A stretch of 64,000 nucleotides of DNA, from positions 1,813,245 through 1,877,244 of the forward strand of contig OY821638.1 of NCBI GenBank assembly GCA_963682105.1, written 5' to 3'. The notes under the pieces were generated by a model. It made no database searches. It had not been told where the DNA came from and saw only the letters and a program-made list of their open reading frames with translations. Below are positions 1 through 64,000 of the stretch, in pieces. The position numbers were made by a program, and so were the translations under genes. How positions within the stretch are numbered: position 1 is the first letter of the stretch; every line of letters starts with the position of its first letter. Source of the stretch: Smithellaceae bacterium (lineage in GTDB: Bacteria > Desulfobacterota > Syntrophia > Syntrophales > Smithellaceae).

Positions 1-526
1 GCGTGCGGACGATCCGCTTGAGATGCGAGGAGCATTTCTTATAAAGCGCCGAGCCATCCGAGCTAAGCTCCAGAAACGTGGCAATCAGCCCCGGAAAAAG
101 GGAAAGATTTCTGTTCAGGTGCTCATTGCTGTGCGTGATGACGGCATCCATGTAGTCGAACAGATAGGCGCTTGCACTGTCCTTGATATCTTCGGAGGCG
201 GATGATTTCAGAATATCGAAATACATCGTCGTCAAAATGGAAATGGCCTTCACGCCTTCGGCGTGATTATTGTAAATATAAAAATCGCCGATGGAAATGG
301 TTTTGAGCTCTTTGAGAACATAGTCCCAGTTGACGTAGGGATGATTCAACTCCGTGAGCAACTCCCGCGTCTTTTTCTGCAGCCCGTAATGGTCTTTTAC
401 AATCTGTAAAAGCGGCGCATACTGCGGCGGAATCAGAACTTCCACCGCCGTCCTTTCCAGATTGACTTTTAATGCCGTAGACGCCCACTGCGAATTTGTT
501 TCGGCGGGCTTTGATTTTGTCGTCAT
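1..526 (-). CDS. hypothetical protein, N-terminal 175 codons (gene continues past the left edge)
   Basis: Absent from the ORF track because it has no stop in the window. ATG at 526-524, frame open down to position 2 (MTTKSKPAETNSQWAS...YKKCSSHLKRIVRT). The listed ORFs 23..205(+) and 267..533(-) are other frames of the same DNA and look spurious. Confidence 0.5.
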   Translation of the reverse strand, partial: MTTKSKPAETNSQWASTALKVNLERTAVEVLIPPQYAPLLQIVKDHYGLQKKTRELLTELNHPYVNWDYVLKELKTISIGDFYIYNNHAEGVKAISILTTMYFDILKSSASEDIKDSASAYLFDYMDAVITHSNEHLNRNLSLFPGLIATFLELSSDGSALYKKCSSHLKRIVRT

Positions 527-627
527 GGATCATTCACTTTCATTAAATCAGTAAGATCATCGGATGCAGGATCGAAATACTTTATTGCTTTTGATACCGC
601 CGGAGCCCGGCCTGTTCTTTCGGCCGC

Positions 628-750
628 TTACTTTTCTTTCGGGGAACGTTTCTCCAGCAGCACGACGATCAGATGAATCATACCGGCGCAGAAAAACGCA
701 ATGATAATCATCAAAACATACGTCACAAACGCCGCGGTCCATCCGCTCAT
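628..750 (-). CDS. possible 40-aa single-pass membrane peptide downstream of the decarboxylase beta subunit
   Basis: ATG 750-748, TAA 630-628. MSGWTAAFVTYVLMIIIAFFCAGMIHLIVVLLEKRSPKEK is one hydrophobic helix plus a basic tail. GAGAGGA SD-like motif 5 nt upstream; 17 nt after the stop of 768..2021. Below the ORF-track size cutoff. Confidence 0.35.
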   Translation of the reverse strand: MSGWTAAFVTYVLMIIIAFFCAGMIHLIVVLLEKRSPKEK

Positions 751-767
751 GGGGATCCTCTCTAAGT

Positions 768-2021
768 CTATTTTGCAAACAGGCTGCAATAAATGCCTGC
801 AATAATCGCCGTCGTAATCACGCCGCTGACATTCGCCCCCAGCGCTTCCGGCAGAATAATAACCTTCTTATCGGCCTGACTCACCAGTTTCTGAGCCACT
901 TTGGCCGTCGTCGGCACACAGCTTACGCCGGCAATGCCGATGGCGGGATTATATTTTCCGCCCGAGATAAAATACAGAACATAGCCCGCCCCGATCCCGC
1001 CGATGCCCGAAATGAGCAGCGACAGAATCCCCAGAAGCAGCAGGGGCAGAATTTTCGGGTCCATAATCGTATTGGCGTCGCACAAAGCCCCCAGCACAAT
1101 GCCTAAAAACATTGTGGACAAGTAAAGGACCGGTCCCTGCAACAGATTAATATATTCTTTAATGCCCGATTCCCGAATCACCACACCGAAGAACAGGCAG
1201 AAAAACAAAGGCGCGGCCACCGGCAGCAGAAAAGACAAAAAGACGCAGGCCGCCACGGCAAAAAGCATCTTCTCCCCGGATGTAATATTTCGCTTCCTCC
1301 TGGGGGGTGCGGGTTTGATGGCCATCAGCCTTTTGGGCACCAGCAGTTTGACCAGATACGGATAACCACCATAGGCGAAGCCCAGGTAAAGATAGGCAAT
1401 TACGGCAATCGGCACGAACAGTTCCGGCGCCAGAAGCAAAGACGTAAAAAGCACCATCGGCCCGTCCGCCCCGCCAACAATGGCAATGGCGGCCGCCTGT
1501 TTGGCCGAATAGCCGAAATACTGGGCGATGGGCAGTGTGATGATGGTTCCCAGCTCCGCACAGACGGCAATAAACATGCTCTGAAACGGACGGGCCATCA
1601 CATAGCCGACATCCAGAAGCGCGCCGATGCCCATGAACACGAGGCAGGCGATCAACCCGTTGCTGAACGTATACGTATAAATCGGCTGAAGCCAGTCGAT
1701 CTGTAAAACAGTCATCAGCTCCGCGGCGTTTTTAACGGCGTCCGCAGTTGCGCCCGCCTGCGCTTCGACAAAAAGAGTTCCCATACCGCCGTGCAGATTC
1801 AGCGGATCAAAAAACATGATGGCCGCATTCACCGTCGCCATGCCCAGTCCCATGGGAATCATGAGCAACGCTTCCAGAATCCCTTTTTTCCCGAGATATA
1901 TCAACAGAAGACCAAAGACGATGAGAACAATCCGGGCAACCGCAATTTTAGGATTTGTGGAAAATGATTCCGCCAGCGTTGTGATTCCCTGGAAAATGTT
2001 CATCACAGAATCCCACGACAT
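768..2021 (-). CDS. sodium ion-translocating decarboxylase beta subunit (OadB/GcdB/MmdB family)
   Basis: 417-aa polytopic membrane protein. The whole-length pattern (LIYLGKKGILEALLMIPMGLGM..., GADGPMV, IAGVSCVPTTAK) is typical of the Na+-pumping beta subunit of biotin decarboxylases. Confidence 0.8.
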   Translation of the reverse strand: MSWDSVMNIFQGITTLAESFSTNPKIAVARIVLIVFGLLLIYLGKKGILEALLMIPMGLGMATVNAAIMFFDPLNLHGGMGTLFVEAQAGATADAVKNAAELMTVLQIDWLQPIYTYTFSNGLIACLVFMGIGALLDVGYVMARPFQSMFIAVCAELGTIITLPIAQYFGYSAKQAAAIAIVGGADGPMVLFTSLLLAPELFVPIAVIAYLYLGFAYGGYPYLVKLLVPKRLMAIKPAPPRRKRNITSGEKMLFAVAACVFLSFLLPVAAPLFFCLFFGVVIRESGIKEYINLLQGPVLYLSTMFLGIVLGALCDANTIMDPKILPLLLLGILSLLISGIGGIGAGYVLYFISGGKYNPAIGIAGVSCVPTTAKVAQKLVSQADKKVIILPEALGANVSGVITTAIIAGIYCSLFAK

Positions 2022-2186
2022 CCGTTTTTTCTCCTGTTTTTATTGTGAAAAAATCTCAACTCCGGCCTTCACTTCTTCTTTATTTTTTAACATACCGCTT
2101 TTTATGAAGTCAAACGATCTTTTGGCGGTTTTCCCCCAACTCCGCGTCGAATGCGACCGGACTTGACCGCCCCCGGTGATTGATGT

Positions 2187-3128
2187 ATGGATGTCCCCAG
2201 AAAGGGATTTGGTTTTTTCATGGATTATCAAGGCGTCAGCGACGTTCAACAAAGACTCGAACAGTCCGGCTACATTCCCTCCAAAGAAATCGCCACCGTC
2301 GTGTTTCTGGCCCAGGCAACCCGGAAACCCGTTTTAATCGAAGGTCCGGCGGGTGTGGGAAAAACGGAACTGGCCAAGGCGGTGGCCCGCAGCCTCAACC
2401 GGGAACTTATCCGTCTTCAATGCTACGAAGGGCTTGATGAAGCCAAAGCCCTTTATGAATGGGAATACGCCAAGCAACTGTTGTACACCCAGATGGTGAA
2501 GGACCGCATCAATGACATCATCGGCGCCACGGCGACGCTTACCGAGGCGGTCGATCAGATTGCCGCGCAGGAAGACGCTTTCTTTTCCGACCGTTTCATT
2601 CAGCCGCGGCCGCTCCTGCAGGCCATCAGTTCGGAGGAAGCCGTGGTGCTTCTGCTGGATGAGGTGGACAAATCCGATCCCGAATTCGAGGCGTTTCTGC
2701 TGGAACTGCTCTCCGACTTCCAGGTCTCCATTCCGGAACTGGGAACACGCCGCGCCATTCAAATTCCGTTTGTATTTCTGACGTCGAACAACTACCGCGA
2801 CATGAGCGACGCGCTCAAAAGACGTTGTGTGCACCTGTACATCGACTATCCGGCGCGCGACACCGAAATCGCTATCATCCGGCTGAAGATTCCCGCCATT
2901 GAAGAAAAACTATGCGCGACGCTGGTGGATTCGATCCGCAAAATCCGCGCGCTTGATCTTAAGAAAAGTCCCAGCATTTCGGAAACGCTCGACTGGGCCC
3001 AATCGCTTCTGGCGCTGCAAATCTCCGAACTTTCGCCTGAGGTGATTTCCGAAACGCTCAACGTCATCTGCAAATATCAGGCGGATCTGGAGAAAGTTCG
3101 CAAAAACCTGGATCGGGTCATGCCCTGA
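2187..3128 (+). CDS. MoxR-like AAA+ ATPase (CoxD-like)
   Basis: Walker A GPAGVGKTE, Walker B LLLDEVDK, and the LQCYEGLDEAKALYEWEYAKQLLY block typical of the CoxD/MoxR subfamily. Start may be the internal ATG at 2220 (MDYQGV...). Confidence 0.8.
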   Translation: MDVPRKGFGFFMDYQGVSDVQQRLEQSGYIPSKEIATVVFLAQATRKPVLIEGPAGVGKTELAKAVARSLNRELIRLQCYEGLDEAKALYEWEYAKQLLYTQMVKDRINDIIGATATLTEAVDQIAAQEDAFFSDRFIQPRPLLQAISSEEAVVLLLDEVDKSDPEFEAFLLELLSDFQVSIPELGTRRAIQIPFVFLTSNNYRDMSDALKRRCVHLYIDYPARDTEIAIIRLKIPAIEEKLCATLVDSIRKIRALDLKKSPSISETLDWAQSLLALQISELSPEVISETLNVICKYQADLEKVRKNLDRVMP

Positions 3129-3159
3129 TCAGGACGCATGACCCGTTTTGCGGTGATCT

Positions 3160-4545
3160 ATGGTTAAGCTGATTCAACAATTCGTTTCCTGCTGCCGCGC
3201 GGCGGGCCTGCGTGTCTCCACATCCGAAGTGCTCGACAGCCTTCGGCATCTCCAATTGATCGACCCGACCGACGAAGTCCAGTTTCAATCGCTCCTGCGA
3301 GCCAACTTCGCAAAAAGCCTCAAAGACATGCAGCACTTTGACCGCCTCTATCATCTTTTCTTTCATGAAATGCGCCTCAACGCCGGCGACATGCAAAAAG
3401 CCGCTTCGCAGGCCGACCTCATCCGCAAGGCCGTCCGCAACCTGAAAGAGCGGCCGCACGACAATCCCGTCTACGATGCGGTGATGGAGTTCCTCGGAGG
3501 CAATCCTCTGCCGCTTCTCGCCGAGATGCGCCGCATCCACCAGGAATCGGATGATTCCAGCGCCCCGACGCGCTTCAATTTCGGACCGCTGGCCAGCCGC
3601 TTCAATGTGCTGATTCAGATCACAACAGCGGCAGGCGCCGCCGCCGCCTTGATCGAAGAGAATGACTTCAAGCTGGAGACTCAGGCCAGTCGCAATCTGG
3701 CGGCGCATTTTGAGGAGCGCCTGCAAGCGGCCCGTTCCATTTTAATGTACGAGCCGCGGCCGGGCGACGCCGGCACGAAGAAAGTCAAAACCTACGAGCA
3801 GCACGCCCGCGACCTGGGCGAAAAAGCGTTTTCCTCCTTCACGCACGAAGAAATCGAAGAAATGCGCGAAGCCGTGGACAAACTGGTGCGCAAGCTCAAA
3901 AACATCATCAGCCGCCGTTGGGCCGTTCGTGACCGCGGCGCCCTGGACGTTAAAAAAACGCTGCGCTATGCGGCCAAATACGGCGGCGTCCCGCTGGACG
4001 TCCAGTACCGCCGCAAGTCCCTGCGCAAAAGCAAAATCGTCACGCTGTGCGATGTCTCCAGTTCCGTCTGGGCGGCCGCCCGCTTCATGCTCAATCTGCT
4101 GTACTCGCTTCAGGACTGTTTTGACAAAGTCAACAGCTTTGTGTTCATCAACCAGTTGACGGACGTCACGTCCGTCTTTGAAGAAAACGATATCTCCGAA
4201 GCGATCCGCATCGTCATGGAAGACTCCGGCGTCGGCTATTCCGCGCCGACGGATTACGGCGAAACCTTCCGCAATTTCAAAAAAGACTACATGGACCTTT
4301 TAACCAAAAAGACAACGCTCATCATCGTCGGCGACGGCAGGTCCAATTACATGAACCCCGAAGACGCCATTTTAGGGCAAATGCGCGAACGGTGCCGCCG
4401 CGTCATCTGGCTGAATCCCGAACCGGAAAATCTCTGGGGCACAGGCGACAGTGAGATTCGAGCCTACACACACCACTGTCACGAAATCCGTCCCTGCCGA
4501 AACATCAATCAACTGCTCACCTTTATCAAAGAGCTGGTTTTATAA
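3160..4545 (+). CDS. VWA domain-containing protein, CoxE-like
   Basis: 461 aa. C-terminal VWA/MIDAS-like block (IVTLCDVSSSV ... LIIVGDGRSN ... WLNPEP) is typical of the COG3552 CoxE family. Directly follows its MoxR partner. Confidence 0.75.
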   Translation: MVKLIQQFVSCCRAAGLRVSTSEVLDSLRHLQLIDPTDEVQFQSLLRANFAKSLKDMQHFDRLYHLFFHEMRLNAGDMQKAASQADLIRKAVRNLKERPHDNPVYDAVMEFLGGNPLPLLAEMRRIHQESDDSSAPTRFNFGPLASRFNVLIQITTAAGAAAALIEENDFKLETQASRNLAAHFEERLQAARSILMYEPRPGDAGTKKVKTYEQHARDLGEKAFSSFTHEEIEEMREAVDKLVRKLKNIISRRWAVRDRGALDVKKTLRYAAKYGGVPLDVQYRRKSLRKSKIVTLCDVSSSVWAAARFMLNLLYSLQDCFDKVNSFVFINQLTDVTSVFEENDISEAIRIVMEDSGVGYSAPTDYGETFRNFKKDYMDLLTKKTTLIIVGDGRSNYMNPEDAILGQMRERCRRVIWLNPEPENLWGTGDSEIRAYTHHCHEIRPCRNINQLLTFIKELVL

Positions 4546-4567
4546 ATATCAAAGGAGGAAGACGCCC

Positions 4568-5665
4568 ATGCAGACGCGTATCGCAGACTTCGCCGCAAGG
4601 CACGTGGCGCCCCGGCCGGATTTGCTGATGGTTGAGGACTTTCCCGTCGATGTCTGGCGGGAAATGGGGAAGGCCGGCTTATTTAAAATCGGCATCTCTG
4701 AAATGTATGGCGGCTCAGGCGGCGGGTATCCGGAACTGGTTGAGGCCGGAGAGACGTTTGTCAAATACGGTTTCAACCTGGGTCTGGCCTTCTCCTGGGC
4801 TTATCAGCAAATCGTCGTCCGTTACATCATCGACCTGTTTGGCTCGCCGGAATTCAAACGGCGACGGCTGCCCGAGCTTGCAGCGGGAGAAATCACCCTT
4901 TCTTTCGCCGTCTCCGAACCGGGACACGGCGCGCACCCCAAACTGCTTAAAACCCGTGCAGTCCGACACGACCATTCCTTCATTCTTGACGGTGAAAAAA
5001 CCTACCTGACCAACGGCCCCATTGCCGACATCTTTATCGTGGTCGCCGTCACCGATGACACGGCCCCGCGAAGGCGTTTTACGGCTTTCCTCGTTGACCG
5101 CCACATTCAGGGCGTCACGCTCATGCCGCCCATGGCGATGAATTTTCTGAAAACGTCACCGCATGGCGGGATCGTGCTCAATTCCTGTATTTTGCCCCCT
5201 GAAGCTATTCTGGGAACGGAAGGAAACGCCTGGACGGAGATGGTTGTTCCCATGGGAGAGATAGAAGACATTGTGATGATGGGCCCCGTCCTGGGCGGCA
5301 TGGAAGCGCAGTTGGACATGCTGATTTCATCGCTTGCAACGTCCGCCGCCACGGCTGAGCGCGAACTGCACAGCGACATCGGCAATCTTCACGCGCTCCT
5401 GCAAACGCTGCGGATGATCGCTATGGATGCGGCCGTCCGTCTGGAAAAAACGGGCGCAGCGTCCACGCCTGCAGGGATCACCTTTGCCCGGCTGACATCC
5501 GATTTCCAAAACGTCCTGGCGCAATGTCTTGCCCGCTGGCAGGTAAAATTGCCGGACGAGCACGGCATCCTGCAGCAGGATATGGAATTCTTGGGTAAGC
5601 TTCGAAAAAGGCTCATGCAGATCCGGCAGGAAAAAATCGGTGCAGCATTATTGAAATCCAAATAA
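4568..5665 (+). CDS. acyl-CoA dehydrogenase family protein (divergent C-terminal domain)
   Basis: ATG at 4568 preceded by AAAGGAGGA. The track ORF starts at 4451 but overlaps the VWA gene. N-terminal and middle ACAD domains are recognisable (FAVSEPGHGAHP, DGEKTYLTNGPIADIF). The C-terminal part is poorly conserved. Confidence 0.7.
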   Translation: MQTRIADFAARHVAPRPDLLMVEDFPVDVWREMGKAGLFKIGISEMYGGSGGGYPELVEAGETFVKYGFNLGLAFSWAYQQIVVRYIIDLFGSPEFKRRRLPELAAGEITLSFAVSEPGHGAHPKLLKTRAVRHDHSFILDGEKTYLTNGPIADIFIVVAVTDDTAPRRRFTAFLVDRHIQGVTLMPPMAMNFLKTSPHGGIVLNSCILPPEAILGTEGNAWTEMVVPMGEIEDIVMMGPVLGGMEAQLDMLISSLATSAATAERELHSDIGNLHALLQTLRMIAMDAAVRLEKTGAASTPAGITFARLTSDFQNVLAQCLARWQVKLPDEHGILQQDMEFLGKLRKRLMQIRQEKIGAALLKSK

Positions 5666-5876
5666 GAAACGGTAAACGGTTCCGCCACCCGCAGGGGTGG
5701 TTTCAAACTGCGTAAGGAACGGTTTCAAACCGTTCCCTACTATGCGTTTTCCACCTCCGGCGCTTCGCGCCACCTCCGCCGGCGGAGGATATTTTTCGTC
5801 TCGATACTTGGACCTTGGACCTTGGACCTTGTTCCTTAATTCCATCCACTATCTACGAGCTATAAACCACGAGCCA
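5666..5876. repeat. mosaic intergenic repeat cluster (hairpin module, CCTCCGCC/GGCGGAGG palindrome, CCTTGRA heptamers, CTACGAGC module)
   Basis: Shares long near-identical stretches with 15240-15717, 16731-16980, 25735-26300 (inverted), 26700-26830 (inverted) and 44888-45254. Confidence 0.9.
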
Positions 5877-6623
5877 TCACCCTCCGGTGTACAAATTCAT
5901 GATTTTCAGTTTTTCAATCATAAACTCGCGCACCATCTGCGCGGTTTCTTCCGGCGTCATGTTTGCAAACGCCGAATACGGGATCTCTTCAAATATTTTA
6001 ATGAAGATTTTATGCACGCCGGTATAGTCCAGGCTGTATTTGGGCAATGCCTTATTGGTTCCGCTTATGACCACCGGCAGAATCGGCGCTTTTTTCTTGT
6101 GCGCCAACTGGAAGGCGCCCAGCTTGAAAGCTTTGATTTGACCATCCGGAGAACGGGTGCCTTCCGGAAACATAAAAATGGAACTGCCCTCGTCCAGATG
6201 CACTTCGCACTCGTCAAGCATTTGCTCGATGCTGGTCCGGTCGCCCCGCTTGAGTCTTACGTAACGGTTGAGCATCATGTTCCAGCCGATCAGCGGCAGA
6301 TGGAATATTTCCGTTTTGGAAACCCACTTATAATGAAAAAAAAGGCGAAAGGCCACCAGGATATCGAGCTGCGACTGGTGATTGGATACCACCATGTAAG
6401 CTGCGTCTTTTCTGACATTTTCGCGCCCTTCAATCCGAATCCGCCAGGACGGCATCATCCATGTATAAAGGGAAGCCCAAAAGCATGTAAACAAATGCAG
6501 GAAACGCAGACGCCGGTCAAACGGATATGTAATCAGGCGAATGGTCAAGGCGATGACATACAAAGGAACAGACGTGACAGCGATGATGACTATAAAACCA
6601 TAACCAACTAATCTGTTTAACAT
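5877..6623 (-). CDS. lysophospholipid / 1-acyl-sn-glycerol-3-phosphate acyltransferase (PlsC family)
   Basis: HX4D motif (NHQSQLD), FPEGTRS motif, N-terminal hydrophobic anchor. Confidence 0.8.
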   Translation of the reverse strand: MLNRLVGYGFIVIIAVTSVPLYVIALTIRLITYPFDRRLRFLHLFTCFWASLYTWMMPSWRIRIEGRENVRKDAAYMVVSNHQSQLDILVAFRLFFHYKWVSKTEIFHLPLIGWNMMLNRYVRLKRGDRTSIEQMLDECEVHLDEGSSIFMFPEGTRSPDGQIKAFKLGAFQLAHKKKAPILPVVISGTNKALPKYSLDYTGVHKIFIKIFEEIPYSAFANMTPEETAQMVREFMIEKLKIMNLYTGG

Positions 6624-6860
6624 ATTTATAATATTCCTTCATTTAAGACATTTTCAATCATATACAACTATAGAAAGAAGCCATGCCCATGTCAATACCA
6701 TTCCTCTTCCATATACAGGTTCCGGACGCAGCCGGCGGGTTACGAATTTGTTTTGAAAATGATGAATGAGCTTGACAGGCAATAACTATCCTAATATAAA
6801 AGCGAAACATTATTTTGGATGAATGAATGGCAGAATCCTCGTGTGCGTTGCTGCAACTAA

Positions 6861-9800
6861 TTGTCGTACGGAAGCGATAAGGTTATGGTCTCCCAATCGG
6901 AAAAATCTCGTATTCAGGCGATGATTTCATCGCTCTCAAAAATCCTGGCAGGCGAAAATTCAACGGCATTGGCAGTCTCTTCAAAAAACGATGAGCTGGA
7001 CATACTTGCCCGGACCATCAACGCCCTTCTTCAAAAAAACGAAAGATCCGTTTCCGTCATCCCAAAAGACGCAACAAGAATTGTCGTATCCAATGAAAAC
7101 GAGAAGCATTATCTGCAAATTCTGGACAGAATGCAGGAGTCATATTTTGAAACAGATCTCGCGGGGAATTTTATTTTCTTCAACGAACGCCTCTTAAAGG
7201 CGCTCAATTATACCGCCGCTGAATTCCGGGGCATGAATTTCCGGAAAATTCTCGCCCCGGAGCATATTCGAAAAACTTATAAAACCTTTCGCAATCTGTT
7301 TCTCACCGGAGAGCCTGTTCACGGTTTCGAATGGCGGATTGTCAAGAAGGACGGCGTAAAAATGGACATTGAAACGTCCGCCGCCCTTTTGTACGGTCCG
7401 GACGGAAAGCCAGCCGGTTTTTACGGCATTTCCCATAACATCACACAGCGCAAGCAAACGGATCGGCAACTGAAAGCCAGCGAAGAACGTTACCGTGATA
7501 TTGTCTACAGTATCGAAGAGACTTATTTTGAGGCGGATTTGCGGGGCAATCTCCTGTTTGTCAACGACTCGTCCCCCCGTGATCTGCAGTATTCACTCGA
7601 AGAGCTCCAGTCAAAAAATTTCCGGATATTCACCGATGAAGAAAACGCAAAGAAAGTATACAACGCGTTCCATCAGGTCTATCTGACCGGCAAACCGTTG
7701 AAGGCCCTGGAATGGAAAATCTTCCGCAAAGACGGTCATGTGCTGGACGTCGAGTCTTCCGTCACGCTGATGCTGAATGACGAAGGCCGCCCGTGCGGCT
7801 TCCGGGGAATTACGCGTGACGTCAGCCAGAGAAAGGAAACGGAAAAACGTCTTCGCCTGATTACCGAAAATATTCGCGACGTCATCTGGACGCGCGACTT
7901 TGACTTGAACCTGACTTACATCAGTCCGTCTATTTACCGCATGACCGGATTCACAACGGAAGAGGTCCTGGCCGCCCAAACCGGGCATTTTTCAATTTCT
8001 GCGGACCTTAATTCCCTCAAGCAACAATTGGAAGAGAAACTCGCATATGGGAAAGCCCATCCTTTTGAAAAAAGCGGTCCCATGAGCCTGGAAACTCAGA
8101 TTAAGTGCAAAGACGGCGTCATCATCTGGGTGGAAGTCAACGCAAGCTTCAACCGGGATGAAAGGGGGATGCCTTTTGAGATCATCGGCGTAACCCGCGA
8201 AATCACCGAACGCAAAAAGGCCGAAGAGATTTTCAAGGAAAGCGAAAAGCGTTACCGGATGATCGTGGAAAACATGCACGACTCCATCGCAACGCTGGAT
8301 CTGAATTTCAAACCTACTTACGTGAGTCCGTCGGAAATTCACACATCCGGTTATACCGCGGAAGAAGCCCTGCAACTGGAACCGGAACAACTGCTCACGC
8401 CGCAATCGCGGGAATTCGTAAGAAAGGTCATCGCCGACGAGTTTGAAAAAGAGTTCAGCGGCCGGCCGGTTGATCCCCACCGCGTTGTGACGATGGAAAT
8501 GGAGATTTACCACAAAAACGGCTCCACCGCCTGGAATGAGGTTCAGGCCTCCTTCAACCGGGATGAAAACGGCAAACCGGTAGGAATCATGCTGGTCAGC
8601 CGCGACATCACGGAACGTAAAAAGATGGAAGGAATTCTCCGTGAAAGTGAAAAACGTTACCGGATGATTGTCGAAAATATGCACGACACCATCTGGACCA
8701 TGGACATGGATCTTCATTATACATATCAGAGTCCGTCGGAAATTCGCGTGACCGGCTACACGCCGGAAGAAATCATGCATATCCCCATTGATAAAATGCT
8801 CACACCGGAATCCTTCGCTCAGGTCTCGCAGATGTTTGCCCAAGAACTTGAAAAAGAATTCAGCGGTGAGCCGGTTGATCCCACCCGTTCCCGAACCATT
8901 GAACTGGAAATGCATCATAAAAAAGGGCACACCATCTGGCAGGAAATCTCCGCCTCCTTCAACCGGGATGAAAACGGCAAACCGGTTGAAATCATGCTGG
9001 TCGGCCGCGACATTACCGAACGCAAAAAGATGGAAGAAGCTCTGAAGGAAAGCGAAAAACGCTATCGGATGATTGTCGAAAACATGCAGGATACCATCTC
9101 CATCCTGGACATGAATTTGAATTATGTTTATCAGAGTCCGTCGGAAATCCGCATTACGGGATACACGCCGGAAGAAATCGTGAAAATCCCGATCGAACGG
9201 CAGGTGACGCCGGAATCCCTCGAAAAGGGACTGAATATCCTTTTTGAAGAACTGGGAAAGGAGTTCAGCGACACCCCCGTCGATCCCCACCGTTCGATTG
9301 TCTTTGAAGTCGAATCATACCACAAAGGCGGAGGGAGCGTCTGGCTGGAAGAGACCTGCACCTTCCAGCGGGATGAAAGCGGCAAACCTGTCGGCATATT
9401 ACTGGCCGGACGAAATATCACCGAGCGCAAGAAAGCTGAGCAGGAAAGAGACAAACTGGCCGCGCAACTGCTCCATTCTCAGAAAATGGAAACCGTGGGT
9501 CGTCTGGCCGGCGGCGTCGCACACGATTTCAACAATATGCTCAATGTCATTTTAGGATACATCGATCTGGCCAAGATGCGTCTCACCATGGAGAATCCTG
9601 TCTATTCCGATCTGATTGAAATTGAAAAAGCCGCCACCCGTTCCCGGGACCTGACCGCTCAACTGCTGGCCTTTTCGCGCAAGCAGATCATCAGTCCCAA
9701 AGTGGTCAATCTCAACGAGCTGGTGGCCGAGACGCAGAAAACCATCACGCGTCTCATTGGCGAAGATATTGATTTGAAGTTTTATCCCGCAGAAAACCTG

Positions 9801-10604
9801 TGGCCGATCAAGTTCGATCCCATCCAGGTCGAACAGATTCTCATCAATCTGGCGGTGAACGCCCGCGACGCCATGTATAAAGGCGGCAAACTGATCATCG
9901 AAACAGCCAATATTTCCGCGGACCGTCATTTTTGCGATGCGCATATCGACGTCGCCCCCGGAGATTACATCCAGCTTTCAGTCAGCGATACCGGCGTCGG
10001 CATTGCCAAAGCCAGTCTTCCGCATGTTTTTGAACCTTTCTTCACAACCAAGGAATTCGGCAAAGGCACGGGACTGGGGCTGTCAACAGTTTACGGCATT
10101 GTCAAACAAAATAACGGCTTTATCAGTGTATACAGTGAGCCCGGTCAGGGAAGCACCTTTAAAATATATATCCCCCGCACCGGCGAAGCCTTGAATATTA
10201 CGGCCCGTCTTCCTGAAAAACCCGCCAAATCAGGCTCCGGAACCATTCTGCTGGTTGAAGACGACGAAATGGTTCTCAAGATGGTCTCCGACATGCTGGA
10301 AGCGCTCGGATACATGGTCATCGCCTCGGAGAATCCTCTCGATGCGTTGTCGCTTTGCGAAAAAGGCGTCACACCGATCGACCTGGTCATCACCGACGTG
10401 GTCATGCCGCAAATGAGCGGCAAGGAATTGCGTGACAAACTGATCGCCCGGAGCACAGACATGAAGATACTTTTCATGTCCGGCTATACCTCCAATATCA
10501 TCGCCCAGCACGGCGTGCTGGAAGAAGGCATGCAGTTCATTCAAAAGCCTTTCAGCATCAATATGCTGTCCGAAAAAGTCAAACAAATGATCGCGGTCAA
10601 ATAA
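6861..10604 (+). CDS. multi-PAS hybrid sensor histidine kinase / response regulator (soluble)
   Basis: At least six PAS modules. HisKA H-box (GGVAHDFNNML), HATPase_c (N, G1, G2 boxes: NLAVNARDA, DTGVGI, GTGLGLS). C-terminal receiver (ILLVEDDE...DLVITDVVMPQMSG...K). TTG at 6861 or ATG at 6885 as start. Confidence 0.9.
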   Translation: MSYGSDKVMVSQSEKSRIQAMISSLSKILAGENSTALAVSSKNDELDILARTINALLQKNERSVSVIPKDATRIVVSNENEKHYLQILDRMQESYFETDLAGNFIFFNERLLKALNYTAAEFRGMNFRKILAPEHIRKTYKTFRNLFLTGEPVHGFEWRIVKKDGVKMDIETSAALLYGPDGKPAGFYGISHNITQRKQTDRQLKASEERYRDIVYSIEETYFEADLRGNLLFVNDSSPRDLQYSLEELQSKNFRIFTDEENAKKVYNAFHQVYLTGKPLKALEWKIFRKDGHVLDVESSVTLMLNDEGRPCGFRGITRDVSQRKETEKRLRLITENIRDVIWTRDFDLNLTYISPSIYRMTGFTTEEVLAAQTGHFSISADLNSLKQQLEEKLAYGKAHPFEKSGPMSLETQIKCKDGVIIWVEVNASFNRDERGMPFEIIGVTREITERKKAEEIFKESEKRYRMIVENMHDSIATLDLNFKPTYVSPSEIHTSGYTAEEALQLEPEQLLTPQSREFVRKVIADEFEKEFSGRPVDPHRVVTMEMEIYHKNGSTAWNEVQASFNRDENGKPVGIMLVSRDITERKKMEGILRESEKRYRMIVENMHDTIWTMDMDLHYTYQSPSEIRVTGYTPEEIMHIPIDKMLTPESFAQVSQMFAQELEKEFSGEPVDPTRSRTIELEMHHKKGHTIWQEISASFNRDENGKPVEIMLVGRDITERKKMEEALKESEKRYRMIVENMQDTISILDMNLNYVYQSPSEIRITGYTPEEIVKIPIERQVTPESLEKGLNILFEELGKEFSDTPVDPHRSIVFEVESYHKGGGSVWLEETCTFQRDESGKPVGILLAGRNITERKKAEQERDKLAAQLLHSQKMETVGRLAGGVAHDFNNMLNVILGYIDLAKMRLTMENPVYSDLIEIEKAATRSRDLTAQLLAFSRKQIISPKVVNLNELVAETQKTITRLIGEDIDLKFYPAENLWPIKFDPIQVEQILINLAVNARDAMYKGGKLIIETANISADRHFCDAHIDVAPGDYIQLSVSDTGVGIAKASLPHVFEPFFTTKEFGKGTGLGLSTVYGIVKQNNGFISVYSEPGQGSTFKIYIPRTGEALNITARLPEKPAKSGSGTILLVEDDEMVLKMVSDMLEALGYMVIASENPLDALSLCEKGVTPIDLVITDVVMPQMSGKELRDKLIARSTDMKILFMSGYTSNIIAQHGVLEEGMQFIQKPFSINMLSEKVKQMIAVK
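8202..9416 (+). repeat. three tandem 405-bp (135-codon) PAS-module repeats inside the kinase gene
   Basis: Units start at 8202, 8607 and 9012 (next at 9417). Each opens with ITERKK-x7-SEKRYRMIVENM and ends with SFNRDE-GKPV. Confidence 0.9.
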
Positions 10605-10934
10605 ATTCCCCCCTGTCAACATCCTTGTCCTCATCCTCACGGAAACGCCGCTGTAGCTGACGATCCATCAAGATGAAGGCTCTAAGGAAACCGGCAAAGA
10701 CATCCACCCGGAATCCATTGAAACGGACATCAAACTGGTGCATAATGCCGCCGGTGACTTTGCACTGAAAAACGCTTTGCTCAACCGGCCTGGTCAATGC
10801 CGGGTTAAAAGACTCGCAAAAAAAGCCGTGTTGTGTTTACTGTAACAAATGGCTGGAAAAGCAGCACAGGGGCATTCTCCCGCGCTGCGTCGCTTTCAGC
10901 ATAACATGATTGAAGGAACTGGATCAGAGAAGCT

Positions 10935-13454
10935 ATGGAATATAAGAATCTCCCTGCCGCCTATGAAACGATCTGCAGGAGGCATACCCATCGTATACTT
11001 TTTAAAAATCAAAACATCACTTTTGACCAAACCTGGACACAGGTTGCAAAAAGAGCGCTTTTTTTGCAGAAGCAAGGCTTGCAGAAAGGAGATGTTGTGG
11101 CTATTCTGGCCGTAAACTCTCCCGAGTGGTGCTTCACGTTTATGGCTGTCACGGCCATCGGAGCCGTGGCGCTTCCGCTGGATACGAATCTCTCCCCCAG
11201 GCAATACCGGGAAATGGCTGAAAGCGCGGGTGCGCGCGCCGTTTTTGTGTCCGCATCTTTCCGCAACGTCTTTGACAACCTGCCGGTTTATCCCATTGAA
11301 GATGAGCCGTCCGCGGACGGCGATGCTTCGTTTCAACCACCGCCCCTGAACCTGGAGGATACCGCCACCCTGCTGTTCACCTCCGGAACGACGGGACAGC
11401 CCAAAATCGTCGCGCTTAACCACGGCAATATCCTTCATGTCGCCATCGTCTGCACCGAACTGGAAGAATACACGCCGGACGATGTCACGCTGGCCATGCT
11501 GCCGCTTTATCACGTCTATGCGTTTGAATCGACTTTTATGGCCCCGCTTGTCACGGGCAGTTCCATTGTTTTTCAGAATTCACTCAAAGGCCCGGACATC
11601 ATCAAAGCGCTGGGGGAAAATCCCATCACGATTTTCCCGGCGGCGCCGCAGATGTGGGAGCTTTTTTTAGACGCGCTCCTCACCAAGCTCAAGGCGCAAT
11701 CGATGGCCAGATATCGCCTCTTTACGTTCTTCCTCAAAGCCGGGCCTGTTTTGAAAACCATTGGGCTGGGTTTTATTTTACGGAAAATTTTCCGTCCCGT
11801 GCATGATGTTTTCGGCCACCGGATGCGCTTTTTCATCAGTGGCGGCGCGCCGCTCAAAAAAGAATACTTCAACTACTACCAAACCATGGGTTTTAACATC
11901 ATGGAAGGTTACGGACTCACGGAAACGACGGGTCCCATCGCCATTCCCTATTATAAAGACGCCACCGCCGGCTCCGTGGGCCCCCCCATCCGCGGCAACG
12001 AGGTCAAAATCAAAAACGTCAATGACGACGGCATCGGAGAAATCTGGCTTAGCGGCCCGGCCGTCATGCCGGGCTACTATCGCAACGAGGACGCCAACCG
12101 GCAAGCTTTTGACGATCAGAAATTTTACAACACGCAGGACCTGGGCTTTGTCGATAAACGGGGACACATCCATGTTACCGGCCGCATTAAAAATGTCATC
12201 GTTTTGGATTCCGGCAAAAACGTCTATCCGGAAGAACTGGAACTGTACTTCCGGAAGTCGCCGCTCGTAGGCGAGATTGCCGTTTTCGGCCGGAAAGTGG
12301 ATGGCCGGGAAACCGTCTACGCCGTGATTGTTCCGGCGTTGAAAGGACCGGACGCTTATTCATACATCCGCAAAGAAATCGCCTCCCTCAATAAAGATCT
12401 TCCTGTCTACAAGATGATCAGCCGATTCGCTCTTTCGGCGGACCCGCTGCCCCGGAACTCCACGCGCAAGGTCCTGATCAATGACGTCATCCGGCTTCTG
12501 GAGGCGGGCGTCTACCAGACCGACGCCACCGGCAGCGCCATTGCCCGCAATGTGCTTACCGCAACCAGCATGCGGGAAGAGGAAATCATCCAGGTCTTAA
12601 GCGAAAAGCTGCGCATGGAAACCCTGCACGCCAATGAAACCCTCGCCGATTGCCGCATTGATTCACTGGGACTTGTCGAGTTGGTGGTCCACCTGGAAGA
12701 GACCCTCAACATTTCCATTGAGATTGACAAAGTCAATCCGCTGAACACACTGGAAGAGTTTGTCCGCTATCTCGCATCCTGCGAGGAACATTCAGGGGCA
12801 AACCTCGACGAACTGATTCTGAAAGGTCCCGTCGAGATTCAGGCCAAAACATTTTTCAATCCGGTCACCTTATTGATTCTCCTTTTGGTCCGGATGATCG
12901 CTTTTCTTTGCTGGCATCTGAAAGTTATCCATGCCGAACGAATGACGCCTGAAAACACCATTATCATCGCTAATCATCAATCCGTTCTGGACCCGCCGCT
13001 TTTGGTTAACCTGATTCCCCGCCGTTTAAGAAAACATGTCTTTCTGATCGGCAAAAAAGAACTTTCCTGGCTCGCGATTCCGTTTGCCGGCTCGCCGGCG
13101 CTCTTCGTGGACAGAACGGGCAATGTCGTGCCGTCCCTGAAAGCGGCCGCCGACGTGCTCCGGAGCGGACAATCGCTCATTATTTTCCCGGAAGGAACGA
13201 GAAGCCATACAGGCGAGCTGGGAAAATTCAAATCCGGATCAGCTTACCTGGCCATGCATCTGAATAAAAAAATCATTCCCGTGGTCATCCGGGGCGCTTT
13301 TGAAATCATGGCGACAGGAAAAATCCTTCCCCGGTTCTTCGGCGGACATCGGCTGGAACTGCATGTCGGAGAGGCCGTCAATCCGAAAGATTTTGATTCC
13401 GTCGAGGCGCTCACCGATCATCTGCGGGACGTTATTTTAAAACTGAAAGGATAG
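10935..13454 (+). CDS. tri-domain protein: AMP-dependent acyl ligase + phosphopantetheine carrier domain + PlsC-type acyltransferase
   Basis: Ligase motifs TSGTTGQPK, GYGLTETT, GRIKNVI. Carrier motif IDSLGLVEL (nt ~12651-12680). Hydrophobic linker, then NHQSVLD (HX4D) and FPEGTRS. Confidence 0.85.
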   Translation: MEYKNLPAAYETICRRHTHRILFKNQNITFDQTWTQVAKRALFLQKQGLQKGDVVAILAVNSPEWCFTFMAVTAIGAVALPLDTNLSPRQYREMAESAGARAVFVSASFRNVFDNLPVYPIEDEPSADGDASFQPPPLNLEDTATLLFTSGTTGQPKIVALNHGNILHVAIVCTELEEYTPDDVTLAMLPLYHVYAFESTFMAPLVTGSSIVFQNSLKGPDIIKALGENPITIFPAAPQMWELFLDALLTKLKAQSMARYRLFTFFLKAGPVLKTIGLGFILRKIFRPVHDVFGHRMRFFISGGAPLKKEYFNYYQTMGFNIMEGYGLTETTGPIAIPYYKDATAGSVGPPIRGNEVKIKNVNDDGIGEIWLSGPAVMPGYYRNEDANRQAFDDQKFYNTQDLGFVDKRGHIHVTGRIKNVIVLDSGKNVYPEELELYFRKSPLVGEIAVFGRKVDGRETVYAVIVPALKGPDAYSYIRKEIASLNKDLPVYKMISRFALSADPLPRNSTRKVLINDVIRLLEAGVYQTDATGSAIARNVLTATSMREEEIIQVLSEKLRMETLHANETLADCRIDSLGLVELVVHLEETLNISIEIDKVNPLNTLEEFVRYLASCEEHSGANLDELILKGPVEIQAKTFFNPVTLLILLLVRMIAFLCWHLKVIHAERMTPENTIIIANHQSVLDPPLLVNLIPRRLRKHVFLIGKKELSWLAIPFAGSPALFVDRTGNVVPSLKAAADVLRSGQSLIIFPEGTRSHTGELGKFKSGSAYLAMHLNKKIIPVVIRGAFEIMATGKILPRFFGGHRLELHVGEAVNPKDFDSVEALTDHLRDVILKLKG

Positions 13455-13461
13455 AACCACG

Positions 13462-14331
13462 ATGGATATTCAAGAGGTCAAAATACTCGGGCAGGGATTG
13501 CTCCGGCCTGAAGGCGTCATGGCGACCGACGACGGCCGCATCTTCGCCGCCGACGCGCGCGGGCGCTGTTCATGCATTGAAGCCGACTGGCGCATCGTCA
13601 CATTTTTCGGAAATCTGGGCGGTCTACCCAACGGCATCTGCATCGATACGAAAGGCCACTGCATCGTCGCCAATATCGGCAACGGTGAAGTCCAGTCCCT
13701 TGCGCCGGACGGCACGCATAAGGTTTTGATGACCGAAGCCGGCGGAAAAAAAATGCTCACCCCCAACTTTCCATTTCTGGATTTTGCAGGCCGCCTGTGG
13801 GTCTCCAATTCCACCGATAATCCGGATATCGATGCATCACTGCGCAATCCCGTGCCGGACGGATGTCTTGTGATGATCGCGACCGGCGAGCCGCCGCGGA
13901 TTGTCGCAGACGGCATTTACTTTGCAAACGGCGTGGCGCTCGATGCCAAAGAAGAATATGTCTATGTCGCCGAGACCATGCAGCGCCGCGTGCTTCGCTT
14001 TCCGATCCGTTCGGACAACAGCGTCGGAGCGGCGGAGGTTTACGGCCCCGACTCTCTGGGGCAGCTTGGTTTTCCCGACGGCATCGCCTTTGACGAAGCC
14101 GGAAATCTCTGGGTGGCCTTTCCGGTCGCCAACGCCCTGGGCTACATCGACACGCAGGGGCGGTTGCAAATTTATGTTCAGGACTTACAGGGAACCCGCA
14201 TCAATCGCCCCGCCAATATCTGCTTCGGCGGTCCGGGCCGCCGGACGGCTTACATCGGCAGCTTAAGCGGAAGCGGCGTTCCTTATTTTGAAGTGCCGCA
14301 TCCGGGCATGCGGCTGGTGCATCAGAAATAG
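13462..14331 (+). CDS. SMP-30/gluconolactonase/LRE family beta-propeller protein
   Basis: 289 aa with repeated GxPxGI/PDGIAFD and NGVALD blade motifs typical of the SGL family. Confidence 0.7.
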   Translation: MDIQEVKILGQGLLRPEGVMATDDGRIFAADARGRCSCIEADWRIVTFFGNLGGLPNGICIDTKGHCIVANIGNGEVQSLAPDGTHKVLMTEAGGKKMLTPNFPFLDFAGRLWVSNSTDNPDIDASLRNPVPDGCLVMIATGEPPRIVADGIYFANGVALDAKEEYVYVAETMQRRVLRFPIRSDNSVGAAEVYGPDSLGQLGFPDGIAFDEAGNLWVAFPVANALGYIDTQGRLQIYVQDLQGTRINRPANICFGGPGRRTAYIGSLSGSGVPYFEVPHPGMRLVHQK

Positions 14332-14454
14332 AAAACAGGTTCAAGGGACAAGGTGCAAGGATCAAGGTTAAGAACAGAAATCTAGAGCAAGGGGTTTTAA
14401 CCCCTGGGAGGAGTTTCAATCCCTTGCTCACTAAACTGAAAGGAGAAAGGTGAC

Positions 14455-15222
14455 ATGGAGTACAAAAACATTATTGTGACAACGCAGGATTTTGTGACGA
14501 CGATTGTTTTGAATCGTCCGCCGATGAATTCGGTAAACCTGGGCATCCGGGAAGAATTTTTCGATGCCGTCAACGCCCTGGAAAAAAGTAAGGAGACGCG
14601 GGCCGTCGTTATCACCGGCGCCGGCGACAAGGGCTTTTCCGCCGGCATGGACGTCTCCGACATCGCCAACATCGCCAAAGGCCCCAACGGCAACGAAATC
14701 ATGAATGCCATTTCCCGCTCCACCAAACCCTACATCGCGGCCATCAACGGCCATGCTTTGGGCGGCGGGTGCGAAACGGCCATTGCCTGCCACTTCCGCA
14801 TCATGACGGACAACCCCAAGGCGCTCATCGGTCTTCCGGAAGTCAACCTGGGCATCACCCCCGGCTGGGGTGGCATTCAGCGTCTGCCGCGGCTGCTGGG
14901 AAAATCCAAAGCCCTCGACATAATCCTTTTCAGCAAAAGGCTTGCCCCCGCTGAAGCGCTCGCCATCGGCATGGTGGATAAAGTTGTTCCCGCCGCCGAT
15001 CTGATGAAAGAAGCCACAGCATTTGCCGCGGCGCTCGCCAAACGGCCGCCTCTGGCCATCGCCGCGGTGTTGGAAGGCATGAGCGTGGGTCTGGACAAGG
15101 GTTTTGACGAAGGTCTGCGCGTGGACATCGAATGGTCGAAAAAACTGGCCACCAGCAAAGACGCCACAGAAGGCATCACCGCCTTCCTGCAGAAACGCGA
15201 ACCCAAATTTATCGGGGAATAA
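14455..15222 (+). CDS. enoyl-CoA hydratase/isomerase (crotonase family)
   Basis: AAINGHALGGGCETAIACHFRI and GLPEVNLGITPGWGG oxyanion-hole motifs. RBS GGAGAAAGG upstream. Confidence 0.85.
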   Translation: MEYKNIIVTTQDFVTTIVLNRPPMNSVNLGIREEFFDAVNALEKSKETRAVVITGAGDKGFSAGMDVSDIANIAKGPNGNEIMNAISRSTKPYIAAINGHALGGGCETAIACHFRIMTDNPKALIGLPEVNLGITPGWGGIQRLPRLLGKSKALDIILFSKRLAPAEALAIGMVDKVVPAADLMKEATAFAAALAKRPPLAIAAVLEGMSVGLDKGFDEGLRVDIEWSKKLATSKDATEGITAFLQKREPKFIGE

Positions 15223-15239
15223 AAATTTTATTATTTCCG

Positions 15240-15717
15240 CACTGTAGGGAACGGTCGCGTAACCTTCAGGTTATTGAAACCGTTCCCTACACATTTCTGT
15301 ATCCCTGATAAAAAAAGAATATTAAAAGAAAAAATACTGTTTTACGGATCAGAATGCGCCCTCCACCCCCGGCAACGGGGAACATCCTCCACGAGCCGCC
15401 ATTCACTATGCGCTATGAGCTGCGAGCTTTCCTCCCCGCTGCTGGAGGATATTTTTCTTCTCGGTACTTGAGCCTTGAACCTTGATCCTTAATTCCGTTC
15501 ACCAGCTACGAGCTTCGAACTACGAGCGGTTCTCTCCTCTAGGGGATATTTCTCGTCTGTATACTTGGACCTTGGACCTTGAACCTTGCGCCGTGATCCT
15601 TAATTCCATTCACCCTCCCCTCCGGGCTTAACTCCGAAGGAGTTACACGTTATAGAAAGTTTCAAGTCTCTACGTACGACCCCGACGGGGTCGCAGATTT
15701 TGAATTTGCCGGATCAT
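15240..15717. repeat. mosaic intergenic repeat cluster
   Basis: Hairpin GTAGGGAACGGT...ACCGTTCCCTAC, two GGAGGATATTT-TACTTGGACCTTGAACCTTG-CCTTAATTCC modules, CTACGAGC units. The tail 15620-15717 is the reverse complement of 26150-26260. Confidence 0.9.
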
Positions 15718-15743
15718 CTATAAACGTTGAATCTCTTCGGGAT

Positions 15744-15781
15744 AAAAAAAAGGCAGCAACCGTCTCCGGCGCCGCCTTTTT
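15744..15781 (-). terminator. rho-independent terminator after the PEP-CTERM gene (hairpin flanked by A8 / T-run)
   Basis: On the minus strand: GGCGGCGCCGGAGACGGTTGCTGCC followed by TTTTTTTT. Confidence 0.6.
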
Positions 15782-15802
15782 GTTTTCTTTACTGAATGCT
15801 CT

Positions 15803-16378
15803 TTATTTCCTCTTCTTTCTAAGCGGAACAATGCCCAGAAGGCCAAGGCCGAGAAGCAGCAACGTAGTCGGTTCGGGAACCTGATTAAGGTTGTGAACTT
15901 CGAAGGTATAATTTGCACCGTTATTTAAAGGAGATCCATGGGTGGACGCTCCCTGACTGCCTCCGTCGTAAGAAACTGTCGCCCAATCAACCAATACGTT
16001 GCCATTATAGGCGTAAAATTCAAAGCTGAACGGCGTATTTTCATAAACGGCTGTATCGATATCAAAAAACCATGCCAAAACACTTAATGCATTTCCTTGA
16101 GCGATGACGGATTTCCCGGAAGCGTCAAAGCTGACACCCCAAGTATTGAAAACATTTGCGTCATAAGGAATACCGAGAGCCGTAGAATGATTTTCAGTAT
16201 AATCCGCTCTTAACTCAATTCCCGGCGCCGTAAAAATCGGATCTGCCGATGTCTGAACTATTTTATCAAAATTCCCAACACCCCATTCAGCCGTTAAAAG
16301 GCCATTCGCTAACGCAGAAGAAGAAATTCCCAAACAAAAAACAAACACTAAAGAAAAAACAAGTTTCATCTTTTTCAT
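15803..16378 (-). CDS. PEP-CTERM sorting domain-containing secreted protein
   Basis: Signal peptide MKKMKLVFSLVFVFCLGISSSALA. C-terminus VPEPTTLLLLGLGLLGIVPLRKKRK is PEP motif + TM + basic tail. Confidence 0.85.
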   Translation of the reverse strand: MKKMKLVFSLVFVFCLGISSSALANGLLTAEWGVGNFDKIVQTSADPIFTAPGIELRADYTENHSTALGIPYDANVFNTWGVSFDASGKSVIAQGNALSVLAWFFDIDTAVYENTPFSFEFYAYNGNVLVDWATVSYDGGSQGASTHGSPLNNGANYTFEVHNLNQVPEPTTLLLLGLGLLGIVPLRKKRK

Positions 16379-16730
16379 AATTACTTCCCTCCTAAGTTAA
16401 ATCAACTACCTTAAATCATGGATATAAGAATAATTACCCAACATATCGCCATTACCTATGCAAAAACCATACTACATGCATAAGTCATCAATTTATAATG
16501 TAATTCAATGAATTCCCGGTTTTTTATTTAATACTCCTGTAAAGATTTCCGACATTGTAAAATTTTCTTTACATTTGCACGCTTAGAACATATTCAAGTC
16601 ATCACGACAACTTAACTATGTAAATCCTTAAAACGACATGTAAAGATTCCCGACACAGGATCTCAGCACTTGTTTTTTAATAGGTGATTTAGAAAGACAA
16701 TTAAAAGGTAATATTTTGAAACTCAGAATA

Positions 16731-16980
16731 TGCTCCACCCCCGGCGCGGGGTATAGTGCGGCTATACCATTCACTACGAGCCGTGAGCTATGAGCTGTTC
16801 TCTCCTCTGGAGGATATTTTTCGTCTGGATACTTGGACATTGAACCTTGCGCCTTGTTCCTTAATTCTATCCGCCATCCACGATAAGCTATCGGCTATCA
16901 GCTATGAGCTACGAGCTTTCCTCTCCGCCTCTTGCCTTTATCCTTGTACCTTGTACCTTGTACCTTGAACCTTGAACCTT
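16731..16980. repeat. mosaic intergenic repeat cluster ending in a heptamer microsatellite
   Basis: Same modules as 5666-5876. 16942-16980 is (ACCTTGT)x3(ACCTTGA)x2, abutting the PHP gene stop. Confidence 0.9.
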
Positions 16981-17623
16981 ACTCCTGTCTCTTCTCCGCC
17001 CGGAATCTCCCCGCCCGGATTTCACGCAGAAAGTTTTCCTCGTTTAATACCGGCTTTTCAAAGACCGTCACATAGGAGCCGATGTTGAGGATTTTGTGCG
17101 CATCGCTGCCTCCGGTGCCGGGCACGTTCATCTGCTCCATCGCCTGCTTGACTTTATCCATCGCTTTTTCGGAGTGGTCCGGATGGCAAAGCTCGATGCC
17201 GTCCAGTTTTAATTTGTAAATCAGGTCGCCCGCACCGTAGTAATGTGACCGGCCGCCTCGCGACAATTTATAAGGATGCGCGGCAATGATGATGCCGCCC
17301 TCTTTATGGACGGTTTCCACCAGTTGGGCGGCGGTTTTTGTTCTGGTGAGGCTGCGTTTCAAGCCAAAGATCAGATATTCCCCTTCGGAGCGTCCGGAGT
17401 CGTCTCTGGCATGGATTTCCTGGCCGTTGATTAAAACGATGCCCCGTTTTGCGGCGGCATCCCGCAGCGGGTTGAATTCCGCATCCGGCCAGCGCATACC
17501 GTGTTCGGTAATGGCCACACCGTTGAGACCGGCCGAAACGGCCTGACCGATAAGATCCTCATACTGAATAAAGGAGCAGCCGGAATACCGGCGGGTGTGA
17601 ACGTGAAGATCGAAAATACTCAT
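16979..17623 (-). CDS. PHP-domain metal-dependent phosphoesterase
   Basis: N-terminal DLHVHT, internal AITEHG, C-terminal GGSDAHK: the PHP histidine/aspartate motifs. Confidence 0.75.
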   Translation of the reverse strand: MSIFDLHVHTRRYSGCSFIQYEDLIGQAVSAGLNGVAITEHGMRWPDAEFNPLRDAAAKRGIVLINGQEIHARDDSGRSEGEYLIFGLKRSLTRTKTAAQLVETVHKEGGIIIAAHPYKLSRGGRSHYYGAGDLIYKLKLDGIELCHPDHSEKAMDKVKQAMEQMNVPGTGGSDAHKILNIGSYVTVFEKPVLNEENFLREIRAGRFRAEKRQE

Positions 17624-17660
17624 AGATAAAAAGACAAAGCCATAGAGAGTTACTGCGGAA

Positions 17661-17885
17661 TTATTTCTTATGGACCCACTTCACCTGGAATTCGATTTCC
17701 TCGTTTTTGCCCTCGCGCTCGTGCTCCACGTTGAAGACGGCTCCCGAGGGAACGGCGATTCTTTCACCGGCAATGGAGATGACAAAGCGTTTGCCGTTTT
17801 CCAGTGCATCGGCCAGCCGGCGAAGCTTGGCGACAAATTCCGGAGTGGAGTAAGATTTTTCGATATCGATTGATTTCTTTTTCAT
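17661..17885 (-). CDS. amphi-Trp domain-containing protein
   Basis: 74 aa. FVAKLRRLADALENGKRF...IEFQVKW pattern as recalled for the amphi-Trp family. Recognition by memory only. Confidence 0.5.
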   Translation of the reverse strand: MKKKSIDIEKSYSTPEFVAKLRRLADALENGKRFVISIAGERIAVPSGAVFNVEHEREGKNEEIEFQVKWVHKK

Positions 17886-18141
17886 ACGTAATTCCTGTTT
17901 TTATTTACCAATACGCTCAAAAGAAATTTTCTGTCAAGCCCGGGGGATTATTTTATGGCATTTACTCAAAAAAATTGGTAAGAGCTTTTCATAATTTTTA
18001 GTCGTAGTTCCAGACAGGTTGCACCATAAATACATGGATAAGGAGGGTTTGCAGCAGGCATAATTCATACATAAAGACAGCGGAATCAATAGTTTACTTC
18101 ATTTCCATCGCGTTTAACCAAACTTTAGGAGGGAAGTTAAT

Positions 18142-19842
18142 ATGGCCGGAGAAGTTACTTATGCGTCGAAACCGTGGTTGAAGTCTTACGACAAAGGTGT
18201 ACCCGAGAAGATTCAGTATGAGGATATTTGCATGCCGGATATTCTGGACAGATCGGCATCCAAATTCCCCGATCGCATGGCCCTGAATTTTCAGGGATAC
18301 AAGCTGTCTTATAAAGCCTTAAAGGACATGGTGGATCGTTTCGCCACCTGGCTTTCCCAGATGGGCATCAAAAAAGGCGATGCCGTCGCCATTATTCTAC
18401 CCAATATGATTCCCTGCGTGGTCGCTTATTACGCCATCCACAGAATAGGCGCCATCGTTGTTTTAAATAACCCGACTTATTCCGACCGCGAGCTGGAACA
18501 TCAGCTCAACGATTCCGGCTCCAAGATTCTCGTTACCATTGACCTCCTGGCCAACCGGATGATCGATTTAAGACCCAAAACAAAAGTCAAACAGATTGTG
18601 ATCTCGTCCATCGGGGACTACCTGCCCTTCCCCGTCAATCTTTTATTCCCGCTAGTCGGCAAAAAGAAAGGCCTGCTGCCCGCCAAACCGATGAAACAGG
18701 CCAATGACGTCTATCAATGGAAAGACTGCATCGCCGGCAGCCAGCCCAATCCGCCGAAAGCAAAACTCACGTTCGCAGACACCGCCATGTATCAGTACAC
18801 CGGCGGCACAACGGGCGTCTCCAAAGGCGTGATCCTGACCCACGGCAACATCAGTAAACAGGTCCAGCAGATCAGCGCCTGGTTCCCGAGATTCGCCGGC
18901 ACATCCAATGTCAATCTGGGCGCTCTGCCTTTCTTCCATGTTTTCGGCATGTCGTGCGCCATGAACTTTTCCGTTTACATGGGATGGGGGGACATTCTGA
19001 TTCCCAAACCGCAGCCGGAACCGCTTCTGGAAGCCATTAAAAAATTCAAACCGAGTTTTGGCGCGCTGGTTCCGACCATGTACATCGGCATGCTGAATCA
19101 TCCCGAGTTCAAAACAGTGGACATGACCTGCTTCAAAGGGTTCTTCTCCGGCAGCGCCCCGTTGCCCGTGGAAGTGATCCACGATTTTGAAAAAGCCACC
19201 GGCGCGGTCATCGTCGAGGGCTTCGGCATGACGGAAACCACACCCGTCACGCACACCAACCCCTTTGAAGGCGTCCGCAAAATCGGCTCGATCGGTTTGC
19301 CTCTTTCCGACACCGAATGCCGCATTGTCGATCTGGACAAGGGAGAAACGGATATGCCCATCGGCGAACCGGGTGAACTGATCATCCGCGGCCCGCAGGT
19401 CACAAAAGGCTATCTGAACAAACCGGAAGAAACAGCCGGCTTGCTTCGAAACGGCTGGTGCTACACAGGCGATATCGCCACCATGGATGAAGACGGCTAT
19501 TTCTATATCGTCGACCGGAAAAAAGACATGATCATTTCCGGCGGCTTCAATATTTATCCCAGAGACGTCGATGAAGTCTACTACGAACATCCCAAGGTCA
19601 TGGAAGCCTGCGCCATCGGCGTCCCCGATGCCAAACGCGGCGAAAACGTGAAATTGTTTATTGTGCTCAAAGAAGGCGAAACGGCCACAGCCGAAGAACT
19701 GCTGGAATACGGCAAGACAAAGCTTGCCACCTACAAGCTGCCGTCGGAAATTGAATTCCGCAAGGAGCTGCCGAAATCAACCGTCGGCAAGGTTTTGCGC
19801 AAGGAGTTAAGGGCTGAAGAACTGGCCAAACGCAAGAAATAA
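18142..19842 (+). CDS. fadD: long-chain-fatty-acid--CoA ligase
   Basis: YTGGTTGVSKGV, GFGMTETTP, GDIATMDEDGYFYIVDRKKDMII and the C-terminal K of the AMP-binding family. RBS GGAGGGAAG. Confidence 0.85.
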   Translation: MAGEVTYASKPWLKSYDKGVPEKIQYEDICMPDILDRSASKFPDRMALNFQGYKLSYKALKDMVDRFATWLSQMGIKKGDAVAIILPNMIPCVVAYYAIHRIGAIVVLNNPTYSDRELEHQLNDSGSKILVTIDLLANRMIDLRPKTKVKQIVISSIGDYLPFPVNLLFPLVGKKKGLLPAKPMKQANDVYQWKDCIAGSQPNPPKAKLTFADTAMYQYTGGTTGVSKGVILTHGNISKQVQQISAWFPRFAGTSNVNLGALPFFHVFGMSCAMNFSVYMGWGDILIPKPQPEPLLEAIKKFKPSFGALVPTMYIGMLNHPEFKTVDMTCFKGFFSGSAPLPVEVIHDFEKATGAVIVEGFGMTETTPVTHTNPFEGVRKIGSIGLPLSDTECRIVDLDKGETDMPIGEPGELIIRGPQVTKGYLNKPEETAGLLRNGWCYTGDIATMDEDGYFYIVDRKKDMIISGGFNIYPRDVDEVYYEHPKVMEACAIGVPDAKRGENVKLFIVLKEGETATAEELLEYGKTKLATYKLPSEIEFRKELPKSTVGKVLRKELRAEELAKRKK

Positions 19843-19860
19843 CCGTGCACGCGTAAACGG

Positions 19861-19899
19861 AAAAAAGGCTTGCTCCCGTCGGAGCAAGCCTTTTTTATT
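19861..19899. terminator. bidirectional rho-independent terminator between the fadD-like and usp genes
   Basis: AAAAAA-GGCTTGCTCC-CGTC-GGAGCAAGCC-TTTTTTATT. Perfect 10-bp stem. Confidence 0.85.
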
Positions 19900-19907
19900 G
19901 GAATGTT

Positions 19908-20303
19908 TTATTTGACGGAAACGACGGGACAGGGAGATTCGAGAATAATGTACTGAGCGTTGGATCCGAAAAAGAGCTTTCCGACTTTGGATTTTTTCTC
20001 AATCCCGAGAATAATTTCTTCAACTTTATTGTCTATGGCGAATTCCACAATGTCTTCGCCAGGGGTCACGCCGCGAACCAGAATATGCGTTTCGCTAGTG
20101 ATCCCTTCAGCCGCCAGGGCGCTTTTAACGTCGGCCAGTTGTTTTTCAACCTTATCCAGGTCCATTTTTTCCCGTTCCGACACTTTCTCCATGGAAGTGG
20201 CAACGCAAAGCGTCGCGTTAAAAGCTCTGGCATGTTTTTTGGCTACATCCAATACCGACTTACTGACATCCAAATCTCCCATGAATGCGACTAAAATTTT
20301 CAT
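19908..20303 (-). CDS. universal stress protein (UspA family)
   Basis: 131 aa. ILVAF...SK, and C-terminal GSNAQYIILESPCPVVSV, typical of Usp. Confidence 0.8.
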   Translation of the reverse strand: MKILVAFMGDLDVSKSVLDVAKKHARAFNATLCVATSMEKVSEREKMDLDKVEKQLADVKSALAAEGITSETHILVRGVTPGEDIVEFAIDNKVEEIILGIEKKSKVGKLFFGSNAQYIILESPCPVVSVK

Positions 20304-20485
20304 TGTTCGCCCCCGATGTTTATCTATGTTACGGATCTTTAATCAATACTCTATACCGCTGTCACACTGATAATTATAAAGAAATCAATACTTAAAGTCA
20401 ACCTGTAAATTGTCTTGACACACGGGTCGCCTATTCAATATAGTTTTCGGCATATCGGCTTGAATGCGTTTTTCCCGTCATCGGA

Positions 20486-22189
20486 ATGGATTGCACGACC
20501 TTCGTTGTTCCCGGAGAAAACAACATGACAGACATAAAAAAACAAACCCGCGCAACGTCTTCCGCCGAAGCGCGGCGTGTTGTTAATGTCTGCCGGTCCC
20601 TTGTCGAGTCCGCTCACGATTCCATTTACGTTGTCGACAGCCACTGCCGTTATCTTCACGTCAATCCTTACCATTGCACGCGTCTGGGAGTCCCGCTTGA
20701 TGCACTGACCGGGAAAACCTACGCGGATTTCCACTCTCCCGAAGAATCGGCCGAATTTTCACGCGACGTCGCCAGCGTCATCGAAAAAGGCGAATCCTTG
20801 CAGCGGGAACATCGCAGCAGCCGGGACGGCTGCGATTTTCTGCGCACTTTCAGCCCGGTTGCGAATTCTTCCGCCCGGGGGAGAAAAGCGATTGCCGTAT
20901 CGGTCATTTCTCAAAACGTGACCCAGTGGAAACTGGCCGAACACCTGTACCAAACGCTTGCGGAAAAATCCCCCATCGGTATTTTTATCGTCCAGGACGG
21001 ACTTTTTGTCTGGGTCAATCGCCGGTTTCAGGAAAACACGGGTTACGCAGCCGGCGAGATCCTGGGAAAAGATTCTCTCTTTATGGTGCATCCGGAAGAC
21101 CGGGAATTTGTCCGGCAGAGCTCCCTGGCCATGATGCATACCGGCGCCATCATTCCTTATGAATACCGTGTCGTCACCAAAGAGGGGGAAATCTTATGGT
21201 ATGTGGGAACCGTAACGGCCATCGAATACAAATGCCGGCGCGCAACCCTGGGATCGCAGATGGACATCTCTCTGCAGAAGAAGGCCGAAGACGCCCTCAA
21301 GCAAAGCGAAGACCGGTCCCGCTCCATCGTGGACAATATTCCGGATGCTTACTATGAAGTCGACTTAAGGGGAAATCTTCAGTTCTCCAATGAAGCTTAT
21401 CTGAAATTATTCGGCTATCGGCGGGAAGAAATGCTGGGCCTCAATTTTCGGCGCTATGTGGATAAAAAAAACGCCGATATCGCGATTCGCACATTCGCCC
21501 AGGTTTATAAAACAAGGAAGCCGATCAAAAAGATGGATTGGAAAATCATCAACAAAAACGGCGGCACAAGACATGTGGAATTATCCGTCAGCCTTTTTTG
21601 CAACGCGCACGGCAAACCCTCGGGCTTTCGCGGAATCATTCAGGACATCACCGCCAGGCGTAAGGAAGAAGAAGTAATCCGCAACCAGGCCCTTCATGAT
21701 CATTTGACCGGCCTTTCCAACCGCCTGCTCTTCTATGACCGTCTGAATATGGCCATCAAAAGAGCCAGACGAGCGCAGAAAATGGTCGGCGTCATCATGC
21801 TGGATCTGGATCATTTCAAAGATATCAACGACCGCTTTGGACACGCAGCCGGCGATGCGCTTTTGCAGGAGGTTTCCGAAAGGCTTTTATCCATTGTCCG
21901 GGACACGGATACCGTTTCACGCCCCGGCGGCGACGAATTCTGCATTGTTCTGCCGGCAGTCAACTCGCGTCACGACGTCATCCGGATTGCCGAGAAAATT
22001 GTTGACGCGTTTCACCGGCCGATTCATCTGGACACGGGGCCGGTCGTGGTCACCACCAGTGTGGGAGCGGCGTTATACCCCGAAAACGGGGACAATCTGG
22101 ACACCCTGATTCAAAAAGCAGACAAGGCCATGTACCTCGCCAAAAATCAGGGACGCAACCGTTATTGTTTTTATGAAGAACCCCTTTAA
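20486..22189 (+). CDS. PAS domain-containing diguanylate cyclase (GGDEF)
   Basis: Three PAS modules, then HDHLTGLSNR...RPGGDEFCIV...AMYLAKNQGRNRY. Start possibly ATG at 20525. Confidence 0.9.
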   Translation: MDCTTFVVPGENNMTDIKKQTRATSSAEARRVVNVCRSLVESAHDSIYVVDSHCRYLHVNPYHCTRLGVPLDALTGKTYADFHSPEESAEFSRDVASVIEKGESLQREHRSSRDGCDFLRTFSPVANSSARGRKAIAVSVISQNVTQWKLAEHLYQTLAEKSPIGIFIVQDGLFVWVNRRFQENTGYAAGEILGKDSLFMVHPEDREFVRQSSLAMMHTGAIIPYEYRVVTKEGEILWYVGTVTAIEYKCRRATLGSQMDISLQKKAEDALKQSEDRSRSIVDNIPDAYYEVDLRGNLQFSNEAYLKLFGYRREEMLGLNFRRYVDKKNADIAIRTFAQVYKTRKPIKKMDWKIINKNGGTRHVELSVSLFCNAHGKPSGFRGIIQDITARRKEEEVIRNQALHDHLTGLSNRLLFYDRLNMAIKRARRAQKMVGVIMLDLDHFKDINDRFGHAAGDALLQEVSERLLSIVRDTDTVSRPGGDEFCIVLPAVNSRHDVIRIAEKIVDAFHRPIHLDTGPVVVTTSVGAALYPENGDNLDTLIQKADKAMYLAKNQGRNRYCFYEEPL

Positions 22190-22207
22190 GGAGAAAGAAA
22201 GCAGCTT

Positions 22208-23590
22208 ATGAACATTATCGTCCTCAACGGCAGCCCCAAAGGCGATCTCAGCGTCACCCTTCAGTACGTCCGCTACGCGGCCCGAAAAATGCCGCAGCAT
22301 TCGTTTACGATCTTTCCCGTGGCCCAGACCATAAGGAAGATCGAAAAAGATGAAAAAGCGTTTGGCGAAATTCTCGACGCCATCGAACGCGCCGACGCCG
22401 TCTGGTGGGCGTTTCCGCTTTATTACCTGGTCGTATGCTCCCAGTACAAACGGTTTATCGAATTGATCTTCGAAAGAAAGCGAGAAGCGGCTTTTGCGGG
22501 AAAGTATGCGCTTTCCCTGTCCACCTCCGTCCACTTCTTCGATCACACGGCGCATAATTACATTCACGCCGTCTGCGACGACCTGCAGATGAACTACCTG
22601 GGTGCTTATTCCGCGGCCATGTACGACCTCATGCAAAGCAGAGAACGCAAACGCTGGCTGGCCTTTGCCGAAAATTTTGCCGACGCCGCTTCCCGAAAAA
22701 TCCCCACAGCCCGCGTCTACCCGCCCGTTGCGCCGTTGAATTTTAAATACATCCCGGGCGCTCCCGCAGCCCCGGTCGATACGGCGGGGAAAAAAATTCT
22801 GCTGATGAAAGACGGACAGTCGCCGTCCGGCAATGTCGATGCAATGGTTCAGACCCTGAGAGAGAACTTTCGGGGAGACATCGATGTCGTCAACCTGATG
22901 GACATCAACATCAAAGGCGGATGCCTGGGCTGCTGCAAATGCGGTCTGGACAACACCTGCGATTATGAAGGCAAGGACGGCTACATTGATTTCTACAATG
23001 AAAAAGTCAAAAAGGCGGACGTGATCGTCTTTGCCGGCGCAATTTTCGACCGCTATCTGTCGTCGCGCTGGAAGATGTATTTTGACCGCTCTTTCTTCAA
23101 CACGCACATTCCCACCTTGCAGAACAAACAGATTGCCTATCTGATTTCCGGCCCCCTGGAGCAGATTCCCAACCTTCGCCAGATGCTGGAAGCCTATGGG
23201 CAAATTCAGGATGCCAACGTCGCGGGGATCATCACGGATGAATCGTCAGACTCTCAACGGATCGACGCGCTCATCGCGGAATTCGCCCGCACCCTCGTCC
23301 GGACGGCAAAGGATCGGGCCTCCGTTCCCCTGACCTTTCTGGGCGTCGGCGGCAGGAAAATATTCCGCGACGAGATTTACGGCATGCTGCGTTTTACGTT
23401 TCAGGCGGATTACCGCTTTTTCAAACAGCACGGGCTTCTGGACTTCCCGCAGAAAAATTACAAAGTCCGCCGTCTGAACCTGCTGATGATGCTTTTAACC
23501 AAAATCCCGGCCTTCCGCCGGAAATATTTAAAAATCCTTAAAGAGCAAATGGTCAAACCACTCAAACAAGCCGCGGAGAATAAAGAATGA
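22208..23590 (+). CDS. tandem flavodoxin-like oxidoreductase; second half is iron-sulfur-flavoprotein-like
   Basis: N-terminal IIVLNGSPKG flavodoxin-fold signature. Second domain carries the compact CX2CX2CX5C motif (CLGCCKCGLDNTC). Confidence 0.6.
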   Translation: MNIIVLNGSPKGDLSVTLQYVRYAARKMPQHSFTIFPVAQTIRKIEKDEKAFGEILDAIERADAVWWAFPLYYLVVCSQYKRFIELIFERKREAAFAGKYALSLSTSVHFFDHTAHNYIHAVCDDLQMNYLGAYSAAMYDLMQSRERKRWLAFAENFADAASRKIPTARVYPPVAPLNFKYIPGAPAAPVDTAGKKILLMKDGQSPSGNVDAMVQTLRENFRGDIDVVNLMDINIKGGCLGCCKCGLDNTCDYEGKDGYIDFYNEKVKKADVIVFAGAIFDRYLSSRWKMYFDRSFFNTHIPTLQNKQIAYLISGPLEQIPNLRQMLEAYGQIQDANVAGIITDESSDSQRIDALIAEFARTLVRTAKDRASVPLTFLGVGGRKIFRDEIYGMLRFTFQADYRFFKQHGLLDFPQKNYKVRRLNLLMMLLTKIPAFRRKYLKILKEQMVKPLKQAAENKE

Positions 23591-24537
23591 AAAAGCCCAT
23601 CAAAATGGTTTTTCTGGATGCTGCAACGGTCGGCCATGTCGACAACCTTTCGGAGATTTCGTCGCTGGGCGATTACACAAACTATGAGATCACCATTCCC
23701 GCCGAGCGGATCGGTCGCATTCGGGGGCACAACGTCGTCGTCACCAACAAGGTGATCATCGACCGCGATGTCATGGATGCCTGCCCGGAACTGGAGTTGA
23801 TCGCCATCGTCGCCACCGGCATGAACAACGTCGATCTGGATTATGCCGCCCGAAAAGGAATTGCCGTCCGGAATGTCGCGGGCTACTCCACGGAATCCGT
23901 CACGCAATGCACCTTCGCCATGCTGTTTTATCTGCAAAACGCCTGCCGCTATTACGACGATTATGTCCGGTCGGGACAATACACATCCAGCCCCATCTTC
24001 ACGCACCTGGGCCGGGAATTCCGGGAACTGTCCGGCATGACCTTTGGCATCATCGGCATGGGAACTATCGGCCGCCGTGTCGCGCAGGTTGCCTCCGCCT
24101 TCGGCGCAAAAGTTGTTTATTACTCGACCTCGGGAAAAAATCTCGATGCGGCGGGCTGCTCTCATCTTCCGCTTCCGGAATTATTGCAGAGCGCCGATGT
24201 CGTCTCCATTCACTGCCCGCTCAACGATCAGACCAGAAACCTGATTGCCAAAGAACAGTTGGATAGAATGAAGCCGACGGCCTATCTTTTGAACATGGGC
24301 CGGGGCGGCATTGTGGATGAGGCGGCGCTGGCGCAGGCCATTGACGAAAACCGGATTGCCGGAGCGGGTCTGGACGTTCTAACCAAAGAACCCATCGCGG
24401 CGGACAGCCCGCTTTTGAACATTCGCAATAAAGAAAAGCTCTACATCACCCCGCACATCGCCTGGGCCGGCATGGAGGCCAGACGTGTGCTGATCGCGCG
24501 GACGGCGCAAAACATCAGGAGCCATTTCGGATTGTAA
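23587..24537 (+). CDS. D-isomer-specific 2-hydroxyacid dehydrogenase (glycerate dehydrogenase-like)
   Basis: GIIGMGTIGRRVA NAD fold. NMGRGGIVDE, ITPHIAW catalytic motifs. ATGA overlap with the upstream gene. Confidence 0.85.
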   Translation: MKKPIKMVFLDAATVGHVDNLSEISSLGDYTNYEITIPAERIGRIRGHNVVVTNKVIIDRDVMDACPELELIAIVATGMNNVDLDYAARKGIAVRNVAGYSTESVTQCTFAMLFYLQNACRYYDDYVRSGQYTSSPIFTHLGREFRELSGMTFGIIGMGTIGRRVAQVASAFGAKVVYYSTSGKNLDAAGCSHLPLPELLQSADVVSIHCPLNDQTRNLIAKEQLDRMKPTAYLLNMGRGGIVDEAALAQAIDENRIAGAGLDVLTKEPIAADSPLLNIRNKEKLYITPHIAWAGMEARRVLIARTAQNIRSHFGL

Positions 24538-24992
24538 GACTGAGCAGCAACGCACTGGCACATGGCGCCCTGGAGCTGGGCGAAACAGCCCCGTCATTGC
24601 GAGGCGACGCCAAGGCGCCGTGGCAATCTGATCTCCCAAAGAGAGCCTCGTAATGACTAATGTGGATTGCAACGCAGTCTCTATCAGGAAGGAACTATTG
24701 ATGAAAAATTTTCACATCCATCGCCTTTCGCTCCTTTCCAATTCTCAACACCCTCACGGCTTTCTGATGACCTTCTTCCCAAAACCTTTTTATGAAAGCC
24801 TCTTGCCAACCCGCCCGAACCATAACCATTGATTTATGCCCAACTGCGTATATAATGCAGGCGCCGTTTTAAGGGGCACCCCTATTTTTTCGGCATGGAG
24901 GCAGCCTGTCGTCCAAAGTCAGGAATAAACAATTTCTGCGAAATGAAGAGAAAAAGAAATCGAACATATGAGAAAGGTTTACGCGTGAATCC

Positions 24993-25727
24993 ATGAAGCT
25001 GTTCAAAGCAAAAGAAGAAAAAAATTTAATATCCTTATTAACCAGGACCAGCGATGAATCCGGCATTTACCTGGAAGAGCTGCACGGCCTGTTATTCGGA
25101 CTGGCCATTACGCCGGAGGTCATTCCGGCGGAAGAATGGGTGCCGCTGATCTTCGGCGGAGAACCGGCGTTTGATAATGATCCGGAGGCCGAAACCTGTT
25201 TGGAAAGCCTGATCGCCGTTTACGAACGCATGCTCAATGACGGACGCAAAGGCAAGCTCACGTTTCCTTTCAATTATGATGCAATCACCAATGATGAACT
25301 GATGCTGATTGACGGCTGGACATACGGACTGTTTATGGCTTTATCCCTGCGGCCCGCTCTCTGGGGCATGGGCAGAGAATATTCCATAAAAGAAATAGAA
25401 GAATTACCCGGCGACGTGATTGAAGTCATGGACGCTTACAGTGTCATTATCTCCATTGCCGTCCCGGAAGAAATGGAAGAAGGATTCAAAGAGGTGATGG
25501 ATACGGAATCCTTAAACCGCGATGAAATGATGGACATGTTTTACGAACAGTTGCCTTTTGCCGTGGAAATCCTGCAAGAGCACGGCCTGAAAATCCGGGA
25601 GGCAAACTCAACGGGCAAACGGCCATCCGCCCCGCGCAAGACTATCCGCAAAGAGAAAACCGGCCCCAACGATCCCTGCCCCTGCGGCAGCGGCAAGAAG
25701 TATAAAAAATGCTGCGGCGCAAACTGA
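24993..25727 (+). CDS. UPF0149/YecA-like protein with C-terminal SEC-C zinc motif
   Basis: C-terminus [18 protein letters not shown]-terminal [12 protein letters not shown] resembles the YgfB/YecA family. Confidence 0.7.
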
Positions 25728-25734
25728 CATAAAA

Positions 25735-26300
25735 ATGGTGGATAGAATTAAGGTTCAAGGCGCAAGGTTCAAGGTCCAAGGTCAAACGTGGATGGATAAA
25801 AGGCTATGGGCTAAAGCTCGTAGCTCATAGCTCATGGCTAGTGGATTGTGTCCTCCGCCGGAAACTGTGTCGCAATTCCATATACGTCATTCCGGACAAG
25901 CGAGCGCAATCCGGCTTGTGCCATTCAGGGTGAATCCAGCATTATTAATAGTTCCTGGATGCCGGCTTTCGCCGGCATGACAACTTCAGGCTTGTTTTCA
26001 TAATTGCGACACAGTCTCTTGGCGGAAGTGGCGCGAAGCGCCGGAGGTGGAAAGCGCAGAGATCAGAGCACATAGCTGGTGGCTCGTAGTGAATAGTGGA
26101 TGGTGAATAGACAGTTGCTGTTTTTTAATCCCGAAGGGATTCAACGTTTATTGATCATCCGGCCATTTCAACATCTGCGACCCCGTCGGGGTCGAACATA
26201 GAGACTTGAAAATTTCTATAAACGTGCAACTCCTTCGGAGTTGAGTTCTGAGCGGATGATCTCCCGGCCGGCGCGTCACCCCGGCGCAGGCCGGGGTCCA
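25735..26300. repeat. mosaic intergenic repeat cluster (inverted orientation)
   Basis: Reverse-complement copies of the heptamer, CTACGAGC and CCTCCGCC modules plus GC hairpins. 26150-26260 is the reverse complement of 15620-15717. Confidence 0.9.
25861..26018. mobile_element. ~158-bp TIR-bounded hairpin element (MITE-like), copy A
   Basis: Left end GAAACTGTGTCGCAATT and right end AATTGCGACACAGTCTC are inverted repeats (16/17). The interior holds two GTCATKCCGGC...GCCGGMATSCAG-type hairpins. It sits inside the CCTCCGCC/GGCGGA palindrome. Confidence 0.55.
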
Positions 26301-26699
26301 GACAAGCAAAACCTTATGCTTCGCCATACACAAGATCAGCGTCAACAACAGGAATACAATTATCAATTGCTAAAATAATAAATTGGAATATAATCCGCCT
26401 TACCTGATCCTCAGGTCGCCAACACATATTCGTTTTCTGGTTCCGGAGATGCGCAATGAGATTCATGGTTGAAAATCTTTTAAGCGGCAATCCATCAGTT
26501 ATTTCTTCCGATAATCAAAGAAATATTACTACCCCTAAAACAAGCGATCAATCCCGATCAAAAGCGGATAGAAAAGTTTCGGATAAAGTACACAAAGGCG
26601 GAACTGCATGAAAATCAATAGCGGTGAGTTACAGGAAGATTCAGTTATTTCCATTTTGGAAATAACTGCCGACAACGGAAATAATTTTTTTCTGGTAGG

Positions 26700-26830
26700 A
26701 CACCGGATGGGGGTGCAGGAGGAGTAGAATGGTGGATAGTGAATAGTGGATGGTGGAAAATGTCCTCCGCCGGCGGAGGTGGCGCGAAGCGCCGGAGGTG
26801 GAAAGCTTGTAGCGCGAAGTGAATCGTGGA
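26700..26830. repeat. mosaic intergenic repeat (inverted), containing an uninterrupted CCTCCGCCGGCGGAGG site
   Basis: 26764-26779 CCTCCGCCGGCGGAGG followed by TGGCGCGAAGCGCCGGAGGTGG. Flanked by GTGGATGG/GTGAATAG units. Confidence 0.85.
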
Positions 26831-27023
26831 TGGAGAATGAAAATGAGTAACAAAAGCTGAATTAGGTAATAACCTAAGGACCGACCGAGCAAAATGCCCG
26901 AAACTGATGTCAGGGGAGAAATATACCAGAATGGAATGAGGCCACCGGTTCAGAAGAAACAATAATAATCAATATTCTTGTAGGACATCAAATGTCCGAT
27001 CAGATTTGTTATGATGAATCAAA

Positions 27024-27560
27024 ATGAGCAATTTGAGAAATAGCAATAAGCTTGTTTTCATTGACGTGGAAACAACCGGGCTCGATCCGGCCAAAGGACA
27101 CAGGATTATTGAAATCGGGGCAATCGCCATGGAAAACAACCAAATAATCAGCGAATTCAAGAGTCTTGTTCAAGTCAGTTACCCCATCCCCCGGCATGTT
27201 TCTAAAATCCACGGCATCACCAATAATATGCTGGCCGGTCAGCCGACACCGGAAGAAATTTATCCTAAATTCAAAGATTTCATATCCGACAGCATACTGG
27301 TTGCGCATAATGCCGAGTTTGATGTAGGCTTTTTACGGTCGGAATTTAGCAGATTAAATCTCCACCTCCAAAACCCAAGTATTTGCACCCTGAAAATAAG
27401 CCGCAGGCGCTACCCGCGCCTGCCGAATTATAAATTGATCACGGTTTACAGGCATCTTGTCGGTCATCAACCCGCCGATGCAAAAAAACACCGCGCATTG
27501 GATGACGCCCGCATGGTCGCGGCCATCTGGCAGGCAATGGAGGGGAAAATAGATGAATGA
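27024..27560 (+). CDS. DEDDh 3'-5' exonuclease (DnaQ/DNA polymerase III epsilon-like)
   Basis: Exo I FIDVETTGLDP, Exo II VAHNAEFDVGFL, Exo III HRALDDARM. The stop (27558-27560) overlaps the cas3 ATG (27553). Confidence 0.85.
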   Translation: MSNLRNSNKLVFIDVETTGLDPAKGHRIIEIGAIAMENNQIISEFKSLVQVSYPIPRHVSKIHGITNNMLAGQPTPEEIYPKFKDFISDSILVAHNAEFDVGFLRSEFSRLNLHLQNPSICTLKISRRRYPRLPNYKLITVYRHLVGHQPADAKKHRALDDARMVAAIWQAMEGKIDE

Positions 27561-30225
27561 ACAACGTCTGAAAAAAGAACTGTCAAATCTCTGGGCGAAG
27601 ACAAAAAAAAATGGTGAAGCAGGGTGGCATCCGCTGATTCTTCACATGCTGGACGTAGCCGCGAGTGCTGACGCAATTCTGGAGCGCGAACCTAAATCAA
27701 CGCGTATGAGGATGGCTACAATCTTAGGTATGCAATGGGAAGATGCCCGGCCATGGATTTTAATCGTTTTGGCCTGTCACGATCTGGGAAAATCAAGTCC
27801 GGGTTTTCAGTACAAATGGCCGGAGGCACCCCAGACATGTCTGTCATTTCCACGAAGCCCGAATACAGAAATGAACCACGCTTTCGTCAGTCAAATTGCA
27901 CTTTCAGAGTTATTACAGGAAAGGGGCTGGCCTCAAGAGTTAGCAGTGTTAACGGCTGATGCAGTTGGATGTCACCATGGGACTAGGGCGACTCCAACTA
28001 CCATTAATCATCTGATGGGCGACAGACGTGCTATTGGAAATGATGATTGGACAAAAGTGCGTATAAGCTTTGCGGAAACGCTGCTGGATGTTTTTAAGCC
28101 TTCGCGAATGCCAACCAAAGAAACTCTTACCGGCCCCGACTTCATGCTGTTGGCGGGACTCACAAGCTTTGCTGACTGGATCGGATCCAATGAAGATTGG
28201 TTTCCTTTCGGTACGCCGGAAGATTGTGAGGATCTGCAGGCGTGGTTTCAAAAGCGTAAAGGCTGTGCAGTCCAGGCACTAAATTCAATCGGATGGGAAT
28301 ATAGAACCCCGCTGTCCAAAAAACAAAAAACTTTCGCGCAGGTATTCGGCTTTACTCCTCGTCCATTACAGCAGGCGGTCGCTGACGCTCTTTCTGGTAT
28401 AAAAGAACCAGCCATTCTACTGGTTGAAGCCCCCATGGGCGAAGGCAAGACCGAGGCAGCATTCTTCACGCATCTTGAGTTGCAATGCCGATTTGGGCAT
28501 CGTGGCCTGTATGTGGCCTTGCCGACCAAAGCGACCGGTAACGCAATGTTTAAACGCACGTTGGACTTCATTTGTAAACAAGGCACTGATCGAAAGCTGG
28601 ATATGCAACTGTTGCATGGCGGAACTGTTCTCAACGACACCTTCCAGAATCTGCGGATTTCTGGAATCCACGATCCCGAAACAGGCGGTGAGATAAGAGT
28701 GGGGGAATGGTTCACCAACAAAAAAAGGGCGCTCCTTTCAGAATACGGCGTAGGAACGGTGGACCAGGCAATTCTCCCCATTCTGCCTGTGCGACATAAC
28801 TTCGTGCGTCTGTGGGGCCTTGCAAACCGTGTCGTAGTATTCGATGAGATTCACGCGTATGACGCTTACACGGGTACGCTTCTGGTTCATCTATTGCGCT
28901 GGCTCCTGGCATTGGGATCGTCCGTGGTGTTGCTTTCGGCGACACTGCCACCTCATATTCGTCGCGAGTTGGCGAAAGTGGTAAGTGCCGACATACCGGA
29001 AATAGAAGCGGAATATCCGCGCCTCTCTATCTACCGCGCCGACGGAGTGGACCAGATCCATTTTGAGGCCGATCCGAACCGTCGATTGACGCTAAGTTTA
29101 CAGGGGATTCCACACGACCTGCCAAGTATGTATTCAGCACTGAACGAACACCTTATAAACGGCGGTATGGGGCTAGCACTTGTCAATACAGTGCAACGGG
29201 CACAAGACCTGTACCGACTTTTCCCTGAGGGCGCGCCAATAGAGCGTGAAGGTCATCGGGTCGGCAAGCGGCTGCCCGATGGTACGGAAGTATTCCTCTT
29301 TCATGCGCGGTTTCCGGCTGATCGGCGACAAAAGCGTGAGGATCATGTTTTGGCGAACTTCGGTGTTGGCGGAAATCGATACGGGCGTAAAATTCTCATA
29401 GCAACGCAGGTTGCGGAACAGAGTCTTGATTTGGATTTTGACGTAATCGCCACTGATCTTGCGCCCATTGACCTCATCTTGCAGCGTGCAGGACGTCTGT
29501 GGCGTCATGAGCGGGAATCCCGGCCAGTTTCCGGCCCCCCGACACTCTTGGTGGCGGGTCTTGTTGGCGACGCGCCGCCATCATTCGGAAAACCCTTGTG
29601 GTGGGGAAAGGTATATCGTGAAGATGTCCTGTTGCGCACCTGGTGCCTTCTTCGGGAAGGGCAAAGGGCGAACTTGGTGTTGCCGGATGAGATCGACGTC
29701 CTAGTACAAGCGGTTTACGAAGAACAGGTTGAAATACCGGAATTACTCCAAGAGAGATTAAACAGCGCGTTGTTGAATGGGGAAGGAGAAGCCATAACCA
29801 AGCGTGGACAGGCAAATCAGGCGATTATTGGCTTTCCCGACGATGCATCATGGAACGATCCGGCAAGGTTTGTTCTTTTTGATGAAGATGAACCCGGCGT
29901 ACATCGAACGCTCATGGCCCAGACCAGGCTTGGTGAAGACTCGGTCGTTGCTATTCCGTTATGGCGTGAAGACGGATTCAGCACTGAAACTACGCCTGAC
30001 TTTGCCCAAGCCAAACGGTGGTTCCTGCGGGCAATCAGTCTTTCACGCAAAGGCGTGGTCAAGAAACTCAAAACGTCTGGGGTGCCGGAAGGCTGGAACA
30101 AATCGCTACTCTTGCGTAATTGCTTCCCACTGATGCTGAATGTCCAGGGATGCTGGACTGAAGATACAAAAGTGCGTTTGGATGACGCTCTGGGTTTACT
30201 TTACGAGTCAAAGGAGGAAGAATGA
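27553..30225 (+). CDS. cas3: CRISPR-associated helicase/nuclease Cas3 (type I-E)
   Basis: N-terminal HD domain (HMLDVAA...LACHDLGK), helicase motifs APMGEGKTEAA, VVFDEIHAYD, SATLP, ATQVAEQSLDLDFD. First of the I-E gene order. Confidence 0.95.
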   Translation: MNEQRLKKELSNLWAKTKKNGEAGWHPLILHMLDVAASADAILEREPKSTRMRMATILGMQWEDARPWILIVLACHDLGKSSPGFQYKWPEAPQTCLSFPRSPNTEMNHAFVSQIALSELLQERGWPQELAVLTADAVGCHHGTRATPTTINHLMGDRRAIGNDDWTKVRISFAETLLDVFKPSRMPTKETLTGPDFMLLAGLTSFADWIGSNEDWFPFGTPEDCEDLQAWFQKRKGCAVQALNSIGWEYRTPLSKKQKTFAQVFGFTPRPLQQAVADALSGIKEPAILLVEAPMGEGKTEAAFFTHLELQCRFGHRGLYVALPTKATGNAMFKRTLDFICKQGTDRKLDMQLLHGGTVLNDTFQNLRISGIHDPETGGEIRVGEWFTNKKRALLSEYGVGTVDQAILPILPVRHNFVRLWGLANRVVVFDEIHAYDAYTGTLLVHLLRWLLALGSSVVLLSATLPPHIRRELAKVVSADIPEIEAEYPRLSIYRADGVDQIHFEADPNRRLTLSLQGIPHDLPSMYSALNEHLINGGMGLALVNTVQRAQDLYRLFPEGAPIEREGHRVGKRLPDGTEVFLFHARFPADRRQKREDHVLANFGVGGNRYGRKILIATQVAEQSLDLDFDVIATDLAPIDLILQRAGRLWRHERESRPVSGPPTLLVAGLVGDAPPSFGKPLWWGKVYREDVLLRTWCLLREGQRANLVLPDEIDVLVQAVYEEQVEIPELLQERLNSALLNGEGEAITKRGQANQAIIGFPDDASWNDPARFVLFDEDEPGVHRTLMAQTRLGEDSVVAIPLWREDGFSTETTPDFAQAKRWFLRAISLSRKGVVKKLKTSGVPEGWNKSLLLRNCFPLMLNVQGCWTEDTKVRLDDALGLLYESKEEE

Positions 30226-31742
30226 GACGATTTAACCTGATTGATGAAAAGTGGATACCAGTGCGATTTCCCAATGGGACGCTTGACGAACTGGGTATCC
30301 GCGACACCCTGCTGCGATCCAAGGAAATCGCGGCTATCGAAGATCCGTCGCCGCTGGTGGTAGCAGCCCTGCATCGCTTTTTACTGGCGGTATTGTACCG
30401 GGCATTAGAAGGGCCAACCGACATTGATCAAGCCAAGGCGTTTTTTAAAACAGGATTGCCGGATGATAAAATCGAGGCCTATCTTGAAAAGTGGCGAGAT
30501 CGTTTCTGGTTGTTTGATGAGAACTACCCATTTGGGCAAAATCCGAATATCCCGAAGGATAAGATTGAACCTTGGACGAAGTTAACGGCTGAATTTAACG
30601 CAACATCCAACAAGGTTCTCTTTGATCACACTAATACCAAAAAGCCCGGAACTAGGACGCCGAAGGAATGTGCTCGTTGGTTGCTCTCTACCATGACCTT
30701 TTCGATTGCTGGCGGCAGAGGCTATTACCCGTCACCATCACCGAATGCGATGATGTGCATTCCATTGGGGCGGAATTTTCAAGAAACGCTTTGTTACAGC
30801 TTGGTGCCGTACCCAAATCGAAATATAATGCTCGGGGATTCGGCGTTGTGGGAGCGTGAACCTACTGCACTACCACTTAGCATTCCAAAGCAGATGGCCA
30901 CTGGATATGCAGATCTCTACACATGGCAATCGCGAATGATCCGCCTTGAGGAACTGTCCACAGGTGAAGTGGAAGTAATGAGATTTGTTGCTGGACTTGG
31001 TTTTGAAAACCCATCGAGCAACCCTGATCCGATGCATCCCTATAAACTTGATAAAACCTACGGAAAACTGTCTGTCCAGTTCAGAAAGAATCGTGGAGCA
31101 TGGAGAGACTATGACTCATTACTCCCTGATAATGGCGATCTAGCACCACTGACAATTCAGAATGCACTGCGATTGGGGGGAAACAAAGCGGGCAGTCTGC
31201 CAGAATCGATTCTGGTACTTGGTCTAAAATATGAACCCCCAAACGCTAACTTGGAGTTCTGGCGCATGGAATGTTTTTCTTTACCTAAGTCGCTGGCCGG
31301 TGTGCATTGTATCAGAACAGATATTAGGCAGTTTCTCAACGATGCCGAGAATGCCCAAAAAGTCCTCTGGACAGCATGTAGTTCATTTGCACGAGATTTA
31401 ATTAGTCGAGGGGACAAAAGGACTGTTAGCAAGAAGGACATCAGCGGCTTTGTAGACCAGATGCCGGTGAACGCCTCGTATTGGTCCACACTTGAATCCC
31501 GCTTCCATGAAGTCCTGCGAGCGTACACGCTTGACTGTGACCCCGATGATATCCGCTGTCAATGGCTGAAGTCTGTTCGTGATATACTGCTGTCCGCTTG
31601 GAGTCAACACAGCACGTCGGTATCCACTGGTGACGCATGGGCTATCCGGGCACTTGTGAAAGCAGAAAGGCCGGTCCGACGTAAATTTAAAGAACTAAAC
31701 GATGAAATTTTAAAACTCGAACCACATAAGGAGGTCGCATGA
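30222..31742 (+). CDS. casA: Cascade large subunit Cas8e (Cse1/CasA)
   Basis: 506 aa. N-terminal FNLIDEKWIPVR is typical of Cse1. ATGA overlap with cas3. Position in the I-E operon. Confidence 0.9.
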   Translation: MRRFNLIDEKWIPVRFPNGTLDELGIRDTLLRSKEIAAIEDPSPLVVAALHRFLLAVLYRALEGPTDIDQAKAFFKTGLPDDKIEAYLEKWRDRFWLFDENYPFGQNPNIPKDKIEPWTKLTAEFNATSNKVLFDHTNTKKPGTRTPKECARWLLSTMTFSIAGGRGYYPSPSPNAMMCIPLGRNFQETLCYSLVPYPNRNIMLGDSALWEREPTALPLSIPKQMATGYADLYTWQSRMIRLEELSTGEVEVMRFVAGLGFENPSSNPDPMHPYKLDKTYGKLSVQFRKNRGAWRDYDSLLPDNGDLAPLTIQNALRLGGNKAGSLPESILVLGLKYEPPNANLEFWRMECFSLPKSLAGVHCIRTDIRQFLNDAENAQKVLWTACSSFARDLISRGDKRTVSKKDISGFVDQMPVNASYWSTLESRFHEVLRAYTLDCDPDDIRCQWLKSVRDILLSAWSQHSTSVSTGDAWAIRALVKAERPVRRKFKELNDEILKLEPHKEVA

Positions 31743-32257
31743 ATGGATTCATTGAATGGCTGGAGGGTCTGAACGAGAAAGACACCAGGGTGCGGGCGGT
31801 ACTAAGACGCAGCCTTGCTTTTGATCCGGGGCGATTTGCGCCTGCTTACCCATATGTCGAGCCATTTCTTAAAGATGAAGAAAACTTTTGGAAGCGGGAT
31901 ATGTTCTATCTTGTGGCTGGTCTCTGGGCCAGCCATTGGCGGTTCGGCAGGAGTGGTGTGCCGTTGACATTCGGAAAGGCATGTGCGGCGCATCAGGTAG
32001 CGAGTAGTTCCACAAACACAGAGAGACGCTTTATTACTCTTCTGGATGCTGACACCGATCAATTGCCGCATCGCTTGCGCCAGATGGTTGCTCTTCTCAA
32101 AGAGCAGACTATCGATTTCGGCGATCTGTTGAACGGCCTTTTATACTGGAATGACGACCGGAAGCGCACACAGAACGGCTGGGCGCGCGACTTTTATCGC
32201 AACCTGAACCTTGAAACAAAAACCAAACCCAATATTGATAAGGAGATCAGCGAATGA
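31739..32257 (+). CDS. casB: Cascade small subunit Cse2 (CasB/Cas11e)
   Basis: 172 aa. AVLRRSLAFDPG motif. ATGA overlaps on both sides. Position. Confidence 0.85.
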   Translation: MNGFIEWLEGLNEKDTRVRAVLRRSLAFDPGRFAPAYPYVEPFLKDEENFWKRDMFYLVAGLWASHWRFGRSGVPLTFGKACAAHQVASSSTNTERRFITLLDADTDQLPHRLRQMVALLKEQTIDFGDLLNGLLYWNDDRKRTQNGWARDFYRNLNLETKTKPNIDKEISE

Positions 32258-33414
32258 AAACAATTATCGAGATTCATGCCCTGCAGAATTTTGCCCCGTC
32301 AAACTTAAACCGCGACGACACAGGCGCGCCCAAAGATGCCCTGTTCGGTGGCACCCGTCGTGCACGTGTATCCAGCCAGTGCCTCAAACGTTCGATTCGG
32401 CAGTATTTTCTGGGATTAGTGGCACGAAACACAATAACAGCAAATGATGTTGCTCTCCGCACTAAACGCATTCTGGATGCTCTCGTCAAGTCTCTGGTCG
32501 AAAAGGGACGTGTTGAAGATGACGCAAAAGAAAAAGTGCGTTTGGCATTGGCAGCTATGGAACTTGCAATAAAGGACGACAGTAAGAGCGAGTGCCTCCT
32601 TTTTTTGGGAAAACGCGAAATTTCCAATATTGCCAATGTGATCCATGATAAGTGGGACACAATCAACGCACCTGATACCGCACCGACAGAAGGGAAAAAA
32701 CCTGGCAAGGCCAAGAAGCAGGCAGCTCAGAGCGCTGATCCTGAATTAAGAAAATCCCTTGAAAAAGTTTTCAATGGCGGAAAGGCTCTTGATGTGGCGC
32801 TCTTTGGACGCATGCTTGCCGACATGCCCGAGAAGAATCAGAATGCCGCCTGCCAAGTTGCTCATGCTATTTCGACGCATTCCGTTGAGCGTGAGTTCGA
32901 TTTTTATACCGCTGTGGATGATCTCAAACCCGAGGACAACGCGGGCGCCGATATGATGGGTACGGTGGAGTTCAATTCGGCCTGTTTCTACCGTTATGCC
33001 GTTGTGGATTGGGAAAAACTTGTGGAAAATCTCCAGAATGACCGGGAATTGGCAACCAAGGGACTACGGGCGTTTCTGGAGGGTTTTGTAGTAGCTGAAC
33101 CCACCGGCAAGCAGAATACCTTTGCAGCTCACAATCCACCGGAATTTGTGGCTGTCTCGCTGCGTCACAATGCAGCACCACGCAATCTTGCTAATGCTTT
33201 TGAGTTAGCTGTGCGCACGAAAAAGGACGAGTCACTGACCAGAAAATCAGCGGAAGAGCTTGTCCAAAAAGCAAATTCGCTGCAGGTTGCATTTGGCGGG
33301 GCGGAACAAACATTTGTTCTCAATCTCATTGATGCCAAGTTGAATGGCTTGGGAACGCCTTTGCCGACATTGAAAGATCTTCTTGATAAAATTATCTTGG
33401 CCATACAGGAGTGA
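32254..33414 (+). CDS. casC: Cascade backbone subunit Cas7e (Cse4/CasC)
   Basis: IEIHALQNFAPSNLNRDDTGAPKDALFGGTRRARVSSQCLKRSIR is the hallmark Cas7e N-terminus. Confidence 0.95.
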   Translation: MKTIIEIHALQNFAPSNLNRDDTGAPKDALFGGTRRARVSSQCLKRSIRQYFLGLVARNTITANDVALRTKRILDALVKSLVEKGRVEDDAKEKVRLALAAMELAIKDDSKSECLLFLGKREISNIANVIHDKWDTINAPDTAPTEGKKPGKAKKQAAQSADPELRKSLEKVFNGGKALDVALFGRMLADMPEKNQNAACQVAHAISTHSVEREFDFYTAVDDLKPEDNAGADMMGTVEFNSACFYRYAVVDWEKLVENLQNDRELATKGLRAFLEGFVVAEPTGKQNTFAAHNPPEFVAVSLRHNAAPRNLANAFELAVRTKKDESLTRKSAEELVQKANSLQVAFGGAEQTFVLNLIDAKLNGLGTPLPTLKDLLDKIILAIQE

Positions 33415-33417
33415 CCT

Positions 33418-34116
33418 ATGCCCACATTGTTGCTTCGTTTGGCGGGTCCCATGCAATCATGGGGCACCACCAGTCGTTTTGACCAACGTGATACCGGTAA
33501 AGAGCCTAGCAAGTCAGGTGTTGTTGGACTTCTGGCAGCAGCATTAGGAATTGATCGAGAAAACTGGATAGATCTGGCTCCCCTGACCCGTCTATCTATG
33601 GGCGTCCGTCACGACCGATCAGGCGTACCCAAGCGGGATTACCAGACAGCAGGATGCGCGGCAACTGACACCATCATCAAGGCAGATGGAACAAAGGCCA
33701 AGGATGGGGGTGTCGTTTCACAGCGTTTCTACATTGCGGACGCCTGCTTTTTAGTGGGACTTGAAAGCAGTGACAGCACCTTGCTAAAAAAGATTCACGC
33801 TGCTTTGCAAAACCCCGTCTGGCCACTTGCTTTAGGCCGGAAATCCTATGTGCCAACCGAGCCGGTCTGGATGAATGATGGGCTTCAGCATGCTCCGTTA
33901 ATGGAAGCATTTACTCGTTGGCCTTGGATTGCAAAACAACGGAAATGGGAAGACTTGCCCGAGAAGCTTTTGGTCTCATATGAGTCTATGGATGGTTCTG
34001 GTGTGCTCAAGATGGACCAACCACTCTCGTCATTTGCTGAACGACGATTTGGATCACGATTCGTGCGTTCGGAATGGATTCCCTTCCCTCAGGAGGTGGC
34101 CCATGTTTCTGCATAG
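33418..34116 (+). CDS. casD: Cas5e (CasD)
   Basis: LLLRLAGPMQSWGTTSRFDQRDTGKEPSKSGVVGLLAAALG is the hallmark Cas5e N-terminus. Confidence 0.95.
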   Translation: MPTLLLRLAGPMQSWGTTSRFDQRDTGKEPSKSGVVGLLAAALGIDRENWIDLAPLTRLSMGVRHDRSGVPKRDYQTAGCAATDTIIKADGTKAKDGGVVSQRFYIADACFLVGLESSDSTLLKKIHAALQNPVWPLALGRKSYVPTEPVWMNDGLQHAPLMEAFTRWPWIAKQRKWEDLPEKLLVSYESMDGSGVLKMDQPLSSFAERRFGSRFVRSEWIPFPQEVAHVSA

Positions 34117-34777
34117 GATACATATTGATCCGCGTTGCCGGGAAGCTCGTCGCGATCTTTCCGATCCCTACCAGCTTCATTCCACACTGTGTAGGGCCTT
34201 CAGCGCGCCGGACAAGAAATGCCCTGAATCTGAATTCTTGTGGCGGCTTGAGACTGAAACGGATTCAGCCGGTTACCCGCGCATTCTTGTTCAAAGCAGA
34301 ACAATGCCGGACTGGTCAAGCATTAGCGTGAAGGGATGGCTTGCACAGGCCGATCCGGCCATTAATCTGAAAGAGCGGCTCAAACTCGATTCGCTCAACG
34401 TTGGGCAAAGTTTTCGTTTCAGGCTGCAAGCTAACCCATGTATTACTAAAAACGGCAAACGTTTGGGATTGCTGCAATTGGCAGAGCAAGAAGCATGGAT
34501 AAACCGGCAAGGGACACAGCATGGTTTTTCACTACCGCAATTGACCCACTTTGATCTTTCAGAACCTGCACAGCAACAGGTTGATGTGCAGGTTACTCAA
34601 GCACATATGCTTCGCGGCAGAAAACATTCCGGTAATGACGTAAGGATATTTTCGGTGCTCTATGATGGAATGCTAACAGTTAACGAACCGGAGAAATTCT
34701 GTCATGCTCTGCAAACGGGTATTGGTCATGGGAAAGTCATGGGGCTGGGCCTCTTGTCAGTTGCACCAATTCGTTGA
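34103..34777 (+). CDS. casE: Cas6e (CasE) pre-crRNA endoribonuclease
   Basis: ATG 34103 preceded by AGGAGG (34091-34096). MFLHRIHIDPRCREARRDLSDPYQLHSTLCRAF and C-terminal GIGHGKVMGLGLLSVAP. The track ORF start at 33929 is an upstream extension overlapping cas5e. Confidence 0.9.
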   Translation: MFLHRIHIDPRCREARRDLSDPYQLHSTLCRAFSAPDKKCPESEFLWRLETETDSAGYPRILVQSRTMPDWSSISVKGWLAQADPAINLKERLKLDSLNVGQSFRFRLQANPCITKNGKRLGLLQLAEQEAWINRQGTQHGFSLPQLTHFDLSEPAQQQVDVQVTQAHMLRGRKHSGNDVRIFSVLYDGMLTVNEPEKFCHALQTGIGHGKVMGLGLLSVAPIR

Positions 34778-34967
34778 ACAAGTAACAAAGCAGAACCCAC
34801 TATTATTTTTGTTCCATGTAAGGTACCGGCTATGGAAAAAAATGTTATTTTTAAAAGGAAAAATCAGCAAAGCAGAGCGTGACAATTTATCACAAGTTCA
34901 CGCTTTCTGCCCCCGATAGAAAAAACGGGTAATCGATTGTGGCGCATTATAAAAGAAAGTACAAAAC

Positions 34968-35111
34968 ATGACCAATTCTTTGGCGTTTTTTGAAGGTTAC
35001 AAAATTCGGCGGCATTACGATGAGCAGGCAGAAACCTGGCGCTTTTCTGTCATTGATATTATCCAGGTACAGGCAAAGATGGCTGAAATGCTGAGGACCA
35101 TCGAGAGGTGA
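34968..35111 (+). pseudogene. N-terminal fragment (47 codons) of a Bro-N domain gene
   Basis: MTNSLAFFEGYKIRRHYDEQAETWRFSVIDIIQV matches the FE.xxIRR.YD...E.W.FSV.D Bro-N start, then diverges and stops. Full family members are ~250-280 aa (recalled). Confidence 0.5.
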
Positions 35112-35136
35112 TTACGAATAATCAGGAGGACTCGTA

Positions 35137-35421
35137 ATGGAAAAAGATTTATTGGTTAGATTGCATGCACAATTTGAAAGCATCGTCAATGTCTGGCCGG
35201 ATTCACCGCTGGAATTCTGGTATGCCCGTGAATTGCAAGGCGCTTTGGGATATGACCGATGGGAAAATTTTAAAAAAGTCATAGATAAAGCGGTTAACGC
35301 CTGCCAAACCATGGAGGTTAACGTTTCAGACCATTTTCGTGACGTCACGAAAATGGTCAAAATAGGTTCGGGCACAGAACGACCGATAGACGACATCCTG
35401 AAATGGAAGACGAAGCCATGA
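35137..35421 (+). pseudogene. N-terminal fragment (94 codons) of a DinD-like (DNA-damage-inducible protein D) gene
   Basis: EFWYARELQGALGYDRWENFKKVIDKAVNACQ...HFRDVTKMVKIGSGTERPIDDI matches the DinD N-terminal region. The reading frame ends about one third of the way into the usual length. Confidence 0.55.
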
Positions 35422-35516
35422 AGAGCAACGATGAGAGGGCAACTGCCAAATAATATTTGTCAATTCAATTATACGTCAGGGCGCTGTAAAGAAATTCTTT
35501 ACAACTGAACAGGGGT

Positions 35517-36122
35517 GTGATGGGAACAAGAAAAGATTTAGAAAAGCCGGAAGAATCACGGATGGTTGTCTTTCAGAAAAAAAACATTCGGCGCACATTG
35601 CATAATGACGAGTGGTGGTTTGCTATTGTGGATGTGGTTGCAGTCTTGACCGATTCGAAAAACCCATCAGGTTACATCAAGGATATGCGTAGGCGTGACG
35701 CGGAGTTATCCAAAGGGTGGGGGCAAATTGCCACCTCCCTTTTGCTGCAAACCGAAGGTGGAAATCAAAAGGTTAATTGCGCCAACACGGAAGGCCTTTT
35801 CCGAATCATCCAGTCCATCCCCTCCCCCAAGGCCGAACCCTTCAAGCGCTGGCTCGCGAAAGTGGGTTATGAACGCGTGCAGGAAATTGAAGACCCGGAA
35901 CTGGCAACCAAACGGACAAAAGCGCTTTATCGGTCCAAAGGCTATTCCGACGATTGGATTGAAAAACGCATGCGCGGGATTGCCATTCGTGCTGAACTTA
36001 CCGACGAATGGAAAAATCGAAAAGTCGGACTTCAAACCGAATACGCTATTCTGACGGCTGAAATTTCCAAAGCCACGTTTGGCCTGACACCATCGGAGTA
36101 TAAAGAAAATGGTCGTGTCTAA
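35517..36122 (+). CDS. Bro-N domain protein (phage antirepressor-like), apparently C-terminally truncated
   Basis: NIRRTLHNDEWWFAIVDVVAVLTDS..., CANTEGLFRIIQSIPSPKAEPFKRWLAKVGYERVQEIEDPE, AILTAEISKATFGLTPSEYK. Ends 48 nt before cas1, where relatives continue for ~70 more residues (recalled). Confidence 0.65.
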   Translation: MMGTRKDLEKPEESRMVVFQKKNIRRTLHNDEWWFAIVDVVAVLTDSKNPSGYIKDMRRRDAELSKGWGQIATSLLLQTEGGNQKVNCANTEGLFRIIQSIPSPKAEPFKRWLAKVGYERVQEIEDPELATKRTKALYRSKGYSDDWIEKRMRGIAIRAELTDEWKNRKVGLQTEYAILTAEISKATFGLTPSEYKENGRV

Positions 36123-36170
36123 AGAAAACTATCTGGATGCGCCGGAAAAAAGAAAACGATTGGAGAAGAA

Positions 36171-37380
<1,210 letters not shown>

Positions 37381-37452
37381 AATTCGGTACCAATTTTTTG
37401 GTGGAATTTGGTTCTTTGAAAATTTAATAAAGAATCAATAAGTTAGAAGAAG
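37381..37452 (+). promoter_or_regulatory. CRISPR leader (72 bp, AT-rich) between cas2 and the first repeat
   Basis: Position, AT-richness, and degenerate repeats at the opposite end of the array define this as the leader-proximal end. Confidence 0.75.
37433..37445 (+). promoter_or_regulatory. candidate IHF binding site in the leader
   Basis: AATCAATAAGTTA fits WATCAANNNNTTR exactly. Lies 8-20 nt upstream of repeat 1. Confidence 0.45.
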
Positions 37453-40400
37453 TATGTTCCCCACACACGTGGGGATGAACCGATCGGCGGAACAACACAG
37501 ACCGCCCGCGATATATGTTCCCCACACACGTGGGGATGAACCGCGCACAATCTCCATTGTGATTAAACCTTTTCTATGTTCCCCACACACGTGGGGATGA
37601 ACCGCGGGTTGTGAGAGGAGCAGTATCATTGCTGGTATGTTCCCCACACACGTGGGGATGAACCGGCGATGTCTTCCACTTACCCGCAGCGCTCCAGATG
37701 TTCCCCACACACGTGGGGATGAACCGGCGAATCTCTCCAACATGGTGGAGACTACGTAATGTTCCCCACACACGTGGGGATGAACCGGCATTTGCCAACT
37801 GTAGCCGTTTTGATGCGCCATGTTCCCCACACACGTGGGGATGAACCGTCCTTGTAGTGGTCGAAATACCGCGAGAGAAGATGTTCCCCACACACGTGGG
37901 GATGAACCGACTTAACCAGATAGCGGGAGAGGACAGTATGCATGTTCCCCACACACGTGGGGATGAACCGGCATGGCGTCCATCACAATTGAAATCGAGT
38001 ACATGTTCCCCACACACGTGGGGATGAACCTTTGCCCGGGAAGAGCACGTCCGGCCGGACCATCATGTTCCCCACACACGTGGGGATGAACCAAACCGGG
38101 TGTAAGCTGCCTTCAACTTGATGGATGTTCCCCACACACGTGGGGATGAACCGAGACAGTTACCTATTACGACCGCATTGAGGTTATGTTCCCCACACAC
38201 GTGGGGATGAACCGGCGCAATCAAGCTGCTGTCCTGCACTGGCCGCATGTTCCCCACACACGTGGGGATGAACCGTACAGGCGGAAGAAATCAAGGAGAT
38301 ACGGAGGATGTTCCCCACACACGTGGGGATGAACCGAAATCAAGGAGATACGGAGGACGATCGACCGTATGTTCCCCACACACGTGGGGATGAACCGGCG
38401 CTCAACTTCAGCTTTGCTTTTTGATGTATATGTTCCCCACACACGTGGGGATGAACCGGCTTTGCTGGCCATAGAAGTCCAGGACTTCGTATGTTCCCCA
38501 CACACGTGGGGATGAACCGCGCAGTACGCCGAAATGCTCAAGAAGGACATTATGTTCCCCACACACGTGGGGATGAACCGTGGAATGCCAGAGTCTGATG
38601 CAGAGCAGTGGGATGTTCCCCACACACGTGGGGATGAACCGCCGAACTTGCTGCCGTCCGTGAGTTACAGGTTATGTTCCCCACACACGTGGGGATGAAC
38701 CGCCGAACTTGCTGCCGTCCGTGAGTTACAGGTTATGTTCCCCACACACGTGGGGATGAACCGAAATCTCTGAAGCGTGGATCAAAACGCAGCCGATGTT
38801 CCCCACACACGTGGGGATGAACCGATGTTGTTGGCGGCCGTACCATTCACCCTTGCATGTTCCCCACACACGTGGGGATGAACCGCTCTTGCCAGGGTAT
38901 AGTACTCCTTTTAATCCATGTTCCCCACACACGTGGGGATGAACCGTTGAAATGACTTTATCGGAAACCAGAACTGATATGTTCCCCACACACGTGGGGA
39001 TGAACCGGCTATTTATGAAGGGCAAATCAATATTGATCGATGTTCCCCACACACGTGGGGATGAACCGGCAGTGGAGAGCGACGGCTATGCCCTGCAATA
39101 ATGTTCCCCACACACGTGGGGATGAACCGAAATTTTGGCGTCAGAGTTAACCGGAATTAAAATGTTCCCCACACACGTGGGGATGAACCGATGGCACGGA
39201 CGTATTTGAGGCCGCCGTTTTTATGTTCCCCACACACGTGGGGATGAACCGTTGACGAACGATCAGTTTAGCCACGCCGGCCGATGTTCCCCACACACGT
39301 GGGGATGAACCGGCCATATTCAATAGATTATCGGCCATTCGCATATGTTCCCCACACACGTGGGGATGAACCGCTATATAATAAGAAAGAAGCGTTGCAG
39401 TTATTATGTTCCCCACACACGTGGGGATGAACCGGTATTGCATGACGATTTTGAGTATGTTATACAATGTTCCCCACACACGTGGGGATGAACCGGCACT
39501 TGTTTTTTACCGGAGAGAACCACGACAATGTTCCCCACACACGTGGGGATGAACCGCTCAGATAATCGGTTACGTCTTTGGCGCTTTTATGTTCCCCACA
39601 CACGTGGGGATGAACCGACTTTGCGGACAGAGCGGCGGCCGAGGCCGAGATGTTCCCCACACACGTGGGGATGAACCGATTGCTTATTGAAACACACGAG
39701 CATGTATGAAATGTTCCCCACACACGTGGGGATGAACCGCCTATAAAATGCCGATGCGGATCAGGCTGATCATGTTCCCCACACACGTGGGGATGAACCG
39801 ACCTGAACATCTACGGCGCAAACGGATCAGGGATGTTCCCCACACACGTGGGGATGAACCGCTTGCTAAGGTTCTGTTCAAGTATTTCCTTTGATGTTCC
39901 CCACACACGTGGGGATGAACCGGACATCTGCCAGCTTCTTCCCCTCTTCGGCATATGTTCCCCACACACGTGGGGATGAACCGGCTGGCAGATGGGCGCG
40001 CCTGGCCTATCCGATATGTTCCCCACACACGTGGGGATGAACCCGAGGGGAAGATTGACGAACTCGTCGTGCAGAAATGTTCCCCACACACGTGGGGATG
40101 AACCGGTAATCTGGATCGAACCCCCTGCCAATTAAATATGTTCCCCACACACGTGGGGATGAACCGAGAATAGACTTGCAGAAATCATTATCAAGTGCAT
40201 GTTCCCCACACACGTGGGGATGAACCGGTTAGCCGCTGCCGTGGGCAGAGTAATTGCTAATGTTCCCCACACACGTGGGGATGAACCGCAAAATTCCTTC
40301 TGCCTCTGCGTCCGTGTTAAATGTTCCCCACACACGTGGGGATGAACCGCTTATGGCCCTATACAATGCGATTCCTGGCGAATGTTCCCCACACACGTGG

Positions 40401-41506
40401 GGATGAACCGGCAAATGGGCTATATTTTACATCCCCGTACGCATGTTCCCCACACACGTGGGGATGAACCGTCTGATCCGTGAAATTATAGGATGATACG
40501 GTCATGTTCCCCACACACGTGGGGATGAACCGCAAAACAGTGTATTCCGTACCGTTGACATTTAATGTTCCCCACACACGTGGGGATGAACCGTCCAGCC
40601 CTGCGTCATCATGCCCGGTACCCATATGTTCCCCACACACGTGGGGATGAACCGTTTGCTTCGCTGGATCCGAAGGCCGACCGGAAATGTTCCCCACACA
40701 CGTGGGGATGAACCGCGACAACGATCAGTATTCAGGATTCGAGTTTAATGTTCCCCACACACGTGGGGATGAACCGAGGCATCAATATACGCCCGCCGTG
40801 CCGTTGCAATGTTCCCCACACACGTGGGGATGAACCGGTACTTATCTTTTATATATGGCGCGGATATTAATGTTCCCCACACACGTGGGGATGAACCGTA
40901 AAATTCCCTCGGCCTCTGCGTCCGTGTCAAATGTTCCCCACACACGTGGGGATGAACCGGTAGCGGCTCGGTGCGGGTTTATGCGGGAAATATGTTCCCC
41001 ACACACGTGGGGATGAACCGTCCTTGTGGCTTCTCAGGCTGAGATATCTGAGATGTTCCCCACACACGTGGGGATGAACCGACTCAATTTCATTTTCAAA
41101 ATCTACGATTAATATGTTCCCCACACACGTGGGGATGAACCGCCTGAATTCCTCTGCTGTGCGCTTACAACGGGATGTTCCCCACACACGTGGGGATGAA
41201 CCGGCCTCTGTGTTCGTGATCTAAATCAAAAGCCATGTTCCCCACACACGTGGGGATGAACCGGCTTTTTCACTATTCCCCTAGGCGATCAGCGTATGTT
41301 CCCCACACACGTGGGGATGAACCGGATTTTATCATGGGCGCGGCGGGCCGGCCGGCATGTTCCCCACACACGTGGGGATGAACCGGCAAAACAAAACATA
41401 TCACTTTTGGTGCAATATGTTCCCCACGCACGTGAGGACATCAGGGAAATGTACATACAGAAATTGGCTGAAATAATATGTTCCCCACGCACGTGAGGAC
41501 ATCAGG
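37453..41506 (+). CRISPR. type I-E CRISPR array, 67 repeats / 66 spacers
   Basis: 29-nt repeat ATGTTCCCCACACACGTGGGGATGAACCG (compare E. coli GTGTTCCCCGCGCCAGCGGGGATAAACCG). 61-nt period counted repeat by repeat from 37453. Spacers are 32 nt, with two of 31 and two of 33. The last two repeats (41417, 41478) are degenerate (ATGTTCCCCACGCACGTGAGGACATCAGG). Confidence 0.98.
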
Positions 41507-41537
41507 TCGCGCCCCTCGCGGGCGCGTGGATATTATC
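41506..41537 (+). repeat. solitary type I-C-like CRISPR repeat relic (or terminator hairpin)
   Basis: GTCGCGCCCCTCGCGGGCGCGTGGATATTATC versus the recalled I-C consensus GTCGCGCCCCGCACGGGCGCGTGGATTGAAAC. Same GTCGCGCCCC...GGGCGCGTGGAT core and stem. Confidence 0.45.
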
Positions 41538-41979
41538 CAGTTGTATTAGCGGTCTCACAATTGAATGCACATTTGTCATGCCGGCGAAGGCAGGCATCCA
41601 GAAAATATTTGACCTGGTTTCCGCGTAACATGAAGGTCATAAGACCGGGAAGACGACTGAAAATGGATCGTTATCAAGAGAGAATACTATTTTAGACCGT
41701 TAATAAACCAGCAGCCCGATTGTCCGTCCGTTTGAATAGGCTGAGACCACGAATCTGAAGGTTCGGACTACATTGCCTCATAATCCTTTGAAAGCGAAAT
41801 GGGATAAGAAAGAATACGCCGAGTCGGTGATAAATTGTCACCGGCTGAAGTAATCTCATGAGCAGCAGCATACATGAGATTACCGAGCCGCCTGAGAGGC
41901 GGCTCGTAATGACATAAGTTGATTGTGACACAGTCGCTAAAGGGAGTTGAAGTATTTCATGTTTGGACAGATGCTTTAA

Positions 41980-42130
41980 AATCTCCCCTGACCCCTCTTT
42001 AAAAAAGAGGGGAACCGACGCTATGCTCAATCTCCCCTGCATCCGCTTAAAAAAAGGGGAGCCGACGCAATACGCAATCTCCTCTGACCCCTCTTTTACC
42101 CTGAAGGGCACACGAAAAAAGAGGGGATTC
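41980..42130. repeat. three tandem ~48-bp hairpin units (AATCTCCCCTGACCCCTCTTT-AAAAAA-GAGGGGAACCGACGC...)
   Basis: Units start at 41980, 42029 and 42076. Each contains a CCCCTC/GAGGGG stem. Confidence 0.8.
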
Positions 42131-42173
42131 ATAAAGGTCTCTTGATGTTCATCCCTGGTGTTGCGCGGTACAC

Positions 42174-43550
42174 TTATCCTTTTCGCTCCCCTTTTCCCGG
42201 CTCGATCCGTAGCGCCAGCAGGGTGATGTCATCGGCGGGAGGGGCGCCCGACGCAAAATTCTGCACGGCCGACAGGGTCTTTTCCACAATGCCCTGCGCG
42301 GTCATTTGATGGACTCCCTCCAGGATTCTTAACAGACGCGCATCGGTGAAAAATTCCTGTTGCCGGTTCACCGCTTCGGTCACGCCGTCCGTATAGAGAA
42401 CTATCGTATCGCCCGGCTGAAGCTGAAGATGCGCCTCTTCGTAGACCATATCATCCAGAACGCCCAGCGGAACATTGGCCGAAATTTTCATAAATGAAAC
42501 AGAGCCGTCGGACCGGACGATGGCCGGAGGATTGTGGCCGGCATTGATGTAGGTGACCTTCCCGGTCAGGATATCCAGAAAGCCGCAAAACGCGGTGACA
42601 AACATGGAGGCGTCGTTGCCTTCGCAAAGGGTTTTGTTGACGTTGGAGACAATCCGGCCCAGGCCCGCGTCGGCCGGCTGCATCCGGGCTTTCATCACAG
42701 TCCGGGTGACGGCCATGAAAAGCGCGGCGGGCACGCCTTTGCCGGAAACGTCGCCGATCATGAAAAACAGGCGGTTGTTCTCCACAAAATAAAAGTCATA
42801 CAGGTCGCCTCCAACTTCCCGAGCCGGCTCCAGCGTGGCATAGAGCGAAAATTCCTCTCGCACGGGCGCAGGCGGAAATGTCTTGGGGACCAGGCTCATC
42901 TGAATGTCGCGGGCGACGCTCAGCTCGCCCTCCATCAGCAGTTTGGCTTTTTCCAGCGACCGTTCCTTGAGCAGGTTCATCATGATGAATCCGTAAAGGG
43001 CGATGCCGATGGCATTGGCGGCCACGATGGGAATAATCCCGCTTTTGGCGAGTTCTATGGCCCGCTCGCGCGGTTCGCTGATGGCAATGACAATGGCGAT
43101 ATGCAGCACTTCGATGCCGATCATGAGCAGGACGGCCCGGCCGATGCCCAGAAATTTATTGCGCCTCAAGAGAAAAACGATGCCGCCCACAAGACCGGCC
43201 AGGACCGGCGCAATTCCGCAGGCCAGCGCCGTAAAGCCCCCCTGTAGATAGCGGTGAATCCCGCCGATGAGACCCGCGCCCACCCCGACCAGCGGGCCGG
43301 CCAGAAGCCCGGCCACCGTCGGCCCCAGATCGCGGATGCTGGCGATGCCGCCGAGGATGCGAAAACCGCCCAGCGTTCCGTAGATGGAAAACATCCCGAA
43401 GATCAGCATCAGAAGAAGCCGGTCCTTCCAGGTGGTGTGCTTTTCCAGCACGCGGACAAACAGCCGGCTGCGGGTTAGAAAATAAGCGATGACGACAATC
43501 ACGGCAACGCTGTTGATTAACGATAAAAGGGTCGCGATGACCAGTTGCAT
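42174..43550 (-). CDS. membrane-bound PP2C/SpoIIE-family serine phosphatase with N-terminal 5TM (LytS-YhcK type) sensor
   Basis: About six N-terminal TM helices. PP2C motifs GGDLYDF, GDVSGKGVPAALFMA, LYTDGVTEA, DDITLLAL. Confidence 0.85.
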   Translation of the reverse strand: MQLVIATLLSLINSVAVIVVIAYFLTRSRLFVRVLEKHTTWKDRLLLMLIFGMFSIYGTLGGFRILGGIASIRDLGPTVAGLLAGPLVGVGAGLIGGIHRYLQGGFTALACGIAPVLAGLVGGIVFLLRRNKFLGIGRAVLLMIGIEVLHIAIVIAISEPRERAIELAKSGIIPIVAANAIGIALYGFIMMNLLKERSLEKAKLLMEGELSVARDIQMSLVPKTFPPAPVREEFSLYATLEPAREVGGDLYDFYFVENNRLFFMIGDVSGKGVPAALFMAVTRTVMKARMQPADAGLGRIVSNVNKTLCEGNDASMFVTAFCGFLDILTGKVTYINAGHNPPAIVRSDGSVSFMKISANVPLGVLDDMVYEEAHLQLQPGDTIVLYTDGVTEAVNRQQEFFTDARLLRILEGVHQMTAQGIVEKTLSAVQNFASGAPPADDITLLALRIEPGKGERKG

Positions 43551-43888
43551 AAGCTGCCATTCTCTCTTTCTCAGGTCTCAATTTGCGGCGCATTCTAATG
43601 AATTCCGAAGCAATCCGCAATCGATGTTTTGGGAATCCGTCCCGCCATTTCAAAAAGAAATCTCAAAGTCATCAGAACGATGAAGATTTCTCATTGCTGC
43701 GCTCCTTCGATATGACGTGCGGCCGACAGTCAAAACCCGAAACGTCTTTATTGCGGAATATGGCTAAATATTTAAGCCGGACGGAAATCCGTCCGATATC
43801 CATTACAAGACATGATGTCTCCTGAAAGCGGTCGGCTGTATATCTTCCGAAGTTAACTCGTAATCATCACCGGCAATAAAGATAAAAT

Positions 43889-44887
43889 ATGAAATGGATT
43901 AAATCAAAATATCCATATTTTCTGACGTTTTTTTCGCTGGCCTTCCTTTGTCTTGCGCAGACAACACCGGCGGCCGCTCAGGATACGGTTAAAAAAGAAG
44001 ATACTTTGCGGCCCTGGACGGTTACGCTTCAAACCAGGTATTTTTTCCGCAGTCACACCTCTTATGAATTCGGCAATCCGTATCCGCCGTATCAGGCGCC
44101 GCTCAGCCGCCTGGAATTTCCACTGAACACCTGGTGGGCGGGCGCATCATTACGCCGGGAATTTTCCCGTTTTTCGGTGGGCGCAGAGGCATTCCGCAAC
44201 GTCACAAGCAGGTCGGACGGCGTTATGACGGATTCCGACTGGGACGACGACGCACATCCGGATGTGAAAACGATTTATTCCGAATCATCCTGCCGAATGG
44301 AACCCAGCTACATGGTTTACGGGGATGTCGATCTGAAAATATCGGACTGGCTCAGACTGCCCAAATGGCTTGATCTTCGTCCCGCCGCAGGCATCGCCTG
44401 GCAGCGCTTTTCAGTGGTCGCTTACAACGGGCTTCAAACCTATCCGGCGCCGGGAAGCACACAGCCGCCGGACCCCCTGCCCGGCGACCTCATCAACTTG
44501 GAGCAAACGTACTGGCGGTTGTTTACCGGTTTCAAAGTCGCCTTCGACCTGGGCAGGCCATTTTCTTTATCCAGCCTGAAACTGCTGACGCAACTGGACT
44601 GGGGCTACGTTTACGCAACGAACGAAGACTATCATCTGCTGCGAAGCGGCAGGCGCATTACCAACGACACGACGACAGGCGACGCCTGGCACGCTCAGGT
44701 AAATTTGAAAGCCGGGATCACACGCAACTTCAGCACAAACATCGGCCTGGAGTACCTGCGCATCACCACAACGGGCACGCATCGCCTGGTGAATGAACCG
44801 CTCGGCGTCGATTTCAGTTTCGACCACGGCGTAAAAGTCTGGTCTGAGCAGATGAATGTGATGATGAGTTTCGAATATTCTTTTTAA
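43889..44887 (+). CDS. putative outer-membrane beta-barrel protein
   Basis: Signal peptide ending AAAQD, alternating amphipathic strands, C-terminal ...MSFEYSF (terminal Phe). Confidence 0.55.
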   Translation: MKWIKSKYPYFLTFFSLAFLCLAQTTPAAAQDTVKKEDTLRPWTVTLQTRYFFRSHTSYEFGNPYPPYQAPLSRLEFPLNTWWAGASLRREFSRFSVGAEAFRNVTSRSDGVMTDSDWDDDAHPDVKTIYSESSCRMEPSYMVYGDVDLKISDWLRLPKWLDLRPAAGIAWQRFSVVAYNGLQTYPAPGSTQPPDPLPGDLINLEQTYWRLFTGFKVAFDLGRPFSLSSLKLLTQLDWGYVYATNEDYHLLRSGRRITNDTTTGDAWHAQVNLKAGITRNFSTNIGLEYLRITTTGTHRLVNEPLGVDFSFDHGVKVWSEQMNVMMSFEYSF

Positions 44888-45254
44888 AGCTTTCCACCTC
44901 CGGCGCTTCGCGCCACCTCCGCCAGGAGACTGTGTCGCAATTCCATTTTTGTCATTCCGGACAAGCGAAGCGCGATCCGGCTTGTGCCCTTCAGGGTGAA
45001 TCCATGAGTATTAAAGAGTTCTGGATTCCCGCCTGCGCGGGAATGAAGACTTTTCAACATTCTGACACCGTCTCCGGCGGAGGACACCATCCACGATGCA
45101 CTATCCACCGGCCATGAGCTGCCATCTACGAGCTACGAGCTACGAGCTTTCTCTCCGCCGGCGGAGGATATTTTCGTCTGTATACTTGGACCTTGAACCT
45201 TGCGCCTTGAACCTGAATTCCATTCACCATCCACTATTCCCTACGAGCCACGAG
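44888..45254. repeat. mosaic intergenic repeat cluster
   Basis: CCACCTCCGGCGCTTCGCGCCACCTCCGCC module, inserted TIR element, (CTACGAGC)x3, empty CCGCCGGCGGAGG site, heptamers, CCATTCAC units. Confidence 0.9.
44925..45075. mobile_element. ~151-bp TIR-bounded hairpin element (MITE-like), copy B
   Basis: GGAGACTGTGTCGCAATT ... TTCTGACACCGTCTCC termini. The interior is co-linear with copy A (GTCATTCCGGACAAGCGAAGCGCGATCCGG..., GATTCCCGCCTGCGCGGGAATGA). Inserted exactly between CCTCCGCC and GGCGGAGG. Confidence 0.55.
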
Positions 45255-46529
45255 CTATGAGCTATGAGCTATAACGGGACGGATGAAAAAGGACAGAAGA
45301 CCGCAGACGAAAAGAAGTGCTGCGGCAATGCCGAAAGGCCAGGTGTAGCTTCCGGTAACGTCGAACAGATAGCCGGCAAAGACGGGACTGACGGCGCCGG
45401 CAACGGCCACGATCGGTGTTGTCCAGCCTATAACCTGAGCAAAATGTTTGCGACCGACGTATTCGGCCATCATGTGCGGCAAAATGACGATCATGCCACC
45501 AAAACCGACGCCGGTTAAAATGGCATAGAGGTAAACAAAAACCATGCTGCGGGCGTTCATCAGCGACACAATTCCCAATCCCATGCAGGTCATAAAGACC
45601 GCGGCGAGATATCGGCCTTCAAGGCGCATGCCCAGTACACCGCTGGCGAGCCTTCCCAGAATGCTTGCGCCCAGCATCAAGCCCAGCGCGGTCGCCGAGA
45701 GCATCGGTGAATATTGCAGATCGCGAAGATAAGCCACCTGATGAGTGGCAATCATATTGACGGCGAAAAGCAAAACGGTAAACAAAACGAGCTGCATCCA
45801 CAGCGCCGGCATTTTCAGAGCATCGCGGATATTCCACTGCGGGTCCGTCAACTGATCAGAGCCGTTTGGGGCCGCTTCACCGGAATGACCGGCATCGCCC
45901 GCCCCGGCGCAGCCGTCGGGAACCTGCCCCTTCTCTTCGGGCGTATTGTGGATGAGCAACGAGGCCAAAACGATGCCCAGAAGCAATTGAAGACCGGCCA
46001 GAACCGCCCACGCCCAGCGCCATCCCACACTGCCCATAAGCGAGCTGATGACCGGCGGCATGAAAAAACCGCCTGCGGCGCCCGACGCCAAAAGCAGTCC
46101 CAGCGCCAGCGACCGGCGGCGGATAAACCAGTGGTTGACTACTGTGGTGGTCGGTAAAAACTCGGAAAAGGCCAGCGCAATGCCACACAAGAAACCGAAG
46201 CACAGATAGACATGCCAGAGCTCCCGGATCTGAGACATCCCCAGCAATCCCAGCACGGCGGCAACGTTTCCCAGCACAATATTTCTTCTGGCGCCGAACC
46301 GGGCAACACTCCATCCGGCCAGCGGCCCCAGAAGACCGCCCAGAACAAGATAAAACGTGTAAGGGCCGGACAACGCCTGACGGCTCCAGCCGAAAGATTC
46401 CGCCATCGACGGCAGAAAAACACCGAACGCGTAGGAGACGTTTCCGCAGATACCGCAATAGGCCGCCATGACGCCGGCCAGGGCGATCCATCCGGAGAAA
46501 GGTTTATTTTGAGATGAGGGTAATGTCAT
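45255..46529 (-). CDS. MFS transporter
   Basis: 424 aa, ~12 TM helices, with a central hydrophilic loop. Confidence 0.8.
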   Translation of the reverse strand: MTLPSSQNKPFSGWIALAGVMAAYCGICGNVSYAFGVFLPSMAESFGWSRQALSGPYTFYLVLGGLLGPLAGWSVARFGARRNIVLGNVAAVLGLLGMSQIRELWHVYLCFGFLCGIALAFSEFLPTTTVVNHWFIRRRSLALGLLLASGAAGGFFMPPVISSLMGSVGWRWAWAVLAGLQLLLGIVLASLLIHNTPEEKGQVPDGCAGAGDAGHSGEAAPNGSDQLTDPQWNIRDALKMPALWMQLVLFTVLLFAVNMIATHQVAYLRDLQYSPMLSATALGLMLGASILGRLASGVLGMRLEGRYLAAVFMTCMGLGIVSLMNARSMVFVYLYAILTGVGFGGMIVILPHMMAEYVGRKHFAQVIGWTTPIVAVAGAVSPVFAGYLFDVTGSYTWPFGIAAALLFVCGLLSFFIRPVIAHSS

Positions 46530-46677
46530 CTTGCACCCTTCCGGGTAAAGCCAGTAATAAGTGGAAAGCTTTGCATGACTATATCAAATCAATAATATGG
46601 TAGTTCCCGCCTTCCAGACTGTTTCGCAATTAACAGGCCATCATTAACTTTTGTCTTCAATGTCTCGCGCTGACGGG

Positions 46678-46808
46678 AGCTTTTGTCACAGTTGCATTTT
46701 TGTCATTACAGACAAGCGAAGCGCGATCCGGGATCCAGGAATTTTAAAGAGTTCTGGATTCCCGCCTTCGCGGGAATGACCACTTTTCAATATTCTGACA
46801 CAGTCTCC
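46678..46808. mobile_element. TIR-bounded hairpin element, copy C (left end degenerate)
   Basis: The interior GTCATTACAGACAAGCGAAGCGCGATCCGGG...GGATTCCCGCCTTCGCGGGAATGAC and the right end TTCTGACACAGTCTCC match copies A and B. Confidence 0.45.
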
Positions 46809-47108
46809 GGAGGCGGTGTCAAGCTTTAAAGGAATTTTTCATATTATTCCGGATTACGCAATAGAAGAAAATACGGGCATCGCATCCAATCTACAACCCT
46901 GTCGGGGCCGAACAAATATCCGTTCTTCAAGGCTACAGATATGGAACACCTTCGGGCTGATGAACAATCCCGGAGGAGTTCATTGACAGGCTGTTCTGAT
47001 TTTCATATAGAGGACACTGTCATTCCGATCCTGCATCGGCGCGGTAAACATCGGCCGGCATTCAGGCATCGTTCCCGTCCGGATGGGGAATAAGTTCCAA
47101 TAAGCAGC

Positions 47109-47136
47109 AGAACAAGGGGTTTAAACCCCTTGTTCT
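47109..47136. promoter_or_regulatory. 28-bp perfect palindrome immediately upstream of the small PAS gene RBS
   Basis: AGAACAAGGGGTTT|AAACCCCTTGTTCT. 14+14 perfect, 5 nt before AAAGGAGA and 18 nt before the ATG at 47155. Confidence 0.4.
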
Positions 47137-47154
47137 CAATAAAGGAGATAAAAA

Positions 47155-47508
47155 ATGCAGCCCGATTGGTGTCAAGAAGCCGGAGTCGGCATTACCGTCT
47201 GCGATGCGGAGGGGATTATTTTATCGATGAATGATATGGCGGCGGTGATCTTTGAAAAGTCCGGCGGCCGGAACCTGATCGGCAAAAGCATGATGGGATG
47301 CCATCCTCCCAAGGCGCAGGAAAAAATTCAAGAGCTTCTTCAAACCCGGAAACCTTATTGCTATACGGTTGAACAGCGCGGCGTCAAAACCCTGCTGTAT
47401 CAGGCGCCCTGGAAAGATAACGGAAAATTTATGGGCTTTGTGGAATTCATCCTGGTGCTGCCCGACGTTGTTCCCCATCTCGATAAAATTTCCTGGGTCA
47501 GGACATAA
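47155..47508 (+). CDS. single PAS-domain protein
   Basis: 117 aa. GITVCDAEGIILSMNDMAAVIFE...GKSMMGCHP PAS-like core. Strong RBS. Confidence 0.6.
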   Translation: MQPDWCQEAGVGITVCDAEGIILSMNDMAAVIFEKSGGRNLIGKSMMGCHPPKAQEKIQELLQTRKPYCYTVEQRGVKTLLYQAPWKDNGKFMGFVEFILVLPDVVPHLDKISWVRT

Positions 47509-47510
47509 TT

Positions 47511-49526
<2,016 letters not shown>

Positions 49527-49552
49527 TTTATCCCCCCGATGACCTGATCAAC

Positions 49553-49593
49553 GAATCATTTGCATCAATAATGATTCATTGATGATTCAATGA
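49553..49593. promoter_or_regulatory. candidate upstream activator sites (two overlapping inverted repeats)
   Basis: GAATCATT-N9-AATGATTC (49553-49577) and TCATTGA-TGAT-TCAATGA (49576-49593), ~90-130 bp upstream of the -24/-12 element. Confidence 0.35.
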
Positions 49594-49679
49594 GACATCA
49601 GTGAAACACTTTTTGAAACATAAATCCAGCACGAAAATAAATACGTTAAATATTTCAAAAAGATACGGTGATATTAATT

Positions 49680-49695
49680 TGGCACGGTGAATGCT
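49680..49695 (+). promoter_or_regulatory. sigma-54 (-24/-12) promoter
   Basis: TTGGCACGGTGAATGCT versus consensus YTGGCACG-N4-TTGCW. GG-N10-GC spacing is exact, with one mismatch in the -12 box. About 95-110 nt upstream of the ligase start and divergent from the activator gene. Confidence 0.65.
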
Positions 49696-49786
49696 ATGAT
49701 CAAAAAGCAGAAAGCTGGTTTACAATTCAGCAGGGTGGTTTCAGCGAAATCACGGAAGTTGCAGTCATCACGTTCATTTAATTTTT

Positions 49787-51463
49787 TTGAGGGAGACACA
49801 CATTTTGGAAGCGAGACCCTGGCAAAAAAATTACGATTATCCTGTTCCTACAACCATCCGCTTCCCTAAATTCCCGGTGCAGAATTTCCTGCACTTTGCG
49901 GCGTCGCAATATCCTTTCAAAGCCGCCACTGATTTTTACGGCTCGGAAATGACCTTCACGCAGTTGCGCACACAAGTGCTGCGCATGTCCAATGCCCTTG
50001 TGCAACTGGGCACGGTGAAAGGCGATCGCATCGGCCTTGCTCTTCCCAACTGCCCGCAATATATCATTGCCTATTATGCCATTTTGTCGGCAGGCGGCAT
50101 CGTCGTCAATATGAATCCGCTTTATACGCATGACGAGCTTAAATTCATGCTGGATAATACAGGTACGAGGCTCCTGGTCACATTCGACAGCGCCCTGTCC
50201 ACCATGCGTCCGCTGGCCAGAGAATTGAATATCCCTCTGATCGTGACACGGGTGACGGATTATATTACCGGATTGGGCGTCAGCACGGCTAAAAGCCTGG
50301 AGATGGAAGAAGGCTGGCATCATTTTTCAGAACTGATTGAAGGCTGCACGAATACTCAGCTTCCCCGCGTCGCTTTCAGCCCGGCGGACTCCGCGCTGAT
50401 TCAGTTTACCGGCGGCACAACAGGACTGCCCAAAGGCGCTTTGCTGACTCACGCAAATATTGTAGCGGCAACCTTGCAATCTTCCCTGTGGGGCCAGCAT
50501 ATAACGCTTTGCACCCCCCCTGAAAAGCGCAACGTTTTGAGCATTATTCCCTATTTCCACATTTACGCCAACACCTGCTGTATGAACTGGGGCATGGCCA
50601 ATGCCGCCACACAGGTGATCATGCCGCGATTCGAACTCGAGGAACTGATGGGCACGATCAAGCGCGTTGATCAGATCACCTATTTCCCGACAGTGCCTAC
50701 CATGATTACGGCGCTCGTGAACCATCCCAAAGCGGCTGAGCTCAATATGGATCAGCGTATTCGCTTTTTCAACTCGGGCGGCGCTCCCATGCCGGCCGAA
50801 CTGATCGCCAAAGTCAACGATATGGGCATTTACTACGGCGAAGGCTGGGGAATGAGCGAGACGTCCTCTCTGGGAATTTCAAATCCGCTTCTGGGTTGCC
50901 GGACCGGATCAATCGGCGTTCCGCTGATGGAGAATGATGTCCGTCTGGTGGATATTGAAGAAGGCTTGGAAGATGTGAAACCCGGTGAGCCGGGCGAAAT
51001 TCTCATCAAAGGCCCGTCCGTCATGAAATGTTACTGGAACAATCCGGAAGAAACCAAAAATCAGCTCACCGACGGCTGGCTCTCCACCGGTGACATCGGA
51101 CAGGCCGACGAGGACGGCTACATCTATATTGTGGATCGCAAAAAAGACATGATCATCGCGGGCGGTTTTAATATTTATCCTCGCGAAGTGGATGAAGTGC
51201 TCTATTCGCATCCCAAGATTGCCGAGGCGGTAACCGTCGGCATCCCCGACGAATACCGCGGTGAAACCGTAAAGGTGTTTGTCGTCCTTAAGCCCGGCGA
51301 ACAAGTCACGGAAAAAGACATTACCGAATTCTGCCGGACGAAGCTTGCCGCTTACAAGGTGCCCAAGCTGGTGGAATTCCGCGAGAGCATCCCGAAATCC
51401 GCCGTGGGCAAGATTCTTCGCAAAATTTTGCGGGATGAGGAAATCGCGAAACAAAAGAAATAG
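49787..51463 (+). CDS. acyl-CoA ligase (AMP-binding, FadD-like)
   Basis: FTGGTTGLPKGA, GWGMSETSS, GDIGQADEDGYIYIVDRKKDMII. Both candidate starts are TTG (49787, or 49805, which sits 9 nt after GGGAG). Confidence 0.85.
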   Translation: MRETHILEARPWQKNYDYPVPTTIRFPKFPVQNFLHFAASQYPFKAATDFYGSEMTFTQLRTQVLRMSNALVQLGTVKGDRIGLALPNCPQYIIAYYAILSAGGIVVNMNPLYTHDELKFMLDNTGTRLLVTFDSALSTMRPLARELNIPLIVTRVTDYITGLGVSTAKSLEMEEGWHHFSELIEGCTNTQLPRVAFSPADSALIQFTGGTTGLPKGALLTHANIVAATLQSSLWGQHITLCTPPEKRNVLSIIPYFHIYANTCCMNWGMANAATQVIMPRFELEELMGTIKRVDQITYFPTVPTMITALVNHPKAAELNMDQRIRFFNSGGAPMPAELIAKVNDMGIYYGEGWGMSETSSLGISNPLLGCRTGSIGVPLMENDVRLVDIEEGLEDVKPGEPGEILIKGPSVMKCYWNNPEETKNQLTDGWLSTGDIGQADEDGYIYIVDRKKDMIIAGGFNIYPREVDEVLYSHPKIAEAVTVGIPDEYRGETVKVFVVLKPGEQVTEKDITEFCRTKLAAYKVPKLVEFRESIPKSAVGKILRKILRDEEIAKQKK

Positions 51464-51787
51464 CGCCGCTGAGATTGGAAGTATCAAAGAAGGCGCACGG
51501 ACAAAAAACAAAATATTCGGCTTGCGCTGTCAGGCCGTCAGGTACCCCTCTTGTTCCCCTGTAGTGAGGGAGAGGGTGTCAGGATTATACGGTATGCCCC
51601 CAACATACTTTTCCGGCGCCCTCTCCCTTCCCTCCCCGCCATAAAAATGGAAGGGACAATGTCTGATAATATCCGGAAAAACGATTGCACAGACGACGTT
51701 AATTGATTATACTTCAGCCAAGATGATTGAAAACAACTCCGCCTTAAATACAAGCAGATCTGCACCGGGCTTGCACAGGATGCTCTT

Positions 51788-53020
51788 ATGACGATGGTGG
51801 CGCTGATCATTGCCGGTGGAGTTATTATAATTGCCGCCACGCTGGTGTTACAGACATCTAAGAAAAATACTTTTCATCAAGCGAAACAAAAACCGAAACC
51901 GGCCGTCGTCGCCGAAGGCCCCAAGTCGTCTTCCAAAAACGAAGTTGCGAAAAGCGAACCGCCGGCTGCCGTTTCCATCGCCGGTTATGCTGAATCGACC
52001 GACATCTATAAAGACCTGCGGACGCACCTCACAAAAGGCATCGACAAAATATTCAGCGAGCCCGCGTCTGTCCCCCGGGAGCGCTCCACCCCCCTGACGC
52101 GTGAACAGGTGGACAATCAAACTCTCTCAGACGTTCTTGGGCAACTGGAAGGAATGGACCAGTTCCGCACCCGTCAGTTTGAATTGCAGAAACTGCTCAA
52201 CGATCCCCGATCGCAATTGACGGAGCTGTCCAGGAACGTTACATCCGATCCGTTATTGACGGCCAAAGTGCTGAAAATGGCCAATTCGTCCTATTTCGGT
52301 TTTACGCAGAAAATAGACTCCATCGGCCATGCTCTGATGATCCTCGGGTTGCAAAACGTGAAGAACATCATGTACCGTGAAGGACTGCGCGGCCTTTTTG
52401 ACGCCGGTCCCGCTCACAGCAAAGCCGCCGCGGCAGAGCTCTGGCGGCACTCCAACCTGGTGTGTATCTGCACGCAGCACTTTCACGATCTTTTTGAAGG
52501 ACTCAACCGGGGAACGCTCTTCACGCTGGGAATCGTCCACGACATCGGAAAACTGATCCTGATGAATCTTTCCCGCAAGGCCGTCAAAAAGAACAGCGCC
52601 GGGGCGGAATATCCGATGGATATTATAATCGGAGAAGAAGATCAGATCTTCGGCATCAATCACGCCGTCATCGGAGGATATACCCTTGAACAGTGGAACT
52701 TTTCCGAATTGATGGGCCAGGCCGTTGCAATGCACCATGCGCCGTCCTTTATTGAAGCAGGCGATATCAAAGCTTCTCCAGAAATCCTGAAATACGTCCT
52801 GGCTCTTTTCCTGGCTGACCAGGTCGCCAGACTGTTTGCCGACTGGAACCAGCAGACGGCGCACATCTACCCCCTGCAAAAGTCTTATCACGACCTGATC
52901 GACAAAAAGAAACTGATCAATAAAATAATCGACGTCAATTTCCTCAACCAGTTACAGGCGGCCCAAATGCTGGCCACAAGCGAGTATCCTCTTTCCTTTC
53001 AAAAAAACCCGGTGTCATAG
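51788..53020 (+). CDS. membrane-anchored HDOD domain signalling protein
   Basis: N-terminal TM helix. HDOD core KVLKMANSSYFGF...IDSIGHALMILGLQNVKNI...HDIGKLIL. Confidence 0.75.
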   Translation: MTMVALIIAGGVIIIAATLVLQTSKKNTFHQAKQKPKPAVVAEGPKSSSKNEVAKSEPPAAVSIAGYAESTDIYKDLRTHLTKGIDKIFSEPASVPRERSTPLTREQVDNQTLSDVLGQLEGMDQFRTRQFELQKLLNDPRSQLTELSRNVTSDPLLTAKVLKMANSSYFGFTQKIDSIGHALMILGLQNVKNIMYREGLRGLFDAGPAHSKAAAAELWRHSNLVCICTQHFHDLFEGLNRGTLFTLGIVHDIGKLILMNLSRKAVKKNSAGAEYPMDIIIGEEDQIFGINHAVIGGYTLEQWNFSELMGQAVAMHHAPSFIEAGDIKASPEILKYVLALFLADQVARLFADWNQQTAHIYPLQKSYHDLIDKKKLINKIIDVNFLNQLQAAQMLATSEYPLSFQKNPVS

Positions 53021-53218
53021 CTAAAAATGCGCAGGCAGGCAACCGGACGGCCAGCAGACCAGAGAATTCACAAAAAAAACATATGCTTACAGTTATGATA
53101 CTTTTTTCTTTTTTACGTTTTCAAAGACCTGGAAAAGATATAGAATAGACATCTGCCCGGATGGCAGCCATATGCGTATCGCCTCAACGATGAAAACAAT
53201 CAAACGGGGGGATGATTT

Positions 53219-54529
53219 ATGACTGGATCGGATATTTTAGTTGTTGTACCACACGGTGGCGTTGTGATTCCGCCGGAGATCTCACTGGAAGATCTGACCG
53301 ATGATTTCACATCGCTTCTGAAAAACGTGGACTGGTATACTCAGTGGCTCTACGATTTCCGCGATATTCTCTCCAACCGGCAACTGGTTTTTCCCTACTG
53401 CAGCATTCTGATGGACGTTAACCGCGATCCCGCCGACATTGACGAGTGCGTACCGGTCAAAGATGTCTTTGGCCGCCCGATTTACCGCAGCGCGTATGAA
53501 CCGTCACCCTCCATGCGCGCCGCCTGGTCGGATAAGTATCTCAAGCCGTTCCACCGCAGCATCGAAGAAAATATTTATGCCGGCGCGGGGCTGATCTTTG
53601 ACGGCCATTCAACGATTACCGCCCGCGGCGTTGTCGAAAACCAGATCGATCTGATGAATTTTCAGCAAACCGACCGCGACGAAAAACCGCTTTATTACTG
53701 CCCGGATGTGCTGGTGGAAACGTATGCCGAGGAATTGCGCAAGCATCTGCCCGATGCGCTGATCACGATCAACGCGTCGGAATACCTAAGCGTGCACGGA
53801 CATGTTTGCGCTGCGCATTCGGTCAATGCCATGAAAAGAATCGGCGCCCGCGCCCCGGCCTTCATCCAGGAAACCAACGAACATCTCTTCAAGAATGACG
53901 ATGGAACGCCTAATGTCGCAAAGATCAACCGGCTGCGCCGTGCGTTTGCCGAAGCGCTTGTCCAGACGCTTACCTCGCTTCAGGAATCTCAGAAAGTGAC
54001 GATGATCGACCTGCACATCGGCAAACAAATCTACGACTACGACTGCGGTGTACAGGCGCTCCAGAACATGATGACCTATTACGGCGTTGAAGTGGACCGT
54101 GATGAGCTGATGCAGAAACTGGGCACCAACGAGGAAAGCGGCACGCCTCCCCAAGCCATGATCGCGGCGGCGCAAAGCTATGGCTTTGAAGTCAAATCCG
54201 GCACACAGTGGTCGCTCAATCAGGTTAAACAGTATGTCGATGCGGGAACGCCGGTGATCGTGCTTTTACAGGCATGGGCAGAGCAGTATATGACGCTGGA
54301 CGACTGGCGTCGCGCATGGGACAATGGCCATTATGCGATTATCATCGGTCTCAACAAGGATGTTTTGTTGTTTGAAGATCCGGCATCCATCCGGCGAACC
54401 TGGCTGCGCGAACGCGAATTTCTGGCGCGCTGGCACGACATCGACAAGACCGGCGAAAAATTCGAACACTTCGGCATGGTGCTTTTAGGGAAGCAACCGG
54501 CGAAATTATCGCTGGAACATATGGATTGA
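53219..54529 (+). CDS. fusion protein: N-formylglutamate amidohydrolase-like domain + C39-like (papain-fold) cysteine peptidase domain
   Basis: N-terminal half: VVPHGG...DVNRD...FDGHST (FGase-family metal ligand pattern, recalled). C-terminal half: Q-x5-DCGVQAL (Gln/Cys), GHYAIIIG (His), FEDP (Asp). Confidence 0.5.
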   Translation: MTGSDILVVVPHGGVVIPPEISLEDLTDDFTSLLKNVDWYTQWLYDFRDILSNRQLVFPYCSILMDVNRDPADIDECVPVKDVFGRPIYRSAYEPSPSMRAAWSDKYLKPFHRSIEENIYAGAGLIFDGHSTITARGVVENQIDLMNFQQTDRDEKPLYYCPDVLVETYAEELRKHLPDALITINASEYLSVHGHVCAAHSVNAMKRIGARAPAFIQETNEHLFKNDDGTPNVAKINRLRRAFAEALVQTLTSLQESQKVTMIDLHIGKQIYDYDCGVQALQNMMTYYGVEVDRDELMQKLGTNEESGTPPQAMIAAAQSYGFEVKSGTQWSLNQVKQYVDAGTPVIVLLQAWAEQYMTLDDWRRAWDNGHYAIIIGLNKDVLLFEDPASIRRTWLREREFLARWHDIDKTGEKFEHFGMVLLGKQPAKLSLEHMD

Positions 54530-54532
54530 TGT

Positions 54533-55102
54533 TTACACGAAGTGCGGCTCCAGTTTGCTGAAATCAACCGAGCCCAGGTGACGCACGTTTTTATGAAATT
54601 GCATGATTCCCTGCGCAACGCCTTTTAAACGCTCGGAAGAGGTGAGCAGACAGGCTTTTACCAGAGAAAGCTTGCTGATATCTTCCGACAGAAAATCGAA
54701 ATAACCGGTGATCATGGCTTCCAGGATGCCCGCCGTGGTCAACACAGAGCGCCCCTCTCCCGGCAGGTCGAAGGCAAAGTCCCAGATTTTCATTTTATCC
54801 ACGGCGCCGATCATGTCGTAGGCCACATTGTAAATCCGGTCATAGGAGAGATCGGATACCGCCCCCATCCCGACAAGAAGCAGCAGTTCGCAACCGAGGC
54901 GATCCGGATAAGGAATGGCCACTCTCTCCTTAAACTGACCTGTGATGTGCCCCTGCTTGATCTCCCGCGATATCATTCCGTTGAGGCGCCAGTCCATCAA
55001 ACCGCAGATACCGCGCGGCGGTTTTTCATCACTGAAACACCCCAGCACCAGGCATCTATATTTTTGCCGGTCGGGAGGACTTGTGGACAGGCTTAGCTGC
55101 AT
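54533..55102 (-). CDS. hypothetical protein (start uncertain)
   Basis: 189-aa ORF downstream of nusB. The ATG at 55102 overlaps nusB by 47 nt; a GTG at 55048 would remove the overlap. No motif recognised with confidence. Confidence 0.5.
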   Translation of the reverse strand: MQLSLSTSPPDRQKYRCLVLGCFSDEKPPRGICGLMDWRLNGMISREIKQGHITGQFKERVAIPYPDRLGCELLLLVGMGAVSDLSYDRIYNVAYDMIGAVDKMKIWDFAFDLPGEGRSVLTTAGILEAMITGYFDFLSEDISKLSLVKACLLTSSERLKGVAQGIMQFHKNVRHLGSVDFSKLEPHFV

Positions 55103-55511
55103 TGTTTTTATTCAGTTTCACATTGAGGGCATCGAGGATGCCGTTGATAAATGAACCGGAATTTTCCGACCCGAACATTTTCCCCAGATCGACTGCTTCG
55201 TTAATGGTAACTTTGGGCGGAATGTCCTCGCAGTACAAAAATTCAAAAACCGACATTCGCAAAATACTGATATCAACCTTCGACATACGGCTAAGCGACC
55301 AGTTGTCCGAACAATCACCGATCAGCCGGTCGAGTTCTTCACGGTGACTCCAGGTCCCCGTAACCAATGTAGCCGCAAATTCCTTAGCCGCTTTCGGAGC
55401 GACAAAATTTCCCCAAAAAAGCTCCAGGGCTTTTTCCACGTCAAGATTAACAAAATTCAGACCGTAAAGAACCTGCAAGGCGACTTCGCGCGCCTTTCTC
55501 CGTTCGTGCAT
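55056..55511 (-). CDS. nusB: transcription antitermination factor NusB
   Basis: RRKAREVALQVLYGLNF..., INEAVDLGKMFG..., FINGILD. Follows ribH as in many bacteria. Confidence 0.9.
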   Translation of the reverse strand: MHERRKAREVALQVLYGLNFVNLDVEKALELFWGNFVAPKAAKEFAATLVTGTWSHREELDRLIGDCSDNWSLSRMSKVDISILRMSVFEFLYCEDIPPKVTINEAVDLGKMFGSENSGSFINGILDALNVKLNKNNAAKPVHKSSRPAKI

Positions 55512-55569
55512 CTTTTCCTCAAAACCACACAGCGCAGGTCAGAGCCTGCGCCGCATTCCTGCCTGAAAA

Positions 55570-56040
55570 TCAGGCTTTCATCTGCCGGAACAAATCGACC
55601 ATTTCGATGGCCGCGATTGCCGCGTCCGCGCCTTTATTGCCGGACTTCGTACCCGCCCGTTCAATGGCCTGCTCGATGGTATCGGTCGTCAGCACACCGA
55701 AAACCACCGGGATATCGGCATCCAGCCCCACGTTGGCAATGCCTTTGGAAACTTCCGCGCTCACATATTCAAAATGAGGCGTTGCGCCGCGAATGACCGC
55801 TCCCACGCAGATGACGGCATCAAACTTCGCACTCTTCACCAGCCTTTTGGCGGCATGCGGCAATTCGAATGCGCCGGGAACCTTGTAGACCGTGATGTCT
55901 TTTTCATCCGCTCCGGCCCGAACCAGCGTGTCGACCGCCCCGTCGATGAGACGCCCGCTGATGAAATCGTTAAAACGGCTTGCGGCAATGGCGAACTTCA
56001 TTCCCCTGGCAACTATTTTTCCTTCAATTATCTTCGGCAT
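55570..56040 (-). CDS. ribH: 6,7-dimethyl-8-ribityllumazine synthase
   Basis: [20 protein letters not shown]..., [24 protein letters not shown]. Confidence 0.95.
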
Positions 56041-56095
56041 GATTTAAGCACCATCCTTATTTAATAATATTGATCAGCGCCTTAAGGCACTTTTT

Positions 56096-57298
56096 TTAAA
56101 GCTCCAGAATATGACCCATCTTGCTTTTTTTGGTGGACATGTAGCGAATATTGTTTTCATTGGGCGGAATTTCAATATGCACGCGCCCCGTTACTTTCAT
56201 GCCGTATCCTTCCAGACCGACAATCTTTTTGGGATTATTGGTCATCAGCCGCATCTTGTGCACGCCCAGGTCCGCCAGAATCTGCGCGCCGATGCCGTAA
56301 TCTCTCAAATCCGGTTTGAATCCCAGCGCGATATTGGCTTCCACCGTATCGTGCCCCTGATCCTGAAGGGCGTAGGCCTTGATTTTGTTGACCAGCCCGA
56401 TACCGCGCCCTTCCTGACGCATATAAACGATAACGCCTTTACCCTCTTCCTCGATCATTTCCATCGCGCGGTGGAGCTGATCGCCGCAATCGCAGCGCGC
56501 CGAGGCAAAGATATCGCCTGTGCAGCATTCCGAATGGACACGCACCAGCACTTCATCGTCCTTGGTGATATCGCCTTTCACCAGGGCGATGTGCTGCATG
56601 TCGTCCACGTCGTTTTCATAAACGAGAATCTTGAAATCGCCGCCGTAGAGCGTGGGCAGAGAGGCCTCGGCCACGCGGTGGATCAGCGATTCATGCTGCA
56701 TCCGGTAATCGATCAAATCGGCGATGGTGCAAATCTTCAGGTCATGTTCCTTTGCAAAAATATCCAGATCCGGCATCCGCGCCATCTCGCCGTCGTCTTT
56801 CATGATTTCGCAAATCACGCCCGAGGGGGTCAGCCCCGCCAGACGACATAAATCTACCGAGCCTTCGGTCTGTCCCGTGCGCACCAGAACGCCGCCCTTG
56901 CGGGCCAGAATCGGGAATACATGTCCCGGGCTGACAATGTCTTCGGGCTTGGCCGCGGGATTGACGGCCGCCAGAATGGTCGTGGCGCGATCCGCCGCCG
57001 AGATACCCGTCGTCACACCGTGACGCGCTTCAATGGATACGGTAAACGCCGTGCCGAAACGCGCCTGATTGTCTTTCACCATCAGATTAAGCCTCAAGCG
57101 GTTGGCGATTTCTTCGTTCACGGTCAAACAAATCAACCCGCGCCCGTAACGCGCCATGAAATTAACCGCCTGCGGCGTTACAAACTGTGACGCCATGCAC
57201 AAATCGCCTTCGTTTTCGCGATCTTCATCATCCACAAGAATAACCATTTTCCCGTTGCGGATGTCTTCTATTGCTTCTGAAATTTTACTGACTGCCAT
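56096..57298 (-). CDS. ribBA: bifunctional 3,4-dihydroxy-2-butanone-4-phosphate synthase / GTP cyclohydrolase II
   Basis: [11 protein letters not shown] (DHBPS). [22 protein letters not shown] and RQEGRGIGL (GCH II). Confidence 0.95.
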
Positions 57299-57348
57299 AA
57301 TACTTCCTTTTTATTTGATGGACCCAAAAGCTATTTTGGACCATTTTT

Positions 57349-57417
57349 GTCATTCCCGCGCAGGCGGGAATCCAGTGTTTTAATCTCGTTATCGATTCCC
57401 GCCTGCGCGGGAATGAC
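57349..57417. repeat. perfect 24-bp inverted repeat (two hairpin units of the GTCATTCCCGC family) in the ribE-ribBA spacer
   Basis: GTCATTCCCGCGCAGGCGGGAATC (57349-57372) and its exact reverse complement (57394-57417), 21-nt spacer. Each arm is itself palindromic. Confidence 0.9.
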
Positions 57418-57445
57418 AGGTTCAAGGGCTTCTTACAGTTTCACC

Positions 57446-58081
57446 TTATTTAATAAAACCATGTTCAGCGAGGAAGTCCTTATCGATTCCCCGCGGGCTT
57501 TGCAATAACTTTTCGACATACTTTCCCAGTATATCCGTTTCGATGTTGACCCAGTCCGATTCCTTTTTGTCCGTAAGCGTCGTCTGGGCAGCCGTATGCG
57601 GTATGATATTAACATAAAACCGGCCTTTTTCAAGCTTGTTGACGGTGAGGCTGATGCCGTCGATGGCCACCGAACCTTTTTCGACGATATAGCGCGACAG
57701 AGCGTCGTTTGCTTCGACGGTGAAAATGATAGACCCGGATTTCTGCGTTTTGGAGAGAATGCGGCCGATGCCGTCCACATGCCCCAGCACAAAGTGGCCG
57801 CCTAAAAATCCGCCAATCCGCAACGACTTTTCCAGATTGACCCTGTGGCCGGCCTGCAGAAGTTTGAGGGTTGTTTTGCTCAAGGATTCGGCGGAAACAT
57901 CCGCGGTAAACGTCTTGGATGTTTTAGACGTCACGGTCAGGCAGGCGCCGTTCACCGCGATGCTGTCCCCCAGCGAGACTTCGCTCAAATCAAATCCCGC
58001 CTCGATTTCCAAAAGGGCGTCTGCGCCTTTCATGGTTAACCTGACGACTTTCCCCGACGCTTCAATAATTCCGGTAAACAT
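57446..58081 (-). CDS. ribE: riboflavin synthase alpha chain
   Basis: MFTGIIEASGKV..., internal duplication with GDSIAVNGACLTV / GSVAIDGISLTV. Confidence 0.95.
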   Translation of the reverse strand: MFTGIIEASGKVVRLTMKGADALLEIEAGFDLSEVSLGDSIAVNGACLTVTSKTSKTFTADVSAESLSKTTLKLLQAGHRVNLEKSLRIGGFLGGHFVLGHVDGIGRILSKTQKSGSIIFTVEANDALSRYIVEKGSVAIDGISLTVNKLEKGRFYVNIIPHTAAQTTLTDKKESDWVNIETDILGKYVEKLLQSPRGIDKDFLAEHGFIK

Positions 58082-58083
58082 TC

Positions 58084-58545
58084 TTATTTCTTACCTTTAC
58101 TCAAGAGTTCTTTGAGTTCGGTCATAAACTCTCCCACATCGCGAAACTGCCGGTAAACGGAGGCAAACCGCACATAGGCGACGCCATCGAGTGTTTTAAG
58201 TTCATTCATCACTTTTTCGCCGATGACTGACGAGGGAATTTCCTCGTTTTGATATTCCTGGCAGGCGGCTTCAACGCCTTCGACCAGCTTTTCAATATCT
58301 TCGGTGCTGATCGGCCGTTTTTCACAGGCCGTCCGCACGCCGTTGCGGATTTTGGTGCGGTCAAACGGCTCACGCCGGCCGTCTTTCTTGACAACCATCG
58401 GCAGAATATCTTCAACGTATTCATATGTTGTAAACCGACGGGTGCAGTCCAGACATTCCCGGCGGCGGCGGATAGCCTTGCCGTCCTTGCTGATCCGGGA
58501 ATCAATCACTTTGTTTTCCGCATTGCCGCAAAAAGGACATTTCAT
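58084..58545 (-). CDS. nrdR: transcriptional repressor NrdR
   Basis: MKCPFCG...VIDSR zinc ribbon + ATP-cone. Confidence 0.95.
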
Positions 58546-58564
58546 GGTTTTCCCTGCCGCCCTT

Positions 58565-59059
58565 TCAGGGTTTTTTCAGCGTCTCGACGCTGATCCCTGC
58601 TTCCTTTAACATATCCGTGGCCAGTTTGTCACTGTATCCGTCGCGAATGACGATGCGTGCAATCCCGGCATTGATGATCATTTTGGCGCAAATCACACAG
58701 GGATGATTGGTGCAGTACAAGGTGGAATCTTTCGTATTGACGCCATGCAGAGCGGCCTGAATGATGGCGTTTTGCTCCGCGTGCAGGCCGCGGCATAATT
58801 CATGACGCTCGCCGGACGGCACTTTAAGCTGTTCGCGCAGGCAACCGATGTCGAGACAGTGCTGTAATTTGGAGGGAGCGCCGTTGTAGCCGGTGGCCAG
58901 AATTCGTTTGTCGCGAACCAGACCGGCCCCGACCGCCCGCCTGCGGCATGTGCTGCGGCGGGAGACCAGTTCGACGATATCCAGAAAATACTCATCCCAG
59001 TCGGGGCGGATATATTTTTGTTCTTTTTGATCCGGCGACGGCGCGTTTTTTCCCGTCAT
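58565..59059 (-). CDS. deoxycytidylate (dCMP) deaminase, ComEB-like
   Basis: [45 protein letters not shown] zinc motifs. Too short (164 aa) to be RibD. Confidence 0.85.
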
Positions 59060-59111
59060 ATCTCTTCACTTTCCTAGAGCAGCCGCCTGCACGCCCCGTC
59101 TTGAATGCCTT

Positions 59112-60362
59112 CTATCCTTTGATCCTTTGCGGATAGAGAGGAAACCGGTCGCAAAGCGTTTTGACTTTTTCAGCCACAGCTTTGATTTTCTGCTCATCTT
59201 TAATGTGATTGATCACGTCGGCAATCAATGTGGCGATCTGCCGCATTTCATTTTCCTTCATGCCTCGGGTGGTCAAGGCCGGCGTGCCGATGCGGATGCC
59301 GCTGGTGACCATCGGCCCTTGCGTATCGAAGGGAATGCCGTTTTTATTGACGGTGATGGCCGCACGATCCAATGCTTCCTGCGCGTCTTTACCGGTGACA
59401 CCCTTGGAGGTCAAATCCACCAGCATCAGGTGATTATCCGTACCGCCGGAGACCAGACGGAAGCCTTCGTCCTTTAACTGCTGGGCCATGGCCTGGGCGT
59501 TTTTAACTATCTGTTCCTGATATGTCTTGAATTCCGGCATCAGGGCTTCTTTAAGCGCCACGGCTTTGGCGGCGATAACATGCATCAGCGGGCCGCCCTG
59601 CATGCCGGGGAAAACGCGGCTGTTGAGCGCCTTGATATAAGGTTCCTTGCACATGATCAAACCGCCGCGCGGTCCGCGCAGGGTTTTGTGTGTGGTGGTG
59701 GTGACGTATTCGCAAACGGGAACCGGCGAAGGATGAAGGCCTGTGGCCACCAATCCGGCAATGTGCGCGATGTCCGCCATAATCACCGCGCCGACTTCAT
59801 CGGCTACGGCGCGGAATTTGTTGAAATCAATGATTCGGGGATAGGCGCTGGCACCGACCACGATCATCTTGGGTTTATTTTCACGGGCAATTTTGGCCAG
59901 TTCGTCATAATCGATAGTTTCCGTGTCGCGGTTGACACCGTACGGAACGATTTTGTAAAACTTGCCGGAAAAGTTGGCGGGTGATCCGTGAGATAAATGA
60001 CCGCCGTGCGACAGGTTCATGCCCAGAACCGTATCGCCGGGGGAACAGGCCGCAAAGTAAACGGCCATATTGGCCTGGGTGCCGGAATGCGGCTGGACAT
60101 TGGCTTCTTCGGCGCCGAAGAGTTTTTTGCAGCGTTCAATCGCCAGACTCTCAGGAATGTCGACATATTCACAGCCGCCGTAATAACGCTTACCGGGATA
60201 GCCTTCGGCATATTTGTTGGTCATGACACAGCCCTGAGCTTCCAGGACGGCTTCACTGACAAAATTTTCCGAAGCGATGAGCTCCAATTTTCCCGCTTGC
60301 CGTTTGGTTTCCTGCTGGATGGCGTAAGCGACTTCCGGATCGACTTTTTCCAAAAAAGACAT
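59112..60362 (-). CDS. glyA: serine hydroxymethyltransferase
   Basis: [17 protein letters not shown]-lysine motif, whole-length similarity. Confidence 0.95.
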
Positions 60363-60386
60363 TGTTAAACAATTCCTCCAAAAACT

Positions 60387-61628
60387 TTAATCTCTATATT
60401 CTTTCAACACAAGAACGGCGTTGACGCCTCCGAATCCGAAACTGTTGGATATGGCGGTTGATATTTTTTGATGTCGGGCCACGTTCGGCACTAAATCCAG
60501 ATCGCATTCTTCATCAGGCTCTTCCAGATTGATGGTGGGCGGAACAATGCCCTCCTGAAAAGCTTTGAGTGTGAAGATGGCTTCCACCGCGCCCGTTCCT
60601 CCCAGCATATGGCCGGTCATGGATTTGGTCGAACTGACCAGCATTTTTTTTGCATGGTCGCCGAAAAGACGTTTGATCGCCTGCATTTCATACAGATCAT
60701 TGAGGAGTGTGGACGTACCGTGGGCGTTGATATAATCAACGTCCGTTGTCGGAATGGCGGCGTCTTTGAGAGCCACCCGCATGCTGCGTTCGGCGCCTTC
60801 ATGTCCGGGAGGCGGAGCAGCCAGATGATAAGCGTCGGACGTGCAGCCGTAACCTATAATTTCCCCGTAAATTTTCGCACCGCGATTTTTCGCAAAGGAC
60901 AACTCTTCCAGAATCAGAACACCGCAGCCTTCCGCGATCACAAAACCGTTGCGCCCCTTATCAAACGGACGGCTGGCCTTTTGCGGATCATCATTGCGCG
61001 TCGACAAGGCCCGCATGGCGCAGAAACCGGCGACCCCCAGCGGCGTTATGGCTGCTTCAACGCCGCCTGCGATCATGACGTCCGCATCGCCGTAAGCAAT
61101 CGTCTTGTAGCTGTCGCCGATGGACGTATTTCCTGTGGCGCAGGCCGTCACGGAACAATTGATGGGCCCCTTGGCGCCAAAACGGATCGACACATGGCCG
61201 GACGCCAGATTGGCCAAAATGGCCGGAACGCCGAAAGGCGATATCTTCCGGGGACCGGATTGTATCAGCGTTCTGACTTCGGCCTCGAAGGTTTGCACGC
61301 CGCCGATGGCGGAACCGATAATCACGCCGACCCGTTCGGCAATTTCCGGAGTAATCGCAAGCGCCGCGTCGTCCATCGCCATCTGCGCCGCCGCGAGTGA
61401 ATAAATGGCAAAAGGATCGTAGCGGCGGATTTCTTTTTTATCAACATACTGCGTCGGATCAAAATTCTTTACTTCACCCGCAACCCGGGAGGCAAAAGCC
61501 GAAGCATCAAAGCGGGTGATAGGACCGATGCCGGATTTTCCGGCAATGGCGCCGGCCCACGATTCCGCAACGGAGTTTCCCAGCGGAGTCAGGGCGCCGA
61601 GGCCTGTTACAACGACACGCCTTTTCAT
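60387..61628 (-). CDS. fabF: beta-ketoacyl-ACP synthase II
   Basis: Active-site [31 protein letters not shown]. Confidence 0.95.
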
Positions 61629-61655
61629 GATTGATGATCCTGATGGTCTAAAAAA

Positions 61656-61892
61656 TTAATTAATGCCTTTGGCTTTGAGAAATTCAATGACGTCTTTGAT
61701 GGTGCGGATCTTTTCCAACTCTTCATCGGCAATCTCTACACCGAACGCTTCTTCCATTTCCATGATCAGTTCAACGAGGTCCAGAGAATCGGCTCCCAGA
61801 TCGTCAATAAAAGATGCTTCAATCTTGCATTGTTCCTGAGTTACGTCCAACTGTTCCATTACCAGTTTAATGACTCTCTCTTCTAATGTCAT
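61656..61892 (-). CDS. acpP: acyl carrier protein
   Basis: ATG at 61892 (MTLEERV...). LGADSLDLVELIMEMEE. The track ORF start at 61913 is an upstream extension. Confidence 0.9.
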   Translation of the reverse strand: MTLEERVIKLVMEQLDVTQEQCKIEASFIDDLGADSLDLVELIMEMEEAFGVEIADEELEKIRTIKDVIEFLKAKGIN

Positions 61893-62073
61893 GAATTTTC
61901 TCCTCCAGTCCAAAATAGACTAATATATGTGTTACAAAGTGGTAACCTTATTACCTGTTTTTTTAAAAAAAATCCTTATTTTTTTGATATAGGCTTAGAC
62001 CCGGATATTCAGGCTGTTCATGCTTTTTAATATTTTAATCCCGAGGCGTTCAGGCCAAAGCTCATCGGCCCTG

Positions 62074-62112
62074 AAAAAAATGCGGATGGAAGCATCATAT
62101 CTCCATGCGCAT
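62074..62112 (-). terminator. rho-independent terminator after rpmF
   Basis: On the minus strand: ATGCGCATGGAG-loop-CTTCCATCCGCAT (one mismatch) followed by TTTTTTT. Confidence 0.6.
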
Positions 62113-62169
62113 CCCGACGAAGGCGCGAACGGAGAAACGCTCCTAAGCCACGATTAATCATCTTGTCTT

Positions 62170-62355
62170 TTACGAAAGTTTTTCCGCCGGAATCACTTCT
62201 CTGCCCTTGTACGTGCCACAGTTGGGGCATACACGATGAGGCAGCTTCGGTGCACTGCACTGCGGACAAACAGATACGGAATTGGGGGTCAGGAAATCAT
62301 GAGCCCTTCTCATATTGCGTCTTGTTTTTGAATGTCGTTTTACTGGATTTGGCAT
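62170..62355 (-). CDS. rpmF: 50S ribosomal protein L32
   Basis: [19 protein letters not shown]..., CPxC...CPNC zinc-ribbon form. Confidence 0.95.
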
Positions 62356-62379
62356 GGTAATTTATCCTCTTCATTAATA

Positions 62380-62922
62380 TTAATTTTTTACTCTAAAATT
62401 TTTCAATACCGCCAGACGATCATCCACAACATCCGAACGGCAATGACATGACCCCGTATTCAAATTTGTCCCGCAACGCGGGCATAATCCCTTACAATCC
62501 TCAGAGCAGAGAACCTTGATCGGAACCTGCAAAACAATCTGTTCGCAAACAAGCGGCGCCAGATCGATAAAATCACCGCGATAATAACCGGTTTCCAGCT
62601 CATCGGCCGAAAGTTCGGTCTCTTCTTCAAACTCTTCCTTCTCCGGCACCAGCGTATAAACAAAATCACCGCCAACTGCAATAGTGGCCGGCTCCAGGCA
62701 GCGGCTGCATTCCTGGCTGATGGTGACCTTCAGATTTCCCCGGACATAAACCGTTGGGCCCAATCGGGTAATCAAGCACTCAACATCGGCCTTCACCAGA
62801 GAAAATTCGGGCTGCTCATCACTGGCAAAATATTCTTTAAACCAGGCGGCATCTTCAGAAAATTTAAGCTTCAGCCCTTCCTCGGGAAGTATCGCCGGAT
62901 TGATTTTCAAAGAATCAGACAT
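62380..62922 (-). CDS. yceD: YceD/DUF177 family protein
   Basis: Conserved position upstream of rpmF. C-terminal CSEDCKGLCPRCGTNLNTGSCHC. Confidence 0.85.
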   Translation of the reverse strand: MSDSLKINPAILPEEGLKLKFSEDAAWFKEYFASDEQPEFSLVKADVECLITRLGPTVYVRGNLKVTISQECSRCLEPATIAVGGDFVYTLVPEKEEFEEETELSADELETGYYRGDFIDLAPLVCEQIVLQVPIKVLCSEDCKGLCPRCGTNLNTGSCHCRSDVVDDRLAVLKNFRVKN

Positions 62923-63084
62923 TTAAAACAACTGCCTTTTTTAGTTAGCCTGCCGCGCTAAGCGGGTGAGTAAATTACAAATGAGAATTATTGTCAAGTA
63001 CATTTTACGGTCCTGCCGGCAAAAGGCTCTTGACAAAAAGGCGCCCCCAACCCTATAAAACTGCAAAAATTCAAGGAACACCTT

Positions 63085-64000
63085 ATGACAACTAAAATCC
63101 GAACCCGTTTTGCCCCCTCCCCCACCGGTTATCTGCATGTCGGAGGAGCGCGAACTGCTCTTTTTAACTGGCTTTATGCCCGCCATAACGGCGGAGAATT
63201 TATATTGAGAATCGAGGACACCGACCAGGAACGCTCCACGGATGAATCCACCCGCGCCATCCTCGACGCCATGGCCTGGATGGGCCTCAACTGCGACGAA
63301 GGCCCCTATTTTCAGGCAGAGCGAGTCGGTCTGCACCGCCAGATGGTCCAAAAACTCCTGGACGAAGGCAAAGCTTATGTCTGTACCTGCACATCCGAAG
63401 ACCTTGAAAATAAAAGAAAAGCGGCAATGGCTGCCGGGAAAAAGCCCAAATACGACGGCACCTGCCGCGACAAGGGCCTGAAAAAATCTCCGGGTTCCGT
63501 CGTCCGGTTTCGCGGCGCGGAAACCGGCGTCACCATCGTGGAAGACCTGATCAAAGGAAATATCAGCTTTAATAATGAAGAGCTCGACGATTTGATCATT
63601 GAACGCGGCGACGGTTATCCCACTTACAACTTTGCCGTCGTCATTGACGATGCCATGATGAATCTCACGCATGTCATCCGCGGTGACGACCATGTCAACA
63701 ACACCCCGCGCCAGATTCTGATTTACCAGGCATTGGGATTTGAAGTCCCTAAATTCGCTCATGTTCCGATGATTCTGGGCTCGGACAAGACAAGGCTCAG
63801 TAAACGCCACGGCGCGACCTCCGTCATGGCATACAAGGACATGGGATACCTGCCGGAGGCGCTGGTCAACTACCTGGTTCGCCTGGGCTGGTCGCACGGT
63901 GATCAGGAAATATTTTCCATGCAGGAGCTCATCGACTACTTCGGGCTGGACACGGTGGGAAAATCACCCGCCGTCTTCAATCCCGAGAAATTGCTCTGGC
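63085..64000 (+). CDS. gltX: glutamate--tRNA ligase, N-terminal 305 codons (continues past the right edge)
   Basis: Absent from the ORF track (no stop in the window). ATG 63085. [28 protein letters not shown] (HIGH motif), ILRIEDTD, and KLSKRHGA-type KMSKS region (RLSKRHGA). The 318-aa ORF 62941..63897(-) is its antisense shadow. Confidence 0.9.

Follow-up and report, generated by a model that had tools for sequence, protein, structure and literature searches.

A stand-alone DEDDh exonuclease gene overlapping cas3 at the head of a type I-E CRISPR-Cas operon: a candidate trimmer of spacer precursors

DEDDh (DnaQ-like) domains fused to Cas2 trim the 3' overhangs of prespacers and remove the PAM (PMC10284694; PMC10470216). 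For the type I-E system of E. coli, passages of PMC10284694 and PMC8616872 describe the trimming of prespacers in trans by the unlinked host enzymes DnaQ and ExoT. Stand-alone DEDDh exonucleases are named as widespread CRISPR ancillaries in a passage of Wang et al. 2023 (PMC10284694, after Makarova et al. 2020), and the DEDDh profile is reported in 2-4 copies per Salmonella Typhi genome (PMC7698835). The kind of gene examined here is already present in cas-associated profile sets, and our finding refines that picture; no description of a conserved cas3 coupling of a stand-alone DEDDh clade was found in the literature searched. Cas4, the RecB-like nuclease of subtypes I-A/B/C/D/G, II-B and V, is analogous in role to what is proposed below, in that it is a dedicated cas-encoded nuclease for prespacer ends; its fold is unrelated, however, and its action is endonucleolytic and PAM-specific. 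To our knowledge, the sizing of spacer precursors without Cas4 has been worked out only for the Cas2-DEDDh fusions and for the E. coli host enzymes.

The DNA analysed here (the window, a stretch of 64,000 nucleotides) encodes a complete type I-E set (cas3, cas8e/cse1, cse2, cas7e, cas5e, cas6e, cas1e and cas2e) with an array of 29-nt repeats and 32-nt spacers, and the exonuclease gene stands at its head:

27024..27560, + strand: stand-alone DEDDh (DnaQ-like) 3'-5' exonuclease, predicted from motifs, Pfam/NCBIfam/PADLOC profiles and AlphaFold2 fold, 178 aa
27553..30225, + strand: cas3, HD nuclease and helicase, 890 aa (Pfam Cas3_HD 3.8e-45, Cas3-like_C_2; NCBIfam cas3_core)
30222..31742, + strand: cas8e/cse1 (Pfam CRISPR_Cse1 1.1e-96)
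31739..32257, + strand: cse2/cas11 (Pfam CRISPR_Cse2 2.8e-29)
32254..33414, + strand: cas7e (Pfam Cas_CT1975 6.4e-122)
33418..34116, + strand: cas5e (Pfam Cas_Cas5d 1.4e-51; TIGR01868)
34103..34777, + strand: cas6e, 224 aa (Pfam CRISPR_assoc 5.5e-52, from residue 59 of the ORF 33929-34777)
35137..36122, + strand: Bro-N domain genes between cas6e and cas1 (Pfam Bro-N; PADLOC PDC-S13 8.6e-80)
36171..37094, + strand: cas1e (TIGR03638 7.6e-117), 93-98% identical to the Cas1 of loci L183 and L185
37075..37380, + strand: cas2e, 101 aa, without a fused domain (Pfam Cas_Cas2CT1978, PF09707, 1.3e-37)
37454..41506, + strand: CRISPR array, 67 repeats of 29 nt with spacers mostly of 32 nt, its leader adjoining cas2

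An earlier note on this DNA had reported a 178-aa ORF carrying three Exo motifs. Translation of the ORF at 27024-27560 bears this out (LVFIDVETTG, VAHNAEFDVGF and KHRALDDA), as does a match to Pfam RNase_T (PF00929) that covers the whole domain (E 5e-40, 138.2 bits against a cutoff of 24). The D-x-E of Exo I is present as D14 and E16 in FIDVETTG, the Exo II aspartate as D100 in AHNAEFDVGF, and the H-x4-D of Exo III as H156 and D161 in HRALDDA, which gives the 'h' subtype and not DEDDy; none of these residues varies across 32 aligned relatives. Furthermore, the protein scores above the cutoff of NCBIfam TIGR00573 'dnaq' (115.7 bits against 71.5) and matches the PADLOC DEDDh 'CAS associated' profile (PDLC01247) at 4.4e-41. 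Its AlphaFold2 model (pLDDT 91.7) assumes an RNase H-like fold, which superimposes with a TM score of 0.85 on both E. coli epsilon (2GUI) and the S. thermophilus Cas2-DnaQ domain (8H2F), and of 0.80-0.85 on the set comprising epsilon, the PolC and DinG exonuclease domains and the Cas2-fused DnaQ domains. By motifs, profiles and predicted fold, the ORF belongs to the DEDDh superfamily, has its catalytic residues intact and is a predicted 3'-5' exonuclease.

Judged by sequence scores and the predicted structure, the protein is unlikely to be the epsilon subunit of Pol III. It falls below the equivalog cutoffs of TIGR01406 (123.4 against 222.7), NF004316 (113.5 against 196) and NF004963 (99.4 against 245), and it ends at residue 178, directly past the Exo III helix (H157-177), with no C-terminal tail; its match to the 231-aa TIGR01406 model ends at model position 171. 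In E. coli epsilon, the C-terminal tail is required for binding alpha. A profile scan of the ORFs within the 64-kb window found no second DEDDh gene.

The Cas2-DEDDh fusions with which we compared the protein, those of Megasphaera NM10 (PDB 8FY9-8FYD) and Streptococcus thermophilus DGCC7710 (PDB 8H18/8H2F), belong to type I-E. They share with it the fold and catalytic motifs (TM 0.80-0.85), a Cas4-less I-E setting and a place in a cas locus, and the chemistry of 3'-overhang trimming is plausibly the same. In contrast to the fusions, the gene is a separate one, coupled to cas3 and lying 9.5 kb upstream of the 101-aa Cas2, at the opposite end of the operon, and its family is also found in I-C and I-F loci. 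The comparison with Cas2-DnaQ fusions to which the earlier note had pointed revealed no specific relationship: identity to the Cas2-fused DEDDh domains is 29-32%, against 29-40% to PolC or epsilon exonuclease domains, and the E-values are 1.5e-16 for 8FY9 and 5.4e-18 for 8H18, against 4.1e-29 for the Thermotoga PolC exonuclease 2P1J (40% identity). A detached Cas2-fused domain was accordingly rejected as its origin, and, given that identity to the fusions is lower than to the PolC domain, recruitment probably took place independently of them. Neither a Cas2 domain nor a fusion to any other Cas domain was found among the best 120 relatives of the exonuclease.

Two other comparisons bear on how new the arrangement is. 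The protein matches PDLC01247 ('CAS-I..VI; associated') and is cas-operon-encoded; however, the profile fires on any dnaQ-like gene, whereas here we see a distinct clade with a conserved first-cistron slot and a cas3 overlap. The earlier note had taken the layout to lie outside the canonical I-E architecture, and in this it implied more novelty than there is, DEDDh being an already catalogued cas-associated profile; the placement as a separate gene on the cas3 side stands. The host DnaQ and ExoT of E. coli I-E, which act as DEDDh enzymes in trans in a Cas4-less system, provide the model for the mechanism proposed below, although they are housekeeping enzymes unlinked to cas genes, whereas the present gene is part of an operon and its product has no epsilon tail and stays under the epsilon cutoffs.

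Examination of the junction between the exonuclease gene and cas3, ATAGATGAATGAACAA, confirms the 8-nt stop/start overlap that had been claimed: the TGA occupies 27558-27560 and the cas3 ATG begins at 27553, with the exonuclease read as AAA ATA GAT GAA TGA and cas3 as ATG AAT GAA CAA. Overlaps of 4 nt are seen at the cas3/cse1, cse1/cse2 and cse2/cas7 junctions. Two further statements about the locus were upheld, namely that Cas2 is short and unfused (101 aa, Cas2 domain only) and that there is no cas4, since none was found among the ORFs scanned in the window.

Upstream of the exonuclease gene lie three features:

24993..25727, + strand: UPF0149/SEC-C-motif gene, a conserved upstream neighbour (Pfam UPF0149 1.3e-15, SEC-C 1.5e-09; PADLOC candidate PDC-S12 2.5e-19)
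25737..26688, no strand assigned: non-coding insertion of ~950 nt relative to the orthologous locus in L005/L183, with short direct and inverted repeats
26983..27015, + strand: conserved element consisting of the palindrome GGACATCAAATGTCC (26983-26997) and then TATGAT (27010-27015), a candidate operator and -10-like box

The UPF0149/SEC-C gene is 68% identical in protein and 76% in DNA to its positional counterpart in L005-7/L183. The 1.3 kb of non-coding DNA reported ahead of the exonuclease corresponds to 1296 nt (25728-27023) in which there is no + strand ORF of at least 60 aa and no Rfam match; an Rfam search of 25000-42500 likewise gave zero matches. Most of this interval is the insertion, whose flanking positions 25736 and 26689 are contiguous in L005 (at 5758) and which contains direct repeats D1-D4 and an inverted pair at 25861-25877/26002-26018. 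The palindrome GGACATCAAATGTCC and TATGAT are retained in the window, L001 and L008 despite differing upstream genes, and the pair would fit a regulated promoter of a transcript beginning with the exonuclease; a sigma-70 scan of the upstream region gave weak sites only, with no useful excess over shuffled expectation. That the cas3 unit begins with the exonuclease gene, as claimed, is supported both by this element just upstream and by the conservation of the coupling in relatives.

Linkage to cas genes was assessed from what surrounds the gene in 13 distinct relatives with identities of 45-89% (a small sample, biased to long contigs):

P0002 (89%), P0017 (75%), P0027 (76%), P0072 (60%), P0083 (57%), P0082 (56%) and L095 (53%): directly before a type I-E cas3
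L016 (45%): before a type I-E cas3, with a gap of 547 nt
P0090 (58%): first gene of a type I-C operon, exonuclease-cas3-cas5c-cas8c-cas7, also with an 8-nt overlap
L015, Desulfobacterium sp. N47 (54%): first gene of a type I-F operon, exonuclease-cas1-cas2/3-csy1-csy2-csy3
P0096, an Anaerolineae contig (58%): a disrupted locus, with 5 kb of other defence-type genes and then a Cas3 helicase
P0063 (61%): no cas genes within 5 kb; neighbours are AMP-ligase, YhhN, YceD and fabD-fabG-acpP-fabF

Twelve of the 13 are thus at or near the head of a type I cas operon, and these span at least four mutually divergent I-E cassettes (Cas3 32-36% identical among them), I-C, I-F and the disrupted locus. Overlapping or directly adjoining exonuclease stop and cas3 start codons are seen in the window, L001, L005, L008, L011, L095, L178 and L186. 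A 45-aa ORF past the exonuclease in L013 was considered as a cas3 remnant and set aside, the likeness being too weak. The background was drawn from scans of genome contigs with an alignment and of metagenome contigs with the single protein (at least 600 entries each, matched on generic DEDDh motifs and almost all of them distant homologues at 33-43% identity). Among the matches listed there, 157 loci of these distant homologues, 1.8 Mb in total, contained not one match to an I-E, I-C or I-F Cas protein. Only L015, L016 and L095 were family members among the matches listed in these contig scans, and the plasmid collection yielded matches all below 41% identity and no family members. The earlier note had made its reading turn on an enrichment of orthologues near cas genes, and this enrichment holds (12/13 against 0/157 among the matches listed); the contrast is clear, and the linkage of the exonuclease to cas genes is beyond chance. 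Given that the family also heads I-C and I-F operons, its constant partner is the operon head or Cas3, and not an I-E system lacking Cas4; the Cas4-less I-E context on which the earlier note had laid weight is therefore correct for the window and wrong as the family's constant companion.

Comparison of the window with related loci reveals a modular pattern of divergence around the gene. With L183/L005, the exonuclease is 78% identical in DNA and 75% in protein, and homology ends at 27548, five bases short of the cas3 ATG; the DNA from cas3 to cas6e then does not align (Cas3 36% and Cas7 39% identical in protein), and homology returns in the Bro-N region (77% aa) and cas1 (98% aa over 167 residues). 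Similarly, with L181/L182 the exonuclease is 89% and the Bro-N proteins 75-93% identical, while Cas3 is only 33% identical. With L185, homology extends from 67 nt 5' of the exonuclease through the whole operon (Cas3 87%, Cas1 93%), although identity falls to 76% in the exonuclease and the genes further upstream are unrelated (WYL regulator, IS110). L011 and L012, on two contigs, have a single exonuclease protein (P0072) before two different cas3 genes. On the downstream side DNA homology ends 5-12 nt before the cas3 ATG (27541-27548), and on the upstream side its limit lies 53-67 nt before the exonuclease ATG (L001, L008). Since breaks in homology flank it on either side, the gene has been kept at the head of the cas operon through recombination on both sides. 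Its divergence follows neither Cas1 nor Cas3. As exonucleases 89% identical precede Cas3 proteins 33% identical, and P0072 stands before two cas3 genes, the sequence comparisons indicate that the exonuclease is not co-adapted to one particular Cas3. The locus provides a sharp case of modular evolution, in which cas3-to-cas6e cassettes are swapped between a retained exonuclease and the Bro-N/cas1-cas2 part.

In light of the above contextual connections, we propose, at about even odds (a probability of roughly 0.5), that the exonuclease is a true CRISPR accessory, a Cas3-coupled first cistron whose product trims the 3' overhangs of spacer precursors held by Cas1-Cas2. It would be encoded by the leading cistron of the cas3-Cascade transcript, with its translation coupled to that of Cas3, and would most likely remove 3' single-stranded overhangs, in trans, from precursors on Cas1-Cas2. 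These precursors probably include Cas3 fragments arising from interference, that is, those feeding primed adaptation; the coupling to cas3 and the presence of the family in I-E, I-C and I-F suggest such Cas3-derived substrates, and these three subtypes are all known for primed adaptation. Adaptation appears to have been active at the array of the window, which holds one duplicate spacer, two neighbouring spacers from protospacers 12 nt apart and one variant pair; these signs are consistent with priming. We infer the substrate, the partner and the effect on spacer acquisition. The trimming proposal is weakened by the position of the gene, whose coupling is to cas3, at a distance of 9 kb from cas1-cas2, and not to the adaptation genes. 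The notion of a Cas4 substitute is weakened in turn by the I-C operon that the family heads, I-C being a subtype that normally has Cas4; on the strength of that one relative, exonuclease and Cas4 need not be alternatives, and in Cas4 systems host exonucleases still trim the non-PAM end. There are many CRISPR systems without Cas4, and an unfused, operon-encoded trimmer, if real, would offer a clean test of trimming in trans. With it one could also learn whether the nuclease is recruited by Cas1-Cas2 or by Cas3, and whether the products of Cas3 degradation feed primed adaptation.

The main rival, which we consider possible though distinctly less probable, is that the exonuclease helps Cas3 in interference, digesting the nicked, unwound strand or 3' flaps from the 3' end and so finishing the destruction of the target. 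In moving 3'->5', Cas3 leaves behind a free 3' single strand, and cas3 is the constant neighbour across I-E and I-C, mostly with overlapping stop and start; even in I-F, the gene after cas1 is a Cas2/3 fusion. However, the gene directly adjacent in I-F is cas1, and the pairing of exonuclease and Cas3 varies, with 89% identical exonucleases beside 33% identical Cas3 proteins and an identical exonuclease before two cas3 genes, which argues against a specific co-adapted complex. Nor was a DEDDh-Cas3 fusion found, either among the best 120 relatives or with a chimeric query (the exonuclease joined to the first 300 aa of Cas3), which matched Cas3 proteins only among the 8000 candidates scored, itself weak evidence of absence. 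A Cas3 helper would account for the gene order, but not for the missing co-variation with Cas3 or for the I-F layout.

As a comparably tentative variant, the exonuclease might be a general, exchangeable partner of Cas3 across I-E, I-C and I-F, the coupling giving a stoichiometric supply of an enzyme that would turn unwinding products into integration-ready prespacers. If true, such a partner would constitute a dedicated link between interference and primed adaptation that is new as a separate cas gene.

A purely positional explanation, whereby a lineage-specific housekeeping or repair exonuclease of Syntrophales-like bacteria happens to sit beside a hotspot of cas-cassette exchange with no functional linkage, appears improbable to us. 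In its favour, the exonucleases of the window and L183 (75%) diverge much as the flanking UPF0149 proteins do (68%), with the cassette between the exonuclease and Bro-N/cas1 replaced, and P0063, a 61% relative, lies among housekeeping genes without cas genes within 5 kb. Against this, the gene has accompanied cas operons into no fewer than seven unrelated flanks (L008/L185, L011, L175, L178, L186, L015, L095), the shared upstream sequence spans only 53-67 nt before it, the family occurs with I-E, I-C and I-F with the coupling conserved, and the protein neither reaches the epsilon equivalog cutoffs nor has the epsilon C-terminal tail. Most doubtful of these readings is an action on RNA, be it crRNA 3'-end trimming or the breakdown of transcripts or of the RNA in R-loops: RNase T and oligoribonuclease are examples of DEDDh enzymes that do act on RNA, the Pfam family is RNase_T and there is a weaker Pfam match to the exoribonuclease Rv2179c-like family, but in sequence and structure the protein is matched best by DNA proofreading domains (PolC exonuclease, epsilon, DinG exonuclease), and we know of no need for 3' trimming of type I-E, I-C or I-F crRNAs.

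Two minor observations concern the adaptation end of the locus. The far end of the array consists of two degenerate repeats. The 1.4-kb gap between cas6e and cas1, absent from the earlier note, contains Bro-N genes in the form of a fragment (35137-35421) and a 201-aa ORF (35517-36122), and the same slot is likewise filled in L181/L182/L183, at 74-93% identity.

Comparison of window 27548-34931 with L183, L181/L182 and L185, other loci that carry relatives of the exonuclease, shows that the genes from cas3 through cas6e have been exchanged as a whole effector cassette; retained through this exchange are the exonuclease, Bro-N and cas1. Cas1 is 93-98% identical across the window, L183 and L185, despite Cas3 identities of 35-87%, and exonucleases of one family precede at least four types of Cas3, which are only 32-36% identical to each other. 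Two contigs code for an identical exonuclease protein (P0072):

L011 6001-6531, P0072 exonuclease gene
L012 871-1401, P0072 exonuclease gene

The cas3 genes that follow differ, being 28% and 65% identical to that of the window, with the DNA of the two contigs parting company within the first cas3 codons. Either the cassette was exchanged very recently or a short contig is a chimera.

The slot between the Cascade genes and cas1 is occupied by Bro-N domain genes in the window, and also in loci whose effector cassettes differ considerably:

Window 35137-35421 and 35517-36122, ORFs of the Bro-N domain genes (within 34778-36170)
L181 8530-10684, L182 8531-10530, L183 18022-19982 and L013 4970-6004, equivalent slots or regions in relatives

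Between the window and its relatives the Bro-N proteins are 74-93% identical where Cas3 shows 33% identity. In the relatives Bro-N is followed by a RhuM-family gene, and in L013 a RhuM gene lies immediately upstream of the exonuclease; relative to these loci, the window has a shortened Bro-N gene and has lost RhuM by deletion. The Bro-N/RhuM genes match the PADLOC phage defence candidate profiles PDC-S13 (8.6e-80) and PDC-S05 (1.3e-154). They could represent another conserved accessory of these loci, or else an embedded defence or mobile element.

Among the neighborhoods examined, the sole exonuclease relative lacking a cas linkage is P0063 (61% identical; L176/L177 5001-5528), which is directly upstream of a YhhN-YceD-fabD-fabG-acpP-fabF cluster. 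A YceD-acpP-fabF cluster is also present in the window (60387-62922, reverse strand), 33 kb from the CRISPR locus, with the window ending 1 kb past YceD.

Upstream of the CRISPR locus the window contains:

23587-24537, 2-hydroxyacid dehydrogenase gene
24993-25727, UPF0149/SEC-C-motif gene
25737-26688, insertion of about 950 nt relative to L005

The UPF0149/SEC-C-motif gene, a match to the PADLOC candidate PDC-S12 (2.5e-19), likewise lies upstream of the exonuclease in L005-7/L183, where it is preceded by a WYL regulator; no WYL gene is found in the window. The insertion contains repeated blocks, such as two copies each of TAGTGAATAGTGGATGGTG and GGCGGA(A/G)GTGGCGCGAAGCGCCGGAGGTGGAAAGC, and a 17-nt inverted repeat (25861-25877/26002-26018). 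It could represent a REP-like cluster or else a small mobile element of the non-autonomous type.

The final two repeats of the CRISPR array are degenerate (ATGTTCCCCACGCACGTGAGGACATCAGG; window 41417-41506). This identifies the array's old end, distal to the leader, and confirms the leader's position beside cas2 (37381-37453). Within the array, spacers 14 and 15 (38276-38368) have protospacers on the same strand, offset by 12 nt, spacers 19 and 20 (38642-38734) are identical, and spacers 47 and 57 (40289-40320 and 40899-40930) are variants of one protospacer. These pairs fit a history in which the same targets supplied spacers repeatedly, possibly through priming. A 36-nt hairpin-like element (AATCTCCCCTGACCCCTCTTTAAAAAAGAGGGGAAC) occurs three times, in tandem-spaced copies, between the array and a gene for a SpoIIE-type phosphatase (window 41980-42111).
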